Assembly (NCBI GenBank): GCA_965235115.1
Contig: OZ249445.1
Location: 8,122,001 to 8,186,000, forward strand
Reading direction: 5' to 3'
From: Laetmonice hystrix
Lineage: Eukaryota
DNA length: 64,000 nucleotides
A program made the translations under genes and the position numbers. Shown here one piece after another: positions 1 to 64,000 of the stretch. Within the stretch, counting starts at the first letter, position 1; each line of letters begins with the position of its first letter. The notes beneath the pieces are model-generated. The model saw nothing but the letters and a program-made list of their open reading frames with translations, ran no database searches and was not told the DNA's origin.

Positions 1-120
1 AGATAGGCTCAGCACATCTTAGCGCGAATGAGGAACGGTTAACTTAAGTAACGTTTTTGGATGATTTCTTGCCTAAGTAATAGTAGTACTTAGGCCTTTC
101 GCGACTGAGGAACCAGCCCC
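1..120. mobile_element. Right end of a PIF/Harbinger-like MITE (truncated by window edge)
   Basis: Ends ...GAGGAACCAGCCCC followed by TTA (TWA-type target). Internal hairpin GCCTAAGTA-atagtag-TACTTAGGC and repeated GAGGAAC motifs. The left TIR is outside the window. Confidence 0.4.
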
Positions 121-411
121 TTAGTTAAAAGTCTGTTCTGTTCGAAGATATTCGTGGGACATGAAACTTATTCTTTGTTCTACATAGCTGCCCCTCCATT
201 GGACAAGCATAATGTGTGTATTCATGGCAATTATCTACAGTTGTACTTAATAATTCCATTATTTCTTATTGTAGGATTGGAATTAAGGAAACCATCAGTA
301 ATATGCTGGGTTACTGGATAGACTGATAATTAAGCAACCTTCATCCATAGGTGAGAGTAACAATGCACAGTATATTCACGAGAAAATAACTGTAGGGGGC
401 CCTCCAAGGAA

Positions 412-1982
412 CTAGAAGGAAGAGAACACACCTGGAATCATTTGCTGCTGATCATCAAGAGGCGAAGAGACAGTGAAGAGGTTGCCAGATTTCACGGGTA
501 GTCTTAGCAGGAACCAGGCAAAATCTATCTCTTTTGGTTTACTGAAAGCTTCCTTCAGACTTGAGCATATTTGGAAGTCAACATTCAGTATTCCTGGGCC
601 CTTTCTAGCTCTGTGAATATATGGCATGAAACCAGGGACCTCAGCAGTTGTCTCCATCTGCAGCTGACTTCCTTCTTGTTGACCTGTTGCGGGCTCGCAT
701 GTGTGAACACGGCGTTGAACAAGGATCCCGTTCGTGCAGTGAGTGGTGTTACTTCCACTTAAGGTCTGTTCGTTGAGATCAATATTGTCCCAACAGAAGC
801 TTGTGAAAACATGTGGATTGATGTTACTTGGAATAATGACTCCCCCTGTCTCCCTTTGAGTATGTTTTAATGCAATTGAAGACTCGAGGTCAAGTAATTC
901 ATTGTAAGACACTGTGTGTCCAAATCTGTTCAGCATTGACACCACTTGAGAGCTTCCTGTCAGGTTCTTGACTGTCATAGCAAGGGACACATGCTTAGGT
1001 GTTTTGACCCTTCCTCTAGACACGTTATACAGTAGATCTTGACCAACTGACATCACTCTTCTGTACAGGGCTTCTTTCGTTGACGCTGAATCAGCTGAAA
1101 CTTCATCCTCATCTGTTTCACCAGACATCACCCAGACCAAGAAGTTATACACATTTTGTGGTATTTGTGCATGAGCGAATGTTAACGTCTCAGCTGAAGG
1201 TGGGTCTGGCACTTGGCCCTTTATCTTCTTCAGTTCCGTGCGAATGTACTTTGCCACATGGTAAAGATCAGACTGACTTGGGGGGCTGGAGTTTGCAGTA
1301 TTGTACATGTAGTAGGTTTCTCAGCATGTTCAAAGTTTTTCACAGGCATGACATCTTCTGTTATGTAGCATCCTGCTTCAGCAAGCTGTCCTTTTGGAAC
1401 ATCTGACGGGAACAAAATCTCAGATTCATTTCTGCGCCTTGGTTGCCAGAAGGACAGCCTGTCTCCAAAGGTCCTAAGGAGGCGTTTCTTTAACTTCTGG
1501 GATTTGTAGGCTGGTGCTTCTTTTCCTCGTTCTGAAAGATGGTTTTTGAAGTGCTCTACGAGAGTATTCATTTGCATTGTTTTGTGGTCAATAAGAACAT
1601 TTTTTCTTACTTCATCTACTATAAGTTCATATGAGTCATCATATTCAGTCTGGAGCAAATTCTCTGAAGGCCTTTTCCTGATATAGTTTACGTAGCATCT
1701 ATGGTGGTAGCAGATTTCCATTGCAATGGGATCTTTGTTTGAAATTTCACCAAGGATTCGAAAGTCCTGTCTCGTTTCTGCAGCCTGAAGTAGCTTCTTG
1801 CCAGCTTCAAAGGTCATGCATTGGGTCAAGGGTAGAAGCCTTTTGTTTTCTTTGTCGTACTTTCTAGTCTGGCATACCAGACAAACCTTGCTATCAGGGT
1901 TTACTGTCCTTCGGCTTGCTCGCTTTACTAAAGAACCATCTTCATCACGATCACACTCATTAGTATAGTTTACCGAAGCCAT
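412..1982 (-). pseudogene. Academ-like DNA transposon transposase, N-terminal ~510 aa, frameshifted
   Basis: ORF 1982-1230 has an N-terminal CxxC...YHxxCY zinc-binding signature. ORF 1308-412 has TPKHVSLAMTVKNLTGS...LNRFGHTVSY...FCWDNIDLNEQTLSGSNTTHCTNGILVQ, motifs I recall from Academ-type transposases (WDN = first acidic residue). The frames switch around 1260-1310. A splice donor (CCAG|GTGTGT) at 432/431 after 'MIPG' suggests the CDS continues past an intron outside the window. Confidence 0.65.
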
Positions 1983-2312
1983 GATTCTCGTTCATCCAGT
2001 TACGATCGAGAAGCGATCACCACCAACAGCTGCCCGAGGGCCCTGCAATATATGGAAAGCATGATTGAATTGGAATTTCAATAATTATATTTAATAACAC
2101 ATGTTAGGACGTCATGCCTGTTAACATTAGTTAACATTAACCATTTACAAAATTTATATAAAAGTTGCAATTTCGACGCTGATGGATATTATTATGTCCA
2201 AATTATTATGCCCCCTCCCGCCCCCCCCCCACTCACACACAACAAGGTAGGCTACTAGTTTGACCTATACATAGGCCTACAGACCGACAAAGCTTGACCG
2301 ATCAGAGCCCAG

Positions 2313-2480
2313 CAGGGCCGTGCCCGGGGGGGGGGCCTTGGGTGTCTGTAACCCCCCTAAGTGCCAAAGATTTCTTTTTTAAGGCTTTTTAGGTCCTAAC
2401 TAATACTTGGATCCGTCCAGTGTAACCCCCCCCCCCCGCACCAATAACCCCCCCTGCACCAATCTCTGGGCACGGCCCTG
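2313..2480. mobile_element. MITE, CAGG...CCTG TIR family, 5-bp TSD
   Basis: TIR CAGGGCCGTGCCC / GGGCACGGCCCTG; direct repeat CCCAG at 2308-2312 and 2481-2485. Confidence 0.8.
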
Positions 2481-2989
2481 CCCAGTGCAGACAAACGCTA
2501 TGTAACTCATTTGTAAACGCAATCAATCAGCTGCCAGTAGGCCATGAATTTTCCTAATTATCCCGAAATGGGATCTTGTTCTTGTGTGAGTTCATCTTCT
2601 CTTTTTTAAATTATTATTATTATTATCCCATTTCCCTTACAGTTACACACACACACCTACATGTAGGACTATTACATAACTGTTACATGTGGCCTTATGC
2701 AGATATGGATGTAAATGTCCTCGTTAGGGTCTCTTCTAGGATGATGGGTGGTGAATGTCCTAAGATATATATATGGCGGTGAATTTAGTCATAGTCGTAC
2801 GAGCCGAGGGGGCACCCCCCCTCCCCCCCGAATTCGGACAAAACAGTGGGACAAATTCGGACTCGTGAGGCAAAATTGTTGCGTGCTGTACAGCCCGGTG
2901 CACGCTATGAAGGACTAAAGCCGTACCAGCGGGTGGTAACCCCCCCTCCCCCCACCCCCACCCCACCCCCACCCGGTCCCCCGCATGGA

Positions 2990-3040
2990 AGAAAGAGAGA
3001 GAGGGAGGGACTCAGACAGAGAGAGACAGACAGACAGACA
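2990..3040. repeat. (GA)n/(GACA)n microsatellite
   Basis: Seen directly in sequence. Confidence 0.85.
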
Positions 3041-4116
3041 CAGTCAGTTAGTTTTGATCAGAGACCTGTGTTTTGATACTTCCTCTTTCCCTTCTTTTTA
3101 TTTTTATTATCATCTCATAGCCCCCCCCCCCCCCACCCACCCACCTTGGAAAGCAAGTGATCCTGCCCTGCACACATGACTGGCGGTCTTCTGACAGTGA
3201 CAGCGGCCCCACCCGACAAAACTCGACACTCGTCTCGAGATCAGCGCAAGACTTGCTATGCCTTGGCTAACGTTACACGTCTGAATGTGGCAGACGACTT
3301 CTTTTCACATCTAAAAAGAGTAGATCTAAGCCTAAATGAACACTGTTATTAACCTCTCCAGGATCACCCATGTAAACACAAGTCTCTCGAATGAATGGGA
3401 CGAACTCCGCGTTTCTCTGTTTACAAACAACGCGTCCTTATAAATATTCAACGTTGGCCTACTAACCTGTTTGAGGGAGCCATTCCAGCACTGCCCTTCG
3501 ATCCGACTGCCAATCATAAAATCGGGTCAAGACACAATGAAAATCGGTCATGACGTTTTCGCGAAGCCTTCCAATCAGCTACGTCCTTACCAAATATTGG
3601 GCCATGTAGCAGGTCATGGAAATCCAATGAATACTCGCCACACTACTGTACACACTTGAAAGGATAAACACTGAAACTTTTCAGCCATGTGGCAAAATAC
3701 AGTCTACAATGACAACACAGCGGCGGAGGCCCAGCCTACTGAGGGAGGGGCCCCAGCAGGCATAATTGTGCAGCAAAGTGGCTTTTATTCCCGATAATCT
3801 TCTTCTTTTAGCCTATTTTATTAAGCTTCTAGAGCACGTTGTATAATGAAACTACTACTTTTTAACTAGTCTACGGTACTTCGCTTGCCCCCATCCTAGC
3901 ACTAGGCCTATCTTATAATATTATGGAAAACACAAAAACATTTTCATCTAGGCCTATACTTGTCTCAGGGAAGAGATAGTAGTTACCGACAGTTACCTGC
4001 ATAAATTTTTACAACACTCGTAACAATTTGAAATCAAATTTTTGCTTAACATGAAAATTGGTGGAACTGACAAAATCCCCCAATTAGCCTATATTTGCCA
4101 ATTTTAGAGTTTATTA

Positions 4117-4999
4117 GTTACCATGGCAAGCGTAGGCCTATAACATTGAATTTTACATGTGTGTTTGGAAAGAAATCACCGAGGTCTTTCATCTGAGCTA
4201 TGACATGTCTTGATCCGCTAATAACTTCATTCAGTATGTTGAAATAACTTGATTCGTTGAACACCCCCCAAAATGATGGGGTGAGCAAGGATGGTTCATT
4301 GTTACCATGGAAACCTAATAAAATAATTTTGATCTCTTATGTCATTAAGGTACAAAACACAGGTACATATTAATGACAATAAAAAATAATGGAATATCTA
4401 ATACTTTTGTTACTATTGAAACTGATGCGGGCTTGCTACATAATTTAAACATTTTATTAGTTACCATGGCAACGAGATAGCAACAACATCTCTTTTTATC
4501 CATTTCCTTAAAGTGGCCTCTGAGCTCTTTCATATGAGATATCTCGTGCACAGATACCTAAATAAATGACTCTGGTGTGTTGAAATATCTTAAATCTTCG
4601 GCCTTCCTACAATATCGAGTGGAACTGGAGTTTGGCACTGTTACCATGGAAACGATCGACCTCAATTTCCATTTCATATGTTATTCAAATTCCAGACATA
4701 TGCATCTGTCAAACTGCATGTGTAGACATGAAGCATTTATAACACTCCGGTTCCTGTGGCAACTTACAAAGTAACAATTCATCAAAAATCACCAAATTGA
4801 GAGAGTTTACTCGTTACCATGGAAACCGGATAACCATGACAACAGAAATATTGTATTTTCTGGAATGTACTCTGTAAGCGCTTTCATATGAGCTATCACG
4901 CAATCTATTCTGTGGATTATTCGCTTCTAGGCAATACAAAATATCAGTTTTCCCTAAACTACCTAAAATACAGAGGTTGGTTTTTGTTACCATGGAAAC
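4117..4999. promoter_or_regulatory. Array of six X-box-type palindromes GTTACCATGG(A/C)AA(C/G)
   Basis: Copies start at 4117, 4301, 4460, 4640, 4813 and 4986. They match the RFX X-box consensus GTTRCCATGGYAAC closely. Probably part of a transposon subterminal region. Confidence 0.6.
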
Positions 5000-5186
5000 A
5001 GTGCAGTTGTGGGTAATTGCCGACCAGATAACTGTCGGAAATAAAAAATTGAGGATTTTTCCTGCAGTTTGGTACCAAGAAAGTGAGCTAACAAGGGGGG
5101 GTCCACGGAATCCAATTTTTGGAGGGGTCATGTGATGGACTAGTGGGTGTGCTGGGTGATTAACACATCTCTGCCGTGTTTTACAG

Positions 5187-5458
5187 AGAGTGCCATACAA
5201 GCGTTCCGACGAGCGTCTCTGGTTCTGGTGAATGGCGCTCTGGCCGGGCGAGCCAAGCCGTCAGACCCGGGCAGCGGGAGATCCAAACTGCCGCCCATAG
5301 AGGTGATCTACGAGGACGACAGTGAGGAGGAAGAGGAGGAGAAAAAGGAGGAGGAGAAAGAAGAAGAGATGAAGAAGGAAGTGGTTGAACTGCAGGATAA
5401 CCTAGCGGCGAATGGGATCCAGAACGACGAAAAAGTGGTCGTCGTCTCCCGAATATAA
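5187..5458 (+). CDS. Terminal coding exon of an unidentified upstream gene (acidic tract, C-terminal VSRI)
   Basis: Acceptor TTTTACAG| at 5186; open GC-rich frame ...RRASLVLVNG...EDDSEEEEEEKKEEE...VVVVSRI* ending in TAA at 5458. No upstream exons could be identified in the window. Confidence 0.6.
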
Positions 5459-5799
5459 CTCTATACATTTTTATCGGTGTCTATAATAGTTCTGATGTCA
5501 CAAACAAAGGTCACTATCACTTACTCCTTCGGACAGGATGTATTGCAGGAACATATTATTAATCTAACTCGCTAAACACGATATTTATCTTCGTAGGAAG
5601 TATCTGTCTGATGTTTGCTCTGAGACTGCGAAACTTTGTTGAGGTCATCATTTAAAAGTAATGTAGATAATGTAGAAAACCTGGACGAACTCTTTCTGAA
5701 AAGCCAATCAATCAACTAGGAAATACTATTTCAGGTATCGGCAAGTACAATAGTTTGATAATATAATCAGCGATACATAAGTCTCGGCTATTACCTGCC

Positions 5800-6358
5800 C
5801 ATTCGGGATTCCCTCGGGCATATGACGTCATATCTGCATATACCCTCGGGTGAAATGGGCGCCATTGGCAACCAGATACATGGCGAAATCGACCTGTGTA
5901 GCGAGGCACTGAGTGAACCGTCATATCCCATCGAGCCAGAAAGTAGTGCATTATTGAAACCTGCTTTTTAGCATCGTATGTGCAAATATATATTTTGTGG
6001 TATGAAGGGGAACGTTTGAACTGAAAAAATCAATTACCTAATTGACCTAAATGGGCGTGATACTGTAATTTATCAAATTATGGGAAGCAATATGGCCGCG
6101 CCCATGAACGACAGTACTACGACAGATGGTACGACTACTTGTATCATGAACATGATACTCTCGTAATATTGCCCCCTGACTATGGGGAAAACACTGGAGG
6201 CCTATTTTAGTTGCTTTCATGCCTGATGCAGGCAAAATACTTCAAGCACTGCCATGCTGGCGAGAGTCCCAGATAAATGTACCCGAGATGCAATGCTCAA
6301 AATGGCGCCTATTTCACCCGAGGCTACTTTCGAAGATATGGCCGAGGATTCCCGAATG
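5800..6358. mobile_element. 559-bp non-autonomous TIR element with 9-bp TSD
   Basis: Imperfect ~60-bp inverted arms 5800-5866 and 6301-6358 (CATTCGGGA...CCTCGGGTGAAAT(G/A)GGCGCCATT); direct repeat TTACCTGCC at 5791-5799 and 6359-6367. Confidence 0.75.
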
Positions 6359-7067
6359 TTACCTGCCAAGGCCATATTATTGCTATAGAATCTCACTTTT
6401 GGTGTAGTTTCTGCAACATGACCCCTACGGTGTTGATGAGGTGTCAACAGGCTCATAAAGTAATGAAGACCTCGTTAACCCTTCAAGGTCAATGCCACGG
6501 TTAGCAAGGTCAATCGATGGATCTTGTACGAACTTTGTACGCGATATGATTATGGATGGGAGTAGTCGAAATTTGCCGATTTTAACCCATCCTTCCATGA
6601 TCTAGCAAAGCTCATGATTATTATAACCTCGTTTTAAAAGGAAATAAAAGGAAATAAACTACTAAATTTGACACAAAGACAGGTTATTACTCGATATTGC
6701 ATGACGGCACGTAATCAAGATGATTATTTTTGCTGTGATGATATGCTGAAGGCGAACTGAGGGCATACTCATGACACCGGAGACACCTCGCGTCTCCATG
6801 CCATATTCACGTTAATACCTTGCTGCTATAGTATATGTACTATCAGAATAGAACACCTTGGGTCGAACCGTTGACATTTATTCAAACAACTCATCAAGAT
6901 CCAAATGATATATGTATCTATGTGCATCAATTATCTTCAGGATTCCAACATTTACGTCTCCGTTACAGTCACAAAATCGTCTCTTAGCAAATGTTACACG
7001 GTAATGCCCACCAGTCAATATTGTCTGACAGTATTTAATAATAGCCCGTGTTCAACGGCTGCGTTAA

Positions 7068-8135
7068 AGGGAAAATGACAATACAATTACAGAAAAAATA
7101 ATCATCTTATACCCTAAATTAGGTACAAATATAATCGTTTTGCTTTGGCTAATGACAAAAAGCGGGTATAAGACGATCGTCTTTTTCATCAATGGAATAC
7201 ATCCAATTTCGCCCGCAGATTTGGCAAGGGAATATACCCAAAAAGCAGTAATTAGTAGCAGCGTTCTATAGTATAAAAGAACAGTATTTCTTCAGTTTGT
7301 ATAGGCCAGGCACACAGACCGTGAAATTCTAAGCAAGTTAAAAAAGATTTGAACACAATTGGTGCGCAAATAGTTAAGATATAAGCACTTTAGTGCCGGA
7401 GCCTGCTGCTGTGTGATGTTGACGGAGCTCAGCCCCGCTGGGCCCACTCTGACTACGACCGGGCACTGAGATCGCGGGCAGTGTCAGTGCAGACCTGTTG
7501 CGTTTAGTTAGCCTTTTCAAAAAGGTTTAGGGTTTACCGTTACGGTTATGGAGAGTGATAGGGCCTAGTTACATTACAAAGGAATTTTTTTGACTGAGTG
7601 ATTTAGCCGACATCGATTTACCGCGCGAGGAGTCGTCCTACTCAGGGCTTGCGGTCAGGGTGCATTCACCCGGCCGTCAACACGCGCGTGCTGGGACACC
7701 CCGGGGGACCCGGACCATCGGCCGACCACCTGACCCTTCCTGTCTGTGTGCTAGGCCTACTCGTGGGACTGACCGGCATCGCCCACCCGCCCTGGCGGCC
7801 TCTATAGCCTAGCCCCGACAACCCCTCAATTGATCAATTCAGGATCGGTTCGCGCATTCTCAAATAGATGGCACAATGACGTCAATTACTTCCGGCCAGC
7901 GCCACAATGGCTGCGCCCCTAAAGCCAGTGATTTTTTACACGGTTGTCATGTCGACATATGACTTCTTGGAATGGAGGGACATTTATTTCCAACCACTAC
8001 TCTGAAAGGTGAGTATATATAGAGGCCTTGCAGCTGTCCAAATGTGATTTTGGGCAATACTTCTCCTTTAAGGACTTCAATTATCATATAATTAAAAATG
8101 CCGATTTGAGAATTTTGTGACAGTTTACCTTCCCT
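7068..8135. mobile_element. Kolobok-type non-autonomous element (TTAA target)
   Basis: TTAA|AGGGAA at 7064-7073 and TTCCCT|TTAA at 8130-8139. Short TIR and a GC-rich non-coding interior. Confidence 0.5.
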
Positions 8136-9808
8136 TTAACAACTTCTTGTACTCTCTTGGCCTGCTATGTATGTAAGAAGACTTGTTAATGAAACATACA
8201 GTTGGAACTTACAACATGTTTTGATTGCAGAACCAAAATTTTTACATTGTAAACTATAACGGAAACGTGATACTTCGTCATGTCTTAAATACAATTGAGA
8301 ACTCCAGGAGGCACGTTTGTATAGTTACACACGTTCAACATTCTTACCCTTACACGAGATGAACAGTTAAAGACCCATATAAATACACTTTACATGAATG
8401 AGTATACCTTATTTGCGGGATAACACAACCAATTTACTCGAGTCCAGAGAAGAATGCTTCAGAACACTTCCAGTTTCCCTTAGGCGAACATAAAAACTAT
8501 TTCCTTATCATTTTGTTGCTCATTAATACTGATAATATTGCAACATGGCAAACGTATAACCATTGCAGTTTGTAATTCAGAAGGACTGAACGCGATGGGA
8601 ATGCCCATGTAGTGGGATTCCTGTACTGCGGGGGTGGTCGGACTCTTCTACGAATTGCAGAGACCTTGCAAAGGGGACACCCCCGAAATTTAAGGTGCAA
8701 TTTGGTGCATTTCTGAGCAAAAAATGCTGTATTAAACGAAATGTCAAAAGTGACCAGCAAAAAAAAAGGCTCGACGAAGGGGGGGGGGGTTGCTACTCCC
8801 CCCCCCCCCCAGGATCGTCGTTTCGGATTTGCGTTCGTCGTTCCCTATTTGTATTCCTCGATTTTGAGTTAGTGATCGTCGGTTTGCTTTCGCGAACATT
8901 GTTTCTGTTTTTTCTTTTTGCTTTTGCGTTAATGATTGGACCTAACCGGCCACCTTAGTAACCTCTGGAAACATAAGTAACGGTCCTAATAAAAGTATAC
9001 TAATCAATGTTTCAAAGGTCTTTTAACATCGAAAGTTGGGAACTCTCAATAATATCATTTGATAAATTTGTTACATCTGCAAAGGTCAGAGCAGTTGTCC
9101 CAGACAGGTCCGACGGGTTGCAACGCCCGAAGGTATTATCGACTCGGAATTATTTCAGAAGCCATATTTGTAATTCACATAAACCTAAAGTTTACTTCTT
9201 GCTCCTGTGACTTCCAATACGCCTGCAGTTAAGAAAGAACTACTTAGACCGGGTTTAAAGGTGAACAATTTTAATATTGTTATTGCCTTTCAGTAATAAT
9301 GATTTGCAAAAACTCAAACAAAAGGTAATTTTCCAAAATACAGCCTGTTTTAAACAGTATAAAACATCCTAGAGTAGGCCGCCACCGCAATCCCATTTTA
9401 TTGGAAGACGACACGACCGTCATGATTTATAGGTAATGAGACTTTGAATATCATGCTGGGTGTTTTAGACGCTATTCTAGACTAGTATAGAAGCAAGATA
9501 TGTGATCATAATCTCTAGGCCCATCACAAACGGAACACCTTGAAGCGTACAGCGATATAGATCCACGAAAAATGACACTCCTTGAAAGTCAAAGATCAGG
9601 GATAAACCGGGCCACATACGTCCTCCATCAGCTCCGCTGACGAGTTCTAATCCCCAGAATCTAGACACAGTAATCCAGACACGGCCTGACGAGTCCAGTC
9701 CGTGTCTGATTGGGAGCAGTGTGTTAGTGCGAACACGCGTCAAGTCGGCATGAAACATTGATGTGAAATTTCTTGTCGACCCGTATAAGTTACTCGCTCC
9801 AATATTCA

Positions 9809-10004
9809 NNNNNNNNNNNNNNNNNNNNNNNNNNNNNNNNNNNNNNNNNNNNNNNNNNNNNNNNNNNNNNNNNNNNNNNNNNNNNNNNNNNNNNNNNNNN
9901 NNNNNNNNNNNNNNNNNNNNNNNNNNNNNNNNNNNNNNNNNNNNNNNNNNNNNNNNNNNNNNNNNNNNNNNNNNNNNNNNNNNNNNNNNNNNNNNNNNNN
10001 NNNN
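9809..10004. other. Assembly gap (196 N)
   Basis: Run of N. Confidence 1.
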
Positions 10005-11587
10005 AGGGCAGGTCATGTTTGTGGAATGAAATATCAAATAGATTTTAAGCCAGCTGTAAACAAATAAATTTTGAGACGGGTGTAAAAGTGCAGCTTCAGG
10101 ACGAATAAACGAATGTTAATGTTCTTTTTTTACATGACGAAAATAAAGAATGATCTGATATCCAGTGAAACAAAAGGTGAAACAATTTGATGGAGCCTTT
10201 GTGATCTGATCCAGCAAAGGCTGTCGTCGGTCAAAGGAAATCCTGGTTAAAGTAGCCTGTATTTTTTCACGAAACTCCTCCCGAAAACCAAAGTTATTAC
10301 ATTCTAATCGTTGGCCTCGCTTTCTTAGGTCTATATTCATATTCTAATCATATATATCAGAGATGCCAAGGCAGAGATAGTTGAGAAAAGTAATCCGAGT
10401 GCGTAAATTGAGGGTCTAAGGGTCTGATAAAACCATCCGTATTATATCCGTCCCCTTACCAGGTTTGGGAGTTGGCGTTCCATGACATATATTCATCAGG
10501 TCAGGGTCCTGATTGTGAATACTCCCCCGCAGTCACGTGATCAATCGCTGTCAGAATGTCCAGAAAGGTCAACACAAACTGACCAATCAGGATGACTGAG
10601 GTTGATCCCCATGGGGATCTCCTTGAGAGGACCCCTCATCTCCGCCCACCCACAACGTCGTGATCAATTAAGCTACATAATACAAAGTTTTGTATCCATG
10701 TATGCATAAATGTATCTACATAACGTAAGCTATATTAATATAGAATTGTCAAAAGGTCTGTAGCATAATTTTATTAGGTTGCCTTATAGGACACAGTGAT
10801 CCAGCCTACTACAACTATTGAGGCCTATATCATTCGACTGGGAATAATGGATCCCCGAGATATTTGAAGGAATTTGTAAAAAATACACCTGAACTGAATG
10901 CGTGCCCTTGTTAAGTTGTTTCCTCAACAAAAACAGCAGATTAAAGTACAAACAACATTAGGACAGACCGACAAAGGCAAGGTTGAGAACGGCTCGTTTC
11001 ACCGGCGGCGAGTTACAACATGACAGAGAAAGTGTTCAGACATGGTGAGTTATGTAACGGGACCGCCCGGAGTGAACACATCACTGTTACAGCCAGCTCA
11101 GGTTATGCCACAGCAATTTATCTGATGGGACTGGAAACTATTTGATTCCGGGAGCTCTTCTTTCCGTCAGATGTTGTTGATTGCCAACTTGACACACTTT
11201 TCTATGCTTGCTCTATGTCGTCCCTTTGCACTCCCTCTCAAAATTGCGACACACCCTCTTTCTTCCTCGTTGAAAATCGTATCTCATAGCATCTAGCCAT
11301 TCAAGGAAGTTTAAGTGTGAGGGTGCATCTTCCCTTGACATGATTCAAGCTCCCTCCCCTGCTATATCCGCCCACCTGTTGGTGACGACTTGTTCGACAT
11401 TGTGCCCCCACCCCACCCTACGTCATCCCACCCCACCCCTCCCGGCCCCGCCCCCGCGAACTCTCACATCGTAGCAACCATGATCAGATTGCTGATAGGA
11501 ATTGAGACACGTTGATTTTACTTTTGTTCCAAGACCTGACAAGAAGAACACGTTGTGTGAGTTTGTCACCCAGGCCAGACGCCTCCC

Positions 11588-11641
11588 TATATATCTACAA
11601 CTCGGCCAGCAGTCTGCCATTGCTGTCGCTGACCGCCACAG
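11588..11641 (+). promoter_or_regulatory. Putative TATA box and short 5'UTR exon of the peptide precursor gene
   Basis: TATATAT at 11588-11594, possible donor CACAG|GTGCGG at 11641/11642, upstream GC boxes near 11445, and acceptor GGTCAG| at 12038 before the ATG exon. An alternative donor CATG|GTGAGT lies near 11044. Confidence 0.3.
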
Positions 11642-12067
11642 GTGCGGGTCTGGTCATACGTTCCCCAGCTGATCCCCTGAAGGGCCGCCACTAGATCCCC
11701 CTGAGAAGATACCCCAGACAAGTATCACCACATTTCCTACTCTGTACATACTTTTGTTGAAGATTACGATCGGCACCGAGTTGTATAGAACATACGGGCG
11801 GAGATAACGGCTTGTCGGCAAGCCTTGCTCAGCTTTGACCACCAGGTGGCGTCTCCGAGCGAGCCAGGCCCAGGAACATCGTCACTGGCCAAAAGTCAGG
11901 AGTCGTGTAGCGCTACTGCCGCGATCTGACACTGACTGAACGGAGCCAGCAGATAACCGTCCCGGGGAGAACAAAACAACTCTAAAAATAGGAGTGTATA
12001 ACAACACGATAGTTGTAGATTACGTATTGTTGGGTCAGAAACATCAAAGACTGAAAGACTTGGAAAA

Positions 12068-15000
12068 ATGTGCCCACAATGGAAGTTGTGGCTAGTGTAC
12101 TTGATGGTGCTTATGTTCGCTCTTGGAAGTGCACATACTCAGGCCGGAGTGTTGCGCCAGTGGCTCAAGCAACGGGCTGCTGACGCAAAGACCACGTCAG
12201 ACAGCCTCGATGGTGAGCATTGCGTCTTTCTCTTCACAACCCTATCGCTAATGCCAAGACAAGTGTAAGCGTAATGTAAAGTTCGCTGAGAAGTGAAGTA
12301 TCTTAAGTGAATTATAAATAATTTTTAAAAAGGTAAATGTGAAGGCACTCAGCTAGTTCCACTCCAGCGATAGGCTTTATACGACTCTAGCTTTCTGAAA
12401 GAGGTTATAGTATGTAGTCTCAGTAAGTGTTGCACATCGTGATTTTAAAAATAATTCATGGCTGAATCATTCTTTACAATATTGTTGGGATTAGAGTGGT
12501 GAAGCGTTCGACAGTTTTCATAAACTGCTCTTTGGTATGATAGTGGCAGACCACAGGAGAGCAAAAAAGAAGGCTCCTTTCGATTTTTCAAGCAGATAAG
12601 GACACACAAGGAGATCGGTTCGTAATTTCATTTGAGTAAAACATCATTTCTCATCAGAAATGTTCTTTATATGTTATCGTGCAAACAAAATCAGCAAAGA
12701 ACTAAGCAAGTAACATCATGGATGACGCTAGATTACTTTTTGTCGGGAATTGATGACGATTTCTCCTAATGGCACAGGGAACATTGTTTTTTGAAACAGC
12801 ACAAATATAGGTGAAGATCAGTTAAATAACACGAGAAGGTGGTGGTACACAGCCCGCGGAGGAATCTACAACCTCTGGAAATAAAGTGAGCAAATGCATT
12901 TAAAACAAGGAAATATAAAATAAGGCGACTTCGTGTCAAGCCGGGTTTACGCATGTATACGTTTCCGTTATCCGTTTCCGTTCTCCATTTCCCATCTAAA
13001 GTACATGTATACAATCGAACTACGAAACGTACACATGGAAACGCTCCCATAGGAAATAGGCATAAACGATCGAATCAGAAACGGATAACGGAAACGTACA
13101 CATGGAAACTCGGCTTCCCCATTTAGAAATTAGCGTCTATTTTGCCCCTAAAACTAAGCACGCTTACCCTGTTTGATATAGCTCGGGCAGCGAGGTGCGC
13201 GTCGCTCATCGCTCTCAACGGAATCTGAAAACAAATGCAGAGGTTGACTCAAGCGTCCAATATGGCGGACCCTTGAAGGATTGGAGGGAAGCTGTGCAAA
13301 ACATTTTATGGCACACGACAAAAGAGTCCAGACTTTGCACGGATTTCCTGGAGAACCTTGCTGACTGGCGTTCTCGTCGTTTCGTTGAATTCACAGAGGA
13401 ATTCCATATGCTCCGTTTTGGCCAAGTTTAGTCCAAACACGTGCGCTCAAAATGTTACCCACTGTTTTACGTGCATGACTCTTAGACTGGCGATTTTAAT
13501 ATTTGACAAATTCCATCGTCGAAAGTCTTCCCAACTCTGAAAATAGGCGACACTTTTTGAAAACAAGACAGAAAGGACTAGGTGAACGAACAGGCGGGTG
13601 GGTGGGTGGGTATTTGGGGTTTTACGCCTTGCAACAGCCAGGGTTATATCACGGCGGTGAAGATGATGCTGAAAGTCAGTTTTTCTTGGTGGAGGAAACC
13701 GGAGTGCCCGGGGGAAACCACCGACCTTCGGGAAGAACGAACAGGCAATGGGAGACATTTTTGAAAGTAGATTGCTGCATTTGGATGTTTTAATGCATGT
13801 TATGGCACTCCCACTCAGGGCAATGGATAGACAATATCTTTAATCTCTACTCAAATGTAGCCAAGTAATCTCCGAAAGACCAATGCATACGTTTGTGTGT
13901 CCCTAACCAGCGGGCCAGGTCGAATGTACTCCGTCATTATGTCCATCAGTGGGAACCAAATTTAGCCTATAGCAGATAATCGTCTGCCTTTGTCAGCAGC
14001 CCCGCTGCCAAACACCGATTCAGACAAGACATGGTGTTGCTCCCCGTTTCTTTTATTTCGATCACGTCACGTGCCCCTGCTCCATCCCAGGTCGATACGC
14101 CTTTATATAGTTGTATAAATGGATATCAATATGGAGTCGGGCGTTTTAGTTTTGGATGTAGCGACAGAGCCATGATACTTGGCAGCAGATCTGCTGGCCC
14201 ACAGGTAGTGCTAATTGTAGTACACGTTAATGGCAGTACAGGTTGATGGTAAGCATGGTCGGCGCTGGCGCTGAGGCTCCCGTGTTAACCTGGCCCTCCG
14301 GAATCATAAACAGTGCAGAGATATACTGATACAACCACATATTTTATATCATACCGACCAACCAATGCGAGAACAGGATAAGACTCGATGATGGTAGATC
14401 TACTATAGGACAAAGACGCCTTTCTGACAATAGGCCTATAATAGAAGATCAAACTTTTCCTTACAATACACGGTTACAAGTCATCCACCCAATCTATGTG
14501 GCTCATTATACTCCGGCACAAAGGCGCCTTATAATGCCATGATGTTTGATATGTCAGTAAACTATATAAAGTCAAGTAAGCGGAATAGTTACCAACCGAG
14601 CTCTTACGTATTAAGGCTAACTATAAGGTGCATGATAACTTTTGATATACAACATGTATTGACTCGGCGCTAATACTCAATCCAACCAACAAAGCTAGTT
14701 GTTTTAAACACCATCCAATACATCTTTATTTATCACGTAAAATATTCTAAAGAAACACATATTTTGGGACAAACCACAGTCATGACCTAGGGTCTAAATC
14801 CGCGCTCCCACTGTGCGATTATTTCAGAGTCGGCCGAATATTTCTCAATCGCTGGGAAAAGTCGGCCGAACAGGAAAGCTTGTCAAACTTTTTCTCGGCC
14901 GATTCACGAGTCGGCCGATGAAATTTAATACGCTGACCAATCAAACAGCGAGTACGAATGTGCGTTTCTCATCTATTGTTATCCTGTCGTGCGTTAAAAT

Positions 15001-17657
15001 CCCCATTGAAAATGCATTGGAGTTAACGATACGACAAGTTAACGAGATGATGAGAAATGCACCCCAGGTCTTCTACTAAGTCGTAATAACGACATACTAA
15101 GTCGTAATAACGAGATAGCTATGTCGTAATAACGACATACTAAGTCGTAATCAGCTATGTCAGCTATGTCGTAATAACGACATACTAAGTCGTAATAACG
15201 ACATACTAAGTCGTAATCAGCTATGTCAGCTATGAGATAGCTATGTTGTAATAACGACATAACGACCATGAGATTGCTAATTTAAAGGTTGGAAGTCACT
15301 CTAATTTCGAGTAGGCCTATAACAGATGGAACCCATTTCAGGAATCTGAGTTCTCGCAAAAGTATAACAGACTGAACGTCTCCCTTTAAAATAGAAAGCA
15401 AACGTACGCTACAAAGACAATCACCTTGGAACGCCGAACTACGAGAAGAGTGACAACAATCGAAATATCGGGCCACGCCGGATACGAATAGTTGTTGTTG
15501 TGCAGCTCAAAGATTGGTACATTTTTAAGACTGCCGAGCGAAAGTCTTCGAGTTCCGGCGCTGTGATTAGTGACAAAAGCCCGTATCGACAGGCACGGAT
15601 CGCGAGCCTATATGCTTTCTTGCTGTGTTTTCCTGACTCAGATAGAAACGCTTCTGTTTATCCGTAAATCTTCGACTCCGAGCTGGCGCCGTATATGTAG
15701 AAGTTAACCACACATAAAGTGACGTGGTCGCCTAATCGCATCAACGTTTCTAGCCGATTTACATGGTGTTTTGTTTTTTTCGGTGTGAAGGCATCACATT
15801 CCCGTATCTGTGGTATTAATTTACGGTACTGGTGTCACATTGTGCATTGTACTTTCAGCATGACAGATACCGAAAGTAACTCGAGTGTCACTACATAACA
15901 ACATGCAGTTATATCATGTTATCGTCAAGGTATCGATGGCTTGTTAACTAGGGTGTAGATCTTAGAGGAACTGTGCGAACGGGGCATTTCTGTTACAGCA
16001 ACATCGTGTTGGTTACCCTCATTTGGCGTCAAGAGAAAAGCGCATCGGTGTCCAGTGTCACTCCCTAGTAACAAAAAATAAAGCTGTGAGGTTAGTATAG
16101 GGTGGGCCTACTCGACAGGTAACCCCCAGACATGCAGGCCTGTGGACCTATTAGATTTTAAACGCAGATCCGGGGGGGGGGCTCGAATGGTTCGTACCAC
16201 CACCCAAATAAAGAAAGAAGGGGGGAAAATGAAGAAGGTAACGGAACCAAATTAACGAGCTTAGGGTTTGGGACTAGCTAGAATAGAAAATTAAGTTACA
16301 TTTCAAAAGTTTCCAGGGGGCATAATTCGAACCCCCTCTTGCAAAATCCTCGATCCGCCCCTGGATAGTGAAATTCTTCCCGTCTTCATGGGTCTACATC
16401 ACTACACCATAGGATGACTGTAGGCCTATAACACCTACATTGATGGAGATAAGGCATGTTTGTATTGCTAGATAGTGTCAGGTAGACGAGATTAAAGCTG
16501 TCTATTGCCAGCAACTATGATAGGCATGGGCCAAATGCCTAGCTCCCTTTTGGAAAAGTACATCTCGTTGGCGCCTTACGCTTTTGGCGTGTTGAGTTTG
16601 ACGCAGGTAGGACGTATTATAGTGCAGCTCAACTGTGGTGAGATTATGACAGGGCCACCTGGTGGTGAAGGTGGTCAGTCTGACAGGAGATGATCCACGC
16701 CCTCGATCAATTAAACGTGTCACTTCATCTCATCCATCATACCCTGCCCACGGATCGACGTAAAAAATGGCCCCGCTACGACCTGCCGCTTAAAACCCGT
16801 TAACCGCCTAATTGGGGCGCCACACCGAGTCCCACGGCTGACCTCAGTGTCGGCACGACTGGCTCCCAACGAGCTGAGGTGTTTTGTCATCACGTGTTTC
16901 CGATTGGCCCAACTCTGCCGTTTATCATGTTTCTGTCAGCGGCATTGGGAAAAGTCGGAATTGGTACGGGCACGATATAGTAGGTCCATTGTGACATTGC
17001 GGAGAGGCTAGCTACAAGTGATGATACAAATCACGCCGTATCATGTGACTGTCAGCTGGTCTGCATGCAGTTTCTGGTCTGTATTGGCATAGGATATCTG
17101 CGGCACTTGTTGACAAGTATTTGTCTACTGTCATGTGATGTCAGAAACAAACGCGCAGTCGATATAGAAGAATTATTCTGAATTCGTTTCATTTTGAATC
17201 GAACAGGCCCTATATAAACTATATTTCAGAACAATGATAGAGGAACTTTTGTGAGCAGGCTGAAATCGTCAAGTCACATTTCTTCGAGTTTTCATATTCC
17301 AGTTTAATAAACCCCTGTTCTTTCAAAGGAAAATTGAGTTCTCTGGCTTAAACCAGCGCATTGCTTTACTGACCAGTAGGGCATCGGCTGGGGCCTATAA
17401 TGCAGAGAACCGTTGCATGTTTAATGCATTAAACCCCCTATTTACATCTCCTCTGAGATATTTCTTTCCCATGATGACGTCATAATGATTGGTGTTTTCG
17501 TCCTGCAGGTCTTGATGGTGCCTTCCATCGGTATAGGAAACAAGCACCTCCAGCCGTACGATGTGGGGGCGGTAGCGGCAGAAACCCATACGAATGCAAT
17601 GATGGCCTTATGGGGGTATGGCTGCGGCTGATGAAAAACCCAGACTACTCGGACTGA
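12068..17657 (+). CDS. Candidate secreted peptide (neuropeptide/hormone-like) precursor, 97 aa
   Basis: Exon 12068-12212 encodes MCPQWKLWLVYLMVLMFALGSAHTQAGVLRQWLKQRAADAKTTSDSLD (n/h/c signal-peptide pattern) and ends at a phase-1 donor G|GTGAGC. Exon 17509-17657 follows the strong acceptor GTTTTCGTCCTGCAG| and continues in phase: GLDGAFHRYRK-QAPPAVRCGGGSGRNPYECNDGLMGVWLRLMKNPDYSD*. The joining of the two exons is inferred. Confidence 0.55.
12938..13116. mobile_element. Palindromic MITE (~180 bp)
   Basis: Arms AAGCCGGGTTTACGCATGTATACGTTTCCGTTATCCGTTTC and GAAACGGATAACGGAAACGTACACATGGAAACTCGGCTT are near-perfect reverse complements. No clear TSD. Confidence 0.65.
13596..13734 (-). mobile_element. 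5'-truncated SINE (V-domain-like) with 12-bp TSD
   Basis: Contains GGTGGAGGAAACCGGAGTGCCCGGGGGAAACCACCGACC (reverse of the GGTTT.CTCCGGG.ACTCCGGTTTCCTCC core of V-type SINEs) and a (CACC)n tail on the minus strand. Flanked by GAACGAACAGGC at 13584-13595 and 13735-13746. Confidence 0.7.
15074..15262. repeat. Irregular ~21-bp minisatellite with palindromic core GTCGT-AATA-ACGAC
   Basis: Repeated ACATACTAAGTCGTAATAACG units interspersed with CAGCTATGT. Confidence 0.8.
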
Positions 17658-17705
17658 GCCGACCATGGACTCGGACTGAGCCGACCATGGACTCGGACTG
17701 AGCCG
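17646..17705. repeat. 22-bp tandem repeat (~2.7 copies) overlapping the putative precursor stop codon
   Basis: ACTCGGACTGAGCCGACCATGG repeated; the first TGA is the stop at 17655-17657. Confidence 0.85.
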
Positions 17706-18548
17706 CCGGCCACCTGTTCCATGGAGTCCAGACTGCAGATCGTTCACAGTTTGAACCACAAAAACTGCGGGAAGAGTTCACATGCTCTAAAGTTTCGTAC
17801 ATAAGAGGGGGAGCGGTAGTGTCATTCTGTTCTGACGACCTATTTAATTCCACAAGGAACATTCAGTGTAGAAAAACAATCAAACGGTGAAGTTAAAAAC
17901 GGAGAGTAACGTTCCATGAATGTTCTTGAAGTGAATTTGATGTTCAGCTGAAAACGGTTGTTTTTTCGTATCATATGTTTTTACAAAATTCTATATTTCT
18001 AGTGTGTGAAGGGAATAAATGCGACACGTAAGACTCTTGTTGATGCCCTTTTTTGTAGTTCAAACAGGGATACGAGGCGCCTATTGATGAGCGAGTTGTT
18101 CGCATACCTGTAGATGTGCGACAAGAATAAACTCCTCCATTTGCGACAAACATTGTCCTTATGATTTGCAGAGTGTGCAAAATTTAATTATTGACCTCAT
18201 CCAGCCCAACGATTTGTCTTCCTCATTTGCACATCAGGCTTTTCTCTGACCACATAATAAGATGTTGTTTCAAACCATTCTTAGATAGTTATTGGCGCAT
18301 ACCGTTTAGGCTTAAAGCCGGAAAATGTTTGAATAATGAAGAAGGCAGAATTTGATCACGTTTAATTTAATAACCGACTGACAGTAGTTTTATCTAGTCT
18401 CTTCACTACACGCCCCCGTGTGTGTGATTCTGCTCTTACAAAAAGTTCCGATTCCCTTTGTAATATCTCGAGTACCTTGAATTCACCTCTGCATCTTGCT
18501 GCAGTGTATTTCTAACGTCAATGAGAAGGCGGCCGGAAAAGTCGGCTT

Positions 18549-19155
18549 GATAGATACGACCTGTACAGTTACTAAAGTTGATAGATACGACCTGTGCAGG
18601 TACTAAAGTGGATAGATACGGCCTGTGCAGTTACTAAAGTTGATAGATACGACCTGTGCAGGTACTAAAGTGGATAGATACGGCCTGTGCAGTTACTAAA
18701 GTTGATAGATACGACCTGTGCAGTTACTAAAAGTGATAGATACGACCTGTGCAGTTACTAAAGTGGATAGATACGACCCGTGCAGTTACTAAAGTTGATA
18801 GATACGACCCGTGCACTAAAGTTGATAGATACGGCCTGTACAGTTACTAAAGTTGATAGATACGGCCTGTGCAGTTACTAAAGTTGATAGATACGGCCTG
18901 TACAGTTACTAAAGTTGATAGATACGGCCTGTACAGTTACTAAAGTTGATAGATACGGCCTGTACAGTTACTAAAGTTGATAGATACGACCTGTGCAGTT
19001 ACTAAAGTTGATAGATACGGCCTGTGCAGTTACTAAAGTTGATAGATACGGCCTGTACAGTTACTAAAGTTGATAGATACGGCCTGTACAGTTACTAAAG
19101 TTGATAGATACGGCCTGTACAGTTACTAAAGTGGATACGGCCTTTGCAGGTACTG
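18549..19155. repeat. 31-bp minisatellite, ~19 copies
   Basis: Unit GATAGATACG(A/G)CCTGT(G/A)CAGTTACTAAAGTT. Confidence 0.95.
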
Positions 19156-20147
19156 AGGTAAGATGGAAAAGAATGTCGCTTGTGAATCCGTTTCTATTCA
19201 ACCATTGGTTAAGTCATCATGCTCTGGATTTCAATTTCAAATTGTCGAACCATAAACATATTAAATAAAGGTCATATCTCGAAAAATATTTTCAACGCTT
19301 TCCGCTTAGACCCGTTTGTTTTTATGGAGCATTAAACGTTCTGCATTATTGTGGAACGAACAATGGCAGACCGATATCAAACAATGGTTGTTTTCTGTCG
19401 TTGAGAGGGCGTCCGTAACGGAAAGTTATTCGTAGTTGATAGATGTAAGATTTTGACAATGTATGTGACAAGAGATTCTCTACCCGACTTCGCTAGTATA
19501 TTGATGTAGCCTGTCGCTACCTTCTGAGTCCCACCAGCACCTATAAATACAAACAAATATATTGGGAGAAAACCAGTGCATCAATGGACTGACTATTCTA
19601 TAAAATAGTAAGGATCTCGCGTTATAGATATACGATGATGAAATATAGATCCGTATAGCCCCCGTTGTGCATGGCAAATAAAAGCAGATTATCCCACCCC
19701 CTCCCACCCACGACATGCTGCCGAGATAAGACACCAACATCAGGCCTTTATCGAAGAAAACGCCGATCATAACAACTGATACCACAAGGAAATTAAACGA
19801 GAAAATTAAACTAAAAACGCAAGGATGGTAACGGGTTTCATCCATCTAGAACGCCCACAAAAATTGTAAAAGGAGTCAAGGTGAGATGGTCGAATTACTA
19901 ATGAAATCGATAGTAAACGCCTTATCTACTTGGCATTTCGTAAAAACAAAATCACTCATCTATAAAGAAATTTCCTAAAACTTCTGGCTCAATGAAATCA
20001 CGAGTGGCAATCCAATAAATTACTTTGACATTGTTTGTCTCTTAAATGTGGACAAGACTTGGGCACGGTGGATACCAATGTATACGAACACTGCATCATA
20101 ATGGTAGTTTATCAAATGTGATCGGCTGGGCTTGTGGTAGCCTGTTA

Positions 20148-20288
20148 CCACGGTAACTCATAATACAACATACAGGCAATGATTAGCTATACATCCACGG
20201 TAACTCAGAATACAACATACAGGCAATGATTAGCTATACATCCACGGTAACTCAGAATACAACATACAGGCAATGATTAGCTATACAT
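20148..20288. repeat. 47-bp tandem repeat x3
   Basis: Unit CCACGGTAACTCA(T/G)AATACAACATACAGGCAATGATTAGCTATACAT at 20148, 20195 and 20242. Confidence 0.9.
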
Positions 20289-21479
20289 ACTTCCGGTAGT
20301 TTCAATCTAAGAATTAGGCTTTTTCTACGATGTTTGTGGTGAAAGGTTAATGGGTACATTGGTGTATCTGGTGTTATTGGTAAGGGATCCTCGATCAATT
20401 CACTTAGGCTCATAATGTTTCAGATTTGGCCTCTAGCCAGGCCCGTTAATGACATAGCGATTAGGAAAACATATACATAATTTGCCGCAAGAATGGCCGA
20501 ATTGATCGGGCTGCGGGATCCGCAGATAGTCTAAATTTGCGCCGCCCTGAAATCATAATAACCTAACAGTATGAGCGTTTAAAAAATTGACCTAATACCA
20601 TGGCCTTTGGCCAACCGCCGAGCTTGTGTTATATTCAATCTTTGGTCTCTTTGCCAATACATCAATGTTAGTGAGGGTTGACTTATATATGATGCAAGAT
20701 AACCAGAGGGGGTCGATGAGAGAGCATGGGCGAAAAATGTCCCCCTATAAGGTGAGGAGATAGGTTGCGGTAAGATTTCAAAGCGCCAAGTCCCGTTACC
20801 GCAATGTTTCCATTGAAACACACAAACACACAATTCAATGACCTTTTATGTTGGGGGCCCGCGTCCTTGTTATGACGTTACCAGGCGCGGAAATGATCAG
20901 AGGGCAGACCAAGTGGTCAACCCCATGGGGCCACGATACGAGGCATTGGGCTACATAACCTCAACCTTTCTATCCTGTAGCAAATTTTTGCTGGTGTAAT
21001 CTTGTTCCCCCATAATGTTTAAATGAAAGATGGTGAAGGGGTTCAAGCCCCGAGTGTCTGCCATGCGTACAGCTTATGGACTGCCTCCTGTAGGACGTTT
21101 TGTCCAACACCAGGTCGGAAAACCACACCCGACAGGAGTGCAACTCCTGGGACAGGATCAATACTGGAGTCATTGGACTCTGGTACACAGACGTGGGACG
21201 TGCAGATCTTGGACACCGACACAAACCTACACACCCCGAGTCCGAAGAAAATTCTCGGTGTTTATCCATGACTCCCTAAGTCAAGGATATACCCTTATAC
21301 AATGACTGAACTATGGACACCTAAAAGCAACCCACTGATCTGCGTTTCTGCCTATAATATGTCATTTTCAACCATTGGGTCTCCTCTCGATAACGATCAG
21401 AGGATAGTTACCTTCTTCCCTTCACCCTCTCCAAGTCTGAACATGAACTAACTTACTTTTGAGTAAAATTAGATAGACA

Positions 21480-21530
21480 GACAGACTGACTGACTGACTG
21501 ACTGCCATGCAGGCAGGCAGGCAGGCAGGC
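21480..21530. repeat. (GACA)/(GACT)/(GGCA) tetranucleotide microsatellites
   Basis: Seen directly. Confidence 0.8.
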
Positions 21531-21897
21531 ATATCTTGCTCGTGTGACTGTCGTGTAACATTCCCGTTCTGTTACTCGCCGCCATTTTCCGACTCTCAGT
21601 CAGGTCGCCGTGTTGTCGTAAATGTCTTGCAGCCACTTTGTCCAGATCGCTTATGTTTTTACAGCACTGCGCCTTTCTATCCATACAATCGTTGCTTCCA
21701 TTCATGTGTTCCCATTTCTTTAACCTGACTTTGCGCGTGTTCATTTCAAAATTAATACCTGAAAATTTAAGTGTATATAAAGAACACAAAGCGACCAAAA
21801 CGTTAGATTAATGAAAACATAAATCAAATAAGGTTCGCATATGCGATTATGATATCCCGTCTCGTTTTTTCGCCAACAGTGTTCATGCTAAATTGAT

Positions 21898-21968
21898 TGT
21901 GTGTGTGAGAGAGAGAGAGATAGAGACAGAGAGATAGAGAGAGACAGAGAGAGAGACAGAGAGAGAGA
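21898..21968. repeat. (GT)n/(GA)n microsatellite
   Basis: Seen directly. Confidence 0.85.
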
Positions 21969-24204
21969 ATGGGGGGGGGGGACTAGCGATACGTAATATT
22001 CTCGTGATGAATGTCTCTAATCATGCTGAAGGTGTGCCCTCATTCGCTCACTCCCTCGCACGTTTCACCAACGATTGGATATTATTTAGAGCTGAAGATG
22101 AAACAGCAGCCACACAAAAATGTGGTCCCGGGTAATAAGGAAGAAATTAATCCATCTTCAGGATAAAGGAAAGCACGAACATAGTTCAGGCTCGACGAAA
22201 TACTTTCAAGTAACTGTCTGCACGTTCTTTTTGCAAGTACATACGTGTACATTTACTCCTCTTTGGACACGCTAACATGTCTGTCACTCTAGGCTACTAG
22301 CTCTGCAATACTTCAGTACCAACGAGACATACAGAAAACAAAAGAAGCCTGTAGTAATTAAATGAAAACGCTTCTACTTATATGGATCAGGCTGGAGAAG
22401 ATATCAAATATATGCATTCTAAGATCAAGTGACCGAAAGCTTGTTTTTCATTTTCCAATCATTTAATCCAACTACGGTAGGCAAGTCGTGTGTGCAGAGA
22501 CCTGGGCGGCGAGGGAGGGAACAACCAGACCGTGCATGGCAAGCGCATTCTCATAGTCCAAATGGTATAGTGCCTTCAAAAAATTATTGCCATTACTGAA
22601 ACATTAAAAGTAAATATATGAAGGAATAAACTAAAAGAAAAGGATATTTCAACTGACAATGGTGGTGGTCATATCATTACGTTGGTACTGTTGGTACGGT
22701 CATAATGCCTAACATTCCCCTATATGGTTCTACAATAAAATGGATGAAATATAATCAGTGTGAAAAATAGACTTTGTCGTAACGTATGTTTCTTTAAATG
22801 AATACCCTTACGTAGTCGGTTCTTGGATTACCTATACCGCTGTTCATCAAACTTGGTCACCCAATAATATAGTTTGACTATGGTAACCCGTATGAGAGGG
22901 ATGGTTATATTCTGATCAGCTAACAGTACTGACAAGCTTTGATAAGAGTGAACACAACACAGACTACACAAGACAACTTAGAACACTTTCACCGAGCATA
23001 TACACATCGACTCTTTAGTTAGGTATATCCGACATACAGGCCGTTTTGACAAAAACAGTTATGAAGTCTGAAGACAGATTTCTACTTGTGCCTATCTAAC
23101 ACTGGAAATGTATAGCTCTACAGTTTTCGGTTTACTCAATACCTTGTGCACCATTCACCCCAAGCTCCCCATGGCTGAGTGGGGGGGGGGGGGTGCGCAT
23201 TCCCTCAGCTCTGGGTCAAGTCCTGATTCACACATTTCGAATTCGACTCTTACATTCTACACAGACTGAAGATGGGTGTTGTAAGCCCATTTCCGGTGAA
23301 TTAATTGTAAACTTCCATCATATAAAAAGGTCTCTGTTGAGTTGAAGTTACATACGGGTCAGTGGTCAGTGACTTCCGTGACACTGGACGCCAGGTGAGG
23401 TCCGTCCATCACAAAGGGCCCAGTTTGAGTTACTCATGTGCCGAAGCTAAATACAACCTCGGGATCAGCATTATACTATCACTGTTAGTATTGGATAATT
23501 GGATATGCAGCTATCATGTCTCTTTAGTCCACCTTCTCAGAGGCATATAGTAGGGCTACACCCTGATTGACATTTCTAACGTAAAACAGAGGTTGTGCCC
23601 TCCGACTCTGAGCAGTAGTAATATCACATAGTAGGTTATATCTTTCGTCATATCGCATTGTGAATAACACTACCTACGGCGTAGGGTTCTGGATAGATGT
23701 AAATTCATCTGTTTTACTTTAACCTTTGACCTCCGTAATTAGAGCTCTCATTTGCAGGCCAGGGTATATAATCTTCGCAACCATATTTGATAGGTTCCTG
23801 CATCGCCATGTTTCTGATGGTCTGGGCTGCGCGACGAAAGTTGCACGACCTCCTCTCAAGAGCAAGGTTCCGTGGTTGACACGGCCACTCGGTGACGGGT
23901 GTCCGGGTCTGTTAGTTGTGTTTAGCTTACCGGACAGACATATATCCTCCAAGAACAACAACATGCCCAGATCATGTTTTAAACGTCTAGTATATCGTAC
24001 CACAGGTAATGTAGAATGACCGTCAGATGCACGGCAGGATCTTCAATAATAAACTTCTGACTCACTATTGCTGGATACGTCATGGGGTGGGGAGTGAATA
24101 AGATATACGGAGGGGGATGGATTAAGCCGATTTTAAGTGACCGACTTGCCTGAGCGACTCAATCGGTCCTAAAAATCGTATTCTGGAAATCTTAATTGGC
24201 ACCT

Positions 24205-25771
24205 GGGTCCTATCTCTACACTGCTGAGACACCTCGTTCAGCGGTCCTATATCTACACTGCTGAGATCACTTCGGTCAGCGGTCCTATCTCTACACTGCT
24301 GAGATCACTTTGGTCAGCGGTCCTATCTCTACACTGCTGAGATCACCTCGGTCAGCGATCCTATCTCTACACTGCTGAGATCACTTCGGTCAGCGGTCCT
24401 ATCTCTACACTGCTGAGATCACTTCGGTCAGCGGTCCTATCTCTACACTGCTGAGATCACTTCGGTCAGCGATCCTATCTCTACACTGCTGAGATCACTT
24501 CGGTCAGCGGTCCTATCTCTACACTGCTGAGATCACTTCGGTTAGCGGTCCTATCTCTACACTGCTGAGATCACTTCGGTCAGCGGTCCTATCTCTACAC
24601 TGCTGAGATCACTTCGGTCAGCTCATTACTAGGAACGCCGGACGACGACTGAACGGGCGTGGAACGCAGCACTGACCTGCCATCTACCGGGAGATTCTTT
24701 ACCATCACGATTGCAACACTTTCTGGATATCGTTTTAAAATAGACTATTTTTTCTCTGAATCTCTTAGGTGTGTTGCTTTAAGCACCAGATTAGTAGAAA
24801 TAAGACAATCGTATAAAATATCGAAATAATTCCGAGGCCTACACATTACATTTACAGTAGAGGCGAGGGCTATTATAGGGCAAAGGGGAGCATTAGGCCC
24901 CCACACTTTTTGATTCTTTCAAATTTCTATATATACAGGGAAAACACATCCGAGGCTATTTAAAAAAAAACAAACAAATACGCCGCTGTCAATAAAACCA
25001 CAGCAAATTTATTCAAAAAATATATACTAGAAAATAGAAGAAATGTTTTATAAATGGGGTCTATTACCAACACATCTGGGGCATTAAGCCCCAATCCAAG
25101 TTAATATTGCATTTGGAGCCTATAGTCCTATAGGAGATTCTCTTGGTGCTGTCTCTATCCCCAAGCTATAAAGCATAGCAGGTACGTGGCCCTCCCTGCC
25201 CAGTGGCCGTAGACAATAAAACCCGGAGTCTATATCGCCACTTATCGGTTTCTCCTCTACAGGATGAGCTGACCGAAGTGATCTTAGCAGTGTAGAGATA
25301 GGACCGCTGACCGAAGTGATCTCAGCAGTGTAGAGATATGACCGCTGACCGAAGTGATCTCAGCAGTGTAGAGATAGGACCGCTGACCGAAGTGATCTCA
25401 GCAGTGTAGAGATAGGACCGCTGACCGAAGTGATCTCAGCAGTGTAGAAATAGGACCGCTGACCGAAGTGATCTTAGCAGTGTAGAGATAGGATCGCTGA
25501 CCGAGGTGATCTCAGCAGTGTAGAGATAGGATCGCTGACCGAAGTGATCTCAGCAGTGTAGAGATAGGACCGCTGACCGAAGTGATCTCAGCAGTGTAGA
25601 GATATGACCGCTGACCGAAGTGATCTCAGCAGTGTAGAGATAGGATCGCTGACCGACGTGATCTCAGCAGTGTAGAGATAGGACCGCTGACCGAAGTGAT
25701 CTCAGCGGTGTAGAGATAGGACCGCTGACCGAGGTGATCTCAGCAGTGTAGAGATAGGACCGCTGACCGAA
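24205..25771. mobile_element. Foldback-like structure: two inverted arrays of a 38-bp unit around a 637-bp spacer
   Basis: Left array 24205-24621 (11 copies of CGGTCCTATCTCTACACTGCTGAGATCACTTCGGTCAG); right array 25269-25771 (13 copies plus 9 bp, reverse complement). Both inner ends continue with CTCAT. Confidence 0.75.
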
Positions 25772-28700
25772 TCAACGGACACAAGACATTGAAAAAAGTA
25801 AATTCTTCCCGTCCAGAACATGGCCAACAGATGCCGACAGCCGTAAGGCACCAACCCACGCACCATTAGCAGGCATGGCTACGCCTCTAAATATTACACG
25901 TGAGACCATGTTAAAAATCATTGCTAAATTCTCACCTTGATGACAGCGAGATTCTATTAGACACATGAGAAATCAGAGGCAGCAAAAGTTTACAGGGACA
26001 CTATTTTTCCGGCGGGTAATATAACGAACGAACATGACTAACACTCCTGATTGAAATATAAGTTAATTTTGTCGTTGAAATAAGGTGAATAGCTGAGTTA
26101 GGACTCCGAGGCAGGTTGACGCATGACTCTGAAGCCAGGGGACAAACGGCAGTCCCAACATTTGGTTGTTACTGCCAGCGCGTCAAACACCGCACTTCAT
26201 CTACTCACTAATGTCATTAACCCCATGCATGCAGAAGAGTTTCCTCGCGATTTTGTGATGGTTCTGATTTTGAAGGTTGATCACCCTCCAACGTGCACTT
26301 CTATCCCACGGAGGCAGGTGTAGTGATGAAGTGATTTACAACCAAGGCCTCAACATTATAAACGTCTGACATGGTAATAAGCACAAATCTGAACAGACAA
26401 TAAATACTGTAATTTGGGAATACAAACAAAGCAAGTGCACAGAACTGTACTGGGTGTAAACATTCACCAATTCAAACCGGACTCTATATCGACCGAATTA
26501 TGCTATAGGCTATAGGCCTACTATAGGCTACTAATCCTGAACATATAACTGCGACTGAAGTTGTATTTTGGGTTTGGTTGATACTTTATGCGCCTCTATA
26601 GGGGGCCTACACAAGCGTATTGAAGTATTATTCAAATGGGTGTCTCTGTGGTTACCCATGCATTATTTGAAATGATGGAAAGTCGGCCATCTTCAGAATC
26701 TGGTTATATTTGGCCTCAGACGCTAACAGATTCCGTGGGCGAGGCTTACTGACCCGTAAGTCGATATCATTTCTAGTTACTAAATTCACTGCACTGAGGA
26801 AACGAATACATTTGAGCTGAGGAAGCGCATTTGAGCTCCTTTCAGCCCAGTTGTGTTGACTGTCATATTAGCTTCATTCTGATTGTGACCATATTGAACC
26901 GGTCCTGAATGGTCCTTTCAAGCGACGTGCTCACGTGCCCCGGTTGCCAACGTCTTATGTATCTAACTTTATGAATCAGTTTGTATTTGTCATTGAATCG
27001 TTAGTTCTGTCATATGATAACCGATACAGGAGCTTTGATGAAAGACGTGCACGCCTGAAAGGCTTGCTGTAGTCGTTCCCGTTCCCGTTAAGCCCCATCC
27101 CCACCTACAAGAACTGCACTGATGATTGAGCCGTACTGTCCCCAACTTGGAGAGATCGTGGGATCTGGATGCTTTCGCGCTATAACATAACCTACGAAGT
27201 AGCTACAAAACGCTACTTATAATTTAAGAAATGTTATACATGCCATCTATATCAATCACACCCTTTTGCAAATGGGTCTGACCCAATAGCAAATTGACAG
27301 ATGGGTCGCCCATTTGTAAATTGGCTGAACCGGCAATTTTGCCAATATTGTAACTGTCTGCTTAATCATTGTGTGAGGGCTGACCAACCAGCCCATTAAT
27401 AAGCAGCCGCGTGGTCATGGGGGCGACACCGACGGGCGGGAGAAAGACGCCCACTGGAGCGGGGGTATTGGAAAACAGGTACAAGCTCTCTCATACAATA
27501 TGCAGTTGTTATAATGTTTTAAACCCCCAAAGCATGTCTTTCCGAACGAGCCAAACGCCACCCGGGTCACAATACACGTATCGAAAATGTTCGACGCTTG
27601 AAAAAAGTAAAAAAGTCACTTTTTTCATGATATATGTCACTGCATCTGATATAGCGGCACATTATCAGAAACTATGTTATTCAGAAATATTTGTTCCGAG
27701 TGTTCTATTGTCAGAGAATTATTTAACCACCTATAGGTTTGATGCGTCTTAAATTACCGCGTGTATACCTTTTGAAAGTACATGCATACTCGGAAGAGAA
27801 CGCCTTTTGAATAATATTTCATCGCGGCGTTGGTTCATTTAACAGTTTCATATTTCTTATAATTGTAGCATTATAGATCGTTTTCTGAATTACTGCATTT
27901 GTATAGGGGGAGATAAGGCCAAATAAAAACGGTTCAGTTCGAGAAATATTTTAAAGACGTGAAAGAAATAATGAAACTGATGACGCATTTATTATATGCG
28001 AGCGCTGACGAGAAAAAATGACATGCCTTTTTTTCCACGGTACTATTTAAGAACAATCTTATTAAAATGTCCTGAAATCAACGAACAACCAAATATGGTC
28101 ACGGTCATGAGGGGTCCAGGTACTTGTTCAGAAACCTCGATGGTTTATCACCGCAATTATCTCACAGAGTGGCTAAGGGCATAGAATCCTTGTTGTATCG
28201 TCTTTCTTTCGACGTTAAAAAAGTATAAACTCAGGCGCAGAGGCTCATCTTCCACATTAGTGTCAAGTTAAAGGGCCCTCTTTTAATTTCTACTGGCGCT
28301 GGCTCCTCCCTTTCGGAAATCCTAGGACTCTGAACGTATAATTATAGCTCATTCAACGCGTTTCTTTTGCTTTGACGTTAAAGGGCCCCTGTCAATTAAA
28401 AGCCACAGAATCGCCCCCCTCTCATATTAAACAACCTAGATTTACCTGCAATCTCGTAATAAATTGGAAGCAAAACAACTGCGCAATTAGTTGCCTTCCT
28501 TCGCTCCACGCAGCCACGCCGGTTTGCCATGGCGGTGGTTTGTAAGCTCCACGGACCGTGATCGGGCGTCTGAACTTGTAATTTTCTTACATTTTGTTGT
28601 CATTATTTGATCGCTATATTTAAATATAATGTTACTTAGAAAGAAAGGTACGTTTCATATTTGGGGGGAATTGACGGAGTCCCTTTAACATTTTGTATAA

Positions 28701-28988
28701 TTCCCCTCGTCTTGGCTATCTCGGCAGCCGATGCCGAACACTTCCCACGCTTCTGCCGATCCCACATGCATGATTTAGGCCTCCTACGAGGCGGGATTGT
28801 TGAATACCTCTGCATCTCCATGTAGCCACATCAAGTTGTTGGGACATAGCCGTGAAAGTTATGCCAAACGGCGCCCTGTTTCTACCGGAGAAACTACTTG
28901 ATCGGCATGAGAGGACGACTTTACGTCGCATGCAGGAACCATCCACGCGAACAGACACACTGGAGAATCTGGCACAAGTTCTGCATGA

Positions 28989-29153
28989 AAGCTAACAGGT
29001 CTGCTGTCATTGGACACATTGGTGGACGAAGGGAACCTGACGGAAGCTAACAGGTCTGCTGTCATTGGACACATTGGTGGACGAAGGGAACCTGACGGAA
29101 GCTAACAGGTCTGCTGTCATTGGACACACTGGTGGACGAAGGGAACCTGACGG
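28989..29153. repeat. 55-bp tandem repeat x3
   Basis: Unit AAGCTAACAGGTCTGCTGTCATTGGACACATTGGTGGACGAAGGGAACCTGACGG at 28989, 29044 and 29099. Confidence 0.9.
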
Positions 29154-29184
29154 CACGCTCACTGAGACAATTACTGCTCTAAAA

Positions 29185-29354
29185 CAGGGGCGGCTCCAGG
29201 AATTTGGTGAAGGGGGGGGGGGCAGGGATAGAATTTGCTAAGGGGGGTTCAGCGTGTTCAACTCAGAATGTACTATGGGGGAAATAGAAAAAAATTGTTG
29301 TGGGGGGAGGGGGGGGGCAGTTCGAACCCTCTGAACCACCTGGATCCCACACTG
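29185..29354. mobile_element. Degenerate MITE of the CAGG TIR family
   Basis: CAGGGGCGGCTCCAGGAA ... CCTGGATCCCACACTG; flanks TAAAA / TATAA (4/5 match). Confidence 0.55.
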
Positions 29355-31635
29355 TATAATGCCTACTTTTGTTTTCATATATTTTCTTTTACTCTCGATG
29401 ACTGACTCTGTACCTATCTGCCATAACTGGTTGCACACTTCATGCCTTTTGACTTCGACTTTGCCAACCCGGCCAACACACCCGATCTGTGAAGTGTAAA
29501 CCCCTAGTAATGCCAGAAATATGGATTGGCATGTAATAAACTCCACCCTCGTCAAGTTTCTCCAGATATCGCCTTCTTAACTTGGACAGCAGCATTATCG
29601 ATAACAACAACAGCAGCATTATCGATAACAACATCAACAGCAGCATTATCGGAACACCACACAAGCCAAATTACAAGCGGAAAACCTAGCGATTTTTAAA
29701 GACAATTATGCGATGGCAAGACTGAGTTAAAAATGGAAGAGGGAAAAACGCTAACTGTCCGAAACATTAACCAGGAAATCTGACATCGGTTGGAAATAAA
29801 AGAGAAGAGAGTATGGATAAAGAGAGAGCTGACATCACAAAAACTCGCCCGACAGTCTTGTTTGCCAAAATGGATTAACATCGTGAACCTACAGAACCGT
29901 AGCTAGACCCTCATCTTCTCCCGCTCAGACAAGAAACAGAGACGGCCCAACAGCTCTTTCCTCTTTTTCTGACTTCCCCCCTGTCAGGTCTTTTCTGTCA
30001 GGGTTTTTTTTTTCATGGTGACACCCCCACACCATTTATCAAAATCCTGACACTTCCCCTATATATAGGAGGGATCCTATATATAGGATTGTAATTTGTA
30101 ATTGTAATTTGCAAATTGTAAATTGGCAATTGTAAAGTGTAATTTGGAGAAAAAATATTGTATTTTATTGTATTCCTATATTCAATATGTCAATACATGA
30201 CTATAGCAGTCAAGGATTAACGGTAGCACTGACGTCACCCTTTGTATGGCCCACAAATGAATGATACACAATATCCCTCTATCAACTCTGACAGAGACAT
30301 GATGCGAACTACGATGTTTGATCTAAAAATCAAATACTGAGGAAGATTTGGAGCGCGTATTTTATTTACAGATACAATAATCCTGTACTACAGTTTGCCT
30401 ATACGTGCATTTGGCATATCAACATAACATGACCAATATAAGTTTTTCAGTGCAGACGCTGTAAATGTATTGGTTATTACGCACGGAGTTAAAGGACCAG
30501 TATGCCGTGTTGGCCCGCGCTGTACATGCGCACAGAACATAGTGCCCCACATCAATTCCCGTAAAATGAATTGTAGGCGCAGCTACAACTAGGCCGCATC
30601 GTAAATAATATTACGGGCATTATTTGAAACAGCTAAATAATATTTTTAGTGTGATATCAATAGGTTCTTATAGGTGAACAGAGTAGGTAGTTCTGAAACC
30701 GACTTGGGCCGGATATCCAGGGGGCGCCACCCTCTTCGACACCCTCCTTTAATCACTCAGCGCCGAAAGTAGCGCGTTTTAAGTTACAAGCTGGCACGAT
30801 TGGTTTTCATAATACTTCCTCCCATTATCACTGTAGTAAGTCATTCGTTTTGATATTGGAATCGCATCTATTTAACAGATGTAGTTTCCTAAAGATAAGT
30901 GTCATTATCAAGAGCTGATATGGACCGGTAGCCTGTTGATTCCATATTTGAATTATATTTCTAACAATCAGTCCTACAGTTTATAGCTACACTGTTTTCC
31001 GTCACATAAGATTTCAGGAATGATATTTCAAACGTCTAGGTCTGAAGTTCGGAAAGTTACCAACTAGATAAAATTCTACAGCACAAACAATGAGCAAGCT
31101 GCAAATAATGCACCTTTGAAACCTTTGTGTTGTTTCCACTTCCTCCCCGGCCTTTTAAATTCAAGATTTTCTAGCTACGGCCCTGGCCATTTTGAGAGAC
31201 CCCCCAGGCTTCCTCATTTTTAACTGAAGAAAAATAAACATGTTATTCATGTCTACTCTCTATATGGGCATATTTTCCCTCAAAATTATCTGTAGGTGCA
31301 GGGAAGTAGGTCCCCTAGCATTCTGTCTTCCAAATGAAACACATTTCGATGCCCCCCCCCCCGAAACGAGCCCCCTTTGAGAAATCCACCGTACGGCCCT
31401 GAACAATCTGGATTGTATATCGTGAGGTGCATGGACACAATCACGGTATATAATTATTTATAAGGTTTATTTTCTTTCTTCTCCCTAGCTGGATCTTGAT
31501 CTAGTAAAATAAATGCTTGATTCCGAATACTGGTTAACTTATGAATAACCATAAATAGATATCATATTCCAATTCATGCAGGTGCATTTATATACACACA
31601 CCTGCACATATTAGTCTACTACTCATGGAAGGTAG

Positions 31636-31738
31636 GTAAGATAAGATAAGATAAGTTTTTATTTGCAACCGTAAGGTTGGATTAAGATAACATACATATG
31701 TGTACATAATACTTAATACACAGTACATAATACATAAG

Positions 31739-31772
<34 letters not shown>

Positions 31773-32360
31773 ATTATATACATTCAAAAACGGTTATTGT
31801 TCACATTGGTAATTGCGTAAAGCCCACGGAATAAGGGAATTATTAAATCTATTTGTTCTTGCCTTAATTAGTGGGTAAATATTAGCTTCTCGCAAAGAAT
31901 ATGGTATGGATCTTACTTCTGGTACCAGATGGTTTAGTTTATGTGATGGCTTCGTCATTTCGTTAAAATACTTCTTACATAGATCTTTCCGTCTGTTCAA
32001 CAACATTGGTAGGTTTACATCAATGAGTACCTGGTGGTACGTGGTCCCAGGATATATTACTCTAAAAGCTCGCTTCTGTATCATTTCAATACTATCACAA
32101 AGGTAGAGTGGCAGACTTGTGCTCCACACAGGACATGCATATTCCAGTACAGGCCTTATTATACTGAGATATATCCTCAGGAGATCACCTTGATCAATCC
32201 CTGCTCTCTTTAACTGATATAAGATGTAAATCCTCTTACTAGCTTTCTTAATAATATTCTCAACATGCACATTCCATGATAGGTCTTTTGTAATAGAAAT
32301 ACCAAGGATTTTAACTGTATCAGGTGCCACAAAGAAGATGTTGTGTGAATTAAATAACAA
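31636..32360 (-). mobile_element. 5'-truncated non-LTR retrotransposon (CR1/L2-group) ORF2 C-terminus and 3' tail
   Basis: ORF 32360-31794: KILGISITKDLSWNVHVENIIKKASKRIYILYQLKRAG...IIRPVLEYACPVWS...IEMIQKRAFRVIYP...FNNSLIPWAL. The 3' UTR has a poly(T) tract, AATAAA and a (CTTAT)n tail. Confidence 0.9.
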
Positions 32361-32791
32361 AAAGTTGAATAAAATATCACAAATATTTTAATTCACATGG
32401 AATCCAACATTGATAACATTATGAGGCATGGCACATGGGTTATGCCTCCTTGGGTAGGCCTACATTATCTGACTTGCTTCTTCTTCAACGTTCAAGTCCT
32501 TAAAAAAGTGCGCGCTGCTTTAAAATCCCCGAGTGTGTAGATTAAATGAGGTAGCAATAACCGTGTGTGGGTTACTCAACAGGTTTACAAACACATAACG
32601 TATATAACAGAATGGTCATAAATCATCAAACACAGTCAATAAATTATTACAGGCTTATATCTAAGACATCTCAACTGCAGCGAAAGCTGCGTGACAAACG
32701 AATGTTTTTCTGCACGATTGATGAGGACGTACCGTCGTTACGATTAAGATATTTGTACTTCATTAACATACTGATTTTTACAATGTTCTCG

Positions 32792-35700
32792 TCATCGATA
32801 TGGAGTAACAAACCTTTTGTTAAGTGTTGGTAATGCAGTCGTATGACTTCCACCATATAGGCCGAATTCCTGGGCTTGTTGCAAGTTGGGATGTAACCCA
32901 GTGTCTTGTCGGACGTACTGGCCGCCAGATGGGGCAATATCCATATAGCTCATACTACTGCCGTAAGGCGTCACCCCAAACGTCGACCCTGAAACATGTC
33001 AGCAATTTAAGATATATAATATAATTCGAGGCTCTGTGTGTTTGTGTCTCGTGTGTGTAAAAAAGATAATTAAACGTACAATCGCAAAATAAAGCTTACA
33101 CCGGTACCTCAGTTGGTTTCGCAGTTAGCGTTAAATTTAAATTATTAACGGTTATCAATTACACCACACTAGAGTTTGTCTCGCACCCGGAGGACCGAGG
33201 CGATTCTCCAATTCTGGTGGCTGATAACAAGTATCGGTTCTACAATAAAGCTAACCATGTGTAGGGCCAATAGATATGCTCTACATAATGGCGTAGGCTA
33301 CAAGTTGTCTGCCTACCTGAGAGTGTTCCTGCCATGTTGTCACACCCAGGGCTGTAGAACCCTCGCGCGTGATCAAACGCTGACCTACAAGAACCGAAAG
33401 CGTCCTGGTATGACCCACCCGGAAAGGAGCTCTCCCTTCCGTATCCGTCGTAAGATGTTCCGTATTTGTTATAACCGGGGACTCCAGCGTAGCATTCCGT
33501 AAATGAGTGATGCGATCGGTTTTGGTCAGTCAAGTATGATGTGGGTGTCGGATGACCACAAGCAGCTGCCATATTGATACCGTTCCCCGAAAGCTGCACT
33601 TGAGGAAACCCATTTTGATGGAGCTGTGAATCATTAAAATTCGCAATCCTTGGGTTGCATGTTATCGAGGTTAGCGGAGTCCCGGACGCCATTAGGCCTA
33701 AGTCCGGTGGATATCCAGCGAGGCCTGCTTGAAGCGATGAAATATAGTTATCATGACAGTTTGAGCCAGAATTGAGTGAAGAGACATATTTTAGTGGTGA
33801 ACGTTGTAAATGTAGAGGAAGGTCAGGTGCTCTGCACGTGGGTTGGTCAGTGAGGTTTGGCTGAACACGTGGAGCAATGGCTGCCGCCGGACGGGTCAAG
33901 GTTACCGTCATGCGGCCGCTCGCAGCTAAATGATGTCGTCCCGGATTCTGATGTGGCAGTAGTTCCGGATCCGATTTGTAAGGTCTCTTGTCTGCCGACA
34001 CTGTCAATCAAAGCAAGGACTGTCAGTGATGCTAATGCCGCATAGTATGCCCCCAAAATGAGTAGGGGTGGGATGGGGGGGGGGGGTTGTATCTTTTAGA
34101 TCTATCCTTTCAAGCAGGAAAAAAACTTCATAACGGGGGGGGGGGTGTAGCTAGGGGGTGGGGAGGGGTTGCCTGGAACCCCCTCCCCAAAAAAGATAAT
34201 TAGGCCTAATAGATAATTAAATAACTAAATAGATCTAAATGAATTACTGATGGGTAGAGTCGCCAACTATACTATACTCTGCCTGGATTCGAGTGGTCGT
34301 TTTGGGAGGCCCCACCCACAATACACCAACGTGCCACCCATTCTCTAAACGGTCAATATACACCAGCGCCTACTGGCGGCACTTTTATGAAACCTTGAAA
34401 GCTAAAACGATTTTACATCAACAACACACGTTCGACACGATTCCTTTGACAATTCACTTAGAATCTGCAGGAAATCCGATCATCATTTCAATCGTTGACT
34501 TCTTAACTCCCTCTTGACACGCGATAAGCATTATTTTGTTCGTCGCTATGAACGTTTGAAGTGCCGAACCGAAGCGAAGTTCCACCGCTGCCGGTGAATC
34601 GTGATTAGTTTCCGCTAGATGGCACGGAAAAGGGTGCTGCCATCTATCGTTTTGACTTGGAACTCAATATTAGTTCAGAGTTAAAACGATAGATGGCAGC
34701 ACCCTATTCAGTGCCATCTAGCGGGTATTATGGAACTAATCAGTGGCCGCCTATGGCGCTACAATCGGCTGTCAAAGCGTAGGCCTGCGCAGCGCATCGG
34801 CACTTCAAACAAATAACGACAAACAGAAACATCTATATAACTATCATCAAGCAGGGATAAGGTATCAAAGTCTGAAATGATCATAATATTTAATTATCGA
34901 CTATCGTTACAGATTGTAAGAGAATCTCCAACTAATCCGATATTAGCCAAACATGTGTTTTGGTGAACTCGGCCATGCCCTTGCCATAGTTATCAACGTT
35001 TCCACCAGAAGGCGCTGCCGCTTTTCGACCGTGTGGCCTAGGCCGTTGCTGGTAGACAGGGTCATTTTGTCCAAATCAAGGGTGTAGCCGGGGGGGGGGG
35101 GTTCCGGGTTGCCTGGGCCCGTTTTTGTTGTGTTGTGTTGTGCTTACCGTGAGCTGAGCTGAGCTGGGCTGAGCTGAGCAAGCTCTTTCTTGCTCACGTG
35201 AGCACATGTATGCTCACGATGAGACGGGTTTGGGTTTGGGTTTGTTTACCCGGAGCACAATCTCACATGGGGTCCCATAGCTTGCTCACGCTGACGCTGA
35301 CAAAACAAAAACGGGCCCTGGAACCCCCCTTCCAAAAAAGATAATTAATAGATAAATAAATAACTAAATAGATCTAAATGATTGACTAATTGGACCCCCC
35401 CCCCCACACACACACACCATTTCAGTTGGACCCCCCCCCCCTTATCTCAGTTCTGCCTACACCCCTGGGGAGGGGGGTTTGCAACCCCAGTAACACCCAC
35501 ACACACACACAATCCGCCACCGTCCTGTAGTGAAAGGTTTGTGGCAGTGTGGGGTGGGAGCAAAGATCAATGAAAGAGGGCATATTTTACAGTCTATGCC
35601 ATTGAATACCTTTAGGTATTACTTTCAGGTTCCCCATACAGTGAAACTGTATACCATCTAGTTGTAGACAAGCAAGGTGAATTTCCAAGGACACTGTCCA

Positions 35701-38700
35701 CTAGTTAAAAAGTTTAAGAAAAGTTTCCTTTTCTTTGTTACACTGTCCATAGCATAGACCTATGTCAAGGTATTTTCTTAAGAGTGTGCCCCTTTCACCC
35801 TACCCCCCTTGAAAATATGTGAGGCATGAAAGTTGAAAGGCCTTTTTTATTACCTTTTTCACTTTCTCCTTCACATGTACTTCTTTTCCGTTTCATCCTT
35901 GGTGAAGGAGGTTTATGGTACGGATTGCTCCTTACTTTGGCTTGGAGAGATATCTCTGATTAGAAAATACGATATAAGACATGTCAGGAGGAATTGTTAT
36001 ATATTTCCTGCAGCCTCGATGCCTTCGTTTGAATAATGTATTATGGTTGCAGGCATAGAATAATATAATAAGAACTCTGCAACTGAAATGACTATAGTAT
36101 TATGATAGCCTCGGATGATATGAAGCAAGAGAAATCATTTCCTATTTCGAAATACCGAGAAGGTAATTCAGACGGTAATTAGGGACTTAATTGGGGAATT
36201 AATTACTCACCAGCATTCCGGATGAAACGCGACGCTTCTCGTTGCTGTTCTTTGTCCCGGACTGAATCCTGCTGAGTTTCCATCACAAGGAACACGTACT
36301 CATTCAGCATCATGTGGAGTAAATGCAGTGACCCTGGAGTTGAAAAAATATGTTTTACTTACACCTAACTCGACATAACATACATAATACAAGTGCATGT
36401 CTCTGGCGTGTTAAAAAATAGACATGTATAGGAGTCACTTGTAAAAACGGTGGTGTGTATTGAGATTTCTGTTAGGTGTCAATTATTATAAAGAACTAAT
36501 AGAAAATAAGTTTTCCTTGCCCTGGAAGCGGTACACATACCAAAGCTCTTGGCGCTGTGTAGGGTTAAATCACGCATTAACAGAGAGCTGATAATCGACC
36601 AGTGTAGCAGAAAACTTGCCGCCCTCTCCTGGAAATTCTTCTTGCCGCACGTTGAAGGCTGTTAAATAAGATGATGTCTGCTTTTTCAGTTTCTTTCCGA
36701 ATCGTTGTCAGTGTATTCATGCATACAGAGACTGAGTGGCATTGAAAGACTTGCAAAATAGTTATATATTTTATGTAATTATCGTCTTGAATCTGCATAT
36801 AGAATAATGTGATTGAAAGGCAAGACTGTCACTATAAAAACTATAAAACAGCTAGCTGTATTCATCAATTTTATCAATCAAAATCGATGCTATCTTAAAA
36901 TTTAAATACCCATGATGATATAATGACTTGCTGTCTTAAATGTACATTTCGTCTTGATCATACCTGAATGACGCACATATCGACTAAATTTTCCAACCAT
37001 TCTGTGAATCCCTCGATTGATGCCTGTTTCGTTAGTAACGCCCGGAAGTCATTAAAATCTGAAATGAATAATGTCCGTACAAATAATTTGTGTACTGCAC
37101 TCAGAAGGGTCTTCCGTACATAGACTTATTTTGTGTGTCTATCCAGATCTGGCGTGGTCTATAAGAAAGATACTCAGGGATATTTTGTGTTTACAGGTGG
37201 GCCTACACTGCCCAACAGTGTATTCGTAATGGTAAGGCATAGGTCAAAAATCAAGAATGCATATTACCTCATTGAATACAAGTTAATTTCCTGTCATTTA
37301 TAACAAAAGCAATCAAAGTCCCCTTTCATGGGCAGAGCTATTGAGGTCCAACATTAAAAGTGCTACATTAAAAGTCTTGCAGTCAGTGTGTATAATTCTT
37401 TGACCAACATTATGACTACTTACATTCTTTCATGGATTTCGGTGATTCTCGTAATATTTGGGGTTCGGCAAATCCAACCTGAACGCAGACTCTGTCGAAC
37501 TCGACAATATCCAGATCTTCCACCATCTGATTGACGGTCTCAGGACACTGCAGTACTGTGCGCGCCGTCTAGCGGAAGATAGAAATAATAATCGATGAGC
37601 ATCAAATGGGGATAAATTCTGAGTCAGCGGTTATCCTTTGATTAACATTTCCCAAAGGTATAAAAGATGAAAATATTAATAAAGTGATTTAATCCACTGC
37701 ATTGTCCTCTTCCACGAGCTTTGGAGAGTGGACAAGAATCAGTGCTGCGAATTCTGTTAAGGTCTATTGGTTTTATAGGATTGATAAAATATCCTACTGG
37801 TGTCATATTTTGTGTCTGTGGAGATCAACACATAAACAAGTGTAACTTTACCTGTGCAAGGTGCACGAACGTCAGCTGTCGTTTAACACACTGTGTGAAA
37901 TGGCGCACAGCTGGAACCAGAACAGTAAAATACCATCAATCTCAATACTGTTACGGTGGCATGGAGTTTGTTTTCTCAATAGTTTGGACAGTATTCTCTT
38001 AGAACAGAAGCACAATATCAACGAGTTCATCTGGTTCTTCTCCCTTCATACCTTTTAGTTTCTTTTGTCGGAGATCTTCCGGGGCATCCTCCAGGGAATT
38101 ATTGAGCCAGTTGGGCATGCGACGCACAAACGTTTTGATGTCAGCAGTCAAACTGCAATGAAAAACATTTTGTGATACATAATAATTTATTCTAGATAAT
38201 AGCAATAAGTGTAGTCAGGAGTGAATTATAAGAAAGAGAAAAATGGGAACGAAATAAAAAACGATGAAAATATTGGCCAACCTTTCTGGGAGGTCTTGGA
38301 CGGTGGAGGGCACGAGAACATCAATCAGTACCTTCAACAAACAGTATTCTATTGTAAAATCGATGTTGGTACTCTTGGGAATTATTTCCATAGCCCTTTA
38401 TTACATCAAGTTAAATAACCCTGCACTACACCTTTGTTATATACCTAGCTATAATATCCACTATAAAGTGCGTCTTTATACGCCTTTAGGCTTACCTTAT
38501 AGAGTATAGAATCACAGAGACCAACGAGTTCAGTGATGATGATGTGGTGCAGCAATTCCAGTAGGTGTTCAGGCATGCCTTGCCAAAAATGAAGCAGGAA
38601 GTTTTGCACCTGGCAATCCAGAGATCAACTTCGAAATTAGTGAATAGATTTATGAGAAAAGCAATCATTGAGCTAGTGTAGGTGGTAAAGCCACGTTATA

Positions 38701-41700
38701 CATAATTAGAATACCCTACAGGGGCGGATCCAGGATTTTCGCTTGGGGGGGGGGGGACGAAGTCAGAAAGGGGTGGCTGGTCCTGAACTGCTGATAACTA
38801 AATAATGTTTTATACAAATTTCAATCTTCATAAATCTCCAGGTTTACTGTTAGACCTTACTTTACTGCTAGAAAGGGGTGGCTGGGTTCATTTAGGCCTA
38901 AGTTATACTATACTTGTCCAAAATTTAGGGGGGCGTGCCCCTGTCCCCCTAGATCCGCCTCTGCCCTATATGCCCTGGTAATTGTGTGAGCCTATACCTG
39001 GTCAAAGTTGGCCGAGATAACGGTGTCGAGGATCCTCTGGCAGTGGGTCCGGTACATCATAATGAACGTTTCCACCTGTGGGCAGAGATCGGTTGGTCAA
39101 CCTCACTGTCCGTAGAAATTACCAAATTCTCTCAGTGATACCTCAATTTTTGTTTATTTTAAATCTGATTTATATGTGAGTAAGTTGATTCTCAAAATAT
39201 AAGTAGGCCTACTAGGAAGTTCATACCTTGTCCATTTCTAGACTGTCATCCAGAATAAGGTCTGAGGCCTTTGGAAAATCAGGTAGCAGGGTGCCAGTCT
39301 TGGAACTTAGCGAGTATTTCCGATTTGATCCCTGAAAATGGGAATAGAGTTTTTACTTATAGAAATTGGGCCTACATAAGTACCGTATTTTTTTCTTTGG
39401 TGTGGCAAGCCTTTCAAGTTCATAATATAAAATTTTTACAGAGTTGTCTACCGGCAGTCATGATCGGAAATATTGGTCCTCTTCCAATCCTCAAGTATAT
39501 TAGGCGGCATGGGTTGGCGTCGTAATTACGACATAAGATTTTATTTTTAAAATTTAAGGCCAAAGGGATCTAGGCATAAGGAAACAATCAGTAAGAGGGC
39601 TCTGTTCAAACAGGACGTTCCCACGCCCAGTAACGTAAATTTCTAATTCTGTTTGCCCTCTCGTTAGGTTCGATTACCCAAGGTCAAATATTGATACAGC
39701 CTCGTATTGGGCTGGTTGGGTAAAGAACGGAGGGTCGGTGTGGGCATTCCGCGGCAGACGACACGTTGCCTTGACGCAAAGCGTTTGTGCTGGCGCCTTG
39801 AACCTTGTCGCCTGTTGGCAATTATCCCATAAGAGACATGTGTAAACTGTTGAGGCCTGGTGAACGGAAGAGAACGTCGCACTCCATGCCAGGAGGAGTG
39901 CAATCGGTGATATAGGCCTGGGTCTGTACGTACAAACGATTGATCCGAGTTGCTAAATCTCCATGGTAACTGATCCACCAAATTGGATGATAAAAAATAC
40001 TAAGAAAATAGTAAGAAATACCTGTCACTATTGTATTCCTAGAGAACCCCGATCCACTGTTTCCAGACTCTCCTCCCTCCCCCTCCACCCCCCCCCCCCC
40101 CACACCCAAATAGCCCCCCCCCCCCCCACACACACAAATAAATAAACTTATCCCTATCCCTGACCCTGGCCTTGCGTGAGAATGCCATGGGAGAATGACC
40201 TTCAGGGCCGTCCAGAACGCTGTATAGCGGCCTCTTTACCTTACGGACGCGGTGCCAGACGGCCTTTGAAGGCGTCCTATTGAGAGCATCATAATACCAC
40301 AGAGTACCCTACATCTACCTATTCTGTGATTATACTGCGTCCGAAACGACTGACCCCTGGTTTGATTCGTTATTGATTCGAGCCAGCTTGTGTCACGTAA
40401 AGTGCACAAGATAATGCCAGGCTTTGTCATGATGCACGCGTCTTTTGCTGAAAAAAGTGTACCTACCTCGGTTTTTACTGTTGTCCCTGAAAACCTGAAA
40501 ACAAAATAATATGTTTATTGTATGCTGAACATATAATATAACGATATAATAATAATTATACAGTATCATTAAAACCGTTTACTGTCAGGTTCTACTAATA
40601 GACCCATAGTGATACTAATCTACTTGCTTGGAATGATTTATGTAGACACAGCGCCTATTATATTCAGGCTCAGTTACACGGAGGCTTTATAGAAGGAAAC
40701 GGAACTCCTTTCAAACGTCAAGTACTCCACATCCCAATAATATACAAGGCATTGTATGTACGACCGCTTGTCTCGTGAATAATACACTTTCTATAGTTCG
40801 GGGGGGACTGCAATCTCATTGTCAGAATCATATGACACTGTTTAACTTTAGAGGTCATTAAATAGCACAAGGACGCTCGCCCAAAAGAAGCACATGATTT
40901 ATATTTGGAAACAATGATATCAGTACGATGTCTATGAAATGAGCGCAGTAAAATCTTACCGTGTGAGACCTTTGCCTCGGTACACCGAGTGGTAGTATAT
41001 GGACGTCTCCTTTATTCCTATTCCATAGTAGTGATACCTGTAGACATTATAAGGGAAATCAATCACGAATCACACCATGTTAATTGTCTTAGTTATAAAA
41101 ACAACGTATGATACAGTTAGCGAGGCGAAATTGTGAACTTACTTTGACTGCCCTCTTGTCCCCAACCTCCTGGTCGTCAATTTTGGAAATCGCTGTCGAA
41201 TAATCTGAAACCCATCAAAGTAATGAAAACGAGGAGGCACATGTAATCGGAATCGTCTAAGGAAACACTCAAAGTTTGCTTCCTGTACAAAACCGTTTGA
41301 CCACATCACTGCCACTCCACATGGAGGAGTGATGTCTCCGGGGCGTGGTCAGGATAGGTCTGTGGGAGGGTTTGGACACCCCCCTAAAATAACTAAAAAA
41401 ATAAACTGAAAGCGTATTCAAGACACAGGTTTTTGTCCATCAGACTGGCAATATAGGGCCTGGTAATGGCTGAATGCTTACCTTGCCGAAGTTGGCGGCC
41501 CCGACCGGAGAATAACCATTCGTCTTACACAGGTCGAGATAATGGGTGTATAGAACGCAACGGGGAAGGCACACCCCATCCGCACGCTCATAGTTCTCCT
41601 CCAACCTAGAAACAATCAATAGGATTGTTTTCAGAATGTCTGTGACACCTTTGTAAGCAATAGGATTGTTTTTTTTTGTTGGGGAAAGGTAACCGTGGTT

Positions 41701-43475
41701 GGTAATTTCTTACCATTTGAGAGTGTGTTCAATTTGGGATTGCTTGTTCACCCAACCGGTTCTTGCCTCATCTACCATTTGAACTGGGACCTCGTCGTCA
41801 TCTTGTCTGTCTTCTACAACACAAATAAGTCAGAATGAATGGTTTCGGTATAAACGACACTCACTACCTTTTTTTGGGAGGGTGGGGGGCTTAATATTGG
41901 GCACATGGGTCCTGATATAGGTGTCAAAATGTTCGCCTAGATATTTAGATTGCGTTTAGTTATGGGCGTTGACGGTTATTGGGTACAATGACCAGTTTAA
42001 GTCTACGTTCGCGGATAAACTGTTGGAGAACTTTGTGGAGAATGGTCCATGTGAAGTCTGGTCGCGGTCCTAAGCTTAAAGTATCGTTATCAGGGGTCTT
42101 TCCAGACTGGCCATGTTTGTATGCACCATGCGACACTGTCACAGAATGTATGCACAACACTTTAAACTCCAGGTACAAAGCACCAAAATGTTTTTTTAAA
42201 AGAAATTTTAGTAGTGAAATGAGTTCACGGATCACAGTCCATGGTGTTAGGGGTTTTTGCTGGGTAGAAATAAACATTTATGGTGGGATATATTGTGTAG
42301 GTCTCATTTCGCAAAATGATTTCGTATCTGGTGATAGTATATCCGACACGCGAGCTTGTTTACATAAACCCATTCAAACCCCATAGGTTAATATTCTAGA
42401 AATGACAGTTTCTCCTTGGCACCAATTACAAGTTTAGTACCAAATACACTACACTGTAATTCGGGCAACCAGGGTGGGACATATCTATAAGAATAACCAT
42501 TGGCATGACAAATATGTTGTTTATCTTTTAAAAAATTGTCAAATGAGACGCTGCCAACTGGAAAAACTCATTAATGATTTCCATCATAAACTCAGGAATC
42601 CCAAAAACTGTCAATTATACCATTTCCCTTGGACTCATTGTTGACAAAGATATCTACTTTAATTAATTCTATTTTCCCTACTTTGACAGGGGGCGGGTGA
42701 GGTTTCTGCCATGGAGGTGAGTACACATGTCCTCATACCCTACCGATTGTTCCTATCCGCTCTAACCGGCCATTCTCGGCTTGACTTGATGTTTGTTGTC
42801 AACTTCCGCTGTCCATTTACTGAGAGTGTTTGCTTGCGTTAGTGTTAAGGTTGTTACAAGAGTAATCACGTAGTAATTACATGGTGATGGTTTCTTCCTT
42901 CAGTAAGCTACCATAACGTAAAAGTCACCAAGGGTAAGATTGTAACAAAAACATTCACTGTTGCATGTACACTTACGTGTGCTATGTATAATGTACTAAG
43001 TATTATGGCAAAGAGCAGGCAGGAAATTGTAAACTCTCTTGCCTGACAAAATATTCCTTGTCCTAATTAGGCCGACTTGTGCATGTCTATATACTGCTAT
43101 GATTCTGCCAACGATATTTTGGTGGAGAGCGACAAAAAACCGTGATTCCCCCCTCGGTATCACAATATCATTACAAGTATTATTCACAGGCAATGGTGCA
43201 GTGAGAGCAGATTAAATGGGTCCATACACACCTGTTGCATCTGCCCACCTAACGTTGTCAACTTTGTTCAGCTGTGTCTGTTCCCTTATCGCGTGGCCCG
43301 TGTCAAAGTCATCAGGGAATCCGGTGGCAGAGAATGGGGACGATTCAATGTTCTCTTTGCGCCATTTCTCAATGTGTCCCTGGACTGATGGCATCCGAAA
43401 GTTGTTTCCCACGCCCATGAATGTGTAGTTATTTCCTGACATGCATTCCATAGTTCTGAGAGCCTGATATGTCAT
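32792..43475 (-). CDS. RFX6: RFX6-type winged-helix transcription factor, 19 coding exons, 868 aa
   Basis: Exons (minus): 43475-43232, 41813-41714, 41605-41482, 41204-41143, 41037-40960, 40494-40467, 39331-39227, 39075-38998, 38609-38496, 38331-38282, 38152-38052, 37910-37852, 37568-37424, 37058-36964, 36658-36541, 36333-36211, 35955-35854, 34000-33317, 32988-32792. All are GT-AG and phase-consistent. [30 protein letters not shown]...[34 protein letters not shown]; RFX6-like [14 protein letters not shown]; [10 protein letters not shown]; dimerisation region [26 protein letters not shown]. The first-exon start is the least certain part. Confidence 0.93.
34533..34830. mobile_element. Foldback MITE in RFX6 intron 17
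   Basis: Nested inverted repeats: GTTTGAAGTGCCGA/TCGGCACTTCAAAC, CCGCTAGATGGCAC/GTGCCATCTAGCGG and AGGGTGCTGCCATCTATCGTTTT/AAAACGATAGATGGCAGCACCCT. Confidence 0.75.
35116..35317. mobile_element. 202-bp Harbinger-like MITE nested in another repeat
   Basis: TIR GGCCCGTTTTTG/CAAAAACGGGCC; 3-bp TSD CTG (35113-35115 and 35318-35320). The uninterrupted host sequence TTGCCTGGAACCCC occurs at ~34169. Confidence 0.8.
38719..38963. mobile_element. MITE, CAGG TIR family, 5-bp TSD
   Basis: CAGGGGCGGATCCAGG ... CTAGATCCGCCTCTG; CCCTA at 38714-38718 and 38964-38968. Confidence 0.8.
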
Positions 43476-44954
43476 GTCACTACGGGCATTTCACTTTCCT
43501 CTTGTTATAAATCTAAATGCAACAGCAGCAATCACTCGTCCCGCGGTTTTCACAGTACCAGCTTCCTCATCGATCCAAATACTCAGAATCTGTACGACCG
43601 TAAAATCTCAGCAGTATTTTTAACATATACGGTATCCTTCTCAGGGGAAGTTGTGGGTGGTCCAGTGTTGACAACAGTAATGTGAGAGGTGTAGCTTTTT
43701 TTCTGGCAGTACCTCTTCTGTCCTCCGAGCACACTGCCAAAGTGGGTTTAAATGTGCAGGTCTTGTCAGGTGATCGACGTGGACAAGGTGTGCGCCAGGC
43801 TCCACCCCTTGGAGGTGGGTGGGGTGTATGGGAAAGGTTGGAGTACACACAACAATGCAAACAAAGCGCGACAGGTGAGGCGGCACGTTCACCCCGCCCA
43901 CCGACCTGACCTTCAGCCAATAGACGTCCGGCTCGGCCAGGTCTGCATACATTATTTAATAAAGAAAACAATGGGTAATTAGCGTATAGCCGCTGAGAGT
44001 GGCGCCGAAATACACAGGTACTGACAATGGGAATCCTCAAGATGATGCCTATCTCTGCACGGGAACGACAACAATATTATCTTACACTTTAATGTGGGCG
44101 CCCTTAATATGTTAATAGGTTTAGAAATTTAATGACGTCGATTATAATTATCTGTCAGAGCGCTAACCCCCCAGTGAAGACGTGGGACCAGGCATAGTTC
44201 TCTGAACGTTTATTATTTTCTGATTGTGTCAGAACAGATGGAATGACAGTGATAAACATGCAGGAATACACATAATAGTGTGGAATCAGCGCGGTCCATT
44301 TAGCTTATATATTAAGCATTGTCTTACCAACTTTAAAAAGTAACAATATTAGTTCCCAATCAAAGAGGTATTATTGGGCTTAAAACGTGCACAAAAGACA
44401 ATGAGATATTATTTGTTGGTTATACTGGTATCTGATTTCTGAGTCTACGTCCAATGATTCTGTATATTGTATTGGAGCCTATGTGCAGGTACTCATATCT
44501 CTCAGTGCGAGGTCGACTGGATGTGGATACCCACTTGGCTTGCAAGATTATCCTATAACTAAACCTTTTATTTCATATTATGATATAGAGACTTAATTTT
44601 TCACGATTGGTGTGTGTATTGGTGTTTCAACTTTACCCAACATTTTGATATCTCTATATAGGTCTACGCTTTGCAAGTTTTTGCGTATTATCCGCCCCCA
44701 AATATATTTAAAACGGCATCGGGCCGAAATTGGACGGTTGCGAACACCACAACAGCTGGGAGAAAATAAGTGTTGAACTATGCCGTCCTCCCTGTCTGGT
44801 AAAATCCTTACGGTAAACATCTTGTCCATACAGCGCTAAATGACCTCGCGATAAAATCTGGGCCATTACATAATCCTTCAACCTTTTGTGGGGCAGAGAT
44901 TTTCGTAGTAATGTCTGTTACCCTATGCTGGTATCGGGCCAGACTAGTACAAAC

Positions 44955-45647
44955 GGTATCATCCCGCTAGCCCCCCGCCCGCTAGCCCCCCGTTTAGACA
45001 GGGCCGAAGGTGTGAGAAATCTGTGCCGCTAGCCTCCCGCTCGGCTGTTCCACTATCAGGCACTACCCCCTTATGAGATTTGGGGTGGCCAGCGGTCAGG
45101 GATGGTAAGGGCAATGAACTTGCATTGTAATGTATAGGCCTAGTTCTTTGTTAAGGGATAACTAAAAGGCAAGCGACAAATAATTAGGGGGTGTTACTAG
45201 ATATATAAATGACTGATTACGGGTGTTACGGGACTGAATCTGTATTATGGTGTTAGTTAGAATCACAGTTATACACTCAACCACTGCCTTACTTAGTACC
45301 AGTAGTATTGTCCATCATATGGCCAACCGCCTTCATATAGGACTCCATCATTCTGTGGCATATCATATAGTCTATGCCTAACTGGTGCAATCGGGAGTCA
45401 ATACTTTTTCTTTCTTTTGAGGGTTGGCTGACCTGCCTGCATTGGCAGCATATGAACCGCCAAGTCCCGCCGTTGACCCCCCCCCCCCCCACCAACTCCG
45501 TCCACGCCTCAGTGGTGGTGGTGGTGGGGGGGGGGGTTGTGTCAGGGAGTGGAACAGCCGAGCGGGGGGCTACCGGCACAGATTTCTCACACCTTCGGCC
45601 TTGTCTAAACGGGGGGCTAGCGGGCGGGGGGCTAGCGGGGGTAATCC
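44955..45647. mobile_element. 693-bp TIR element with 8-bp TSD and GG...CC ends (Merlin- or MULE-like)
   Basis: ~100-bp TIRs (core arms 44963-45054 and 45548-45639, ~95% reverse-complement identity); GTACAAAC at 44947-44954 and 45648-45655. Confidence 0.8.
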
Positions 45648-46642
45648 GTACAAACAATACTACCCGACATGATTTAGATATTGAATATGTACACATTACA
45701 ATCGACGACAGAGTGACACGGACAGCGAGGGTGGTTCCCGGAGGATTTCATCAAACTGCATGTGTTTGTGTCTGTCGCCTTACCGAGAAGGCCGGAATAA
45801 CCTGCCACGGTAATCGACAGACTTTGTAATTCACGGATCGGCATATGACACGGTCTGGGTGTGTCTCCATTCAGTAGGAAAACAAGAAGCTGGCATATAG
45901 CTCACCGGTATGGTCGAAACCAGGCGCAACCTTCTGGAAAACACTGGCATTGTGCTACCAGCTTGACAGGCGTACAGGTCACAGACAGAGGGAGACATCA
46001 TGTCTTCGATTGGTCTTTTGTTACACGCTGTATATAATTTGAAATGTCATGCTAATGTGGAGATGGTACGAGGAAGGACAGAAATGGTACGTTGATTTTT
46101 TTTTATAACTGAGATCTTGCATGTATCCGACGTAGACAATATTAAGACAATGTCTACACCCGTATAGCATAGTTCTTGCGTCTTGCCGGAGACAGTTAAT
46201 TAAAGATAACGGTGTATTGCTCAGACACGACCCAGGCTGAGTGGGACAGGGTGGAAGTGGCACCATTATCCCACGCGTGGAGAGGAGGACGGGCGTGTGA
46301 CTTGGGATGAAATGTCTCAGAAAATAAGATAGTTTGGCAGACAAAACCGACAACATCGCAACAATAGAGCTAAACATAGACTACTTAGGTTTACAACTCA
46401 AGTTTGCAAATTATTATACGCAAGATGGCGTCACTCTTAGCTAAAACTTTGTTGGCCATGGCTTAGAATAGAAGAATCAACTAGGGACTAATTCCTGAGG
46501 AATCCACTAGGTGGCGCAGGAGGTGTCGGGGTTGACGGGGTTGACCGCCCGCTGTTTTGAATACATGTACGTAAAATCGGTGCAGTTTGAGTATTAAGGT
46601 GCGATATATTATATTTCTGCTTGAGCAAAGATGCATTCGAGT

Positions 46643-47569
46643 TTACTCCAAATCTGAGGCTAACAATTGGGGTTCCTCCTCAATGCATGACGTTGGTGTG
46701 GCTGGATTTGATATGATAGGTTGATAGTCTAACAGGTCACTTTGAGTTGATTCATTATTTTGTTCTCGGATGAGGTAAGGAATGCCGTCCTCTGGAAGCA
46801 GTCGAGAAAGGCCATAGCTAGAGTAACACTTGTACGAGATAGCCGCGACGGCCGCCATCAACACAAAGACGGCTCCGATATGCCAGATGAATATCAAGGT
46901 GGCCAGCTGGACCGAGTCATCGTTGTTTGGATCCCAGGGCTGCGAGCCGGGGACCGGGTTGTAGAGGATGAAGCCAATCCCGATGAACCAGCAACCTTGA
47001 AGAACGACGCTGTAGATCCTACAGAGACAAATTAACACACTGCCAGGGTGATGTAACTCGAGCAGTGTGAACACCACACACGCCGCTATCACGTACACAA
47101 GGGCTATGTGTACAAACACTTCCAGAGGCTCCATCCCGATTGCATGGAATCGAAATAAGATTGCCTCAGCCAGGAACGCCAGCGCAGCCGCCAGGTAGTC
47201 GGTGCCAGCCGGGAGCACGCCAGGCGCACGGTTACAGACGATATCCACCAACCCGACCAGGAAGAAAAATGAATACATTGTGATATGCTGTAAGTCGACG
47301 ACCCTAAACGGGCCCCAGTCGGCGTGGCCATGGGTGGACGAGTATATCTCCACACCGATTCCAATGGTGGTTACAGTGATCTTGACGGCGGCCTCGAGTG
47401 GCCAGCCGACACAGACTCCACTCCCTCCACAAGAAAACACCTCTGTGCTCAAGTACTTGGTCCTGGACACCCGACAAACCAGCAGTCGGCGCACAATCTG
47501 AGTCATCCACCAGATTCCGAATGATAGAAAGAATGATCCAGGGAGGACATGCCCCATAAAGCTTCCCAT
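46643..47569 (-). CDS. TMEM45: TMEM45-family (DUF716) multi-pass membrane protein, intronless, 308 aa
   Basis: MGSFMGHVLPGSFFLSFGIWW...LQHITMYSFFFLVGLVD...AFLAEAILFRFH...LQGCWFIGIGFILY...WD...FIWH: His-rich TMEM45 motifs in one continuous ORF. Confidence 0.9.
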   Translation of the reverse strand: MGSFMGHVLPGSFFLSFGIWWMTQIVRRLLVCRVSRTKYLSTEVFSCGGSGVCVGWPLEAAVKITVTTIGIGVEIYSSTHGHADWGPFRVVDLQHITMYSFFFLVGLVDIVCNRAPGVLPAGTDYLAAALAFLAEAILFRFHAIGMEPLEVFVHIALVYVIAACVVFTLLELHHPGSVLICLCRIYSVVLQGCWFIGIGFILYNPVPGSQPWDPNNDDSVQLATLIFIWHIGAVFVLMAAVAAISYKCYSSYGLSRLLPEDGIPYLIREQNNESTQSDLLDYQPIISNPATPTSCIEEEPQLLASDLE

Positions 47570-48797
47570 GTTGATCCTATATAAAACCTGTTCAGTGTTT
47601 GAAGAGGTTCAGATCCTAAACTCTCAGTGTGTTATTGGCTGAATCTTTGTTATGCCGGGCATTGCCAAGGGAAACGACCTGCATCTTGGCGGGGCATTAC
47701 TAAATAATTCCCCATCCCGCATGGCGGGATGCAAAGCGGGCAATGCTCCAGAGTTTAGACGTTTTTTTTTTATTATTGTTAGCTTAGATACTAACTTTAT
47801 TGCTATTTTTTAAAGATACACAATGAGACAAAAGCAATTGGAGAGGGTTTAGTTCTGTTGGAACCAACAATTTGTGTGACATATGTTTGGCAGTGACCCC
47901 ATATACCACCGCCCGAGGTTTACTTGTAGTAAAGTAATACAAACATGTACCGGGCGATTAGATACAAAGGAAAGTGTAGTCCCAAATACTGCGTTCAACA
48001 TCATAAAACTATTCCTATTTTTAGTTCCAATTGTGGCAGTCATACTCGAATGCCGGGACGGTCAGGACACGGGACCAGTGCCTGGGTGACCAGTGCAGTG
48101 GACACTCCGACAAACCAAACAAACTATAATTGTTGTGTTTGACACAGCGGATTCTAATGTACATCGAATCGACCTGGACTTGTCACGGATACGTTTAGGT
48201 ATGTACAACATGTATGATAATCTTCAGAAATTATGAAACCAACATAACCATCATGTAGACCCAGTTCATAAAGGCAGGGTCGCTGAACCAATCAATGGAA
48301 TGATAACTTGATAAGTGGAGTCCTGGCGGGGCGGGGGCGTGTCATAAACCCTCATTCACAACATCCAAGTAAAGGCGCGGGCACCGACCTCGCACAGAAT
48401 GATACTTGAACAAGCCCTGCTCATGTATTTTTGCCCGACTCCAGTAGATTCAGCCTGGGGTCCGTGTCACGTTATGGTAAACATTTCCGAGGAGCCTCTG
48501 TAAGTCGGGAAGCCCAGATGTACCATGTCAGTAGTATATATTGAGGGCGTCCGTATAATATTCCCCTAGGGGCGTGGGAAGCTATTTTGAAGTGGGCGGA
48601 GTACAGTAAATCTTGACCTCTTCAGTATCAACAGTTGACTTTTTGATTATTGATCATTCCTCAATGGTTTGCCCTTTTAATAGTTTTATAGGGCCGAGTT
48701 CCGACGCCGCGTTTACGACAATTATGTATCCCGAGAGTTTCGTCCACAGCTATCGTTGTGTTTCTAGGACCCATTGCCGTACCATCACCGAACCAGG

Positions 48798-51700
48798 ATG
48801 GTCACCTTGACGGGTCTGGCGGCAGAATTAGCCGCCATGAAGGCTGAGGTGACAGTCATAGCAGACAACGCTGATGGCTTCTTCCTCATCACCATGGCGA
48901 CAATTTGTTATTGTAAGTCTGCAGTCTTATATCTAAATCAGAAGCAGTAACTTTAGAAGGCAGATTGCAGACACAATGTTATCCTGATATGGCCCCAGAT
49001 AAACGGCCCCAGATTACAGAATACGTTGTGACCTTGGTAGGCGTTGTATCAATCATGGCTTTATGGCAGGTGATGCTAGGATAAATATGAGAAGGGAAGC
49101 TATAACTTTGTATTGTCATTTTATACGCTTCTTGATAAAATTATGCAGGAGAATTTGGACATTTCCTTCATAGATTTCTTATTTTCTCCGACACTGCTAT
49201 ATCCTAATATTCAGTGATGTATTTTCCGTTGTTTTTCAGTCATGCAGTGCGGTTTTGCCTTCCTAGAATGTGGCGCTGTTCGGGCTAAAAACGCCACAAA
49301 TATATTGCTTAAAAATATCCTCGCCTCATGTAAGTATGGATAACCTTGATCTATACCTGTATCAAACTTTCCCCCATTCAAATTGACTCATTATTGACAT
49401 AAGCACCCAGCATAAAATAACAAAAATCGCTTGGTTTACCAGTAGCTACGTGACATATTGATATCATCTTAAGGAAATTATGTGTTAAGAACAAAAAAAT
49501 ATATGACTTATCCTAGTCCAAAAAGCTAACTCCTTACCCCAGACTTCCCCCAAAACCTACCCATATCCCTAGCTCTGCCCCTAAACCTACGCATATCCCT
49601 AGCCCTGCCCCTAAACCTACCCCCTACCTCCAAGTGGGAAGGTTACCATAGGGGAATAACCGAGCCATGTGACTGATGGCCAGTTCTAGGCGCCATCGCC
49701 TACTGGTTGTTCGGGTGGCCGTTCGCGTACGGTGAGGGTAATGTTATCCTCGGCACCAAGTACTGGGCGTCATCCTACATGCCGGACACCCTGTTCTCCA
49801 GCTGGTTCTTCCAGTACGTGTTGGCTGCCACGGCCACCACCATCGTGGCTGGAGCTATGGCCGAGAGGTGTGGGTTTGGGGCGTACCTCATCTACAGCTT
49901 CCTCATCACAGGTAACAACTACCGCTACACAGTACATTGGTTGTTAAATCATCGTGGTTTTAGCTCTTGAGGCTATTATTAAAATCAAACGGTTCACATT
50001 GGGACTCACTGAGGCATGTGGTAATGCCATGTTACTATGTATCCTAGGTTTTATTTACCCATGTGTGTCCCATTGGGCTTGGGCTCCACAAGGCTGGCTG
50101 GCCAGGGGGGTCAGTGTTACCAACGGTAATACCACTGTCATTGTTTCTTATCAGGTACGTCATTCTCAGGGTTATCTTTTTCCGTTCTTATACTAAAACT
50201 CTTCTGTTCTGAATGAAACTATTGTACTTATCAACTATTTCTGACATCTATCCTCTATGATAACGACACTATATGATAAACGCCTAACTCCTGATTCTCT
50301 AGGACTGTTATCATCAACCATTCCGGACATTATATACTCTATCATATACTCTATGATAACGACACTATATGATAAACGCCTAACTCCTGATGCACCATAG
50401 GACTTTGCCGGAAGTGGAGTGGTCCATTTACTTGGGGGTACGGCAGCTCTGATTGGCTGCGTTATTCTTGGCCCTAGACTTGGACGTTTTGACCGACGTG
50501 GTCTGCCAAATGAAATGAGAGGGCACTCAGTTCCAGTGAGTAATCAATTTAATATTCCCAAGTCAGCATCCAGTTAAAATTTTCATTGTTAATTCGGTGA
50601 ATTCGAAAAAAATGTAATTAAAAAAGATTATTTATTTACACTGAAGTAGTGAGGTTACAACACAATTGCATCTTTTCATCATCCTCCAGTTAAAGGTACT
50701 ATAATAATTAATCAGAAGTAAAATGTCTTTTACAATTTATTTTTTATCAATAATTTTACGTATTTTGAATAATAACAAGGCAATCTTGCGGTCTGACGCC
50801 GAGTTATACTTCCGTTATATTTCCCGCCACAGCTTGCCGCACTGGGAGGTTACATTCTGTTCCTTGGATTCTTTGCCTTCAATGCCGGGAGTCGGGGCAG
50901 CATATCTAAGCCGGGAGATGGGGTGGCGATCGCCATGGCTGCCGTCAATACCATCCTGGCGGGGAGTTTCGCCGCATTCATGGCGCTTTTCATACACTAC
51001 ATAGCGACCAAATCAAAAACCAGCCACCATTCCCATTGGTCTCTTCTAAACACTATAAACGGTGGACTGGCTGGTATGGTAGGTTCTGGTAGAATTCTTT
51101 GTGTATCCATGACAGATTCTCGAGGAGATGACAGGGACATTTTCAAAAAGTAACCTCAGGTTCTCTATAGTAATATCACTTACCATTATCGGAGGTCATG
51201 GATTGATAGATATAAACCAAAGTGAGACTTTCAGTTTTGGTTCCCTCTCTGCCCGCTAGGTGGCCATCTGTGCCGGAGCCGATGCGCTGGAACCATACAT
51301 GGCATGTGTTACTGGAGTGGTGGCCGGCGTCAACTATATGTTCTGGAGTTGGATGATTCTCCTACTGAAGATCGACGACCCTCTCGATGCCTTTGCTGGT
51401 CAGTTGCCTTAAATTGATCGGAATTCATGTTCAGTAAAAAGTGATAACTTCTTTTCTTCCTCTCAGCGTTGTTTTGTTTGTTTTCTATTTTCCAATTAAA
51501 TTGTTGTCTGTTTAGGTCATTTCTTTTACCTATTTTAGTCAAATAGAAGAGATGCATTGAAGTATTATGATTAGACTATGGTCTTGTAAGTCGAAGTTTG
51601 GATAATATGCCAATACTTGGTAAGAGATTGAGAGGGCCACTTTCTCTGCTTGGACAGTTCACGGCGGTGGCGGCCTCTGGGGGGTGCTGTCGGTACCACT

Positions 51701-53345
51701 GTTGAGGAAAGGATCAGGACTTGTATATACCGGCTCAACCGCCGCCTTCACGGTGAGCCTCACAACGTCACTCTATAAAAGCATTTGTCCATGGTTGTTT
51801 CCAGAAGTTTTTTTTCTATGAGGTCAGGCGCGCCTCTAACTGTCCCCTAACGACGTCAATCGATCGTTTTGTGTGAAACATTCCATCATAATATCTTTAT
51901 CATAATTAAGTGTATAGAATGTAGCAGAATGCATAGGCCTACACTATAATTGATGTAAATACTGTTTGTTCTTCACCGACCTTTGTGTGGCAGAGTTTTG
52001 GTTGGAATCTGGCCGGAGCCTTGGCTATCATTAGTTGGACGGCAGTAACGTGCGTCATTATGTTCGGCATTCTGTTCGCCTTCGGATTACTTCGGGTACA
52101 CCCGGACCTGGAGAAAACTGGTTGGTTTATATTATCATTATAGAAAACTCATGATGTACCAACCATGGTGTCTGAATGCATAGGCTAACCTACGTGTGCT
52201 GGGAAGTGTGAATGCATACAGAATATACAGAGGCTGGAATTGACGTCCAAGTTTGGGGCAATAGGCCGGGAAGGCTAATGAGTCTCGTTATCTGTTTTTT
52301 TTTTTGAGTCCTGAAACTGATTACCTAGCCAATTGTTTGGTCATTTTACGCCTAATTAATGGAGGCGTATGTCTCGGTGATGTATAAGATCGCCGATAGA
52401 ACTTAGAAGCAGTGATAGCATGGCGATATAATTGTCTATACGATCGGGCCGGTAGTATATATGACTGATGTCGTCAGGTCTCGACATACATCAACACGGC
52501 GAGCCCGCCTACCCTGAGGAGGCCTACACGGACGGGTACGACGAGTACGGTAAGTACACCAGGCATTAAACCTATGGTAGTTGCCTCAGAAGTGGCATAT
52601 AGGCTGAGTAGTAAGAGCATAGTCGTCGTTACAGGGTCTACATGTATATAGAGGTTGCCTTGTAGTAATAATAGTAGTATTCGTAGTGCAGTATACTCGT
52701 GCTACAGCAGATGTCATAGCATCAACTCGTGCTACAGCAGAAGTCATAGCACCAACTCGTGCTACAGCAGAAGTCATAGCACCAACTCGTACTACAGCAC
52801 AAGTCATAGCACCAACAAAATTTTAATCTATCATTGGTAAGATATCAACGTTATACCTCAAATTACACAACCTGTTTTATTTATTTATTTATTTTGTATC
52901 TGTAAGGTGTACAGAATCGTGTGGCTGAACTGCGCTCCAAGGACCGGCGACTGTCGGCCGTGTCGGGGGAGGTGTACCCTCCCATGTCGCACGTCTCCCG
53001 TAACTACCCCCGCTACCGGTCGGAACCCACATCCCTCGCCCGCCGCCCCAGCTACCCTGTCAGTATGCACGGAACGCCATGCCGGGACAGGTACTCAACC
53101 AACATTTGTCTACAGGACGCAAAGTCCAGAACTTAACACTTACTGTTTGTGCTGAACCCTATCTAGTAGTTTCGATCATGTCAGATTTGCTGGAATTAAT
53201 TGCCTAAAATCAAGGGGAAAAGATGTTTAATGGTGAAGGTGATATGAAAGGGTCATTTAAAAAGCTACGTTTTATTAACTAAAATGTTCTTCATGTCATC
53301 GGCAGGCCATCCCCAGATGTAGGACCATACACTATCAAACTGTAG
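48798..53345 (+). CDS. amt: Ammonium transporter (Amt family), 12 exons, 525 aa
   Basis: Exons 48798-48912, 49240-49329, 49684-49911, 50048-50154, 50401-50535, 50833-51078, 51260-51398, 51658-51752, 51994-52120, 52478-52549, 52907-53090, 53306-53345 (phases consistent). Motifs [74 protein letters not shown]. The first and last exons are less certain. Confidence 0.93.
52695..52815. repeat. 30-bp tandem repeat (~4 copies) in Amt intron 10
   Basis: ACTCGTGCTACAGCAGAAGTCATAGCACCA units. Confidence 0.85.
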
Positions 53346-55026
53346 GAGGACAAGACGGTGGGACTCGTCCCAATTCTTATTAAACACATTGTTTACATCC
53401 GAAATATTTCTTTCATGCCTGGACAGAAACATAATATGTCAAGAGGATGGAAATAATTGTACCAAACGAGATATGTAGTTTACATTCTCGTAGGTCTAGA
53501 GAGGAACACTGAAAATGAGGATTTTTCCTCCCCAAAGATCTAATAGTGGTAGCACCACAGCCGCGCTGGCCTGCCATCCCCGGATAAGAAATCTTACTGT
53601 TGGAGTTACTAGAAGGATGTCTCCGGAAATTCAAGGAGGCGGGCACAATCCCCCCTCCATGAATACGGATTTGGTAGCAGATTGCCGCAGAGAGATAATC
53701 ATAGCTAAATAAGGGTATTGGCTTCTCTTATTTTGCAATTTGGGTTATTATGAGCCTGTCGTCCCGGCCATACCCAGATAACAGCAGTGATAGAACATGA
53801 TCAAAATTATTATGTCAACATTTTGCTGTCAGATATATAGGACTGAATTTTGAAATAAAATATTCTAGTGATTATCTTATAAAATGTTGCGCTGAGTGAA
53901 TTTATTATGCGTTGTAGGCCCACCAATGATATCGGTAATGCCTTGAGTGTACATATGAAATGACCCCTGACCTAGACCAATAACTCTCTGGTCCGATCCC
54001 CGAGTTATAGTGAATCTCGAATTCGATCATTTGGCAACCGCCTAATATGAAAAGATTATTTCTTTGAAAACATCCTGGGATATTTTTTTTACACATGAGA
54101 CACCCCTCCCCCACTCTCCCCGTTTTCTATCCTATAAAACTCCGATATGCCTACACAGTAATATTTGTAAGAGTCGTTTCTCTAAATTGGCTTATCTAAA
54201 GATTGACAAGGACCAGCTGACGTAAGCCTAATCTTGGAGCCTTGATAAGGCTGCCCGGTTAAGGTAGGCGTTGTATTCAGTGCCCGGTAGTCGACCAGAC
54301 GGCGCCGACCCGTCCGCTACTGCTGCAGACAGTCTTCAGGTCAGTCCAAGGTAAGCTGCACTGCTAGGGTACCTGCAGTTACACAAAGGTTTCCGACTTA
54401 AAGAGAGATACCGAATATAGAAACAACTCTCAGAACACAGTCAACCTCCTCATCGTAGCAATGACCAAGTTTATGAATATTGCAGATGAAAGTGTAGAAA
54501 AACAGGATATTGCTTCTTCAAAAAATATCAAATCTAGGGAACGTTTAGGAAGGCAGCCAGTTATCGATCGTTTTCGATGCACAGGCTTTGTTTGCAATCC
54601 GAATTTAAAAGTTTTAGCACAGACTGACATACAAATATGTTCATGGCAACATTTAAACATTCATAAACATGAGGATGAGGGTTGGCACGGAGACATTCTT
54701 TGGTGTTCGTCGAGAGATATAATCTTTACATCTTTCCTGCATCTAGAGGCGCCCGTGCAACGTTCAGGACGTGACTGTGACTGGAACACTCTTTATTTCC
54801 AATATCAAGTATTTTTAATTCCTTAAATGGCCTTTTAATTCCTGATTAAGGTATTGAAGATAATTTTAATAGATCTCTGCAATGGAAGGCACGGGAAGTT
54901 GATCGATATTCATGAGTATGCATATGTTGCCAGGGTGCAAAATGGTGTTGAACATAATGAGTTGCTATCTGATGCTTCAGGGCCGAGTGTTCTGCTGTCT
55001 GCCTGGTTTTCTGTGAATTTGAAGTC

Positions 55027-58000
55027 ATGACTGATCCAGACACTCGCGTGACCTTTAAGGTCAACGGTGTCACCCACAGAGGTAAATAGTTGACCTTATA
55101 ATGCAGCATATCAGCGGTATTGAGTTGGTGAGAGTGTTTCAGACTGGAAGAATCGATGTTGTTATCTTGTTTGATGAGATCAGCCAAAGTAATCAGACAC
55201 CAACAGATGATATCATAACCCCTGTCAGCCCTATCTCACTCAGGCACGGCGGAGCAGGGGGGGCTATGATTCCCCAACCCCTGCTCCGCCGCTATGGCCC
55301 CCCCCCCCCCCCCCCCCAATTTCTTTTTCTGAAGAAAGAAAAGTCGAGAATGAATACGGAAGTAAGAAAACCTTTTCTATTTTTGCTCATTTTAAGCTAC
55401 AGTTTTATACCTAAAATAAGCCAGAATGCGTCTACTGGCGTCTTTTATCCCCAGAACTTCCGGGCCCTCTCTAATCCGAAATTGCTTCCGCCGTGCCTGT
55501 TAGTATCCTTATCAGTCTCGTTGTGTGATCCTATTCCTGGAATATAAATTGATGAAGAACTAAAGTAAAAATCAGTACTATTACCCGCCAAACGTAAAAT
55601 AGCAGGAGACAGGCAAATACAAACATATTGATTTTTATCTGATGAGGACGGAAACAAAATGGTTCAAAGTGAATTCTTGCAAAAGAAAGAAAAGACATAT
55701 TATTGTGAATTGTTGGCAGTGGGTGCGAAGTATGACGCGACGCTGCCGTTGAACAGTTACCTGCGTGACGTGCTTGGTCTGAGGGGTACGAAGGTGATGT
55801 GTCGTGAGGGCGGCTGTGGGGTGTGTGTGGTCACCGCCACCCGCTACGACCCCGTCTCTAAAAAAAACAGGACGTTCGCCATCAACTCGGTACGCCAAAA
55901 AAGGTGTCCACACAGCATCTTCACATGTAGGACTTATATTTGGGGGCTACAAATAAATGCCGGAGGCATGGCGGACAATGCCTCCACACCACCACCCGCC
56001 CCCCAAAATCCGGATTTTTTTCGACAGCCAGTATCTTTAACCAATATTTTATTTAGATCTATGCCTCTGTGAAGTTGCTTCCACGCCTATGCCAGCGATC
56101 GTAGCCACTGCCCGGTTTTAATGTGACCCTTCGGAGACATGATGATATAGCCTTATATAACCTGGTTACAGTGCCTGGCACCATTGTACGGGATACACGG
56201 CTGGGATATCACGACCACCGAGGGTTTGGGTAATAGTAGGGATGGCTTCCACTCCATCCAGGAGAGACTGGCCGAGTACAACGGCAGTCAGTGTGGCTAC
56301 TGCAGCCCAGGCATGGTGATGAACATGTATGGGTAGGTATGGGTTCACACACCACACACCCAGGGTTCACACACCCAGCGTTCACACACCCAGCGTTCAC
56401 ACACCCAGGGTTCACACACCCAGCGTTCACACACCCAGGGTTCACACACCACACACCCAGCGTTCACACACCCAGGGTTCACACACCCAGGGTTCACACA
56501 CCACACACCCAGGGTTCACACACCCAGGGTTCACACACCACACACCCAGGGTTCACACACCCAGGGTTCACACACCCAGGGTTCACACACCACACACCCA
56601 GCGTTCACACACCCAGGGTTCACACACCCAGGGTTCACACACCCAGCGTTCACACACCCAGGGTTCACACACCCAGGGTTCACACACCCAGCGTTCACAC
56701 ACCCAGGGTTCACACACCCAGGGTTCACACACCCAGGGTTCACACACCCAGCGTTCACACACCCAGGGTTCACACACCCAGGGTTCACACACCCAGGGTT
56801 CACACACCCAGGGTTCACACACCCAGCGTTCACACACCCAGGGTTCACACACCCAGGGTTCACACACCCAGCGTTCACACACCCAGGGTTCACACACCCA
56901 GGGTTCACACACCCAGGGTTCACACACCCAGCGTTCACACACCCAGCGTTCACACACCCAGGGTTCACACACCCAGGGTTCACACACCCAGGGTTCACAC
57001 ACCCAGCGTTCACACACCCAGCGTTCACACACCCAGCGTTCACACACCACACACCCAGGGTTCTCACACCCAGGGTTCACACACCCAGGGTTCACACACC
57101 CAGCGTTCACACACCCAGGGTTCACACACCCAGGGTCCACCCCCCCCCCCCCCCCACACACACACCCAGGGTTCACGCACCCAGCCTCACACAAACGCTG
57201 GTTTATCTAGCAGTTGTTTATTGAAATATTGTAACCCATGTATGAAAGAATTATCAATGAACCTTTGAAAGTAATTTTCTGGGAAAACTGACTTAGATAC
57301 GTAAGATTACATGATACTGACATTGCAAATAGTTTTCTCGCGAGTTTTCTCGTGAAGGGGTTAGGCTATCATATCTACAATTTAAGGATATGTTAAAATT
57401 GGCGAACATAGGCGAACTCTCTGTTTAGCCTGCTGCAGGATGACCCACAACCCTCACGACAGAAGATTGAGGACGCCTTTGGGGGCAACATTTGTCGATG
57501 CACGGGGTTCCGCGCCATCCTGGACGCCTTTAAGTCTTTCTCACCGGAAACGTCTGAGGAACGCGGGCTTCCCACCGGCTGCATCGATATCGAGGTTTCT
57601 GCTCCCCCTTCCCCCGACATATGATTAGTCGTCAGCAAATATATCATCAGATAATATTTCAATGTGGACTCTTAAACAACACAAGGTTGCATCCAGTAAA
57701 GACTGTTGCAACGCAATATTATTTTTATAGTTTGAGGGGAAGGCGACGTAAAAAATGATGCCATTAAGAAATATATACGAATGTCTAGTCAGGAGCATAA
57801 TTTGATCTAATCGTAAAGACCGGCCCTGAATGACAAACCCCTTAAGACACCAGGCGATTGTCGGTTATATTGTTTGCCAGAAGGTGGCGCTTCGATAAGT
57901 CTCTGGCCCCTGAAATGAAAACGCCTTCGAGCGGTACTACGAGGTTTGGTTACCTGCCTGGGTGTGCTCCTGGCCTCCTGCAGCCTTAGCTTGTAGGTAT

Positions 58001-61000
58001 TTCTACAGTCTTATATTTTGCTGTGTTTTCAGGAACTTTGCCTATCCAGAAGGTGTCCGTCTGGGGGTAGGTGTTCGGGGCAGCTGGGCGAGAAGTGTCA
58101 TGGCTCGGCGTGGGAGGAACTCTCACTACGCCCTCTGGCGGTAAACCTGTCAGACAGCGTCTGGTACCGCCCGACCTCACTGACTGACCTTTACGCCCTC
58201 CTCAACACGTTGTCCAGTTCAAAGGTCAAACTCATCTGTGGTAATACCGCTATCGGTAGGTAGAATGGCAGTCCTTTTTTTAATCTTGTTCAGTTTTGTG
58301 ACAGCTTGCAACAAGCTGTAACCGCCTCCTCCGCATCATCAACATCTGGATGCTAAGCCCACATTAGGCCTACTTTTGATTTATTTCAGGTGTCTACAAA
58401 GATGTCGGACCATCTGACGCCTATATTGACATCAAGGGTATTTCTGACCTCTACTCTACTTCAGTGAGTGACCACAACACTTTCACACTCACTTAGGCCT
58501 AGATTAAACAGCATTGAATTATATCTTCTTTATTGAAGGTCTGAAAGAAGGGGTGACTACTTGAGGTAGTGGAGACCCCCTCTTTCTGACCTTCGCCGGA
58601 ATTCAACAACTTCCTGTGAGATGAGATAAGTTTAACCCCCGCCCCCCCCCCCCCAACAAAAGCTAGCCGGGTCACGGAGTGGGTCATTTAAGTTACCCGC
58701 ACATTGTTTCAGCTTATGCCAGCCGTAAAGCTTGGAGCGTGCGTGAATCTGACTCAAGTTGAAGAGTCTCTCCGCGAGGCGGCGCTCACGTCGGGATACG
58801 GTTACTGCAAGGTGTTGGCGGACCACGTGGATCAGATCGGCGGGGTGCCCGTCAGAAATGTACGTATCGTACATACAGTACACGTCTGACGTTCAGACTC
58901 TCTGGGCCGCTATGTGTTCTCTATCTTACCGGTGTACCAGGTAACCCTACTTTATGAAAGACCTAGGGGCGTGCAACCCCATGCAGGTCTGTGTGACTTC
59001 TAAACTAGCATTATTATAATTCTAACGTGGTATTTAAAAATAAAATGGTACATGTGTATTGACCTTTTGTATTTATTTGTGTGTCTGTGACCTTAAGGCG
59101 GGGAGTTGGGCCGGTAACCTGATGATGAAACACCAGCACCCTGACATGCCCTCTGACGTCTGCATCCTGCTTGAGGCTGTCGGAGCCAAGATAAGCATCG
59201 GTAAGAACAAGGGATCGGCTGAGATACCGGTAAACCCCTTTACAATGGTCTCAGGCGCGGGGGATCAGGAAGTCCGGACCCACCCCCTGCTCGGGACCAA
59301 CTTAGGTTTTTGCAGTGCTATCAGGGAAGGGCCCCCAGACTGTCGCCCTCCTGGCGGCTCGCATGTCCCGTAACCCCCCCCCCCTGCAAAAAATTCCTGG
59401 ATCCCCGCCTGGGTCTTCATCCTACTGAAAGTACATATAAAAATTTCTATTGCTAATCCTCCCCAAATCATACTGACAGACTTCATTAGGTCCATGAATT
59501 CTTAGTTGATATGAAGTTTAGTTTTTATTTAACAACCCCTAGGAAATGGAACGACAGTAAAAGAGTACAGCCTGTCTGAGTTCTTCGACCTTGACATGAA
59601 GGGTAAGGTGATAGAAAGCGTCACACTGCCAAAGATGGCCGACAACGTCTACATTCGGTCTTGGAAAATAATGCCAAGGTCCCAGGTAGGTGAGAGAATT
59701 TTACCTGCAGCCCCTATCACGTAGGTTTTAGGATCGTACAAAGGAAACGTTTACTGACAATAACAAATGATTTCTACGTACGGTTGTGGGTGTCAGAACG
59801 CGCACGCGCACGTCAACGCGTGTATCAGCATGGCCCTGGACGCCGACGACAAGTACAAGGTGATGAGTCGGCCGAGTATCGTGTACGGATTCCGGGGGGC
59901 TTTCCATGCCAATCAGACCGAGGACTACCTGGTCGGTAAACAGCTCGCCTCAGACACCACACTGCAAGGTAACCCGGCCCCTTCCAACCCCACGCCTTCA
60001 AGTGCTCTAAGTACCCGTACAAAATATGTGGCACATTTTAAAAAATAAAGAAGTTCTTGTCGAACCAATACAGTATGTGAGCAAATATACAGGGATCTAC
60101 TTCTAAACNNNNNNNNNNNNNNNNNNNNNNNNNNNNNNNNNNNNNNNNNNNNNNNNNNNNNNNNNNNNNNNNNNNNNNNNNNNNNNNNNNNNNNNNNNNN
60201 NNNNNNNNNNNNNNNNNNNNNNNNNNNNNNNNNNNNAAAATTCAAAGGGGCGTTGGACATACTGAAGTCTGAGGTAGACCCTCCTACAAGCCCTTCCCTT
60301 ACCGGCGTCACCTTCAGAAAGAACCTGGCTGTGGCCCTCTTTTACAAGGTACTGTTATTGTCCACCGAATCTTTAAATCGGAGATTGAAAGGGACTGATT
60401 AAGTAACATAACTGACGCTTCCCCTGCAGTACGTGTTGGCGGTGTGCGGGTCGGCAGTCTCCAGCCGACTGAAGAGTGGAGGTGAGAACTTGATGAGACC
60501 CGAGTCGTCAGGAATCGATACCTACGAGACCAAGGAGGAAAACTGGCCAGTGAATCAACCCATGCCCAGGGTCACGTCCAAGATACAGGTCAGACCTATA
60601 ACAAAACACATGGTGCCTTTCATGATATTGATCTCTTTGGTAAAGGTTAGGCTTCTGTTGTAGAATACGTGAATAGAATCGGACATTATTCACGACTCAT
60701 GACGTGCTCTGTACGCCCCTCTCTGTATACTACTCACTCTCTGTATGCGACTCATGACGTCTGCTCATTACGCCCCTCTCTGTATACTACTCACTCTCTG
60801 TATACGACTCATGACGTGCTCTGTACCCCCCTCTCTGTATACTACTCACTCTCTGTATACTACTCACTTTCTGTATACGACTCATGACGTGTGCTCTGTA
60901 CGCCCCTCTCTATATACTACTCACTCTCTGTATACTACTCACTCTCTGTATACGACTCATGACGTGTGCTCTGTTCGCCCCTCTCTGTATACTACTCACT

Positions 61001-64000
61001 CTCTGTATACGACTCATGACGTGTGCTCTGTACGCCCCTCTCTGTATACTACTCACTCTCTGTATACGACTCATGACGTGTGCTCTGTACGCCCCTCTCT
61101 GTATACTACTCACTCTCTGTATACGACTCATGACGTGTGCTCTGTTCGCCCCTCTCTGTATACTACTCACTCTCTGTATACGACCATAACGTGTGCTCAT
61201 TACGCCCCTCTCTGTATACTACTCACTCTCTGTATACGACCATAACATGTGCTCATTACGCCCCTCTCTGTATACTACTCACGGCCCGGTCTGACAGACC
61301 TCGGGGGAGGCGGTGTACGTGCCGGACCTGTTGCCGGTGGCCGGGGAGGTACACGCCGCGCTCGTTCTCACTACGGTCGGTAACGCCACTGTCAGTGACA
61401 TCGATGAGACGGAGGCCATGGTGAGACATCAACAAAACCAAGGATCTAAACTGATGGCATTTAAAGACGTCAGTCACATCATTGTTAAACTAGCGTATAC
61501 TTTTCAAAACGTTCGTTTGAACCAAGTTCCAAAGAAGTTCATATACCGCTTAACCCAGTAATACTTGATCATCATAATCTCAACATAGTTGTACGTGTCT
61601 CTTTTTTTAAAGAAAATGCCGGGCGTGATAAAGTTTTTGACCTACAAAGATATTCCGACCGGCGGGAAGAACAACTTCATGCCACATGGCAGTGTGGAGG
61701 AGGTATTTCATATTCACGTTTCGCTGATTTTATTGACATCCGAATCTATTACTTCAAACGTTGTTCCGTACCGCCACCATCTGTAATTCACTGACATAAA
61801 AAGTGTTACAATTTCTGTTAAATAATCTCTGATCTTTTTGCTAAAGACGCTCACATCACAAACGTTGCATTTAATTACAAATAAAGATTGTTATGTGTAC
61901 ATTCTGACCTGGATGTCAATCTATACTAGGTCCTGAGCAGCGGCGACTCTCTCTACGCTGGCCAGGCGGTCGCCATCATCGTGGCAGGTATGGACCGGTT
62001 GACCAGGATAAAATGCGAATAAATACAATTGCTAGTTTCATAATTAGGCTAGCAGGATTTGTTATACCTGACGTATTTGCAGGTCATGTTCATATAATTT
62101 CTATGATTCCTCACCGATCTATTTCAAACATATAGACATATATTTCATTGTGACCTTTCACTGTGACCTTTAGACACCCAGCTGCACGCAGATGAGGCAG
62201 CCACCAAGGTGAAGGTCACATACAGCAACCTAAAGACGCCCATTCTCACCATAGAGGACGCCATTACGGCTGGTTCCTACTGGCCCACCTGGGGTAACGA
62301 TGTTAAGAAAGGAGATGCAGCAGGTAGGCTGTGAGCGAGTTTATCTGACTCGGTCTCAACAAGTGGGTCATAAAATGGAGTTCTTGTCACACTGATGGAT
62401 CATTCTGTTATATCATCCTACTTGTAGCCGGAGTACCTTAACTAAGCCTGAACGACATCTATACGATCGGGACAAGGTCATGGCATTGGCACCATCTATG
62501 TTTTCTCGCTTTAGGAGCGATAGCATCCGCTGATGTCGTTGTCAAGGGCAAGATCAGCATGGAAACACAATATCACTTCAACATGGAAACACAGGTAATC
62601 TACTATCAACTAATGCCCAATAAATTAAGGTACTCATTTTGAAAAAAAAAACAATTCAACAATTAAACATGGAAAAAGGTATTGTTGTGCTAGCAACCTT
62701 AGCTAGGGCGGGCCAATGTAACTGGTATTATCTTTATGGGCAGACATCTCAGGTGATCCCGACTGATGACGGAGTCGAAGTGTGCACGACCACCCAGTGG
62801 CCAGACCAGGTTCAGCAGGCCGTCGCTGATCTTCTTAACATAAACAACAACAGGTACATGATACAGCGACGGTATCTATCGCAGTTCGTCAATGACATTG
62901 AGAATTTATTTTTAATAGATTCCCCTTGGAATGACGGTTGAGTGTAGGAACGACAGATGTACAGATAGAGTACATGTATGTATGGGTGATGATTTCAGGG
63001 TGCACGTGTCCGTCAAACGTCTGGGTGGTGGGTACGGCTCAAAGATATCCCGGAACGCCCAGGTGGCTGGAGCGACAGCCTTGGCGGCCCACGTCCTCAG
63101 GAGGTACGCCCCACCCCGGCCACAGCGTCCGGTGGCGGGCTTACTTATAGTATACAGCGTAGGCATGGAGCAAGGGGATAATTGTTGGTAATGTTTGGTC
63201 AAAATAGCAGGATTCTAAGGGTGGTCTATTCAGGCTAACAAAGGCTCATGTACATCATCAATACTGTATTGGTAGAGCACATGGAAGATATCACGAGACA
63301 TACAGCGGCAGTGGTTTATGGCAGTGTAAATTGCCAATAGATCATGTCCCAGATTATAAAGAACGTGTTATATACAATCATAGATCTGTTTGATATACAA
63401 TCATAGATCTGTTTGATATACAATCATAGATCTGTTTGATATACAATCATAGGTCTGTTTGATATACAATCATAGATCTGTTTGATATACAATCATAGAT
63501 CTGTTTGATATACAATCATAGATCTGTTTGATATACAATCATAGATCTGTTTGATATACAATCATAGATCTGTTTGATATACAATCATAGATCTGTTTGA
63601 TATACAATTATAGACCTGTTTGATATACAATCATAGATCTGTTTGATATACAATCATGGATCTGTATCTCTCAAACCATGACTGAACCATTGTTTCCATG
63701 ACTGCAGACCCGTGCGGATGATGATGAGTCTGGCGTCCAACATGGAGATGGTTGGCAAGCGGGTCCCTTACATGGCGGATTACGAGGTCATATAGTTCTA
63801 CAATTATAAAGTGTGCTTTCCTGTTCCAACTAGTGAGAGCAAAAGAGATAATTTAACATGAATAATAAAGTCTTGGTGACATTGTTTTAATGATTGATCA
63901 GATTGGGGTGTCTACTGACGGGTTACTGAAGGGGGTGAAGATGACGTATTACGCTGACTGTGGCAGCTCTCCCAATGACAACACCGTCAGGGAGGCCATC
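55027..64000 (+). CDS. Aldehyde oxidase / xanthine dehydrogenase-family molybdo-flavoenzyme (5' part, runs off window)
   Basis: Exons 55027-55081, 55720-55889, 56172-56332, 57429-57594, 58033-58255, 58390-58463, 58713-58859, 59098-59200, 59543-59685, 59797-59968, 60248-60348, 60430-60588, 61298-61420, 61613-61702, 61930-61987, 62174-62323, 62515-62594, 62744-62853, 62999-63103, 63708-63786, 63902->64000; all phase-consistent. 2Fe-2S motifs [17 protein letters not shown] and NICRCTGFR; FAD region [11 protein letters not shown]; Moco region QYHFNMETQ and [11 protein letters not shown] probable non-coding exon ends at 54350. Confidence 0.93.
55241..55499. mobile_element. MITE of the CAGG TIR family (older copy)
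   Basis: CAGGCACGGCGGAGC ... TTCCGCCGTGCCTG; flanks TCACT/TTAGT (3/5 match). Confidence 0.55.
56341..57185. repeat. 15-bp minisatellite CACACACCCAG(G/C)GTT filling oxidase intron 3
   Basis: ~55 units starting 8 nt after the donor; two interspersed variants. Confidence 0.95.
59252..59411. mobile_element. MITE, CAGG TIR family, 5-bp TSD
   Basis: CAGGCGCGGGGATCAGGAA ... TTCCTGGATCCCCGCCTG; GGTCT at 59247-59251 and 59412-59416. Confidence 0.8.
60109..60236. other. Assembly gap (128 N) inside an oxidase intron
   Basis: Run of N. Flanking exons join in phase, so no exon need be missing. Confidence 1.
60692..61281. repeat. Composite ~57-bp minisatellite built from ~19-bp subunits, oxidase intron 12
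   Basis: Unit ATGACGTGTGCTCTGTACGCCCCTCTCTGTATACTACTCACTCTCTGTATACGACTC with a variable number of CTCTCTGTATACTACTCA subunits. Confidence 0.9.
63370..63665. repeat. 23-bp minisatellite (~13 copies), oxidase intron 19
   Basis: Unit GATATACAATCATAGATCTGTTT. Confidence 0.95.

Follow-up and report, generated by a model that had tools for sequence, protein, structure and literature searches.

A small two-exon gene of Laetmonice hystrix encodes a probable neuropeptide or peptide-hormone precursor outside known families

Within the 64,000-nucleotide stretch of Laetmonice hystrix DNA analysed here (hereafter the window), two coding exons on the forward strand form a genuine small gene for a hormone-like peptide that is predicted to be secreted. 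Coding exon 1 (12068..12212) holds the start codon ATG (12068-12070, by direct reading), a predicted signal peptide of ~26 aa (12068-12145, by inspection and hydrophobicity scan) and 22 aa of pro-region, and it stops one base into a codon (phase 1), with GTGAGC as the donor after 12212. The phase-1 intron (12213..17508, 5296 nt) closes with the acceptor ttttcgtcctgcag, read directly, and the terminal coding exon 2 (17509..17657) opens with GT at 17509 and encodes the end of the pro-region, a predicted R-Y-R-K processing site (17529-17540) with a Gln directly after it, a 38-aa C-terminal peptide (17541-17654) and the stop codon TGA (17655-17657). Inside this peptide lies a Cys-x10-Cys loop (17562..17597; Cys codons 17562-17564 and 17595-17597), followed by a near-invariant 17-residue core, N-DGLMGVWLRLMKNPDY (17598..17648), delimited by alignment and codon comparison. 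Upstream, a TATA-like element, CTATATATC (11588..11596, by direct reading), is a candidate core promoter, and the start coordinate 11588 implies a putative non-coding leader exon downstream of it; 3' of the stop codon, the first AATAAA (18014..18019) is a candidate polyadenylation signal and the second, at 18126, is another candidate.

Joining the two exons, whose phases match as the initial annotation had proposed, yields a 97-aa precursor identical to the string given there, composed of a predicted signal peptide, a short pro-region, the R-Y-R-K site and the C-terminal 38-mer with two Cys. By inspection, the predicted N-terminus combines Lys at position 6 with a hydrophobic core of 14 residues and a small-residue site, T-Q-A followed by G. 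The convergent neighbour, ~15 kb away, is indeed an RFX gene, identified here to family level, with RFX-family DNA-binding exons at 41136-41207 and 41479-41610 on the reverse strand. The accompanying suggestion that RFX6 regulates the peptide gene fared less well: the promoter has no X-box and the Capitella and Paralvinella orthologues have no RFX gene within 10 kb, and the regulatory idea is therefore without supporting evidence.

A profile search of 1.84e9 proteins returned eight relatives of exon 2 (E from 1.8e-29 to 1.7e-4), and because these are independent proteins chance does not account for exon 2. Among them are Capitella teleta ELU12205 and Paralvinella palmiformis KAK2148181, which are the only two of the nine family members with any protein record and are both labelled hypothetical. 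Two relatives are full-length, transcript-like precursors. Among the homologues, P0005 is a precursor from a Tara metatranscriptome, and P0009 (locus L008) sits on a 4.4-kb JGI contig with an ORF that continues uninterrupted through the intron position and is transcript-like. Only 73 nt, those of the peptide core, aligned between a relative's 19-kb contig and the 64-kb window, and the flanks of L002, L005, L006, L007 and L008 had no match to window ORFs except the peptide exon. Searching the 627-Mb genome with both the peptide and the family profile, we found no paralogue, and exon 2 is single-copy.

Common to every relative is a 7-10-residue Cys loop followed by [NG]-DGLMGVWLRLMKNPDY-x-[DE] and the stop, and in every aligned member the stop falls right after D/E-Y-x-[DE] or one residue on; P-x-[YF]-[ED]-C, where the loop closes, is semi-conserved. 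A basic site, [YF]-x-R-x-R-K or R-R/K-K, occupies the aligned position in eight of the nine members, with [YF]-x-R-x-R-K in most; one relative has K-K, two have R-R and P0005 has no clear site. A conserved peptide flanked by a conserved basic site, the mark of the generic neuropeptide/peptide-hormone precursor class, is thus present. The initial annotation had named conservation of the peptide as a check, and the check came out clearly in its favour: 17 residues of the 19-20-residue post-loop tail are near-invariant, and between species the 17-codon core differs by 2-11 synonymous and 1-4 non-synonymous codon differences, synonymous changes exceeding replacements in 14 of 15 pairwise comparisons. 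Of 20 differences, 14 are at third codon positions. Synonymous sites are saturated and the peptide is barely altered, which is purifying selection.

The description of the product as a pGlu, Cys-x10-Cys 38-mer fits the sequence in Laetmonice hystrix, where both the Gln and the x10 spacing are present, but neither is family-wide, with an N-terminal Gln in four of the nine members and loop length varying across the alignment. Conservation is concentrated in the 17 residues behind the loop, a feature that the earlier description had not singled out. Within this core, AlphaFold placed a helix at LMGVWLRLMK in a low-confidence model (mean pLDDT 60), and the core Tyr, being flanked by acidic residues, is a candidate sulfation site.

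We consider it likely that this single-copy gene with two coding exons encodes a 97-aa prepropeptide of an orphan family that it shares with other annelids and with some marine animals, and that the product is a neuropeptide or peptide hormone. The secretion, cleavage and modifications of the product, as well as its signalling role and tissue, we infer. The signal peptide would direct the product into the secretory pathway, where an enzyme of the furin or prohormone-convertase type may cleave after the conserved [YF]-x-R-x-R-K to release a C-terminal peptide, 38 aa long here and some 32-39 aa long in those relatives whose site is clear. The released peptide would consist of one disulfide loop, then a short amphipathic helix and then an acidic, non-amidated end; in Laetmonice hystrix its N-terminal Gln may cyclise to pGlu, and the conserved Tyr of N-P-D-Y-x-D may be sulfated. 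The tail is near-invariant across deeply diverged worms, which suggests a ligand fitting a conserved partner, most likely a receptor, and hence a neuropeptide or peptide hormone.

A small, predicted secreted, single-disulfide peptide with an amphipathic helix could also serve outside hormonal signalling, as an antimicrobial, a pheromone/attractant or an enzyme/protease regulator, and the homologues drawn from whole-plankton metatranscriptomes are uninformative about neurons. We regard such a role as unlikely, given that the 17 residues hardly vary from one annelid order to another despite saturation at synonymous sites, that the gene is single-copy and that the tail carries a near-neutral to acidic net charge, which sets it apart from typical cationic antimicrobial peptides. 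Immune and pheromone peptides are usually fast-evolving.

Evaluating the neuropeptide or hormone reading against known families, we found nothing above the Pfam threshold on the exon products or on any family member; the only Pfam signal, Calc_CGRP_IAPP on the Capitella pro-region, scored 17.1 bits, below the cut-off of 22.3. A PDB sequence profile search gave no match, motif strings had no match in the main text of 8.4 million papers, accession strings had none either, and the family is absent from the neuropeptide supplements searched (Platynereis 2013, oyster 2021, Thiel 2021, Urechis 2020, De Oliveira 2019, Koch 2023). On these searches the family lies outside known ones, as the initial annotation had anticipated in proposing a new or highly diverged group, and it probably represents a peptide family of annelids, or perhaps of spiralians, that has not been catalogued. 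The neighbours that a language model gave for the Capitella orthologue (scores 0.86-0.89) are a lead only, and are almost all peptide-hormone precursors, namely UTS2B (top, 0.89), DH31-like, NMS, NPFF, NPY, NPS, CCK, NMU and PDH.

That top neighbour is among the points that would favour placing the family, as a highly divergent member, among the C-terminal disulfide-loop hormones (MCH, somatostatin/SSRP-like, allatostatin-C, urotensin II); in one version of this reading it is the missing protostome counterpart of MCH. A loop peptide does sit at the C-terminus of a short precursor after a basic site, G-R-x(1,2)-Y in annelid loops is a faint echo of the G-R-V-Y of vertebrate MCH, and the UniRef auto-name of the Capitella orthologue is 'Somatostatin/Cortistatin C-terminal domain-containing protein'. 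We nevertheless judge this membership improbable, as the conserved 17-residue stretch of the post-loop tail is found in none of those families and both relevant Pfam models are silent on the proteins and at the locus. Pro-MCH (PF05824) had no match on exon products or homologues and, genome-wide, nothing at the locus even at E<=10, while Somatostatin (PF03002) had no match on the proteins at E<=10 and gave three sub-threshold genomic matches, all elsewhere.

Taking MCH first, its vertebrate (pro-MCH) and ambulacrarian (ArMCHP, Spnp14, AmMCHP) precursors are likewise short, with a signal peptide (in the present family a predicted one), a basic site and a C-terminal loop, and the single C-terminal loop peptide after a dibasic site that typifies them is present here; ambulacrarian loops also have 10 residues, like that of Laetmonice hystrix. 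The two differ in that loop length is not fixed in the present family and in that MCH-type peptides have a short tail, as against the long conserved one here; the human MCH tail after the loop is 3 residues. The loop itself had been likened loosely to MCH, a resemblance that does not survive comparison with the published motifs, which call for Met/Ile after Cys1 and a basic residue penultimate to Cys2, or in echinoderms for C-x-D-x5-W-R-x-C (PMC4772807, PMC9793003). In our alignment, by contrast, G/R/K/A/N stand directly after Cys1, and Y/F/G/S occupy the position penultimate to Cys2. Reports of MCH-type signalling are, moreover, confined to deuterostomes (PMC4772807, PMC9793003).

Somatostatin/SSRP-like peptides and allatostatin-C (ASTC) are likewise C-terminal loop peptides, and somatostatin-14 is Cys-x10-Cys like the Laetmonice hystrix peptide, but SS and ASTC are without the conserved tail of the present family. 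The somatostatin/SSRP-like core motif inside the loop is FWK or C.WK.C (PMC9048919), whereas no loop of the family alignment contains Trp-Lys, and the SSRP-like peptide of Capitella, with C-I-W-K-V-C in a C-x4-C loop, comes from a separate gene (PMC9048919). Gene structure differs as well, the intron being phase 1 here and SS and ASTC genes having a phase-0 pro-region intron in common (PMC9048919). Protostome allatostatin-C always has a six-residue Cys loop, with an F-x-[PVLI] motif (PMC9048919, PMC8851493); the longer loops of the family have neither F-x-[PVLI] nor F-x-P. The likeness of the pro-region LRQWLKQ to preprosomatostatin, also raised initially, turned out to be private to Laetmonice hystrix, occurring in no homologue.

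Two further likenesses concern general layout. Tail DREP, an orphan doppelganger-related peptide of annelids and molluscs (Koch et al. 2023, PMC10501145), is also a secreted orphan spiralian peptide at the precursor C-terminus with an N-terminal Cys loop and then one helix. It is, however, the product of another Capitella gene (ELT87057 versus ELU12205), its tail sequence differs (compared without formal alignment), its loop is C-x4-C, the peptide measures 53 aa and the intron near the C-terminus is phase 2. The Triangle, Medial, Hairpin and CHH DREPs, along with Tail DREP and SSRP-like, were rejected as the identity of the peptide on sequence. Calcitonin/DH31-type peptides are analogous in workings only, with a disulfide loop and an amphipathic helix in about 32-38 aa; calcitonin has its C-x4/5-C loop at the very N-terminus, an amidated C-terminus and a peptide that is not at the precursor end.

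Turning to the pairing of the exons, exon 1 had no detectable homology beyond a weak S-D-S-L resemblance, so that what ties it to exon 2 is the phase match, the predicted signal peptide and analogy. It was not found in L002, the contig of the nearest relative, by tblastn or by a scan for signal peptide plus donor, and that contig probably ends short of it. In each of the five genomic loci (the window, L002, L005, L006 and L007) the peptide exon is directly preceded by a phase-1 intron, which is the sole coding intron in the window, Capitella, Paralvinella, L002 and L007. The exon layout of the window recurs in the two annotated orthologues, where the intron measures 281 nt (Capitella) and 986 nt (Paralvinella). 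A scan of 3000-17500 gave 3 candidate ORFs, and only ORF 12068 had a strong hydrophobic N-terminus and a consensus phase-1 donor. The Laetmonice hystrix intron is long because it is inflated by high-copy repeats (about 12885-13278, 13476-13869, 14658-15248 and 16234-16430, from a depth table of genomic contigs). Sequencing depth across it was even at ~40-70x in three runs of one sample from Laetmonice hystrix, which are therefore genomic DNA. It might be argued, from an intron far exceeding its orthologues, from the missing clear homology of exon 1 and from a gene model read from DNA alone, that 17509-17657 is instead the final exon of some other or larger gene and that ORF 12068 is unrelated. 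This is very improbable, since both annotated orthologues (115 and 125 aa) are interrupted by exactly one phase-1 intron, the transcript-like homologues carry signal peptides of their own in 136-140 aa, donor and acceptor agree in phase in the window, the 14 kb upstream hold no better signal-peptide exon and repeats explain the intron length.

With the neuropeptide or peptide-hormone reading preferred, a broader proposal, which we hold tentatively and at somewhat short of even confidence, is that this is an unrecognised ancient annelid, possibly spiralian-wide, hormone family with one disulfide loop of variable length, a near-invariant helical DGLMGVWLRLMKNPDY tail, a possibly sulfated C-terminal Tyr and an orphan receptor of its own, which would have been overlooked because the gene is tiny, intron-split and 'hypothetical' in two species. 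Spiralian neuropeptide catalogues are regarded as nearly complete, and many annelid and mollusc GPCRs are still orphans. The case illustrates how short two-exon peptide genes slip past annotation, and a single-copy precursor with a 17-residue core that hardly varies among distant annelid lineages makes a strong ligand candidate for an orphan GPCR, conserved enough that one synthetic peptide could serve for screening existing Platynereis receptor libraries.

The two exons that the initial annotation had joined give, when spliced by script, exactly its 97-aa product. An ATG at 12068 (+) opens a 48-codon frame whose N-terminus carries a Lys and then a 14-residue hydrophobic core; exon 1 stops at 12212, one base into the next codon, with GTGAGC directly after it, and two bases from 17509 complete the split codon in exon 2, where CAG and a pyrimidine-rich tract precede the acceptor and a TGA at 17655-17657 closes the frame. 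A scan of 3000-17500 for hydrophobic ORFs that begin with ATG and run into a phase-1 GT donor returned 3 candidates, and only the ORF at 12068 combined a strong hydrophobic core with a consensus donor. Because exon 1 can otherwise not be aligned to relatives beyond a faint S-D-S-L resemblance, pairing 12068-12212 with 17509-17657 rests mainly on the exon/intron structure shared with relatives; the long intron between them is due to high-copy repeats, and exon 2 is present as one copy in the 627-Mb genome. The sequencing runs that cover this locus are all genomic DNA. The peptide gene is real. Its last codons and stop lie in a 22-nt unit (…ACTCGGACTGAGCCGACCATGG) that stands in three tandem copies (17644-17710), so the gene's own end is repeated twice more at the start of its 3' UTR.

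Evaluating conservation, a word-indexed search found a single relative, P0001, called as an ORF on two metagenome contigs whose DNA must come from the host. Of the contig's 19 kb, only 73 nt can be aligned anywhere in the 64-kb window, all from the 3' part of exon 2, and since these alone are still alike the two species must be far apart. Over the last 28 codons the pair shows 12 synonymous and 3 replacement differences, with 14 of the 20 nucleotide differences on third positions of the + frame, an excess that settles strand and frame against an overlapping antisense ORF. When a profile was run against 1.84 billion representative proteins, it retrieved eight genuine relatives together with a repeat protein that is unrelated; a further database search, seeded with the family alignment, brought up no more. 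These relatives comprise genes annotated 'hypothetical' in Capitella teleta (ELU12205) and Paralvinella palmiformis (KAK2148181), a precursor of 140 aa in a Tara Oceans metatranscriptome (P0005), a 136-aa precursor that is the longest ORF in a 4.4-kb JGI contig and runs open, transcript-like, straight through the intron position (P0009), and exon-level ORF calls (P0001, P0002, P0004, P0006). The P0006 gene call (L007:341-877, NCBI GCA_022702835.1 contig) reads TGA as Trp; the true family member there begins its exon at a phase-1 acceptor at 642 and has its TGA stop directly after …NPDYAD. Among six coding sequences, each pair differs in a 17-codon core by 2-11 synonymous versus 1-4 replacement codons, which means that silent sites are saturated and purifying selection is strong; the peptide gene is strongly constrained.

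Aligning the nine members (window peptide plus eight relatives) revealed one C-terminal end throughout: a Cys loop of 7-10 residues, usually ending P-x-[YF]-[ED]-C, then a tail reading [NG]-D-[GS]-L-M-[GS]-V-W-L-R-[LI]-[MLI]-[KN]-N-P-[DE]-Y-x-[DEN], with the stop aligned across members or displaced one residue downstream. Most members carry [YF]-x-R-x-R-K 4 to 14 residues ahead of the first Cys, the remainder K-K or R-R, and in 4 of the 9 a Gln follows the basic site directly. In both Capitella and Paralvinella the annotated gene consists of exactly two coding exons, and the phase-1 intron between them falls a few residues ahead of the basic site; the acceptors in L007 and in the nearest relative's contig (L002) are phase 1 as in the window.

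Comparing these features with known families, Tail DREP is alike in architecture but differs in gene, loop, tail and intron. MCH-type peptides agree in their position within the precursor, yet the peptide here matches neither their Pfam model nor any of their published loop features. A somatostatin/SSRP-like identity lacks both a PF03002 match and the WK motif, and that group shares a phase-0 intron whereas ours is phase 1; Capitella has an SSRP-like peptide separate from its orthologue of the peptide gene, UniRef names that orthologue 'Somatostatin/Cortistatin C-terminal domain-containing', an automatically assigned label that our analysis did not reproduce, and the LRQWLKQ stretch, earlier likened to prosomatostatin, proved private to the window species. 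Allatostatin-C does not fit in loop size. The family motif strings were absent from searchable full texts (figures and closed-access papers, e.g., the 2011 Capitella/Helobdella survey, lay outside this scope) and from the searchable supplementary files of the main neuropeptide catalogues for annelids, molluscs and spiralians, as well as those of the cone-snail 'doppelganger' study. Such absence is no proof of novelty; we rate the family as new and the kind of system as known.

Downstream, RFX DNA-binding-domain exons lie above the Pfam cut-off at 41479-41610 and 41136-41207 (-), which makes this gene convergent with the peptide gene as initially annotated; its assignment reaches the level of the RFX family, of which the genome holds at least 7 domain loci, and the initially annotated RFX6 identity is putative. 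A long, low-complexity ORF at 33240-34007 (-) may be the C-terminal exon of the RFX gene. The suggested RFX regulation found no backing: the promoter of the peptide gene holds no X-box, nor do the gene's orthologues have an RFX gene within 10 kb. The window has two perfect X-box palindromes (RFX binding consensus), 7 kb upstream (4460-4473, GTTACCATGGCAAC) and 2.5 kb downstream (20144-20157, GTTACCACGGTAAC) of the gene, with about 1 expected by chance in 64 kb.

Elsewhere in the window lies an intronless 308-aa DUF716/TMEM45-like ORF (46643-47569, -; Pfam match 1.8e-24), for which a set of 5.8 billion proteins contains no relative at E<=1e-20. Exon-like ORFs recognized by eye at 49707-51153, 55659-56072 and 62931-63191 (+) resemble an AMT-type ammonium transporter and xanthine dehydrogenase/aldehyde oxidase. 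Long imperfect tandem repeats at 56209-57268 and 60669-61245, open on both strands and one of type SLYTTH, look like minisatellites rather than genes. Outside the window on the same chromosome (C11:5620500-5626500, -), a signal-peptide exon leads directly into LPPDFFRNG, the same sequence as the sCAP peptide of Platynereis dumerilii, identifying an sCAP-type precursor. This match, like the annelid identity of the named orthologues of the peptide gene, points to a probable annelid origin of the genome.

To interpret the peptide gene's biology, we considered its precursor layout: a predicted signal peptide and a non-conserved pro-region come first, and the basic site and the C-terminal peptide, with its one predicted disulfide, are both conserved. 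Judged from sequence, this layout is a prohormone's. An AlphaFold model built with the family alignment is of low confidence (mean pLDDT 60), its sole regular element a helix on LMGVWLRLMK. Language-model neighbours of the Capitella orthologue (0.86-0.89) are nearly all peptide-hormone precursors from many unrelated families, which weakly favours that class and no particular family. The precursor would be secreted and cleaved after R-Y-R-K, the N-terminal Gln of the Laetmonice hystrix peptide would cyclise, one disulfide would form, and the Tyr of N-P-D-Y-S-D may be sulfated. The tail, because it is the invariant part, would dock to a conserved receptor. The gene likely encodes a signalling peptide.
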